NCBI RefSeq assembly: GCF_018139695.1
Contig: NZ_JAGSOG010000033.1
Location: 1-32,000 of the forward strand
DNA: 32,000 nucleotides
Reading direction: 5' to 3'
Source of the DNA: Actinospica durhamensis
GTDB taxonomy: Bacteria > Actinomycetota > Actinomycetes > Streptomycetales > Catenulisporaceae
Positions 1 through 32,000 of this stretch are shown here, piece by piece; the first letter of the stretch is position 1, and each line of letters opens with the position of its first letter. Below the pieces are notes generated by a model. The model made no database searches. It was not told where the DNA came from and was given only the letters and a program-made list of their open reading frames with translations. The position numbers were made by a program, and so were the translations under genes.

Positions 1-7
1 GAACGGA

Positions 8-202
8 TCAGCGACAGAGGGCGCTGGCCCGGCGGGCCAGATCCACGTCCAGACGGGAGACGAGCAGCGGCAGGCGGGGGACGGCGGTGGCGGGGTGTAC
101 GCGCTGCACGGCGCCGGGTCTCCCTCCGCGGTAAGTAAAGGAACTCTGCTCGTGCCGGGGGAGGGCCTCCCACGGCCGGGGCTTCTCCTGGTCACCCCGC
201 AC
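8..202 (-). CDS. hypothetical small protein (64 aa), family not recognised
   Basis: By my codon count, 54 of the 64 sense codons end in G/C. It is co-directional with and downstream of the sulfurtransferase gene. No motif recognised, so it could be a gene remnant. Confidence 0.3.
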   Translation of the reverse strand: MRGDQEKPRPWEALPRHEQSSFTYRGGRPGAVQRVHPATAVPRLPLLVSRLDVDLARRASALCR

Positions 203-365
203 ACGGCGGTGAAGGGTCGCCGACCGGCAAACCAGGGTTCTGCGCCGGTGCTCGTTGCCTGAGCGCCAGGATAAGAGAGCCCGCTCGGGCCGTCAACGAT
301 CAGGTGCGGCTGCCGCCGGAGCCGAGGCCGCGGTGGTCATGGTCTCGGCTCGGGCGGGGAGCAGG

Positions 366-1253
366 TCAGAGGGTTGCCTCACCCGCGGCGGGCGACGGGG
401 TGCGGCCGGGGCCGGTCTCCACCTGGCGGGTCTCGTCGCGGCCGTAGGCGGACCAGCCGCCGACGTACAGTCGGCCGCGGCCCAGGCCGGTGTGTTCCAG
501 GGTCAGCAGGTTGTGGCAGGCCGTCACTCCCGAGCCGCAGTAGGAGATGACCTGCGACGCGGTGGTGCGGTCCACGCCCGCGGCGTCGAAGTGGTCCCGG
601 ATCGTCTGCGCGGGCAGCAGGCGGCCGCGGGGATCCAGGTTCTCGCGGCAGGGGACGTTCACCGCGCCGGGTACGTGTCCGGGCCGGGGATCGACAGGGT
701 CCTGCTGTCCGATGAAACGGTCGCGGTTGCGCGCGTCGAGCGTGAGCGCGGCCGGCCCGGTCAACTCGTCGGCGTCCGCGAGGACCTCGGCCGGCCAGGG
801 GCGCACCGAGAAGTCGCCGCTGTCTGCTTCCGGCTCCGCCGCGCTCAGCGAGTCGGGGTGCGCTTCCAGGTAGGCGTCGAGACCGCCGTCCAGGATCGCG
901 GCGCGGCGGCCGGTGGTACGCAGCATCCAGACCAGCCGGGCCGCGATGACCCCGCCCTGGTCGTCATAGGCCACGACGATGTCGTCGTCGCCGATCCCCA
1001 GCGTCCGCATGCCCTCGGCGAACACCTCGGGCGCGGGCAGCGGGTTTCGGCCGGCCTCCGCCGTGGCCGGTCCGGTCAGCCACGCGTCCAAGTCCACGAA
1101 GACCGCGCCGGGCAGGTGCCCGCCCTCGTAGGCGGCTCGGCCGGAGCGGCCGTCCAGGTACCACCGCACGTCCGCCAGTACCAGGCGGCGGCCCCGCAGG
1201 TCATCGAGCTCTTCGACCCGCACGAACGGCGGGATGTCCGTAGGTTCAGTCAT
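366..1253 (-). CDS. sseA: two-domain rhodanese sulfurtransferase, 3-mercaptopyruvate sulfurtransferase-like
   Basis: At 295 aa it has the size of tandem rhodanese domains. The active-site loop is YCGSGVTACH; CG(S/T)GVTA is the MST-type signature, whereas thiosulfate sulfurtransferases have CRKGVTA. An N-terminal GHLPGAVFVD rhodanese motif is present. Confidence 0.85.
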   Translation of the reverse strand: MTEPTDIPPFVRVEELDDLRGRRLVLADVRWYLDGRSGRAAYEGGHLPGAVFVDLDAWLTGPATAEAGRNPLPAPEVFAEGMRTLGIGDDDIVVAYDDQGGVIAARLVWMLRTTGRRAAILDGGLDAYLEAHPDSLSAAEPEADSGDFSVRPWPAEVLADADELTGPAALTLDARNRDRFIGQQDPVDPRPGHVPGAVNVPCRENLDPRGRLLPAQTIRDHFDAAGVDRTTASQVISYCGSGVTACHNLLTLEHTGLGRGRLYVGGWSAYGRDETRQVETGPGRTPSPAAGEATL

Positions 1254-1259
1254 GACTCG

Positions 1260-1265
1260 AATCTA
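1260..1265 (-). promoter_or_regulatory. candidate -10 hexamer (TAGATT on minus strand) for a leaderless sulfurtransferase mRNA
   Basis: TAGATT sits 6 nt upstream of the ATG (1253-1251), with no Shine-Dalgarno sequence between them. This TANNNT-plus-6-7-nt geometry is typical of actinobacterial leaderless transcripts. The -35 (TTCTTC) is poor. Confidence 0.3.
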
Positions 1266-1319
1266 GCCAACGTCCACAATGTGAAGAAAAACGTCTCGTA
1301 TAATGGATGGTCCGGCGTG

Positions 1320-1757
1320 CTACTGGGAGGTGGTGTGCGTGGGCCTGAGGTAGATGCGCACGCGCACGGGCGCGTCGCCCACCGGCCCGTCCATCGGGAG
1401 TCCGTAGCGCTTGGCCAGCACGTCGAAGAACTCTCCGGCCGTGTCGGGCTCGATCCGCTCGACGCTCCCGCGCACTTCCAGGTAGCGGTACGGCGCGTCC
1501 GGATCGTTGATGGAGACCGCGGCGTGGGGTCGGGCCACCAGCTCCTTGTACTTCGCGCGCGTGGTCGAGGTGGTGAAGGAGAGGTGTTCGCCGTCCCAGA
1601 GGAACCACATGGGGTTCACGTGCGGCGTACCGTCGGACCGCAAGGTCGCCAGGTGGCAGAACAGCGGCCGTTCGAGCAGGTCGGCGTGGCTGGCAGGAAT
1701 CACGGACACGATGTCTCCCGAAGAGGGGCGGGGGGCTTGGGAAACCGAGTCCACCAT
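1320..1757 (-). CDS. PPOX-class (pyridoxamine 5'-phosphate oxidase-like) probable F420-dependent oxidoreductase
   Basis: 145 aa. The pattern LATLRSDGTPHVNPMWFLWDGEHLSFTTSTTRAKYKEL...RYLEVRGSVE matches the split-barrel PPOX/F420 family layout. Confidence 0.7.
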   Translation of the reverse strand: MVDSVSQAPRPSSGDIVSVIPASHADLLERPLFCHLATLRSDGTPHVNPMWFLWDGEHLSFTTSTTRAKYKELVARPHAAVSINDPDAPYRYLEVRGSVERIEPDTAGEFFDVLAKRYGLPMDGPVGDAPVRVRIYLRPTHTTSQ

Positions 1758-1857
1758 GTCCGGAAGCCGGCGGCCAGACCCGTTCCGGAATCGCAGCGAT
1801 CAGCGAACGAGATCGCGGGTGCGTCGACGTCGGCCGCGTGTCAGGCCACTCGACGCG

Positions 1858-3042
1858 TCAGGCCACTTCGACGATCAGCGCGTCGCCCTGGCCGCCGCCC
1901 CCGCACAGGGCCGCGGCCCCGATCCCGCCGCCGCGGTGGCGCAGGGCATTGATCAGCGTCACGGTGATGCGCGCTCCGGTGCAGCCGAGCGGGTGGCCCA
2001 ACGCGACGGCGCCGCCGTTGACGTTGACGGCGTCCTCGGAGATGCCGAGGTCGTCGACGCCGGCCATGGCGACCGATGCGAACGCCTCGTTGAGTTCGTA
2101 GAGGTCGAAGCTCGACGGGTCGAGCCCGATCTTGGCCGCGGCCTTGCGGATGGCGTTGGACGGCTGCGGCAGCAGCGACAGCGGTCCGGCGGTGGCGCCC
2201 CAGGACTTGACGGTGGCCAGCACCGGAAGACCCAGCTCCCGCGCCTTGCCGGTCGAGGTGAGCACGAGCGCGCAGGCGCCGTCGGAGATCGGTGACGCGT
2301 TGCCGGCGGTGATGGTCCCCTCGCTCGAGAACGCCGGCTTGAGCCGGGCGAGCGCCTCCACGTCGGTGTCCGCACGAATCCCCTCGTCCTGGCGCACCAC
2401 CACCGGCTCGCCCTTGCGCTGCGGGACCTCGACGGGGACCACCTCGTCCTCGAACGCGCCGTTCTTCCACGCGGACGCGGCGCGCGCGTGGGACCGGGCC
2501 GCCCACTCGTCCTGGCGTTCGCGCGCATAGGCGTGCGAGGCCGCCTGGTACTCGTCCGTCGTCAGGCCCATCAGCTTGTGGTCGAAGGGACAGGTCAAGC
2601 CGTCGAACGTCATGCTGTCCTTGAGGCTGCCGTCGCCCATCCGATACCCGAAGCGCGCCTTGTCGAGCACGTAAGGGGCGTTCGACATCGACTCCATCCC
2701 GCCGGCGACGACGATGTCGTACTCGCCCAGCGCGATCAGCGAGGCCGCGCGGGCGATCGCGGTCATCCCGGACAGACAGACCTTGTTGATGCCCTCCGCG
2801 GGGACGCTGAGCGGTATGCCGGCGCTGAACGCGGCCTGACGCGCCGTGGCCTGGCCCAGTCCCGCCGGGAGCGCATGCCCGATCACCGCGTACTCGACCA
2901 GTTCGCGCGGCACGCCGCCGCGGTCGAGGGCGGCTCCGATGGCCCTGCCGCCGAGCTCGGTGGCGGCGAGGGAGGAGAGTCCTCCGCCGAACCTGGCCAG
3001 GGGGAGGCGTGCGTATCCGACGACGGCGGCGGAATGGAACAT
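1858..3042 (-). CDS. acetyl-CoA C-acetyltransferase (thiolase II)
   Basis: Thiolase motifs are present: NKVCLSGMTAI (acyl-Cys), GGMESMS, NVNGGAVALGHPLGCTGARI (His/Cys pair). I place the start at the internal ATG at 3042 (MFHSAAVVGY...) because AAGGAG lies 6 nt upstream. The track start at 3105 adds 21 non-conserved residues. Confidence 0.9.
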   Translation of the reverse strand: MFHSAAVVGYARLPLARFGGGLSSLAATELGGRAIGAALDRGGVPRELVEYAVIGHALPAGLGQATARQAAFSAGIPLSVPAEGINKVCLSGMTAIARAASLIALGEYDIVVAGGMESMSNAPYVLDKARFGYRMGDGSLKDSMTFDGLTCPFDHKLMGLTTDEYQAASHAYARERQDEWAARSHARAASAWKNGAFEDEVVPVEVPQRKGEPVVVRQDEGIRADTDVEALARLKPAFSSEGTITAGNASPISDGACALVLTSTGKARELGLPVLATVKSWGATAGPLSLLPQPSNAIRKAAAKIGLDPSSFDLYELNEAFASVAMAGVDDLGISEDAVNVNGGAVALGHPLGCTGARITVTLINALRHRGGGIGAAALCGGGGQGDALIVEVA

Positions 3043-3408
3043 GGTCGGCTCCTTGCGGGGGTGAAACGGCGCTCGTATCTTTGAAACGTATTTGGAACAC
3101 GGCAACGACGCAACGGCGTACCCCTGTGGTGCCTCACGTGATCAGCCCCAAGGCGAACGGGGCCCGGGCACTCGCGTGAATTCGGGTCGAACAGTGGGTT
3201 CGTGCATTGCTTCGTCATCAACGGTCTGTTTTCATTCTGCGAAATAGGCACGCGCCCGAAGTGGCGGACGGTGCGCCAGTCCGGCACCGGGCCGGAACCG
3301 CAGTCGCGAAACCGGCCGCGCTGCTCCTGCTGCCTGGCATACAGCCAGGTCAGCTGGCTTACCGCAGCGTTCCGGCGTCGAGTCGGAGCCTCGCTGCGGT
3401 CTTGCACG

Positions 3409-3437
3409 TTGACACGTGGTCGGGTGCGCCATAGCTT
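3409..3437 (+). promoter_or_regulatory. candidate sigma70-type promoter of the NRPS-PKS operon (TTGACA-N17-TAGCTT)
   Basis: TTGACA at 3409-3414, a 17-nt spacer, then TAGCTT at 3432-3437. The inverted repeat CACGT-TGAC-ACGTG (3405-3418) overlaps the -35. It lies in a 500-bp region of visibly lower GC between divergent genes. Confidence 0.4.
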
Positions 3438-3556
3438 GGTTCGAAGCAGTGCTCTGGGATGATCGACAGGCTGCGCGTGCGGGGGTCTCGGATACGAGAA
3501 GTGCGTCTGACGCGGCTACGAGTTCGGATCAAACTATCTCGCATGGGAGAACAGCT

Positions 3557-4400
3557 TTGCCTGCTCTGAACTTCATCCTGATCGGTGACACGGGGGCCCT
3601 CGCTCGCTGCGGCGAAATCCTCATGGAGAAAGGCCACCGGATCCGGGTGGTGATATCCGGCGACGCCGAGGTCCGCTCCTGGGCGGTCAAGGCCGGAATC
3701 CCCAGTTGTGAACTCGATGACGCGCTCGTCCTCGCGCCGCGGCTCGAGTGCGATCTACTGCTGAGCGTCGGCAATCACGCCATCGTGCCCGCCGCGCTGC
3801 TGGCCTGCGCGAAGCGCATGAGCGTCAACTACCACTACGGCCCGCTGCCCGAGTACGCGGGCCTGAACGCGCCGTCCTGGGCCGTCGCCCACCGCGAGCG
3901 CGAGTACGCCGTGACCTGGCACCGGATCGGCGAACTGGTCGACGGCGGCGACATCCTCAAGCGGATACCGGTGGCGGTCGAGCCCGGTGAGACCGCGTTG
4001 TCGCTGGGCCTGAAGTGTGACGAGGCGGCAGTCGGCAGTCTGGCCGCGCTGATCGACGAGATCGCCGAGGACCGCGTCACCGGCGTCTCCCAGGACCTGG
4101 CCGCACGCCGCTACTTCTCCCGGCACACCCAGCTCCCGGCCGAGGGCCTGATCGACTGGACGATCGGGGCCGACGACATCGTCGCGTTGGTCCGCGCCAC
4201 CGACCACGGGCCGTTCGACAGCCCGCTCGTGTGGCCCAAGGTGGACCTCAACGGGCACATCCTCGCCGTCCGCGCGGCGCACCCCGGCGCAGCCTCCCCC
4301 GGTACCTCGGCCGGGGAGGTCCTCGCATGTGACGACGCGTCCGGCCTGCAGGTGGCCACGGCCTCCGGCACCGTGCACCTGACCCGGCTGTGCACGCTGG
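3557..4400 (+). other. formyltransferase (F) domain, FMT-like N- and C-subdomains (approximate bounds)
   Basis: NFILIGDTGALA is followed by SVNYHYGPLPEYAG, the counterpart of the NxHxSLLPxxRG motif with Asn and His retained. ELVDGGDIL carries the catalytic Asp. LIDWTIGADDIVALVRATDHGP and GEVLACDDASGLQVATASGTVHLTRL match an FMT C-terminal barrel. Confidence 0.8.
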
Positions 4401-7400
4401 AGGGCGCGCCCGTCGCCGTCAGTGCACTGACGACGGGCATGTCGGTGCGGCCGGGACTGATCCTCGCGGCGCCCGGCGACGCGCTGCGCACCGCCATCAC
4501 CGAGGCCGGGACCGCGGCGTCGAAGGCCGCCGGCTACTGGCGCGAGCGCCTGGCCGGCGACGCCCACCCGTTCCGCCTTCCGTTCACGCCGCCGGTCTCC
4601 TCCGGCGCGCAGCAGCGCGTCACCGCGCGGTATCGGATACCCGGCGGAGTCCCAGCTCTCCTCGGCGCGCTCGGCACCTTCCTCGGCCGGGCGAGCATGA
4701 CCGAGAACCTCGTGCTCGCGGTCGCGGCGCCCCGCGACGGAGTCGATGCCGCATACCGGGACCTGTTCGCCGCCTGGCTGCCCCTGCGTGCCGCGTTCGA
4801 CCCCGCCCGCACGGTGGCCGAGAACCTCCAGGCGGTCGCCGAGGAATTCCGCCTCGGCCAGGAGAAGGCATGGCTGCGCCGCGACTTCATCGGGCGCGAC
4901 GCGACGCTCCGGAACCTTTGGGAATCCGGCGATCTGACCCCCGATGTGGCTGTTTCGTGGCCCGGCGCGACCGCGGGCGCGTCCACGTCCGCTGAAGGTA
5001 CCGGCGCACTCGGCCCCGCCCTGGAACTGGCCCTGCGCGAGGACGGGGAGACGGTCGAATTCCTCTTCGACGCCCAGCGCATCGCCCGCCAGGACGTCGT
5101 GCGACTCGCCGGGCAGCTGAGCGACTGGTGCGACCGGCTGCCCGCGCTGGTGGAGGAACCGCTGGCGTCCGTCGACGTTCTCGCCGGGCCGGAGCGCATG
5201 TCGCTGATCGACGCGTTCAACGCCACCGGTGACGACGCGGCTCTGGGGCACCGTCTGCACGAACTGTTCGAGCAGGCAGCCGAGAGCCACGCCGGCGACG
5301 TCGCCGTGATATGCGCCGAGACGCAGCTCACGTATCGGGAGCTCAACGCCGATGCGAACCGCGTCGCGCACGCATTGATCGCGCGCGGAATCGGGCGCGG
5401 CGACTTGGTCGGCCTCGCGCTGGACCGTTCCCTCGACCTCGTCGTGTCGCTGCTGGCCGTGCTGAAGACGGGTGCGGCCTATGTGCCGATCGACCCGGCG
5501 TTCCCGGCCGGACGCATCCGCCAGATGGTGGACAGCGCCGACCCCAAGGTCATCCTCACGCCGGCCGTGACACCGGTGAACCTCGCGTTCTGGGCGGCGC
5601 TCTGCCTGCCGATCGATGACGCGCGGACGCAGGCGGAAGCCGGCACGGACAACCCCGGCGTGCAGGTGGATGCCGACGACCTCGCGTACGTCATCTATAC
5701 GTCCGGTTCGACGGGTGCGCCCAAGGGTGTGGAGATCAGCCACGGCGCGCTGTGCAACTTCCTGCTGTCCATGCGGCGGCAGCCGGGCTGCGCCGAGACG
5801 GACCGGCTGCTCGCCGTCACCACCATCTCCTTCGACATCGCGGCCCTGGAGCTGTTCCTGCCGCTCTTGTCGGGCGCCACGGTGGTCATCGCCCAGGCTC
5901 ACGAGACGATCGACGCCGGCGCGCTGCTCGCCCTGATGCGACGTCACGCGCTCACCATGATGCAGGGCACGCCCGCCACCTGGCAGCTGCTGCTCGACTC
6001 GGGCTGGCACGGCGACCCGCGCTTGGCCACGATCCTGTGCGGCGGCGAGGCGTTGCCGCGTCAGCTGGCCGATCGGCTGCTCGACTGCGGCGACGCCGTG
6101 TGGAACATGTACGGCCCGACGGAGACCACTGTTTGGTCCAGCGTCTGGCACGTGGCGGACGGCGACGTCGTCATCGGCACCCCGATCGCCAACACCCAGC
6201 TCTACGTCCTCGACGCGAACCTGATGCCGGTGCCGGCGGGCTTCCCGGGTGAATTGTGCATCGGCGGCGCCGGTGTGGCGCGCGGCTACCACGGCGACGC
6301 CGAGCAGACCGGGTCCCGGTTCGTCGCCAACCCGTTCCACCCCGGCTCCCTCTACCGCACCGGAGACGTGGCCCGCTTCGTCGCACCGGACGCGCTGAGC
6401 GTGCTCGGTCGCAACGACGGCCAGGTCAAGCTGCGCGGCCACCGCATCGAGCTGGGCGACATCGAGGCGGCGCTGGCCAGCCACGAGGAGATCGCGCGTG
6501 CGGTCGTCATCGGCCGCGACGAGCAGCTGGTCGCCTACTGCGTCCGCGGCGGCGCGCCCTCCGCCGTGCCGGACGAACCGGCGCAGCGCGCGGCACCGGC
6601 CGAGTGGGCCGGCGCCTGGGACCGCGCGTACGAGTCAGAGGCCGACGACGCCGCGTTCAACCTGGCCGGCTGGCACAACAGCTACGACGGCCTGCCGTTC
6701 TCGGCCGCCGAGATGCGCGAGTGGCAGCGCGGCTCGGTCAACCGCATCCTGTCCTACGCGCCGCGCAACGTGTTCGAGATCGGCTCCGGCAGCGGTCTGA
6801 TGATGTTCGGTATCGCGCCGCACTGCGCGGCCTACCACGCCGTCGACGCCTCCGCGCGCGCGGTGGACTCCACCCGGCAGCACCTGGGGTCGCTGCCGCA
6901 CGTCACCTGTGAGCACCGCCCGGCGCACGACCTGCCCGACGTGGCCGAGGGCGCCTTCGACACCGTGATCGTCAACTCGGTGGCCCAGTACTTCCCGAAC
7001 GCCGCGTACCTGACCTCGGTGCTGGCGTGGGCGACCAGGGCGGTGACCGAGGGACGGGTGTTCCTCGGCGACATCCGCGACCTGTCGCTGCTGCGGATGT
7101 TCCACGCCGACGTGATCGACTTCCGCGCGGGCGGCGACATCGAGCCCGACGAACTGGCCCGCCGCGCGGACCAGGCCGTCGCGGCCGAGCGCGAGCTGAC
7201 GCTGGCACCCGCGTACTTCGCCGAGCTGCCCTCGGTGTTCCCGCAGATCACCCGGGTCGAGATCGCCCTGCGCGACGGCCACCACATCAATGAGATGACC
7301 CGTTATCGCTACGATGTGACACTCCATATAGGCGGCAGCGCGGACGTCGCGACATCCGGTGCCGAGCACAGCTGGCCGACACGGCAGCTCGATCTCGCCG

Positions 7401-10400
7401 CGCTGCGCGACCTCGTGGCGGCCGAAGCCGACGGCGGGCCGCTGCGCATCGACGACATCCCCAACGGACGACTCGGCGACGTGCACAGCCGGGTCGCCGC
7501 GGCCCTCGGTCACCCGGCCGAACCGCCGGCGTCCTGGGTGGACCCGCGGGATCTGACCGCCCTGGCCGACGAGGCGGGCGTGAGGCTCGCGCTTGTGCCC
7601 GCGAGCTCCGGCGACCCGTGGGCCTTCGACGCCCTGTTCTGGCAGCCCGGTCAGACGCCGGACCTGAGCCCGCGTCAGAGCGCCACCGCCGTCGACCGCG
7701 CCGCGCCGCATCAGCCCGCGTACACGAACGTGCCCGCGGTGGGGGAGCAGGCCAGGACCCCGCTCGGGCGGGTGCTGCGGCCGTGGCTGGCCGAACGGCT
7801 GCCCGCGTACATGGTCCCGGCGTTCTTCGTCGAGCTGGATCAGTTCCCGCTCACGCCCAACGGCAAGATCGACCGCGCGGCGCTGCCGGATCCGGTGGCC
7901 GAGTTCGAGGCGACGGCCAAGCCGGCCACCGAGCTCGAGCGCGACATCCTGGCCGTGTGGTCCGAGGTTCTGGGCCACGACCACATCGGCGTCAACCAGA
8001 ACTTCTTCGAGATCGGCGGCAACTCCCTGCGCGTCGTGCGCGTGCAGACCCAGCTGGAGAAGCTGCTGGGCCGGCCGGTCTCCGCGGCCAAGCTGTTCGA
8101 GCACTTCACCGTCAAGGCCCTCGCGGCGCACCTGGCCGGCGCCGCGACCACCCGCAAGGCTCCGATCCCGGCCCGTCGGCGCTCTGTCGACGAACCCATC
8201 GCCATCGTGGGCATGGCCTGCCGGCTGCCCGGCGAGGTGACCAGCCCGGAGGAGTTCTGGGAGCTGCTCGAACGCGGCGTCGACGGGATCGTGGAGGTTC
8301 CGCCGGACCGGTGGGACGCCGCGGCCATCTACGACCCCGACCCGGAGGCGCGCGGCAAGTCCATCTCCAGCCGTGGCGGCTTCGTCACCCCCATCGACCT
8401 GTTCGACGCCCCCTTCTTCGGCATCTCCCCGCGCGAGGCCAGGGCGATGGATCCGCTCCAGCGCCTGATGCTGGAGACCACGTGGGAGGCGTTCGAGCGG
8501 GCCGGGTACACCTTGGAGGAGCTGCGCGGCAGCCAGACCGGCGCGTTCGTCGGCGTCGGCAAGAGCGCGGGGTACCGCGAGTACGGCATCACCACGGGCG
8601 GCAGCATCGCCGACCTGGACGGGTACGTGGGCCCCGGCTCGGCCGGCGCCACCGCCTCGGGCCGGCTCTCGCACGTGTTCGGCCTCGAAGGCCCCACCAT
8701 GACCGTGGACACGGCCTGCTCCTCGTCCCTGGTGACCACCCACCTGGCCGCCAACGCGCTGCGCAACGGCGAATGCGACCTGGCCGTGTCCGGTGGCGCG
8801 ACCCTGATGCTCACCTCCAACATGCACGTGGAGTTCAGCCGTCTGCGCGGCATGTCGCCGGACGGGCTGTGCCGGTCCTTCTCCGCCGACAACGACGGCA
8901 CCGGATGGAGCGAGGGCGTCGCCGTCGTCATCCTCAAGCGGCTGTCCGACGCGCAGCGCGACGGCGATCCCGTCCTGGCCGTGCTGCGCGGCACCGCGGT
9001 CAACCACGACGGCCACGCCGCCAGCCTGACCACGCCCAGCGGACCCGCCCAGCAGCAGGTCATCCGCGCGGCCCTCGGCGCTTCGGGCCTGCAGCCGGAG
9101 GACATCGACTACCTGGAGGCGCACGGCACCGCCACCCGGCTCGGCGACCCCATCGAGGGCACCGCCCTCGGCGAGGTCTTCGGCGGCAGCCACCCCGCCG
9201 AGCCGCTGTGGGTCGGCTCGGTCAAGTCCAACCTCGGCCACACGCAGGCGGCCGCGGGCCTGGCCGGCGTGATGAAGATCGTGCTCGGCCTGCAGCACCA
9301 CCTGATCCCGCGCACCCTGCACGTCTCCGAGCCCTCACCCGCGGTGGACTGGGCGGGCGCGAACATGGCCCTGGTCCAGCAGGCTCAGCCGTGGCCGCCG
9401 AAGGACCGGCCGCGCCGCGGCGGGGTCAGCTCTTTCGGCATCGGCGGCACCAACGCGCACATCATCGTGGAGGAGCCGCCCGCCCCCGTCGAAGCGGACA
9501 AGCCCGCGGCGCCGCTGCCGCCGACCCTGCCCTTCCTCGTCTCCGGCTTCACCGACACCGCCCTGCGCCAGCAGGCGGAGGCGCTGCACCAGCACCTGGG
9601 CATGAACATCCAGGACCGCCTCGTCGACGTGGCGTACTCGCTGGCCGCGACGCGCAGCCACTTCCGCAAGCGGCTCGTGCTGATGGCCAGGGACAAGGCC
9701 GACCTGCTGGACAAGCTCGGCTCCTACGCCCGCAGCGGCGAGGTCCCGGCCGACGCCGTGCGCACCGGGGACCGCAGCGAGGATCCGCGACTCGCGCTGC
9801 TGTTCACCGGCCAGGGCAGCCAGTGGTCGGGCATGGGCAAGGACGTGTACGCGACCTACCCGGTGTTCCGCGCGGCGGTGGACGAGATCGCCGCCCACTT
9901 CACCGAGCTGGACCGGCCGCTGCTCGACGTCATGTGGGCCGACGACAGCGAGGACGCCGCGCTGCTGCACCGCACCGACTTCACCCAGCCGGCCCTGTTC
10001 ACCCTCGAGGTGGCGCTGTGGCGGCTGTGGCACAGCTGGGGCGTGCGGCCGGACCTGTTGGCGGGTCACAGCATCGGCGAGCTCGCGGCCGCCCACGTCG
10101 CAGGGGTCTTCGACCTGGCCGACGCCTGCCGCCTGGTGGGCGCCCGCGGCCGGTTGATGCAGGCGCTGCCCAGCCGTGGCGCGATGGCGTCGCTGGAGGC
10201 CACCGGCCCCGAAGCCGAAGCCGCGCTGGAGGAGCTGGGCCTGGCCGGCAAGGTCGACCTGGCCGGCCTCAACACGCCGACCCAGACCGTCGTCTCCGGC
10301 GACGCCGACGCCGTGCAGGCCCTGGTCGCGCACTTCGCCGCGCACGACCGCCGGGTCAAGGAACTGACCGTCTCGCACGCGTTCCACTCGCACCACATGG

Positions 10401-13400
10401 ACGGCATGCTGGCGCAGTACAGGGCCGTCGCCGAGACCGTGGCGTTCCACCCGCCCGCGCTGCCGTTGGTCAGCAGCCTGACCGGGGTCTCGGCCGCGCC
10501 GGGCGAGCTGGAGCAGGCCGAGTACTGGGTGCGGCAGGTGCGCCACGCCGTACGGTTCGGCGACAGCGTCGCGACGCTCCACCAGGAGGGTGTGAACATC
10601 TTCCTGGAGCTCGGCCCGCAGCCGGTGCTCTCCGGCATGGGTGCGGCGTGCCTGGCCGACGAGACCGGGCTGGCCTGGGTTGCGTCGCTGCAGGCGGGCA
10701 AGGACGGCTCCTCCGTCCTGCAGCGCGGCCTCGCCGACCTGCACGTGCTGGACGCGCCGATCGACTGGCGCGGCTGGTTCGCGCCGTTCGGCGCCGCGAT
10801 GGTGGAGCTGCCGACCTACGCCTTCCAGCGCGAGCGGTTCTGGTTCGATCCGCCGGCCCCGCGCTCGGTCGGCGCGGGCCTCGACGACACCGACCACCCG
10901 CTGCTCGGCGGCCTGGTCCGGATCGCCGGGACCGACTTGACGGTGTTCACCACCGTCGTGGCCTCCGACGAGCCGGCCTGGGTGCAGGACCACCAGATCA
11001 TGGGCACCGTCCTGATGCCGGGCACCGCGTACCTCGAGGCCATGCGTGCCGCCGGCGACGCCAGTGCGCCCGGCGACTGGGACGTGGCCGACGTCGGCTT
11101 CCTCTTCCCGATGGTGCTCACCAAGGGCACGTCCGCCCGGCTCCAGGTGACGGTGGGTCAGGAGTCCGACGGAGGCCGTGCGGTCCAGGTCTACAGCGCG
11201 CCCGACCGCGAGGACGGCGAGTGGCAGCTGCACGCCGAGGGCCGGATCGTGCCCGCGCAGCCCGGCCCGGGCGTCACGGTGACGCTGCCGCCGGCCGGGG
11301 CCGAGCGCCTCGACGTGTCCGCGCTGTACTCCGATCTGGACGAGCTCGGCTACGAATTCGGCCCGTTGTTCCAGGGCATCAAGGAGGCCTGGCAGGTCGA
11401 CGGGATGGTCTGGGCCCGCGCGGCCCTGCCCGAGGACAGCACGCACACCGCCGGCGACTACGTGCTGCACCCGGCCCTGATGGACTCGGCGATGCAGACC
11501 CTGCTGTTCAGCATGCGGCTGCAGAACACCGACCCCGACGACGTGCTCGTGCCGTACGAGGCGCAGCGCATGTCGATGCGGCGCAGGGGCCTGTCGGAGG
11601 TCTGGGTCCGCGTCGCGCGGTTCGAACTCGGCGAGGGCGAGTTCCGCGCGTCCCTGGACTTCTTCGACCCGGCCGGCGAGAACATCGGCGGGCTGCACGA
11701 GATGCACGCGCGGCGGGTGGACCGGGCGGTGCTGCGCCGGCTGGCCGCGGCCGGAGTGGACCGGTTCCAGTTCGAGGTCGACTGGAAGCCGGTCGGCACC
11801 GACAAGGTCGAGATCGGCGGCTCCTGGGGCCTGCTGTCCCCGGCCGGCGACGTGGCCTGGGGGCGCGAGGTCAAGACCGCCCTGAGCCGGGCCGGGGTCC
11901 AGGCGTTCAAGGTCCGCGACCTCGAGGAGGCGCAGGACCTGGACGGCGTGCTCTGCCTGTGGGATGCCGCAGACCCGACCCGGGCACTCGAGCTGGCCGG
12001 CAAGGCGCTCGCCCAGCTGCACGAGGCGGCCGAGTCCGGATTCGTACCGCCGCTGGTCTGGCTGACCCGCGGCGCGGTGGGCACCGACGCCGACGACATG
12101 GCCTCCGGGCTCGCGTCCGCGCCGCTGTGGGGCCTGATGCGCACCGCCCGCAGCGAGAATCCGGACCTGGCACTGCGTCTGATCGACCTCGGCGACGAGG
12201 AGCCCGACCTGCAGGCGCTCGCTCCGGCACTGATGCTGGCCGCGGAACCCGAATGCGCCCTGCGCCACGGCCAGGCGCTCGTCCCGCACCTGCAACGGGC
12301 CGGCGCCGGCGGCGAGCTGACGCTCCCGGCGGAGGGCCGCTGGCAGCTGGAGATCGCCGCCAAGGGCCGTCTGGACCAGCCGTTGACCGTCCGCAGAGTC
12401 ACGCCGAAGCCCCTGGCCGCCGGGGACATCCGGGCCGAGGTGAAGGCCACCGGCGTGAACTTCCTCGACGTGCTCAACGCGCTGGGGATGGTGGAGCTGC
12501 CGGTGTTCGGCATGGAGTTCGCCGGCGTCGTCACCGAGGTCGGCTCCGGGGTCAAGGACCTGAAGGTCGGCGATCCGGTGCTGGGCCTGGGCCAGGGCTC
12601 GTTCGCCTCCGAGGTGTCCACGGACGCGCGCTGGGTGGTGCGCATCCCGGACAACCTGAGCTTCGAGGAGGCCGCCACCATCCCGATGACGTTCCTGTCG
12701 GCGTGGTTCGGCCTGCACGAGCTGGGCGCGCTGCGGCCGGGTGAGCGGGTGCTGATCCACGCGGCCGCGGGCGGCGTCGGCATGGCGGCCGTGCAACTCG
12801 CGCAGCTGCACGGGGCCGAGGTGTACGGCACCGCCAGCGAGCCGAAGTGGGCGGCGCTGCGCGAACTCGGGCTCGACGACGACCACATCGCCTCGTCCCG
12901 GGACCTGGGCTTCGTCGAGTCCTTCGGCCGCACCGCGCCCGGACGCGGCTTCGACGTCGTGCTCAACTCGCTGGCCGACGAGTTCATCGACGCGGGCCTC
13001 GGGATGCTGGCCGCCGGCGGCCGCTTCCTGGAACTCGGCAAGATCGACCTGCGCGAGCAGGCCTGGGTGGACGAGAACCACCCGGGGGTGAAGTACCGGG
13101 TCTACCACCTGCTCGAGGCGGACCCCGACCTCATGCACACGATGCTGGTGTCCCTGGCCGAGCTGCTCGGGGCCGGCAAGCTCAAGCCGCTGCCGCTGCG
13201 CACCTTCCCGATCACGGCCACCTCCGACGCCCTGCGCTTCATGGCCCAGGCGCGGCACGTGGGCAAGGTGGTGCTGGTTCCCACGGAGCACAAGGAGTTC
13301 ATCCGGCCGGAAGGGGCCGTGCTGATCACCGGCGGCCTCGGCGCACTCGGCCGGCACGTCGCCATCTGGCTCGCGACCACGCACGGGGTCCGCGACTTCG

Positions 13401-15631
13401 TGCTCACCTCGCGCCGCGGCCCGGACGCCGCCGACGCCGAGGTGCTGGTGGCCGTCCTCGGCGCGCTCGGCGCCACCGCGACGGTGGTCGCCGCCGACGC
13501 GGCCGACGGGGACAGCATGAAGTCGGTGCTTTCGCTCTTCGACGCGGACCGTCCGCTGCGCGGCGTGGTCCATGCCGCGGGCGTGCTCGACGACGGCGCC
13601 CTCTCGGCTCTGACACCGGAACGGCTCGCGACCGTGTTCCTGCCCAAGGTGGACGGCGCCTGGCACCTGCACCGCCTGACGCAGGATCTGGACCTGGACT
13701 TCTTCCTGCTGTTCTCCTCGATCTCCAACGTGCTCGGCGCACCGGGCCAGGGCAACTACGCGGCCGCCAACGCGTTCCTCGACACGCTCGCGCACCTGCG
13801 CCGGGCCCAGGGCCTGCCGGCCACCTCGGTGGCATGGGGCCCGTGGGACGGCGACGGCATGGCCGCCGGACTCAGCGAGCGCGACCAGGTCCGGATCGCC
13901 CGTACGGGCCTTGACGGAATCTCCGCGGACGAAGGCCTGGAACTGCTCGAGGCGGCGGTGCGCAGCGGCCGCGCGTTGACGGTGGCGGCCGCGCTGGATC
14001 TCGGCCGCATCCAGACCTACTACGTGGAGCAGGGAGGCGTGCCGCCGCTGTTGCGCTCGCTGCTGAGCTCCCACTCCGGTGAGAACAGCCAGCGCGCCAA
14101 GGGCGACGGCGGCGCCGGACTGCGCCGGCTGTTGGGCCAGACCACGCCCGAGGAGCAGGTGAACGTCGTCCTCGACCTGGTCCGGGGCGGGGTGGCCAAG
14201 ACCCTGGGCTTCGCCTCGCTCTCCGACGTGGACGTGAACCTGCCGCTGCAGGACATCGGCATCGACTCGCTGACCGCCGTCCTGATGCGCAATCAGCTCG
14301 CGGACATGACCGGCCTTGCGCTGCCGGCCAAGATCGCCTTCGACCACCCGGACCTGACGTCGCTGTCCCAGTTCCTGCTGGCGAAGCTGCAGGAGCGCGG
14401 CCTCGACGCACCGGTCGAGGCGTCCGCCGACACGGGCGGGAGCCCGGCCGAGCCGGCCAACGCGGCCGGCCTGGACATGGCGCCGGTACGCAAGGGCTAC
14501 CTCGACCCGCAGCTGCGCTTCGACAACGCCCGCGACACCCTGGACCGTCCGGAGTCGGTGTTCCTGACCGGCGCCACCGGCTTCGTCGGCGCATTCCTGC
14601 TGCGCGAACTGCTCGAGGCCGGCATATCAGCGCACTGTCTGGTCCGGGCACCCGATCCGGAGGCGGCGACGCAGCGACTGGTCACCGCCCTGTCGAGCTA
14701 TGGGATGTGGGACGAGCGCTACGCGTCGCTGCTGCACCCGGTGGTGGGCGATCTGTCCCAGCCCCTGTTCGGACTGTCGCAGGAGACGTTCGACCAGCTC
14801 GCCGACGAGGTCGACGCCGTCTGCCACTCCGGCGCCCTGGTCGACTGGATGCGGCCGCTGAACGAGTACATCGGCCCCAACGTGATCGGCGTACACGAGG
14901 CACTGCGGCTGGCGTCGCAGGGCCGTGGCAAGGCGGTGCACGTCATGTCCACCTTCGGCACGCTGCCCCGATACCTGGGCTTCGAGGTCAAGCCGGACGA
15001 GGCGGAGTACGGCTACGTCACCTCCAAGTGGATGGCCGAGCAGATGGTGATCGCGGCGCGCTGGCGCGGCGCCAAGGCCTCGGTGTACCGGCTGCCGTTC
15101 GTGGGCCCGTCCGCGGGCACCGGCCACTTCCGGCTCGACCGCGGCGACTTCCTGCACAACCTGATCGTCGGCTGCATGGCCATGGGCAGCTACCCGACCA
15201 CGAACGCGAGCATGGCGGCCGTCCTGCCGGTGGACTACCTGTGCCGGACCGTCGCGGCGGTGCTGACCGAGGAGCGCGAGCACATCGGCCGGGACTACGA
15301 CTTCGTCAACGCCGAGGCGCCGAGCTTCAACGCCTTCTTCGAACTGGTCGCCGCGGCCGCGGGCGAGGGGGAACTGGTGCCGTTCGACGCGTGGAAGCGG
15401 CGCGCGCTGGACTACGCGGCCGCGCATCCGACCAGCGCGATGGCCCGCATCGGCGCGCTGGTGGACGGCCTGACGCCGGACAACCTGACGCTCACGTTCG
15501 GCGCCGGCCTCACCGGCGAGCACGTGTTCGGCGGCGCCGACCACCCCGCCCCGCGGCTCGGGGAGCAGTTCGCGGCGATGTACGTGGACCGCATCACCGC
15601 CGCCGAGACGTCCGCGGCCGTCACGGCCTGA
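3557..15631 (+). CDS. single-module hybrid NRPS-PKS megasynthase: F, C-relic, A(Gly)/nMT, T, KS, AT, DH, ER, KR, ACP, R
   Basis: One continuous frame carries all domain signatures (see the domain features below). The track start (GTG 3416) lies inside the putative promoter, and codons 3449-3556 are only about 50% G/C at position 3 by my count. G/C at position 3 rises after 3557. TTG 3557 is preceded by GGGAGA (3545-3550) and immediately begins the Rossmann strand PALNFILIGD. The start is therefore approximate (3557 or CTG 3566). The stop is TGA 15629-15631. Confidence 0.93.
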   Translation: MPALNFILIGDTGALARCGEILMEKGHRIRVVISGDAEVRSWAVKAGIPSCELDDALVLAPRLECDLLLSVGNHAIVPAALLACAKRMSVNYHYGPLPEYAGLNAPSWAVAHREREYAVTWHRIGELVDGGDILKRIPVAVEPGETALSLGLKCDEAAVGSLAALIDEIAEDRVTGVSQDLAARRYFSRHTQLPAEGLIDWTIGADDIVALVRATDHGPFDSPLVWPKVDLNGHILAVRAAHPGAASPGTSAGEVLACDDASGLQVATASGTVHLTRLCTLEGAPVAVSALTTGMSVRPGLILAAPGDALRTAITEAGTAASKAAGYWRERLAGDAHPFRLPFTPPVSSGAQQRVTARYRIPGGVPALLGALGTFLGRASMTENLVLAVAAPRDGVDAAYRDLFAAWLPLRAAFDPARTVAENLQAVAEEFRLGQEKAWLRRDFIGRDATLRNLWESGDLTPDVAVSWPGATAGASTSAEGTGALGPALELALREDGETVEFLFDAQRIARQDVVRLAGQLSDWCDRLPALVEEPLASVDVLAGPERMSLIDAFNATGDDAALGHRLHELFEQAAESHAGDVAVICAETQLTYRELNADANRVAHALIARGIGRGDLVGLALDRSLDLVVSLLAVLKTGAAYVPIDPAFPAGRIRQMVDSADPKVILTPAVTPVNLAFWAALCLPIDDARTQAEAGTDNPGVQVDADDLAYVIYTSGSTGAPKGVEISHGALCNFLLSMRRQPGCAETDRLLAVTTISFDIAALELFLPLLSGATVVIAQAHETIDAGALLALMRRHALTMMQGTPATWQLLLDSGWHGDPRLATILCGGEALPRQLADRLLDCGDAVWNMYGPTETTVWSSVWHVADGDVVIGTPIANTQLYVLDANLMPVPAGFPGELCIGGAGVARGYHGDAEQTGSRFVANPFHPGSLYRTGDVARFVAPDALSVLGRNDGQVKLRGHRIELGDIEAALASHEEIARAVVIGRDEQLVAYCVRGGAPSAVPDEPAQRAAPAEWAGAWDRAYESEADDAAFNLAGWHNSYDGLPFSAAEMREWQRGSVNRILSYAPRNVFEIGSGSGLMMFGIAPHCAAYHAVDASARAVDSTRQHLGSLPHVTCEHRPAHDLPDVAEGAFDTVIVNSVAQYFPNAAYLTSVLAWATRAVTEGRVFLGDIRDLSLLRMFHADVIDFRAGGDIEPDELARRADQAVAAERELTLAPAYFAELPSVFPQITRVEIALRDGHHINEMTRYRYDVTLHIGGSADVATSGAEHSWPTRQLDLAALRDLVAAEADGGPLRIDDIPNGRLGDVHSRVAAALGHPAEPPASWVDPRDLTALADEAGVRLALVPASSGDPWAFDALFWQPGQTPDLSPRQSATAVDRAAPHQPAYTNVPAVGEQARTPLGRVLRPWLAERLPAYMVPAFFVELDQFPLTPNGKIDRAALPDPVAEFEATAKPATELERDILAVWSEVLGHDHIGVNQNFFEIGGNSLRVVRVQTQLEKLLGRPVSAAKLFEHFTVKALAAHLAGAATTRKAPIPARRRSVDEPIAIVGMACRLPGEVTSPEEFWELLERGVDGIVEVPPDRWDAAAIYDPDPEARGKSISSRGGFVTPIDLFDAPFFGISPREARAMDPLQRLMLETTWEAFERAGYTLEELRGSQTGAFVGVGKSAGYREYGITTGGSIADLDGYVGPGSAGATASGRLSHVFGLEGPTMTVDTACSSSLVTTHLAANALRNGECDLAVSGGATLMLTSNMHVEFSRLRGMSPDGLCRSFSADNDGTGWSEGVAVVILKRLSDAQRDGDPVLAVLRGTAVNHDGHAASLTTPSGPAQQQVIRAALGASGLQPEDIDYLEAHGTATRLGDPIEGTALGEVFGGSHPAEPLWVGSVKSNLGHTQAAAGLAGVMKIVLGLQHHLIPRTLHVSEPSPAVDWAGANMALVQQAQPWPPKDRPRRGGVSSFGIGGTNAHIIVEEPPAPVEADKPAAPLPPTLPFLVSGFTDTALRQQAEALHQHLGMNIQDRLVDVAYSLAATRSHFRKRLVLMARDKADLLDKLGSYARSGEVPADAVRTGDRSEDPRLALLFTGQGSQWSGMGKDVYATYPVFRAAVDEIAAHFTELDRPLLDVMWADDSEDAALLHRTDFTQPALFTLEVALWRLWHSWGVRPDLLAGHSIGELAAAHVAGVFDLADACRLVGARGRLMQALPSRGAMASLEATGPEAEAALEELGLAGKVDLAGLNTPTQTVVSGDADAVQALVAHFAAHDRRVKELTVSHAFHSHHMDGMLAQYRAVAETVAFHPPALPLVSSLTGVSAAPGELEQAEYWVRQVRHAVRFGDSVATLHQEGVNIFLELGPQPVLSGMGAACLADETGLAWVASLQAGKDGSSVLQRGLADLHVLDAPIDWRGWFAPFGAAMVELPTYAFQRERFWFDPPAPRSVGAGLDDTDHPLLGGLVRIAGTDLTVFTTVVASDEPAWVQDHQIMGTVLMPGTAYLEAMRAAGDASAPGDWDVADVGFLFPMVLTKGTSARLQVTVGQESDGGRAVQVYSAPDREDGEWQLHAEGRIVPAQPGPGVTVTLPPAGAERLDVSALYSDLDELGYEFGPLFQGIKEAWQVDGMVWARAALPEDSTHTAGDYVLHPALMDSAMQTLLFSMRLQNTDPDDVLVPYEAQRMSMRRRGLSEVWVRVARFELGEGEFRASLDFFDPAGENIGGLHEMHARRVDRAVLRRLAAAGVDRFQFEVDWKPVGTDKVEIGGSWGLLSPAGDVAWGREVKTALSRAGVQAFKVRDLEEAQDLDGVLCLWDAADPTRALELAGKALAQLHEAAESGFVPPLVWLTRGAVGTDADDMASGLASAPLWGLMRTARSENPDLALRLIDLGDEEPDLQALAPALMLAAEPECALRHGQALVPHLQRAGAGGELTLPAEGRWQLEIAAKGRLDQPLTVRRVTPKPLAAGDIRAEVKATGVNFLDVLNALGMVELPVFGMEFAGVVTEVGSGVKDLKVGDPVLGLGQGSFASEVSTDARWVVRIPDNLSFEEAATIPMTFLSAWFGLHELGALRPGERVLIHAAAGGVGMAAVQLAQLHGAEVYGTASEPKWAALRELGLDDDHIASSRDLGFVESFGRTAPGRGFDVVLNSLADEFIDAGLGMLAAGGRFLELGKIDLREQAWVDENHPGVKYRVYHLLEADPDLMHTMLVSLAELLGAGKLKPLPLRTFPITATSDALRFMAQARHVGKVVLVPTEHKEFIRPEGAVLITGGLGALGRHVAIWLATTHGVRDFVLTSRRGPDAADAEVLVAVLGALGATATVVAADAADGDSMKSVLSLFDADRPLRGVVHAAGVLDDGALSALTPERLATVFLPKVDGAWHLHRLTQDLDLDFFLLFSSISNVLGAPGQGNYAAANAFLDTLAHLRRAQGLPATSVAWGPWDGDGMAAGLSERDQVRIARTGLDGISADEGLELLEAAVRSGRALTVAAALDLGRIQTYYVEQGGVPPLLRSLLSSHSGENSQRAKGDGGAGLRRLLGQTTPEEQVNVVLDLVRGGVAKTLGFASLSDVDVNLPLQDIGIDSLTAVLMRNQLADMTGLALPAKIAFDHPDLTSLSQFLLAKLQERGLDAPVEASADTGGSPAEPANAAGLDMAPVRKGYLDPQLRFDNARDTLDRPESVFLTGATGFVGAFLLRELLEAGISAHCLVRAPDPEAATQRLVTALSSYGMWDERYASLLHPVVGDLSQPLFGLSQETFDQLADEVDAVCHSGALVDWMRPLNEYIGPNVIGVHEALRLASQGRGKAVHVMSTFGTLPRYLGFEVKPDEAEYGYVTSKWMAEQMVIAARWRGAKASVYRLPFVGPSAGTGHFRLDRGDFLHNLIVGCMAMGSYPTTNASMAAVLPVDYLCRTVAAVLTEEREHIGRDYDFVNAEAPSFNAFFELVAAAAGEGELVPFDAWKRRALDYAAAHPTSAMARIGALVDGLTPDNLTLTFGAGLTGEHVFGGADHPAPRLGEQFAAMYVDRITAAETSAAVTA
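4535..5180 (+). other. condensation-domain relic (C-terminal lobe only, no HHxxxDG)
   Basis: YWRERLAGDAHPFRLPF and LFAAWLPLRAAFDPARTVAENLQAVAEEF resemble the segments that follow core C3 (C4/C5 region) in NRPS C domains. No HHxxxDG or N-terminal lobe motifs are visible anywhere upstream. Confidence 0.55.
5185..7890 (+). other. adenylation domain, predicted glycine-specific, interrupted by a methyltransferase
   Basis: Core motifs: LTYRELN, LKTGAAYVPIDP, LAYVIYTSGSTGAPKG, FDIAALE, NMYGPTETT, GELCIGGAGVARGY, YRTGD, GRNDGQVKLRGHRIELGDIE, LPAYMVP, PNGKIDR. My hand-extracted Stachelhaus positions give D-I-L-Q-L-G-M-V-W-K, which matches the glycine code DILQLG(L/M)(I/V)WK. Confidence 0.85.
6600..7650 (+). 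other. embedded SAM-dependent N-methyltransferase domain (between A8 and A9)
   Basis: VFEIGSGSG (SAM motif I), DTVIVNSVAQYFPNAAYL, INEMTRYRYDVTL and IPNGRLGDV form the signature set of NRPS N-MT domains. Confidence 0.8.
7930..8140 (+). other. peptidyl carrier protein (T) domain
   Basis: FFEIGGNSL, with the phosphopantetheinyl Ser codon at 8024-8026. Confidence 0.9.
8200..9480 (+). other. ketosynthase (KS) domain, catalytically complete
   Basis: EPIAIVGMACRLPG, DTACSSSLV (Cys codon 8717-8719), EAHGTATRLGDPIE, GSVKSNLGHTQAAAG, GGTNAHIIVEE. Confidence 0.93.
9790..10640 (+). other. acyltransferase (AT) domain, malonyl-CoA-type
   Basis: FTGQGSQWSGMG, GHSIGELAAAH (Ser codon 10070-10072) and the HAFH motif (VSHAFHSHHM). 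HAFH is the accepted malonyl signature, whereas methylmalonyl AT domains have YASH. Confidence 0.85.
10893..11760 (+). other. dehydratase (DH) domain
   Basis: HPLLGG, HQIMGTVLMPG (HxxxGxxxxP), LGYEFGPLFQG (GYxYGPxF) and HPALMDSAMQ (DxxxQ) are all intact. Confidence 0.85.
12334..13283 (+). other. enoylreductase (ER) domain
   Basis: MDR fold: GVNFLDVLNALGM and LIHAAAGGVGMAAVQLAQLHGAEVYGTAS (NADPH site), ending HVGKVVLVP. Confidence 0.85.
13319..13870 (+). other. ketoreductase (KR) catalytic subdomain, B-type (LDD)
   Basis: VLITGGLGALGRH (NADPH), HAAGVLDDG (LDD motif), SSISNVLGAPGQGNYAAANAFLD (Ser/Tyr/Asn). The putative structural subdomain lies between DH and ER (about 11760-12330). Confidence 0.85.
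14150..14395 (+). other. acyl carrier protein (ACP) domain
   Basis: LQDIGIDSLTAVLMRNQL, with the Ser codon at 14267-14269. Confidence 0.9.
14558..15600 (+). other. terminal thioester reductase (R/TD) domain
   Basis: VFLTGATGFVGAFLLRELL (TGxxGxxG) and YGYVTSKW (YxxxK) on an SDR fold of about 350 aa at the C-terminus. No TE domain is present. Confidence 0.88.
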
Positions 15632-15706
15632 CCCACAGCGCACCACCGGACGGAGCCGGCCGGCGACGGGCGGCTCCGGCCCCGAACACCAGGAGGATGG
15701 AACGGT

Positions 15707-17026
15707 ATGAGTGCTCAGTCCGAGCTGAAGCAGGCGAACGAGCCCGTCATGACGGGCACCTATCAGAAGAGCGGCACCTTCCTGCACTCCTCCGCCGGTG
15801 CGCACGCCGAGAAGCTGATGCCCGTCCTGGAGAAGTATCCGGTGAGCCAGGAGGAGGTGGACTCGCGGCTGCCGCCCAAGCGCGTGCTGAACCCGAGCTG
15901 CTTCCACCCCGAGGAGACCCCGACCGTCGTCGAGCAGATGAACCTCGACGACGACCTCGCCGAGAACCTGGCCCGGCAGCTGCGGTGCCAGGCCGTGATC
16001 CAGGAGAGCTTCGCCGCGGCGTCGATCGGCAACTACTTCCCGCTCTCGACGATGTTCGAGAACTGCGTGCTGTTCATCCCGTCGGCCAAGCGCTTCTACG
16101 ACCTCAACCAGGAGATCGTCCACAAGCACTTCCCCGAGGTGGAGACCGCGGTGGTCAACGCCTTCGTGGTCACCGCCAACAAGCGCTCCTACGGCACCCA
16201 CTCCGCCAGCGGCATCGCGTTGCAGATCCCGTCCCTGGTGAAGAAGCGGCTGGGCTTCCCGACCGAGTACCGCAGCTTCCACACCGCGCTCACCCCGACG
16301 CCGCTGGACCGCCAGCCGTTCGTGATCTTCGAGGATGCCGAGGAGGAGGCCCCCAACCTCCAGTACGCGTACGAGAAGATCCTGGAGTGCGGCGTGGACA
16401 AGGAGGAGAAGGCCGCCGTCGACAAGGCCCTGTACCTCTTCCTCGAAGGCAAGCTCTCCGAGATCGACCTGCCCACCGTGCGGGACTTCATGATGGCGAA
16501 GTACTGGGAGAAGCGTTACGCCGACACTCCGTCCCCCGGCTACTACTGCGACTCGCGGGTCGGCGACGCCCTCGTGTTCGACAACTACCGGGCGCACGGC
16601 GACTGCACCCTGCCCGGCTCGCCGAACGACCGGCTGACCATCGACTTCCGCTGCTTCAACAAGGTGCACTACCCGGCCGGCATGTCCGGCGGCCTCGACT
16701 TCATCGTCGACCCGGACGAGCGCGACTACCAGATCAAGCGCAAGCGGGACTCGATCGAGTTCCTGCTCCTGACGCTGGGCTACGAGAGTATCGACGAGTT
16801 CCTGCGGCTGGTGTTCGGCGCGCGCGGCACGGACGAGATCAACCCGTTCGAGCTCATGACCGACCTGCAGTTCGGCGTCTACAACAAGTCCAGGTACCAC
16901 CTGCTGGACCAGAACCTCGACGACCACTACGAGCGGGTGGAACGGCTCTACGCGCGGATCGAGCAGACCGGCGAGTACATCCTGCCGCAGAGCGCGAAGC
17001 AGCGTCTCGAGGCGCTTGCGCAGTAG
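15707..17026 (+). CDS. orphan 439-aa protein; possible PhyH-like non-heme Fe(II)/2-oxoglutarate-fold enzyme (function unassigned)
   Basis: AGGAGG (15691-15696) lies 10 nt upstream of the ATG, and third-position G/C is very high, so it is clearly coding. It sits 75 nt after the megasynthase stop and 12 nt before the MFS gene. GDALVFDNYRAHGDCTLPGSPNDRLTIDFR resembles the distal His/Arg strand of PhyH-type oxygenases and halogenases. No canonical HxD/E was identified. The confidence value refers to the gene being real, not to its function. Confidence 0.75.
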   Translation: MSAQSELKQANEPVMTGTYQKSGTFLHSSAGAHAEKLMPVLEKYPVSQEEVDSRLPPKRVLNPSCFHPEETPTVVEQMNLDDDLAENLARQLRCQAVIQESFAAASIGNYFPLSTMFENCVLFIPSAKRFYDLNQEIVHKHFPEVETAVVNAFVVTANKRSYGTHSASGIALQIPSLVKKRLGFPTEYRSFHTALTPTPLDRQPFVIFEDAEEEAPNLQYAYEKILECGVDKEEKAAVDKALYLFLEGKLSEIDLPTVRDFMMAKYWEKRYADTPSPGYYCDSRVGDALVFDNYRAHGDCTLPGSPNDRLTIDFRCFNKVHYPAGMSGGLDFIVDPDERDYQIKRKRDSIEFLLLTLGYESIDEFLRLVFGARGTDEINPFELMTDLQFGVYNKSRYHLLDQNLDDHYERVERLYARIEQTGEYILPQSAKQRLEALAQ

Positions 17027-17038
17027 AGAACAACAGCC

Positions 17039-18460
17039 ATGACCGAGATCACCGCCACGTCCACCGACGCCCCCACCGAGGCGTCCGCCCGAGGACTGCT
17101 GGCCATCGTGCTCACCGGGGTGTTCATCGCCACCCTGGATGTGGCCATCGCCAACGTCGCCGCGCCGCGCATCGGCACCGACCTGCACGCCACCGGCGCC
17201 GACCTGCAACTCGTGGTCGCCGGCTACATGATCACCTACGCCGTCCTGATCGTCACCTGTGCGCGCCTGGGCGACCTGGCCGGCCGCAGGAACATGTTCC
17301 TCGCCGGCGTCGCGCTCTTCACGCTGGCGTCCTTGGCCTGCGGCGTGGCCTGGGCGGCCGTGCCGCTGATCGTCTTCCGGTTCGTGCAGGGCGCCGGCGC
17401 CGCGCTGATGGTGCCTCAGGTGCTCAGCCTCATCCAGCTGCATTTCAAGGACGGCGCCCGGGCCAAGGCCCTGAGTACCTACGCCGCGGTGATCGCCTGC
17501 GGCGCGATCGCCGGCCAGATCGTCGGCGGCGTCCTGGTCAACGCCGACCTCTGGGGCAGCCAGTGGCGGCCGGTGTTCCTGGTCAACGTGCCGATCGGCC
17601 TGGTACTGCTGGTCGCCGGCGCGCGGGCGCTGCCCAAGGACAACGGCCATCCGGGCCGCAGACTCGATCTGCCCGGCCTCGCCACCTTGTCCCTGGCCGT
17701 GTTCGCCCTGGTGCTGCCGTTGGTCCTCGGCCACCAGCTGGGTTGGCCGACGTGGACCTGGGTGAGCCTGGCGCTGTGCGCGGTGTTCGTGGCGCTCTTC
17801 GTCCTGGTCGAGCGTCGAGCGTCGCGCACCGGCGGCTCGCCGCTGATCCGCGGCGACCTGCTGCGCGCGCCCGGCATGCTCGTCGGCGCGTCGGGCCTGC
17901 TCGCCGCCACGGCCAACTACGCCGGGATCCTGTTCCTGATCACGCTCTACGTCCAGGAGGGCCTGGGCCACGGCGCGCTGGTCGCCGCCATGGTGTTCCT
18001 GCCCAGCGCGGTCGCGTTCGGCTTCGCCAGTCTGAGCTGGCGAAAGCTACCCGCGGCGTGGCACCGCTCGCTGGCTCCGGCAGGCCTCGGTCTCACGACC
18101 CTGGCGTTCCTCGGGCTCGCCCTCACCATGCGCGGCGGCCATATCAGCGTATGGATGGAACTGTGCATCCTGTGCTTCGGACTCGGCATGGGAACGGCGT
18201 TCAGCCCCATGTTCACGATCGCGTTCTCGAAGGTGCCCCCGATCTACGCCGCGGACGCCAGCGGCGTGCTCACCACGGTGAACCAGCTCGGCCAGGTCAT
18301 CGGCGTCGCGGTCTACGGCTCGGTGTTCCTGAGCCTGTTCCACACCCCGTCCGACGCGCCGCACGCGGCCCTGGTCACCACGCTGGTGATGGCCTGCGGA
18401 AGCGTGTTCGGCTCGCTGATCTCGCTCGGCCTGCCCCGCAACACCCCGAAGGGAGCCTGA
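17039..18460 (+). CDS. MFS transporter, DHA2 (EmrB/QacA-like, 14-TMS size class) probable exporter
   Basis: 473 aa and hydrophobic throughout. The N-terminal FIATLDVAIANVAAPRI and LGDLAGRRNMFLAGVALFTLASLACG are typical DHA2 motifs. Confidence 0.88.
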   Translation: MTEITATSTDAPTEASARGLLAIVLTGVFIATLDVAIANVAAPRIGTDLHATGADLQLVVAGYMITYAVLIVTCARLGDLAGRRNMFLAGVALFTLASLACGVAWAAVPLIVFRFVQGAGAALMVPQVLSLIQLHFKDGARAKALSTYAAVIACGAIAGQIVGGVLVNADLWGSQWRPVFLVNVPIGLVLLVAGARALPKDNGHPGRRLDLPGLATLSLAVFALVLPLVLGHQLGWPTWTWVSLALCAVFVALFVLVERRASRTGGSPLIRGDLLRAPGMLVGASGLLAATANYAGILFLITLYVQEGLGHGALVAAMVFLPSAVAFGFASLSWRKLPAAWHRSLAPAGLGLTTLAFLGLALTMRGGHISVWMELCILCFGLGMGTAFSPMFTIAFSKVPPIYAADASGVLTTVNQLGQVIGVAVYGSVFLSLFHTPSDAPHAALVTTLVMACGSVFGSLISLGLPRNTPKGA

Positions 18461-18532
18461 CCGCGTGCGCCGGCCCGGTCGCCGGGGACGTGACCTCGCT
18501 CACATCCCGCCTGCCGGCGACCGGATCGGTGC

Positions 18533-19405
18533 ATGCTGATTCCCATGAGCACTCACCCCGCACGGCGGCTCTGGCACAGCCTGGAGGCGCTTTACCAGCC
18601 GGCCCTGTTGGTGGACGACACCCGCGACGCCGGAGCGGCTCTCGGTCTGCGCGGATTCTGGATGGCCTTCCTCGCCTTCCGGGCGGCTCCGCTCGGCGCG
18701 GTGAGCGCCGCGACCGCGACCGCGGCGTTCGGCGGATTCGCGCCGGGCAAGGTGGCCAAGGCCATCCCGGGGGCCTGGGCGACGGCGTCCCCGGCGGACT
18801 GCGTCGCCAGCCGCAACGCGCTGGCCGGCAAGCTGCTGCGCAGCGCGGGCGTCACCGAGGAGGCCGCCGCACCCCTGGTCGAGCGGCTGGCGGCGTTGCC
18901 CGCGGCCCTCGAACCGACGGGCCGTCCGCTCGGCGCCGCCAACGCCGCCCTCCCGCTCCCGGAAGATCCGATCGCGGCGCTGTGGCAGCTCGCCGGCACG
19001 GTCCGCGAGTACCGCGGCGACGGCCATGTGGCCTCCTGGGTCGCCGCGGGCGTGAGCGGCCTGGAGTCCCACCACCTGCTCACCGCCGGCCGCGCGGCCG
19101 ACGTGGCGATGATGCGCGAGATACGCGGCTGGACCGCCGAGGAGTGGTCCGCGGCGGCCGAGGCGCTGACCGCCCGCGGCCTGCTCGACGCCACCGCGGG
19201 CACCCTCACCGACACCGGCCTGCGCCTGCGCGCCCAGGTCGAGCGGCAGACCGACGAGCTCTCCTGGTCCGGCGGCATGTCCGTGCTGGGTGAAGACGGC
19301 GTCGCAGAGATCTGCGCGGCTCTCGCTCCGGTGGTGAGATCCGTCCGCGACTGCGACATGGCGCCCCTGCTCACCCTGCTCGCCCCCGACGTCGACGAGG
19401 CCTGA
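18533..19405 (+). CDS. conserved actinobacterial protein, SCO6745-like (possible C-terminal winged-helix)
   Basis: The layout PARRLWHSLEALY...GLRGFWMAFLAFRAAPLG...REYRGDGHVASW...GLESHHL matches what I recall of the SCO6745 family. The start could be ATG 18533 or 18545. Assignment is from memory only. Confidence 0.55.
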   Translation: MLIPMSTHPARRLWHSLEALYQPALLVDDTRDAGAALGLRGFWMAFLAFRAAPLGAVSAATATAAFGGFAPGKVAKAIPGAWATASPADCVASRNALAGKLLRSAGVTEEAAAPLVERLAALPAALEPTGRPLGAANAALPLPEDPIAALWQLAGTVREYRGDGHVASWVAAGVSGLESHHLLTAGRAADVAMMREIRGWTAEEWSAAAEALTARGLLDATAGTLTDTGLRLRAQVERQTDELSWSGGMSVLGEDGVAEICAALAPVVRSVRDCDMAPLLTLLAPDVDEA

Positions 19406-19435
19406 GCCGCCACGCCGACCTCGGTGTTCTTGGTC

Positions 19436-19483
19436 GGGTTCTCTGTCGGGTTCGGGTTCGGGTTCGTATTCGGGTTCGGGGTC
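19436..19483. repeat. hexanucleotide microsatellite (GGGTTC)n, 5 perfect and 3 degenerate units
   Basis: The tract reads GGGTTC TCTGTC GGGTTC GGGTTC GGGTTC GTATTC GGGTTC GGGGTC. It fills the convergent intergenic gap and runs into the MerR stop codon (19482-19484). Confidence 0.85.
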
Positions 19484-20312
19484 AGCGCAGCGCCACGGCG
19501 AATTCGCCGGCCGGGGTGGTGCGCTCCCCGGCGGGGCTGAAGATCAGCAGGCTGCGCACTCCGCCGGCCGTGGGGCGCTCGTTCTCGGAGGCCCAGGCGA
19601 ACAGGGCCTGGATGGCGAGTTCGGCCTCGCTCGCCCTGCCCCAGGTCCCGGGGCTGGCCTGGGCGATGAAGACCTCCTGGTGCGCGGGCTCGGTGCGCAG
19701 GGCGAGGTCGGGGAAGTCGGCGGCGAGGGCGGCGGCCTGGTCGTCGGGGACGGGCCAGCAGAACTCCACCGGCCCGTCGCTGTCCGCGCTGACCTCGCCG
19801 TGGAAGATGGTGAAAGGGGCTCCGGCGACGCCCTCGACGCGGGCGACGCCGCCTCGGGCCATGCGCGTGATGAAGAACTCCCGGCTCACCTGTATCACTT
19901 CGTCCTCGTGCACCCGGCGCACGACGCTGAGCAGGCTGCGGGCGGGAACGTCGCGGACGGCGACTTCGTACATGGCGGGCTTCTTTCCGTGAAGACGGGC
20001 AACGAGGTGGCCGACCAGTTCTCGCCGAGTGGCGTGTTCCGCCTCGGTCTCGGCCCAGTAGCCCCGGATCCGCTCGGCGGCCGACGCGGCGTCCAGCGTC
20101 AGCACGTCCCTGATCCGGGCCAGCGGCAGGTCGATCCGGCGCAGCAGGGCGACGAGGCGGGCCCGCTCGAGCTGCGCGTCCGCGTACCAGCGGTACCCGG
20201 TCGCCGGGTCGACGTGCTCGGGCACCAACAGGCCGAGTTCGTCGTAGAGGCGCAGGGCCTTGGGTGAGAGCCGGGAGAGTCGCGAGAACTCACCGATGCT
20301 GACCAGGCCCAT
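19482..20312 (-). CDS. MerR-family regulator with C-terminal GyrI-like effector-binding domain (TipA/BmrR-type architecture)
   Basis: MGLVSIGEFSRLSRLSPKALRLYDELGLLVPEHVDPATGYRWY is a MerR HTH. The C-terminal ~150 aa has a GyrI-like layout. The start at 20312 is preceded by GAAGGAG. The 602-aa track ORF is an over-extension. Confidence 0.88.
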   Translation of the reverse strand: MGLVSIGEFSRLSRLSPKALRLYDELGLLVPEHVDPATGYRWYADAQLERARLVALLRRIDLPLARIRDVLTLDAASAAERIRGYWAETEAEHATRRELVGHLVARLHGKKPAMYEVAVRDVPARSLLSVVRRVHEDEVIQVSREFFITRMARGGVARVEGVAGAPFTIFHGEVSADSDGPVEFCWPVPDDQAAALAADFPDLALRTEPAHQEVFIAQASPGTWGRASEAELAIQALFAWASENERPTAGGVRSLLIFSPAGERTTPAGEFAVALR

Positions 20313-20352
20313 GGACGGCTCCTTCGTTCCGGGCGGGTGCCCGGTCGGCTTC

Positions 20353-20383
20353 AGTCTGCGGCTTGCCCAAGGGTGAAGGTCAA
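20353..20383 (-). promoter_or_regulatory. candidate MerR-type promoter with 19-nt spacer (TTGACC-N19-CAGACT, minus strand)
   Basis: The reverse complement of 20378-20383 is TTGACC and that of 20353-20358 is CAGACT, with exactly 19 nt between them. This is the over-long spacer characteristic of MerR-controlled promoters. The dyad inside the spacer is weak (CCCTTGGG). Confidence 0.3.
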
Positions 20384-20452
20384 CAGCGCGCCGGACGGGG
20401 AAACGGGAGCGGAAACGGGAGCGGGGAGCGGGCCGGGCCGGAGTCCGGCCGC

Positions 20453-21574
20453 TCAGGCCGCGGGGCGATCCCCGCCGCGGCGCACGTCGCGCACCTCGGC
20501 CAACGGCCCGCCGGCCCCGCGGTCCCTGCGCTGCTGCGCGCGCCGTGCCCACAGCGAGTTCGCGACCGCGGCGATGATCACCCCGGCCCCGACGGCGGCC
20601 GTCAGCACGTCCGGCACGTCGTGCCAGACCTGGACCATCAGCAGCACCGCGAGCATCCCGATCGCGTAGTACGCGCCGTGCTCGAGATACCGGTACTCCT
20701 CCAGCGTCCCGCGCCGCACCACGAACACCGTCAAAGCCCTGATGTACGCGGCGCCGATCGCGAGCCCGATCGTGATCAGCGCGATGTCCAGGGTCACCGA
20801 GAACGCGCCCATCACCGAGTCGAACGAGAACGTCGCGTCCAGCAGCTCCAGGTACGCGAACAGGAACAGCCCGGCCCGCCCGGACACGGTGGAGCGCGGG
20901 CGCGAGGCGCCGTCCGCGTCCGCCCGCCGCGCGATGACCTGTCCGGCCCCGTCGACCAGCAGATACACCATCAGGCCGGCGACCGCGCCGGAGACCACCT
21001 TCAGCGCGTGCCCGCTCGCCACCGTGCCGGCCGCGGACAGCGCGAACCCGAGCACCACCACCTGCGCGATGCCGGGGATCCGGCCCAGGCGCCGCAGCGG
21101 GCGCTCGACCCAGCCGATCCACACCTGCTCGTGTTCCTCGAACACGAACCCCAGGAAGATCATCATCAGGAACGCGCCGCCGAACGCCGAGATCCCCGGC
21201 TGCGCCGCGAGCAGCAGATCCCGGTACCGCGCCGGATCGCGATACGCCAGATCCAGCGCGGATCCGGGCCCGAGCCGGGCACCGGCGCACACGATCGCGA
21301 GCGGCACCAGCAGCCGCATCCCGATGGCCGCCACCACGATCCCCACCGTCAGGAACATCCGCTGCCAGAACCGGTTCAACCGGGCCAGCACCGTCGCGTT
21401 CACGATCGCGTTGTCGAAGGAGACCGCGACCTCAAGCACCCCCAGCAGCGCCACGATCGCCAACCCGTGCGTTCCGCGGATCAGGAACCCCGCCACCAGG
21501 CAGCCGGCCGCCACCACGTGCGCCACCCCGAAGACCCGCAGGCCGTCACCCCGACGCACCCCGATCACCGCCAT
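20453..21574 (-). CDS. DUF475 (TerC-related) integral membrane protein
   Basis: Paired motifs EVAVSFDNAIVNATVL and LDATFSFDSVMGAF sit in a polytopic membrane protein. The start at ATG 21574 (MAVIGV...) has AGGAGG 6 nt upstream, whereas the track start at 21661 has no RBS. Confidence 0.75.
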   Translation of the reverse strand: MAVIGVRRGDGLRVFGVAHVVAAGCLVAGFLIRGTHGLAIVALLGVLEVAVSFDNAIVNATVLARLNRFWQRMFLTVGIVVAAIGMRLLVPLAIVCAGARLGPGSALDLAYRDPARYRDLLLAAQPGISAFGGAFLMMIFLGFVFEEHEQVWIGWVERPLRRLGRIPGIAQVVVLGFALSAAGTVASGHALKVVSGAVAGLMVYLLVDGAGQVIARRADADGASRPRSTVSGRAGLFLFAYLELLDATFSFDSVMGAFSVTLDIALITIGLAIGAAYIRALTVFVVRRGTLEEYRYLEHGAYYAIGMLAVLLMVQVWHDVPDVLTAAVGAGVIIAAVANSLWARRAQQRRDRGAGGPLAEVRDVRRGGDRPAA

Positions 21575-21692
21575 CGCAGCCTCCTGTCGTTCCGGCCCTC
21601 GTGCCGTCCGCCGCGGCCCGGGGTCGAGCCGTAGCCCGCTGCCCACGCTAGCGAATCCCATCCGATCAACGCACTATCCGAGAGCGGGGCAT

Positions 21693-21734
21693 TGTGAGCC
21701 GGGCATCGTGAAACGGGCTTCGTGGAACGGAAGG
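21693..21734. repeat. three degenerate 14-bp direct repeats (cGTGaAaCGGgc..)
   Basis: The units are tgtgagccgggcat / cgtgaaacgggctt / cgtggaacggaagg (10/14 and 9/14 identities between neighbours). They lie 120-160 nt upstream of the DUF475 start in a 360-bp non-coding gap. Confidence 0.5.
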
Positions 21735-21934
21735 AGCGGGCCTTGACCTTCGAGCCGGGTCGAAGCTCTACCGTCGGTGCATGGATCAGATGCGGATCTC
21801 GAGGCCGGCCGAGACGCGGAGGCGGACGGCGCCGCGATCCAGGGCGGTGTCCGCTTAACCCGGCCGGTCGAACGCGCCGGCGAACTGACGATCGGCCTGA
21901 CCGAGAACGACGCGTCGAAGGAAACGGATCCCAC

Positions 21935-22046
21935 GTGCTCATCACCCGCTCCATCGCCCTGTTCCTGCTGGCCGCCGTGTCCGAGATCGGCGGGTGCCGG
22001 CTGGTGTGGCTAGGCGTGCGCGAGCACCGCGGATGGTGGCCGGCGG
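21935..22046 (+). pseudogene. ynfA: 5' fragment of a ynfA/UPF0060-family membrane protein gene, truncated after about 35 codons
   Basis: The GTG-initiated [34 protein letters not shown] matches the conserved N-terminus of the ~110-aa YnfA family. Similarity stops abruptly at about 22040, where the convergent ABM-globin gene ends (stop at 22047). No continuation is seen in any frame. Confidence 0.6.
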
Positions 22047-22823
22047 TCAGGCGGCGGGCTTCGCGGCGGGCTTGTACGGCAGGGCCACGCCCCAGCCCCA
22101 GTGCGGGATCGGCGCGTCGTAGGCTTCGCGGCCGGGCTGGGAGTTGATCTCGGCGAGCCGGGTGCCCCACTCGATGTAGGACGCGAACGCGGCGCGGAAG
22201 GAGGGGTCCGCGGGCAGTCCGACCCGGTCCGCGGCGTCCATCAGGAGGTTGACCCAGCGTCGGCGTTGCGGCTCGGTGATGTGCTTGCCGAGGTGGCGGC
22301 TGACCATGTGCCGGTAGTCGCCGCGTTCGGTGCTGTAGGCGTCGGGGCCGCCGAAGACCTCGCCGAGCCAGAGGGCGACGAAGTGCGGGTGGTGCTCGTC
22401 CATGCCCTTGAACAGCGGGTAGAGCAGGTCGTCCTTGAGTACCTCGCCGTAGAAGGACTCGGTGAGTCGCTCGAGCGCTTCGGCGCCGCCGAGCCAGTCG
22501 TAGAGGCTCGGGACCGATCCGCCCTGGCCCGACACGGTGGTCGGGGTGTAGTGGCGCATCTCTTCGATGTTCGGGAGGTACGGCTTGATCGCGTCGAGGA
22601 ACGGCGGGAAGTGCGCGCCGGTGCGGAAGCCCTCGAGGTGCTCGGCCGTGGAGGTCCAGGTGATGCGCAGGATGTAGGAGTCGGAGTCCTCCTCGCAGCG
22701 GGAGAGTTCGTAGTCCACACACTCCGGCGCCATGGCCAGCTGTACGGCGGCGCGCGCGTAGTCGAGTTCGAACTTCTCGGCGGTATCGGCGGGGATGCGG
22801 TAGCGGATGTATTCGACGGTCAT
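22047..22823 (-). CDS. fusion protein: N-terminal ABM (antibiotic biosynthesis monooxygenase-like) domain plus C-terminal group II truncated haemoglobin
   Basis: The N-terminal ~100 aa ([11 protein letters not shown]...[18 protein letters not shown]) have a ferredoxin-like ABM pattern. The C-terminal part ([33 protein letters not shown]...[17 protein letters not shown]...[22 protein letters not shown]) is a trHbO-type globin. Confidence 0.8.
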
Positions 22824-22880
22824 GAGATGCCCTTCGCGTGCACATCAGCGTGCGGGTCCCGGAAGCCCGGCGGCCAATTC

Positions 22881-22898
22881 CAATACACTACAGTATTG
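22881..22898. promoter_or_regulatory. AT-rich palindrome CAATAC-N6-GTATTG, candidate TetR operator
   Basis: Perfect 6-bp inverted arms lie in the 99-bp divergent gap between the ABM-globin and TetR genes, and this is the most AT-rich spot in the gap. TATGAT (22911-22916) lies 6 nt before the TetR ATG, suggesting a leaderless tetR transcript. Confidence 0.45.
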
Positions 22899-22922
22899 CA
22901 TTGTTCCGCGTATGATGGCGGG

Positions 22923-23588
22923 ATGCCCCGACCTGGACCCCGAACCGGACCCGGACCTGGATCCGGACCCCGATCTGAACCTCGGCTCCCCGAGACCGGG
23001 CCGGCCGCGGGCCGCCCGGGCCGGAGCCGCGACGCCGCGATCGACGAGCGGATCCTGGCCGCCGCGCGGCGTCAGCTGTCGGTGCTCGGCTACGAGGGGA
23101 TGTCGATCGCGGCCGTGGCCCAGGAGGCCGGGACCACGCGGCAGGCGCTCTACCGGCGGTGGGCGGACAAGGCGGAACTGGCCTGCGACGCGGTGGCGGC
23201 GATCGGCGAGGAGCCCGGCGCGTCGGCGGCGGCGCAGGACCCGTTCGCCGCGCTGGTCGCGGAACTGGCCGACTTCCAGCGCGGCGTCTCCGGGCCCGGG
23301 CGACTGTCCCTCGTCGGCACGATGCTGCAGGAGACCACTGATCCCGTGGTCCTCGAGCGCTACCGCGCCAGGGTGATCCGCCCGCGCCGCCAGCGGCTCG
23401 CCGCCGTCCTCAAAGCCGCGCAGCAGCTCGGCATGATCGACCCGGACGCGGATCTGACCGTCGCCGTGACCATGTGCACCGGCAACTGGTACGGCCGGGC
23501 CCTCGCCGGCGACCCGGTACCCGCGGACTGGCCGCGGCGCACGGCCGCGCTGGTATGGCGTGCCCTGGGCGGACAAGCGCGGCCGTGA
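22923..23588 (+). CDS. TetR-family transcriptional regulator with Gly/Pro-repeat N-terminal tail
   Basis: HTH: GYEGMSIAAVAQEAGTTRQALYRRWADKAEL. ATG 22923 is the only canonical in-frame start before the HTH. The 495-aa track ORF runs antisense through the globin gene and is rejected. Confidence 0.85.
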   Translation: MPRPGPRTGPGPGSGPRSEPRLPETGPAAGRPGRSRDAAIDERILAAARRQLSVLGYEGMSIAAVAQEAGTTRQALYRRWADKAELACDAVAAIGEEPGASAAAQDPFAALVAELADFQRGVSGPGRLSLVGTMLQETTDPVVLERYRARVIRPRRQRLAAVLKAAQQLGMIDPDADLTVAVTMCTGNWYGRALAGDPVPADWPRRTAALVWRALGGQARP

Positions 23589-23607
23589 CGACGGGTCGCC
23601 GCCGTCG

Positions 23608-24006
23608 TCACGCGGCGGCGAGAGGCTGCACGGTCAGGTGGTAGTCCTCGCGGATCAGACCGTGCTCGTCCAGGACGAGGAACACGCGTGCGGCCCAGGC
23701 GACCTGCCCGGTCTCAGCACCCTGCCGGTGGATCAGCTGGATGGTGAACATGGTGACGTCGTCGTGCTCGGCCACGTCGTCCGCGGCCGTCACATGGAAG
23801 GTGCCGCTCGCCACGAACGCGTCGTGGGCCTCGGTGATCCTGGCGTCGAGCGCGGCGTGTCCGGTGAAGCGCGTACCCTCGACGAACTCGACACCGTCGC
23901 TCGCCCAGAGCTCTGCGATGGCGGCCCGACGCGCCCGGGGCTCCGGCTCGCTCCACACGGCCAGGTAGCGGGAGACGATCTCGTGGGTCTTCGGCTGGAT
24001 GTTCAT
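23608..24006 (-). CDS. SnoaL-like / NTF2-fold protein (132 aa)
   Basis: MNIQPKTHEIVSRYLAVWSEPEPRARRAAIAELWASDGVEFVE... is the typical SnoaL-like opening, and the size fits the fold. The start is set at ATG 24006 rather than 24138. Confidence 0.65.
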   Translation of the reverse strand: MNIQPKTHEIVSRYLAVWSEPEPRARRAAIAELWASDGVEFVEGTRFTGHAALDARITEAHDAFVASGTFHVTAADDVAEHDDVTMFTIQLIHRQGAETGQVAWAARVFLVLDEHGLIREDYHLTVQPLAAA

Positions 24007-24121
24007 GGTTTCGCATCCCTTCGCCGGCCGGGGTGGCCGTCGCGAGAACACTCGCCGCTGCCACGGGGGGAGGGTCAAGCCGGAATCGACGCAGGACTCT
24101 CCCACGGGGGGAGGGCGCACA

Positions 24122-24988
24122 ATGGGCGCCATGGTCACCTACCTCTCCATCGGCGACTTCTCCCGCGCCACCCACATGACCGTCAAGATGCTGCGCCACT
24201 ACCACCAGATCGGCCTGCTCGAGCCCGCCGACGTCGATCCGCACACCGGCTACCGGCGCTACACCGCCGCGCAACTGCCCACCGCCCAGGTCATCCGGCG
24301 TTTCCGTGAGCTGGACATGCCGCTGGAGGAGATCCAGGGCGTGCTCAGCGCCGGCGACCTGGCGACCCGCAACCAGCGCATCGCCTCCCATCTGCGCCGC
24401 CTCGAGGAGGAACTCGGCCGCACCCGACGCGCCGTCGCCTCCCTGCGCGACCTGCTCGCCCCCGGCCCGTCCGACGCCCCCGGCGGCATCGCGCTGCGCA
24501 GCGTTCCTGCCGTCCCCGCGGCCGCGATCAGCGAGGTCGTCGACGCGCAGGACTCGGTCGACTGGCTGCAGGGCGCCCTCGGCGAGCTCTACGCCACGCT
24601 GGCCGCGCAGAACGCCGCCGCCGACGGGCCCTGCGGCGGGATCTTCGAGGACGCCGTGTTCACCCACCACCGCGGCCGGGCCACCGTCTTCGTTCCCTGC
24701 TCCGCCCCGTTCCGGCCGCTGGGCCGGGTGACCGCGGTGCGGATACCGGCCACCGAACTCGCGGTCATCACCCACGCCGGCCCGCCCGCCGAAGTGGACC
24801 GCGCCTACGCCGCCCTGGCGGCCTACGTCTCCCAGCACGCCCTGGCCGTCGCGGGCCCGATCCGCGAGTACTACCTCGCCGGCCCGCGCGACACCCCCGA
24901 CACCGCCCGGTGGCGCACCGAGATCGGCTGGCCCGTGTTCCAGACCACCGCGGCCGCGCAAGCCGCCGACGATGCCGGCGGATCCTGA
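24122..24988 (+). CDS. MerR-family regulator with GyrI-like effector-binding domain (paralogue of 19482-20312)
   Basis: LSIGDFSRATHMTVKMLRHYHQIGLLEPADVDPHTGYRRY is a MerR HTH, followed by a coiled-coil and a GyrI-like C-terminus. GGGGGAGGG lies upstream of ATG 24122. Confidence 0.85.
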   Translation: MGAMVTYLSIGDFSRATHMTVKMLRHYHQIGLLEPADVDPHTGYRRYTAAQLPTAQVIRRFRELDMPLEEIQGVLSAGDLATRNQRIASHLRRLEEELGRTRRAVASLRDLLAPGPSDAPGGIALRSVPAVPAAAISEVVDAQDSVDWLQGALGELYATLAAQNAAADGPCGGIFEDAVFTHHRGRATVFVPCSAPFRPLGRVTAVRIPATELAVITHAGPPAEVDRAYAALAAYVSQHALAVAGPIREYYLAGPRDTPDTARWRTEIGWPVFQTTAAAQAADDAGGS

Positions 24989-25047
24989 TGCCGCCCGACA
25001 TCGCCCGGCTGCGCGCCACGGTCTGACCCGCGCGAACGGCCTCGGCC

Positions 25048-25977
25048 CTACGGGACCAGGACGACCTTGCCGAGATTGCTGCGGGACTCGATGATCTCGT
25101 GAGCCTGCGCCGCCTGCGCGAGCGGGATGCGCGCGTGGATCCGGGGGCTGAGCTTCCCGTCCCGGTAAAGCGTCCACAGCTCCTCACGCCAGCGCGCGTA
25201 GAGCTCGGGCTTGCCACGGGCGATCGCCGCCATCTGGAAGCCGATAGCCGAAGCGCTGCGTGCCAGCAGTTCGTACGCGTCGATCACGCCCCCGCCCGAG
25301 CTGAAGGCGACCAACCGTCCGCCCGGTGCCAGCGCGCGAACCGCGGGGCCGAGCAGGTCGCCGCCCACACCGTCGAGAACCACGTCCACCGGCTCGCCCC
25401 AGGACGCGTCCGGGTAGAGCACCACCTCGTCCGCACCGGACTTCCGGACGAAATCGGCCTTCTCCGCACTGCTGACCGCCGCGACCACCCGGGAGGCGCC
25501 GTGCGCCTTGGCGTACTGGACCGCCAAGGATCCGACGGCACTGGCCGCAGCGGTGACCAGCACCGCATCGCCGGGCCTCGGCGCGGCGGCTTCGAAGGCC
25601 CCGCGTGCGACGAGGCCGCTGCGTACCAGGGCCACCGCCAGGACGGCATCGGCCCCGTCCGGGACGTGCGAGGCCATGGCCTGGTGGACCACGGCCATGT
25701 CCGCGTAGCCGTAGGAGAAGCAGAGTCCGGTGACGAGATCGCCCAGGGCGAAGCCCGAGACGCCCTCGCCCACGGCGGCCACCGTTCCGGCCACCTCGCC
25801 GCCGAGCGGCGTCGGCGCGTTCCCCTCGCGTACCTTGCGGACCGCGGGCAAGGTGACCCCGATCGCCTCGTTGCGCACCAGCAGCTCGCCCGGACCCGGC
25901 TCGGGAGCGGGTACCTCCTCGACGAACAGGACCTCGGGGCCGCCGTTGACCTCGTACCGCACACGACGCATACGCAC
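25048..25977 (-). CDS. NADPH:quinone oxidoreductase-like MDR (zeta-crystallin type, zinc-free)
   Basis: GPGELLVRNEAIGV, GGEVAGTVAAVGEGVSGFALGDLV, a cofactor loop VTAAASAVGSLAVQYAKAHGA, and a C-terminal GKVVLVP. Confidence 0.8.
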   Translation of the reverse strand: MRMRRVRYEVNGGPEVLFVEEVPAPEPGPGELLVRNEAIGVTLPAVRKVREGNAPTPLGGEVAGTVAAVGEGVSGFALGDLVTGLCFSYGYADMAVVHQAMASHVPDGADAVLAVALVRSGLVARGAFEAAAPRPGDAVLVTAAASAVGSLAVQYAKAHGASRVVAAVSSAEKADFVRKSGADEVVLYPDASWGEPVDVVLDGVGGDLLGPAVRALAPGGRLVAFSSGGGVIDAYELLARSASAIGFQMAAIARGKPELYARWREELWTLYRDGKLSPRIHARIPLAQAAQAHEIIESRSNLGKVVLVP

Positions 25978-26158
25978 CTCCGTACTTCTGGGCCCTTTCA
26001 GGCCAGAACGTTGAGTTATCCGACGGGTGTGTCAGCGTAGTGGGAAGCGACGGGGCGAGTCCAACGAGATCCACTGCCGTGAAGCCGCCGGTCAGGGGCC
26101 GGCAGATCTGCGTTTCACCGTCGGCCGGGGTGGCCGTTCGCCCGGCGGGCATGAGGAA

Positions 26159-26191
26159 GCGGGCCGCGCACGGTGTGTGTGCGCGGCCCGC
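26159..26191 (-). terminator. intrinsic terminator hairpin downstream of the chitinase gene
   Basis: A perfect 13-bp GC-rich stem (GCGGGCCGCGCAC / GTGCGCGGCCCGC) with a 7-nt loop lies 54 nt beyond the stop. On the transcribed strand it is followed by UUCCUCAU. Confidence 0.6.
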
Positions 26192-26244
26192 TCAGGGTTC
26201 TACGTCAGGGCTCAAGGTCCAACATCAGAGCCCGGGGTCCTCCA

Positions 26245-27564
26245 TCAGAGCCCGAGGTCGCTCAGGAACTGGTTGGTGTACTGCAGCGGCGAGCTGCTGG
26301 AGATGGAGTTGCAGGTGGCGGACGCGTACGTGTCCGAGCAGGGCGTGTCCCGGTCGAAGGACCAGAAGTGCAGCCCGGCCAGGCCGTTGTTCTTCGCGTA
26401 CGACGTCAAGGTGTTCACGTCCGCGATGGTGAAGGTCTCGGCGGTGTTGTCGTTCATGCCGATCATCGGCGTGACGGCGATCTTGCTCGCCGGGATGCCG
26501 TAGGTGTGCTCGAGGTTCGTCACCGCCTGGATCGAGGACTGCGCCATCTCGCAGCTGCCGGAGACGACGACGCAGACACTGCTGGAGGCGCTGCCGAAGT
26601 CCATGGTCATCAGGTTGATGACGTACTTGCTCAGGCCGGAGCCGAGCACGGACTGGACGACCTCGTTGCCGAGCGAGTTCACGCCGCCGTAGCTGCCGTC
26701 GGAGGCACCCAGCGTGGCGATGGTGAAGGAGAACTGCAGGTTCGGGTACTGCGCCTGCGCTCCGGCCGCGGCGGCGACCAGGCTCGAGATGTCCGACTGG
26801 CTCTGGCCGCCTTCGATGTCGAAGTCGATGCCGACCAGGTGCGGGCTGGCGTAGCGGGCGATGAAGGACTCCATGCCGGCCGTCGAGGTGCAGGTGAAGG
26901 TTCCGGCCTCACCGCCGGTCGACACGACGTAGTTCAGGCCGGCCGCCTGGAGCTGGGGTACGTTCTCCGCGGCGAAGCTGGCGCCCGCGACGCCGCCCCA
27001 GTTCTCGCTGCCGCAGGCGCCGGTGGCGAACGCGAGCGTGAGCGCGGGCAGCTTCGACACGTACTGCGACACCACGCTGCCGGAACCGACCACCGGCAGC
27101 GCCGAGCCCTCGACGGCCGACTGCATCTGGTCGGTGTTCCAGTTCATGTTGATCGTGACGTCTTTGTACGGGCTGAAGAGCAGGCCGCTGGCCGAACCCG
27201 TTCCGGTGCCGCCGGTGCTGCCGCCGGTGGGGGTGGGGGTGGGGCTGGAACTGCTGCCACCGCCGCTTGAGCCGCCGGTACACGAGCCGTTGGAGGTCCA
27301 CGGCTGTCCGGAACCGCTTCCGCCGTTGTTGGTGGCCGGGTCGTTGCCCTGGGTCCACCAGTTGGCGGTGTAGTTGATGCCGTTCTCACTGGCCTGCATG
27401 CCGGCGGTGTAGACGGCGCTGGAACTCCACGCCGCGGCGCACGTGCTTGCCGCCTGTGCGGCGGGCGCCGCGGCGACGACCGCGATGACCGTCCCGCCGC
27501 CGACCAGCCCGGCCGCCGAGCCGGCCAAGAGTGCTGTGTGCAGAATCCTTCTTGCGACGCGCAT
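26245..27564 (-). CDS. secreted GH18 chitinase with N-terminal CBM5/12 chitin-binding module
   Basis: The signal peptide is MRVARRILHTALLAGSAAGLVGG...AAQA. The CBM5/12 region reads AAWSSSAVYTAGMQASENGINYTANWWTQGNDP. A Gly/Ser/Thr/Pro linker follows. The catalytic motif is LVGIDFDIEGG (DxDxE of GH18). The RBS is GGAGGG. Confidence 0.85.
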   Translation of the reverse strand: MRVARRILHTALLAGSAAGLVGGGTVIAVVAAAPAAQAASTCAAAWSSSAVYTAGMQASENGINYTANWWTQGNDPATNNGGSGSGQPWTSNGSCTGGSSGGGSSSSPTPTPTGGSTGGTGTGSASGLLFSPYKDVTINMNWNTDQMQSAVEGSALPVVGSGSVVSQYVSKLPALTLAFATGACGSENWGGVAGASFAAENVPQLQAAGLNYVVSTGGEAGTFTCTSTAGMESFIARYASPHLVGIDFDIEGGQSQSDISSLVAAAAGAQAQYPNLQFSFTIATLGASDGSYGGVNSLGNEVVQSVLGSGLSKYVINLMTMDFGSASSSVCVVVSGSCEMAQSSIQAVTNLEHTYGIPASKIAVTPMIGMNDNTAETFTIADVNTLTSYAKNNGLAGLHFWSFDRDTPCSDTYASATCNSISSSSPLQYTNQFLSDLGL

Positions 27565-27658
27565 GAACCCTCCAAGGGGGGAGAGAAGCTGTGGGATGTG
27601 CGCACCTCGCCGTGCCGGTGGGGCGACACGGTGAGCTTTTTGTACGTGCGGCGAGCGG

Positions 27659-27696
27659 ATTGGTCAAGACCAATTGGCAGATTGGTACAGACCAAT
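27659..27696. promoter_or_regulatory. two DasR/dre-like palindromes (ATTGGTCAAGACCAAT and ATTGGTACAGACCAAT) in the chitinase promoter
   Basis: The 16-bp sites at 27659-27674 and 27681-27696 are 22 bp apart start to start. They match the dre consensus ACTGGTCTAGACCACT at 13/16 and 12/16 positions. The first overlaps a minus-strand TTGACC-N17-TACAAA promoter candidate (27662-27667 / 27639-27644). Confidence 0.55.
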
Positions 27697-27756
27697 CGGT
27701 AAACGCGGCGGACGGAACGGTGCAAATCCCCATACCGGGGACGGGAAACCCGGCGC

Positions 27757-27823
27757 GTGCGGACTTGCGATCCGCCCGCCCCGGAGACCGCTTCGGCCTC
27801 GGGGCGGGCGGATCGCGCCGCAC
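27757..27823 (-). terminator. long compound hairpin terminator directly after the 732-aa hydrolase gene
   Basis: A perfect 16-bp stem (GCGATCCGCCCGCCCC 27767-27782 / GGGGCGGGCGGATCGC 27801-27816) is extended by an outer 6-bp stem (GTGCGG / CCGCAC). The apical loop contains GC-UUCG-GC. The structure begins 4 nt after the stop codon. Confidence 0.7.
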
Positions 27824-27826
27824 CGC

Positions 27827-30025
27827 CTACGAGATAGTCAGGTAATTGATGTTCCAGCCGCCGTTGTCCTGATCGAGCGTCAGAGTCTGCGTGCCGGCCG
27901 GGAGGGTGACGGTGGCGGTGACGGTCGTCCAGGTCTGCCATCCGCCGGTGGCGGCGATGTTCACGCTGCCGCTGAGGTTCGTGCCGGAGGCGTTGGACAG
28001 GTGGAACGCGTCGGTGACCGCCGAGGGCGCCGCGACGCGGAAGCCGACCGTGTGCGTTCCGGCGGTGGCGACGTTGACGGTGTATTTGAACCACTGTCCG
28101 GTCGCGGTCCAGCCGAGGTCGTAGCCGCCTCCGGTGTCCGTCGTCGTCTCCAGGTCCACGCCGTCGGATCGGTAGCTGTTGCCGGAGCCGTTGACGGAGG
28201 TGACGTTGTACGCCACGCCCTGCCCGCCCGTGTCGTAGTTCTCCGCCTGCACCGTGCCGGGCACCGCGGCCGCGGTCCCGCCGTACGGGCCTTCCGAGGA
28301 CACGAAGGTCACATAGTTGATATTCCAGCCGCCGTTGTCCTGGTTGAGGGTGAGGGTCTGCGTGCCGGCCGGGAGGGTGACGGTGGCGGTGACGGTCGTC
28401 CAGGTCTGCCATCCGCCGGTGGCGGCGATGTTCACGCTGCCGCTGAGGTTCGTGCCCGAGGCGTTGGACAGGTGGAACGCGTCGGTGACCGCCGAGAGCG
28501 CAGCCACCCGGAAGCTGAGCTGGTAGGAGCCGGCGGTGGCGACGTTGACGGTGTATTTGAACCACTGTCCGGTCGCGGTCCAGCCGAGGTCGTAGCCGCC
28601 TCCGGTGTCCGTCGTCGCCTCGAGATCCACGCCGTCGGATCGGTAGCTGTTGCCGGAGCCGTTGACGGAGATGACGTTGTAGGCCACGCCCTGCCCGCCC
28701 GTGTCGTAGTTCTCCGCCTGCACCGTGCCGGGCACCGCGGCCGCGGTGCCGCCGTACGGACCCTCGGCGCTGAGCACCGGTGCGGTCGGGCGCACGTTGG
28801 TCAGCGCGATCTGGCCCTTGAGCATCCGGCCGCCGTCGTTGGTCAGGCGCAGGTAGTAGTCGGCGGAGCAGGCGGTGCCGTCCTGATCGAGGGACTGCAG
28901 GCCGGAGTTGGTGGGCACGCCCGCCTGGGTGGCGGCGGTGTTGAGGATCTGGTTGCCCTCGCCGTACTCGTCGAACATGGAGATGTAGATCCCCTGCGCT
29001 CCGACGCGCACCATGTTGTAGAACTGCTCCCACATGAAGTCGCCGTGGGCGCGCTGGTTCGCGGAGAGGTCGCCGGGCAGGACGCAGGGCTGGTAGTCGA
29101 TGCCGTTGGAGTTGCAGTAGGCCTGGTCGCCGACGTTGACGTTGGTGTAGAAGCTGTCCGAGTCGGCGGCGGTGCCGATGCGCCCGACCATCCAGGGCGA
29201 GATCATGTTGAAGGCCGAGTAGGTGCTGAGGTACCCCGCCCGCGAGTCGCTCACGCCGGTGCGCCAGTAGGTCGGCACCCCGCCCATGACGTAGCAGCCC
29301 TGGCTCTGGAACCACTGGATCACCGAAAGGCACGCGGAGGCGGACCAGGGGTGGTTGGTGTCGTTGAACCCGAAGCCCCAGATCCCGACGACCGGCTTGC
29401 CGTTCTGGTGCGCGTAGGCCGAGGACGAGGTGTACTGCGCCATGTTGGCGGTCCAGTCGGCCGGCATCTCGGTCTGCATGTTCGTCCAGCTGCTGGCGTC
29501 GTACATGATGTAGAACTTCCGGCCGTACGCCTGCGCGGCGGTGTTGACCATGCCGGTGACCTCGTTGCGCGACGGGCCCTCCGAGCCGTTCGGGTCGAAG
29601 CGCTGCAGCGCCGCGGTGTCACAGCCGTTCGCCTGCATCAGGCTGAAATGGGTGTTGACCACCTGCTGGTCGACCGAGGAGAACAGGGTGGCCGGCTGGC
29701 CGTTGCCGAGGTTGGCGTACCCCGTCTGGTAGCCCTTGGCGTAGCCGGTCATGTCCGGCCAGGCCTTGATGTTGTTGTTGCTCGGCGAGGGCGCCTGCGC
29801 CTCGTTGTTGCTCCAGTGCCACCAGGCGTCGATCGGCGCCCCGTCGCCGATGCAGGCGAACCAGCCCTGGTAGCCGACGGTGATCTTGCCGACGACGTCG
29901 CCCGCCGCGCTGGCCGCGGGCGAGGCGGCGTAGGCCGTGGCCGCGTCGGCGAGCTCCGCGACGGCGGCCCCGGCCATCGGGATCGCGGCCGTCGAGATCA
30001 GCAGCTTCCTGCGCGTGATACCCAT
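27827..30025 (-). CDS. Tat-exported glycoside hydrolase-like enzyme (family not assigned) with two C-terminal CBM6 modules
   Basis: The twin-arginine signal is MGITRRKLLISTAAIPMAGAAVA. The ~430-aa catalytic region has VGYQGWFA..., WGFGFND and IYISMFDEYGEGNQI, the last being reminiscent of the NEW(H/x)EG strand of GH99-like TIM barrels. Two CBM6 repeats follow (AENYDTGGQGVAY...GGWQTW...GGWNINY). Confidence 0.8.
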   Translation of the reverse strand: MGITRRKLLISTAAIPMAGAAVAELADAATAYAASPAASAAGDVVGKITVGYQGWFACIGDGAPIDAWWHWSNNEAQAPSPSNNNIKAWPDMTGYAKGYQTGYANLGNGQPATLFSSVDQQVVNTHFSLMQANGCDTAALQRFDPNGSEGPSRNEVTGMVNTAAQAYGRKFYIMYDASSWTNMQTEMPADWTANMAQYTSSSAYAHQNGKPVVGIWGFGFNDTNHPWSASACLSVIQWFQSQGCYVMGGVPTYWRTGVSDSRAGYLSTYSAFNMISPWMVGRIGTAADSDSFYTNVNVGDQAYCNSNGIDYQPCVLPGDLSANQRAHGDFMWEQFYNMVRVGAQGIYISMFDEYGEGNQILNTAATQAGVPTNSGLQSLDQDGTACSADYYLRLTNDGGRMLKGQIALTNVRPTAPVLSAEGPYGGTAAAVPGTVQAENYDTGGQGVAYNVISVNGSGNSYRSDGVDLEATTDTGGGYDLGWTATGQWFKYTVNVATAGSYQLSFRVAALSAVTDAFHLSNASGTNLSGSVNIAATGGWQTWTTVTATVTLPAGTQTLTLNQDNGGWNINYVTFVSSEGPYGGTAAAVPGTVQAENYDTGGQGVAYNVTSVNGSGNSYRSDGVDLETTTDTGGGYDLGWTATGQWFKYTVNVATAGTHTVGFRVAAPSAVTDAFHLSNASGTNLSGSVNIAATGGWQTWTTVTATVTLPAGTQTLTLDQDNGGWNINYLTIS
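27830..28765. repeat. tandem duplication of a CBM6-coding unit (period 471 bp, two copies)
   Basis: The copies at 27830-28294 and 28295-28765 share identical runs of about 100 nt. This is confirmed by near-identical antisense shadow ORFs at 27891.. and 28317.. in the track. One divergent patch lies at about 28024-28060 versus 28496-28532. Confidence 0.9.
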
Positions 30026-30239
30026 GATCGCATTCCTTTCTCCAAGCGAACCGCCGAGTGCAACTCGCCGGCATGGACGGCTGGAATTCGCAACGGAGCG
30101 TCGGGTGGGTGTTCCGTCGTGCTTGCGCAGGAGTGGGCCGGGCCCTGGTAATGGAGATCCGCTCGCGCAAGCCTGAGCGTATTGATTCAGGGCCCTGTCG
30201 CGCTGTGGGTCGCGCCGGGCCGCACGATGTACGTTGCAG

Positions 30240-30255
30240 ATTGGCCTAAACCAAT
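30240..30255. promoter_or_regulatory. third ATTGG-N6-CCAAT palindrome (ATTGGCCTAAACCAAT), dre-like
   Basis: It has the same half-sites as the two chitinase-promoter boxes and matches the dre consensus at 12/16 positions. It lies 215 nt upstream of the 732-aa gene start, next to a minus-strand TTGACG (30261-30266). Confidence 0.4.
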
Positions 30256-30394
30256 TCGCGCGTCAAGGGTCGGCTGCATTCGTCATACGTGCAGTTGGAA
30301 GGCGCGTAGACGGCCGGGCGCCTGTTTTCGGGCAGCCTGAATCGAACCCTTGATAATAAGCCTACTGAAACGTTATCGCGCGCCGAATCGGTAG

Positions 30395-30433
30395 GCGGGT
30401 GCGGGATGCACGAAAGTGTTTCGCGCACCCCGC
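30395..30433 (-). terminator. possible terminator hairpin after the partial hydrolase gene
   Basis: GCGGGTGCG (30395-30403) pairs with CGCACC(C)CGC (30424-30433), with one bulge. The loop contains CAC-GAAA-GTG. The structure lies 20-60 nt downstream of the stop at 30454. Confidence 0.35.
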
Positions 30434-30453
30434 GCCCGGCTCACTCGTCGGGA

Positions 30454-32000
30454 TTACTGGACGAGTTGGAAGGACTGTGCGGCCGTGCCGTTGCACGTGT
30501 ACTGCTGCAGCTGCACTCCACTGGCGGTGGAGGCGCTGGGCGTGTCGATGCACAATCCCGAGTTGTCGGCGGTGAAGGTGTAGTAGCCGCCGGTCTGCGG
30601 ATTGGCGGCGAACAGGGCGTTGGTGTTGCCGGTGCCGCCGTAGTTCCAGGTCTGGAGCAGGTCGCCGCTGGCGGTGGCCCCCACTCCGCCGGTGATGTTC
30701 CAGCTCTCACCCTCGGACTGGGAGTTCTCGTTGACCACCTCGTAGTAGCCGCTCACCGAGGTCGGTGCGAACTGCCACCGCTGGCTGGTCGCGCCGGTGC
30801 AGGCCAGTTGCTCCACGGCGGTGCTGTTGGCGGTGGACCCGCCGGCGGCGCTGGCGCACAGGCCCGAGTTCTGGTTGACGACCTCGTACCAGGCCGAGGT
30901 GTTGATCCCGCCACTGCCGGAGGAGGCGAAGGTCAGATAGTTAAGATTCCATCCGCCGTTGTCCTGATCCACCGTCAGCGTCTGCGTTCCCGCGGGCAGG
31001 GTGACCGTGGCGTTCACCGTGGTCCAGGTCTGCCAGCCGCCGGTGGAGGCGATGTTGACGTCGCCGCTCAGGTTGGTGCCGGAACTGTTGGCGATGTGCA
31101 GGGCATCGGTGACCGCGTTCGGTGCCGCCACCCGCAGGGCGACGGTGTACGTGCCGGCGGTGGCCACGTTGACGGTGTACTTGGTCCACTGTCCGGTCGC
31201 GGTCCAGCCGAGGTCGTAGCCGCCGCCCGTGTCCGAGGTGGTCTCCAGGTCCACCCCGTCGGAGCGGTAGCCGGTGCCCGTGCCGTTGACCGAGCTGAAG
31301 TCGTACGCCACGCCCTGCCCGCCCGTGTCGTAGTTCTCGGCCTGGACGGTGCCCGGAATCGCGGCCGCGGTCCCGCCGTACGGGGCCTCCGAACTGCCGC
31401 CGCTGCCGGCGATGCCGATCTGCACCACGCCGCCGAGCGACTTGTACGCCGTGGCCTGAGTCCCGGTGAGCTGGGCGAACGCCAGGGACGTGGTGAGCGA
31501 GGAGGTCTGCTCGACCAGGTAGGACGAGCCCGCGGTCACCGGCACGCTCAGCGTCGCGGCGGTGGTCGGCGACACGACGACCGCGCCGCTGGAACCGTTG
31601 ACCACCTCCACCTGCTGCCCGGACCAGGGATTGCGCACGCTCATGGTCTGGGTGGTCCCGGCCTGGATGGCGACCGTGGTGATGGTGCCGCTCTCGACCT
31701 GGACGTCCACCTTCGAGCCGCCCTGGATGAAGACGGTGCCCGAGCCGTCCCAGCCCGAGGGCCAGGCCGGTGCGATGCGCAGGGTGCCGTCGTAGTCCGT
31801 GGCGAGCGCCTCGTCGACGGTCGTGGCGACGTTCGCGGCCTGCTCGATGTAGGGCTCGTCGGTGCTCGGCGGGGCGAATGCGCCCATGCCGTCGATGTAG
31901 AGCTGGTAGTGCTCGGTGGTCGCGGTCAGGTCGGCGGCCACCTGGCTGGACATGTCGAGCCGCGCGGCGTCCACGGCGTCGAAGTTCCAGTCCGCCGACG
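30454..32000 (-). CDS. partial (5' end outside window) secreted glycoside hydrolase C-terminal region plus CBM6 plus ricin-type (CBM13) lectin domain
   Basis: The frame is open to the window edge; the track start at 31974 is an internal GTG. LRIAPAWPSGWDGSGTVFIQGGSKVDVQVE resembles the C-terminal beta-sandwich of (alpha/alpha)6 hydrolases such as GH95. CBM6 lies at 30919-31389. The ricin trefoil with QRWQF/QSFQL motifs lies at 30457-30918. Confidence 0.8.
   Translation of the reverse strand, partial: SADWNFDAVDAARLDMSSQVAADLTATTEHYQLYIDGMGAFAPPSTDEPYIEQAANVATTVDEALATDYDGTLRIAPAWPSGWDGSGTVFIQGGSKVDVQVESGTITTVAIQAGTTQTMSVRNPWSGQQVEVVNGSSGAVVVSPTTAATLSVPVTAGSSYLVEQTSSLTTSLAFAQLTGTQATAYKSLGGVVQIGIAGSGGSSEAPYGGTAAAIPGTVQAENYDTGGQGVAYDFSSVNGTGTGYRSDGVDLETTSDTGGGYDLGWTATGQWTKYTVNVATAGTYTVALRVAAPNAVTDALHIANSSGTNLSGDVNIASTGGWQTWTTVNATVTLPAGTQTLTVDQDNGGWNLNYLTFASSGSGGINTSAWYEVVNQNSGLCASAAGGSTANSTAVEQLACTGATSQRWQFAPTSVSGYYEVVNENSQSEGESWNITGGVGATASGDLLQTWNYGGTGNTNALFAANPQTGGYYTFTADNSGLCIDTPSASTASGVQLQQYTCNGTAAQSFQLVQ
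30919..31389. repeat. third, more diverged copy of the CBM6-coding unit
   Basis: It has the same 157-codon module (EAPYGGTAAAIPGTVQAENYDTGGQGVAY...GGWNLNYLTF). Long stretches are identical or near-identical to the two copies at 27830-28765. Confidence 0.85.

Follow-up and report, generated by a model that had tools for sequence, protein, structure and literature searches.

The window, that is, the whole 32,000-nucleotide stretch of Actinospica durhamensis DNA analysed here, carries a hybrid NRPS-PKS megasynthase gene followed by a gene for a 439-aa protein with a predicted PhyH-like iron-oxygenase fold. At about even confidence, we propose that this conserved two-gene core makes and then modifies 4-(N-methylformamido)butanal. 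The first-pass annotation of this DNA had described the cluster as an orphan. However, about 50 genomes of Actinomycetota and Pseudomonadota, among them Streptomyces, Nocardia, Kitasatospora and Achromobacter, have the two genes side by side, and the cluster hence belongs to a family conserved in two phyla. In every first-tier locus (at least 62% identity) the 439-aa gene lies directly downstream of the megasynthase gene. This strict conservation of a single partner over two phyla argues for a selected function of the product. A literature search found no paper that describes the cluster.

The megasynthase gene occupies positions 3557..15631 of the forward strand. A single open reading frame of 4071 codons (3416-15631) opens at GTG 3416 and not at 3409, where the gene had been placed before, and its likely translation start is TTG 3557, behind GGGAGA at 3546-3551. 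With this start the product would have about 4024 aa; its Kitasatospora orthologue has 4030 aa. GC3 is 0.94-0.97 across the megasynthase, 439-aa and transporter genes. Pfam matches follow the order Formyl_trans_N/C, AMP-binding, Methyltransf_12/25/11, AMP-binding_C and PP-binding, and then KS N/C, Acyl_transf_1, PKS_DH_N/PS-DH, ADH_N/ADH_zinc_N, KR, PP-binding and NAD_binding_4. The domain order is thus F, a linker of about 265 aa, A(Gly) with an embedded N-MT, T, KS, AT(malonyl), DH, ER, KR, ACP and R. Judged by its sequence, the hybrid assembly-line gene is real and intact, with every catalytic motif kept. The domain order, glycine code, malonyl-type AT, full reducing loop and reductive release read earlier from this gene all came back with intact motifs, also for the F, MT, ER and R domains, for which inactivity had been considered.

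The NRPS part starts with the N-formyltransferase domain (3557..4450, forward strand as all megasynthase domains), a predicted formyltransferase fold with the catalytic Asn-x-His (NYHYGPLP) and Asp (VDGGD). Both motifs align with the catalytic residues of the sugar N-formyltransferase 5VYT, Fmt and ArnA and are invariant in 11 orthologues of actinobacterial and proteobacterial origin; LgrA was absent from the sequence matches of this domain. The following linker (4451..5245) had been called a relic of a condensation domain, a view that found some backing only in its C-terminal 80 or so residues, which weakly match the last part of the C domain of McyB and the C-A linker (E=0.056). Otherwise, the linker contains no HHxxxDG motif and does not match Pfam Condensation even at E<=10; the NCBIfam MxcG alignment begins at residue 463. 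From the N-terminal part of the adenylation domain (A1-A8, 5267..6535) we re-extracted the code DILQLGMVW, completed by the GKIDR lysine, and DILQLG[LM][IV]WK is what we take, from published code tables, to be the glycine-type ten-residue code. The earlier assignment to glycine thus stands, and the code is kept, identical or with a one-residue change, in 49 related loci. Inserted between A8 and A9 is a SAM-dependent methyltransferase (6596..7627; SAM motif EIGSGSG, motif NEMTRYRYD), whose Pfam matches (Methyltransf_12/25/11) fall between AMP-binding and AMP-binding_C and which aligns with the methyltransferase of the interrupted A domain of TioS (5WMM) over 344 residues (E=1e-42). The A9-A10 piece with the GKIDR lysine (7757..7867, AMP-binding_C) and a peptidyl carrier domain (7943..8134, PP-binding, GGNSL) complete this part.

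The PKS module comprises a ketosynthase (8192..9325) with the DTACSSS cysteine and both histidine motifs, a malonyl-type acyltransferase (9800..10657; GHSIGE, HAFH), a dehydratase (10895..11734) with HQIMGTVLMPG as its HxxxGxxxxP motif, an enoylreductase (12419..13276; HAAAGGVG), a ketoreductase (13313..13849; GGLGALG, LDD, YAAANA) and an acyl carrier domain (14168..14365; PP-binding, GIDSL). The enoylreductase is missing in the S. iranensis-type variant. The terminal domain (14558..15439; Pfam NAD_binding_4, GATGFVG, YVTSK) is of the thioester reductase type and scores 222.3 bits against TIGR01746 at a cut-off of 213.35.

With these domains, the assembly logic put forward in the first-pass annotation, with N-formyl-N-methylglycine extended by one malonate, fully reduced and then released reductively, is still the best reading. 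The A domain would adenylate glycine and load it onto T, where the embedded MT would N-methylate it and the N-terminal F domain would N-formylate it from 10-formyl-THF, giving N-formyl-N-methylglycyl-S-T. A single KS condensation of this unit with malonyl-ACP would follow, and KR, DH and ER would convert the former glycine carbonyl to CH2. Release by the R domain would then yield 4-(N-methylformamido)butanal, or, if reduced twice, the alcohol. We regard the formyl group as a probable protecting group, as it would block self-cyclisation of a 4-(methylamino)butanoyl thioester to N-methylpyrrolidone on the enzyme. The end product predicted earlier leaves out the ever-present partner gene, and the real product is hence probably further modified. 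We envisage that the 439-aa enzyme acts on the chain while it is bound to the ACP, or on the aldehyde after release, in an oxidative or halogenating reaction at a non-canonical iron site.

The 439-aa protein (15707..17026, forward strand) is encoded behind AGGAGG, 10 nt upstream. It had been left as unassignable, and indeed Pfam and NCBIfam gave no match and sequence and profile searches of the PDB found nothing. A structure model (pLDDT 88, pTM 0.87) nevertheless led to an assignment. In a Foldseek search against the PDB the best 50 matches were all Fe/2OG oxygenases, the halogenase WelO5 among them, with weak scores (E 3e-4 to 7e-3, TM 0.33-0.52). Despite these E-values we are confident that the model represents a PhyH-like Fe(II)/2-oxoglutarate oxygenase fold, i.e., a double-stranded beta-helix that carries large insertions of helices and ends in a helical C-terminal domain. 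The Pfam PhyH profile (PF05721) does not match the protein or its 120+ close homologues, but a distant relative, P0188, passes its gathering score. The family is small, accounting for just 75 of 1.84 billion cluster representatives, and has no Pfam model; its distant relatives are also found in NRPS and PKS clusters.

In place of the H-x-D/E ... H facial triad, the protein features H165-x-A167 ... H297-G-D299 ... R309-x-T311-x-D313-x-R315. A167 is invariant in 31 homologues and H-x-D occurs in three distant relatives only, one of them P0188. From the secondary structure of the model and the PhyH profile coordinates of P0188 we infer that A167 takes the position of the facial-triad carboxylate. 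H165, H297 and R309 show no or almost no variation, also in relatives at 18-30% identity. In Fe/2OG oxygenases, an arginine (R-x-S/T) 10-13 residues past the distal histidine binds the C5 carboxylate of 2OG, and the nearly invariant R309-x-T311 lies 12 residues past H297, with neighbours D299 and D313 that may alter the pocket. Members with H-x-A have an aspartate two residues past the distal histidine (D299) as well as D313, whereas members with H-x-D have serine or threonine there; in the model, the invariant acids D299 and D313 appear to line the barrel. Cofactor use of the 439-aa protein is uncertain because the canonical carboxylate ligand is missing.

Given this motif, the 439-aa protein might tentatively be placed in a new Fe/2OG clade of radical halogenases, in which halide fills the site left by Ala167. 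It could then chlorinate the chain, still bound to the ACP or already free, and this would be either a last decorating step or a cryptic one that prepares a cyclisation. The invariant H-x-A at the PhyH-type H-x-D position, the retained distal histidine and arginine, and WelO5 among the fold matches all point in this direction, and the canonical H-x-D relatives in other NRPS/PKS clusters mirror the hydroxylase/halogenase splits known from other Fe/2OG clades. However, D299 and D313 covary with H-x-A, as would be expected equally well if the acid ligand had moved or the pocket for the co-substrate had changed, and no halide-related gene lies near the 439-aa gene.

As annotated before, the megasynthase and 439-aa genes are followed by an MFS transporter gene (17039..18460, forward strand). 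It encodes a DHA2 exporter-like protein with 14 hydrophobic peaks, hence 14 predicted TM segments, matching MFS_1 (E=6e-44) and DHA2/EmrB-type models, with TIGR00711 at 160 bits and thus under its cut-off of 230. A search for co-occurrence of all three genes had been suggested; co-occurrence holds for the megasynthase and 439-aa genes in every first-tier locus and for the transporter gene within the Actinospica/Kitasatospora subtype, to which the latter is specific. In this subtype the transporter would export the product. Further downstream, an SCO6745-family HTH_67 protein (18533..19405, forward strand), followed by a terminator-like site at 19420-19438, accompanies the cluster in Kitasatospora and might act as its regulator. 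On the other side, a divergently transcribed thiolase gene (1858..3105, reverse strand) belongs to the cluster only uncertainly; a thiolase is also found inside the Kitasatospora version. With all frames scanned, the window contained no MbtH, PPTase, TE or cyclodehydratase, in agreement with the first-pass annotation, and no HHxxxDG motif. Likewise, it encodes neither a deformylase nor a transaminase or other aldehyde-trapping enzyme.

Most orthologous clusters add a 260-aa alpha/beta-hydrolase gene directly after the 439-aa gene, which is missing from the window and from the Kitasatospora relatives, and the pathway end point may therefore differ by subtype. This bears on the end point favoured by the first-pass annotation, namely deformylation of the released product to 4-methylaminobutanal, which would then close to the N-methyl-delta1-pyrrolinium cation. 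Such chemistry is a logical consequence of the assembly line, and the hydrolase could be a deformylase. Moreover, cation/proton antiporter genes (Na_H_Exchanger) occur near homologues in three unrelated contexts, and a gene of the GbcA-like Rieske N-demethylase type is found in the cluster of a gammaproteobacterial MAG; together with the hydrolase, these genes hint at a cationic N-methyl product. Nevertheless, we consider this end point unlikely. With no deformylase in the window and no hydrolase here or in Kitasatospora it is not supported for the present cluster, the hydrolase has a generic esterase-type fold with no tie to amide or formamide hydrolysis, the ever-present 439-aa enzyme would be left without a role, and the subtype without ER would be expected to give an unsaturated aldehyde.

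A single malonate extension is the parsimonious reading because KS-AT scores far better against modular than against iterative enzymes. By bit score, it resembles modular cis-AT type I PKSs (CurL in the PDB 837, DEBS 700-817) more than iterative ones (MAS 562, Pks13 about 460, fungal iterative PKSs below 440). Alternatively, an iterating KS-AT-DH-ER-KR-ACP module could build a long fatty chain that ends in an aldehyde or alcohol and bears an omega-(N-methylformamido) group, a lipid instead of a C6 product. The fully reducing single module with its terminal reductase does resemble the MAS/Pks2-type and 'PKS_plus_SDR' architectures of NCBIfam, and MMPL, MBOAT and thiolase-type genes lie near some homologues, but these scores, and NCBIfam iterative-PKS models that all stay far below their cut-offs, make iteration improbable.

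The preferred reading, a fully reducing single module with reductive release, predicts a C6 N-capped amino-aldehyde, which is unusually small for a 4000-aa enzyme. Work on the 439-aa family could extend the Fe/2OG class by a new halogenase or a novel iron-site geometry. More speculatively, and in our view with a rather low probability, this is a widespread and horizontally spread two-gene pathway of soil actinomycetes and proteobacteria, including Achromobacter, in which a very small N-capped amino-aldehyde is passed on to a new non-haem-iron enzyme clade, be it a new halogenase family or one with a relocated acid ligand, and in which the hydrolase subtypes proceed to N-methylpyrrolinium. If true, the hydrolase subtypes would represent a bacterial glycine-plus-malonate route to this plant tropane/nicotine precursor. 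The system is compact, with about 15 kb and two essential genes, and heterologous expression can hence test it directly.

Among known systems, the megasynthase resembles the loaders of linear gramicidin (LgrA), oxazolomycin and conglobatin in its N-terminal F domain, which is fused to A-T and carries the same N-x-H...D residues; in contrast, no methyltransferase is embedded in those F-A-T modules. For their oxazoles, the oxazolomycin and conglobatin pathways load formylglycine and need a cyclodehydratase, which the window does not encode. For the 439-aa protein, PhyH hydroxylases (PF05721) match in fold but possess the facial-triad carboxylate that it lacks. The halogenases SyrB2 (H-x-A), WelO5 and BesD (both H-x-G) belong, according to the model, to the same fold class and likewise replace the Asp/Glu after the first histidine by a small residue while keeping the distal histidine and the downstream arginine. 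However, sequence similarity to Fe/2OG halogenases is not detectable, and the protein differs from them in its 439 aa, its helical insertions and the additional D299 and D313. The R domain shares its NAD(P)H and Y-x-x-x-K motifs with those of the MxcG, AusA, Lys2 and CAR type, but the chain released here would be a very short N-capped amino-acyl ketide. Closest in chemistry, the A(Gly)+FT+MT unit of MylA in mycalolide biosynthesis makes N-formyl-N-methylglycine (bioRxiv 10.1101/2024.12.29.630706). Like the megasynthase, the loading modules of MylA, tolytoxin (tto) and luminaolide (lum) combine a glycine A domain with an N-formyltransferase and an N-methyltransferase into a starter for a KS. 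There, the starter feeds more than 20 trans-AT modules and ends as the N-methyl-N-vinylformamide tail of actin-binding macrolides, whereas the megasynthase has an N-terminal F domain, a degenerate F-A linker and one cis-AT fully reducing module with a reductase. Every domain type of the megasynthase is thus known and its starter has precedent; what is new is their combination.

The cluster is not the orphan that the first-pass annotation took it for, as the pairing of the megasynthase gene with the 439-aa gene recurs in many genomes. The 439-aa protein is 100% identical to an Actinospica durhamensis entry labelled as hypothetical; at E<=0.001 it has 127 homologues, and most among the 120 matches listed are 62–91% identical. 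A scan with one genome per species yielded 55 loci. Their actinobacterial members include many Streptomyces as well as Kitasatospora, Nocardia, Actinoplanes, Streptacidiphilus, Streptosporangiaceae and Solirubrobacteraceae; seven Achromobacter loci, Ramlibacter, Pseudovibrio, Granulosicoccaceae and Sulfurifustis were also found, and a locus from a Wenzhouxiangellaceae metagenome-assembled genome (MAG) was added by a separate contig look-up. Wherever a homologue was at least 62% identical and upstream DNA was available, tblastn placed the A-MT, KS, ER-KR and R segments of the megasynthase directly upstream. The sole exceptions to this linkage come from a Candidatus Multivoradales MAG, with paralogues of 44–49% identity. 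There, at 10001-12504 of L004/L059, the gene of a 44%-identical paralogue overlaps an arylsulfotransferase-like gene by 4 nt, with no megasynthase nearby. Other paralogues (L064, L066) adjoin SCP-x-type thiolase/DUF35 pairs, MBOAT, Cupin_8 and alpha/beta-hydrolase genes.

Three subtypes can be told apart. In most loci (subtype I), a 260-aa alpha/beta-hydrolase gene directly follows the 439-aa gene. Subtype II, comprising the window and Kitasatospora-like loci, has genes for an MFS transporter and an HTH_67 protein downstream and a thiolase nearby, whereas subtype III (S. iranensis and relatives) has a megasynthase without ER and no hydrolase gene downstream. The ER-less cluster occurs twice in Streptomyces iranensis CP136563.1, at 97837-119165 (L036) and 12093868-12115196 (L039), i.e., one copy close to either end of the linear chromosome (12.2 Mb) and in opposite orientation; the two copies look like part of terminal inverted repeats.

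With a G+C content of 68–74% across the window, real genes were told apart by third-position GC. On the (-) strand these are rhodanese (366-1253), PNPOx-like (1320-1757) and thiolase (1858-3105) genes, followed on the (+) strand by the megasynthase ORF of 4071 codons (3416-15631), the 439-aa gene (15707-17026), the MFS gene (17039-18460) and the HTH_67/SCO6745-family gene (18533-19405). The four (+) strand genes are separated by gaps of only 75, 12 and 72 nt, and a terminator-like hairpin lies 3' of the HTH_67 gene (19420-19438), which together suggests one transcription unit from the megasynthase through the HTH_67 gene. The thiolase and HTH_67 genes, possible members of the pathway, are found with the cluster in Actinospica as well as in Kitasatospora (L068 12801-14857), in differing arrangement. 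Genes farther away in the window are unrelated (TerC/DUF475, an ABM-globin fusion, MerR-GyrI, a zinc-type dehydrogenase, CBM/GH proteins); the fusion, 258 aa encoded at 22047-22823 (-), joins an antibiotic-biosynthesis-monooxygenase (ABM) domain to a bacterial truncated-globin domain. Long ORFs occur on both strands at 19482-20450 and 22850-23600, but no frame there stands out clearly as coding by its GC3, and Pfam gave no match.

The proposed order F-A(MT)-T-KS-AT-DH-ER-KR-ACP-R on one polypeptide was borne out, with Pfam matches in this order and each diagnostic motif in place. Formyl_trans_N/C matched residues 110-341 of the ORF (motif NYHYGPLP), AMP-binding 618-959, class I methyltransferase models 1119-1213 (EIGSGSG, NEMTRYRYD), AMP-binding_C 1448-1484 and a first PP-binding domain 1510-1573 (PCP motif GGNSL). 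These are followed by KS (1593-1970; DTACSSS), AT (2129-2414; GHSIGE, HAFH), DH (2494-2773; HQIMGTVLMPG), ER (3002-3287; HAAAGGVG), KR (3300-3478; GGLGALG, YAAANA, LDD), a second PP-binding domain (ACP motif GIDSL) and NAD_binding_4 (3717-3945; R motifs GATGFVG, YVTSK). The R domain scored above the cut-off of the thioester-reductase model TIGR01746; a Dieckmann-type non-reducing R domain was ruled out, since both its Y-x-x-x-K motif and its NAD(P)H motif are preserved. Re-extraction of the A-domain code returned the same DILQLGMVW plus the GKIDR lysine, and DILQLGMVW(K) is identical in 45 related loci, with four more differing by one conservative residue. The MT region matched the interrupted adenylation domain of TioS (5WMM) at E=1e-42. 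The F domain could be aligned to sugar N-formyltransferases, Fmt and ArnA with coinciding Asn-x-His and Asp positions, and these residues are invariant in 11 orthologues, among them Ramlibacter and Achromobacter.

Two details of the earlier gene model need revision. The gene start had been set at 3409, but the ORF opens at 3416. A TTG at 3557, which is preceded by 47 ORF codons and lies 5 nt behind GGGAGA, would give a protein of ~4024 aa; the Kitasatospora orthologue has 4030 aa. Furthermore, the ~265 aa between F and A had been described as a C-domain relic. As a C domain this linker was ruled out, because it gave no Condensation match even at E<=10 and no HHxxxDG motif occurs in any frame of the window. 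A remnant is plausible but weak, as similarity to a C-domain end with its C-A linker is confined to the C-terminal ~80 residues (McyB, E=0.056; alignment to the MxcG model starting at residue 463). As stated before, no MbtH-like protein, PPTase or thioesterase is encoded in any frame of the window.

The 439-aa protein, previously considered unassignable, is predicted to adopt an Fe(II)/2-oxoglutarate oxygenase fold. Its AlphaFold2 model, built with 31 homologues in the input, reached a pLDDT of 88 and a pTM of 0.87, and the best 50 Foldseek matches in the PDB were all enzymes of this class, including ColD, proline hydroxylase, SptF, ThoJ, WelO5, FtmOx1, AsqJ and SnoK, with modest scores (E 3e-4 to 7e-3, target TM 0.33–0.52). 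Searches against the PDB with three family profiles (A1, A2, A3) and the distant relative P0188 gave chance matches only, and the family could not be aligned residue by residue with any oxygenase of solved structure; P0188 itself exceeds the Pfam PhyH gathering score (25.6 vs 22 bits). The family is small, as only 75 relatives emerged when 1.84 billion representatives were searched exhaustively by profile, and a further protein search with distant relatives as queries added one sequence. H165, F291 and H297 are invariant down to relatives of 18% identity, and R309, R315 and H192 nearly so. In the predicted model, H165 falls within the loop that follows strand 145-155, at the place of H-x-D in PhyH-type enzymes, and H297-x11-R309-x-T311 follows the usual superfamily layout of a distal His and then Arg-x-Ser/Thr. 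The residue two positions after H165 is Ala in 31 of 31 closer homologues. Ala at this position is a hallmark of SyrB2-type radical halogenases. Three distant relatives carry the canonical H-x-D, and as at least two of them are found in NRPS or trans-AT PKS clusters other than this one, a hydroxylase/halogenase split within one tailoring family is conceivable. The distant relatives P0124-P0141 (alignment A2) are ~500-aa proteins with hydrophobic N-termini and a conserved Cys, several with a C-terminal hydrophobic tail; they look like secreted or membrane-anchored proteins, possibly of eukaryotic origin.

The assembly logic put forward earlier is supported by domain order, intact motifs, the Gly code and the similarity of KS-AT to modular PKSs. 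Glycine would be loaded, N-methylated and N-formylated, a combination with precedent in MylA of the mycalolide cluster (bioRxiv 10.1101/2024.12.29.630706). The starter would then be extended once with malonate and fully reduced, and the R domain would release 4-(N-methylformamido)butanal. We infer that the formyl group shields the chain; without it, the 4-(methylamino)butanoyl thioester would be expected to lactamise. The universally linked iron enzyme would next act on the tethered or free chain, and in subtype II the MFS transporter would export the product. Judged from sequence, a single extension is favoured, since KS-AT is far closer to modular CurL (837 bits) and DEBS (700–817) than to iterative MAS (562), Pks13 (~460) or fungal PKSs; by the same comparison, an iterative PKS module is down-weighted.

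Deformylation of this aldehyde to N-methylpyrrolinium, the end point proposed earlier, is unsupported for the window, because the window holds no deformylase candidate, the subtype I hydrolase has a generic esterase-type fold and the conserved 439-aa partner was left out. In other subtypes there are weak hints of a cationic N-methyl product. A Na_H_Exchanger (cation/proton antiporter) gene adjoins 439-aa homologues in three otherwise unrelated neighbourhoods (L005 13033-14298; L062 1822-3249; L068 15119-16345), and in the Wenzhouxiangellaceae MAG (L002) the gammaproteobacterial cluster is followed by genes for a Rieske oxygenase (12250-13401), with glycine-betaine monooxygenase GbcA as best match far below cut-off, and an MMPL transporter (14545-16845). 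An oxazole-type pathway from formylglycine with a cyclodehydratase was ruled out, since the nitrogen carries a methyl group and a cyclodehydratase gene is lacking.

In the literature searched, which covered few subscription-journal papers and no MIBiG, we found no description of the cluster or of the 439-aa family, and an earlier characterisation is possible. Each domain type and the starter logic are already known from other systems; new are the unprecedentedly compact arrangement and its coupling to a family of unannotated iron enzymes whose metal motif is unusual.
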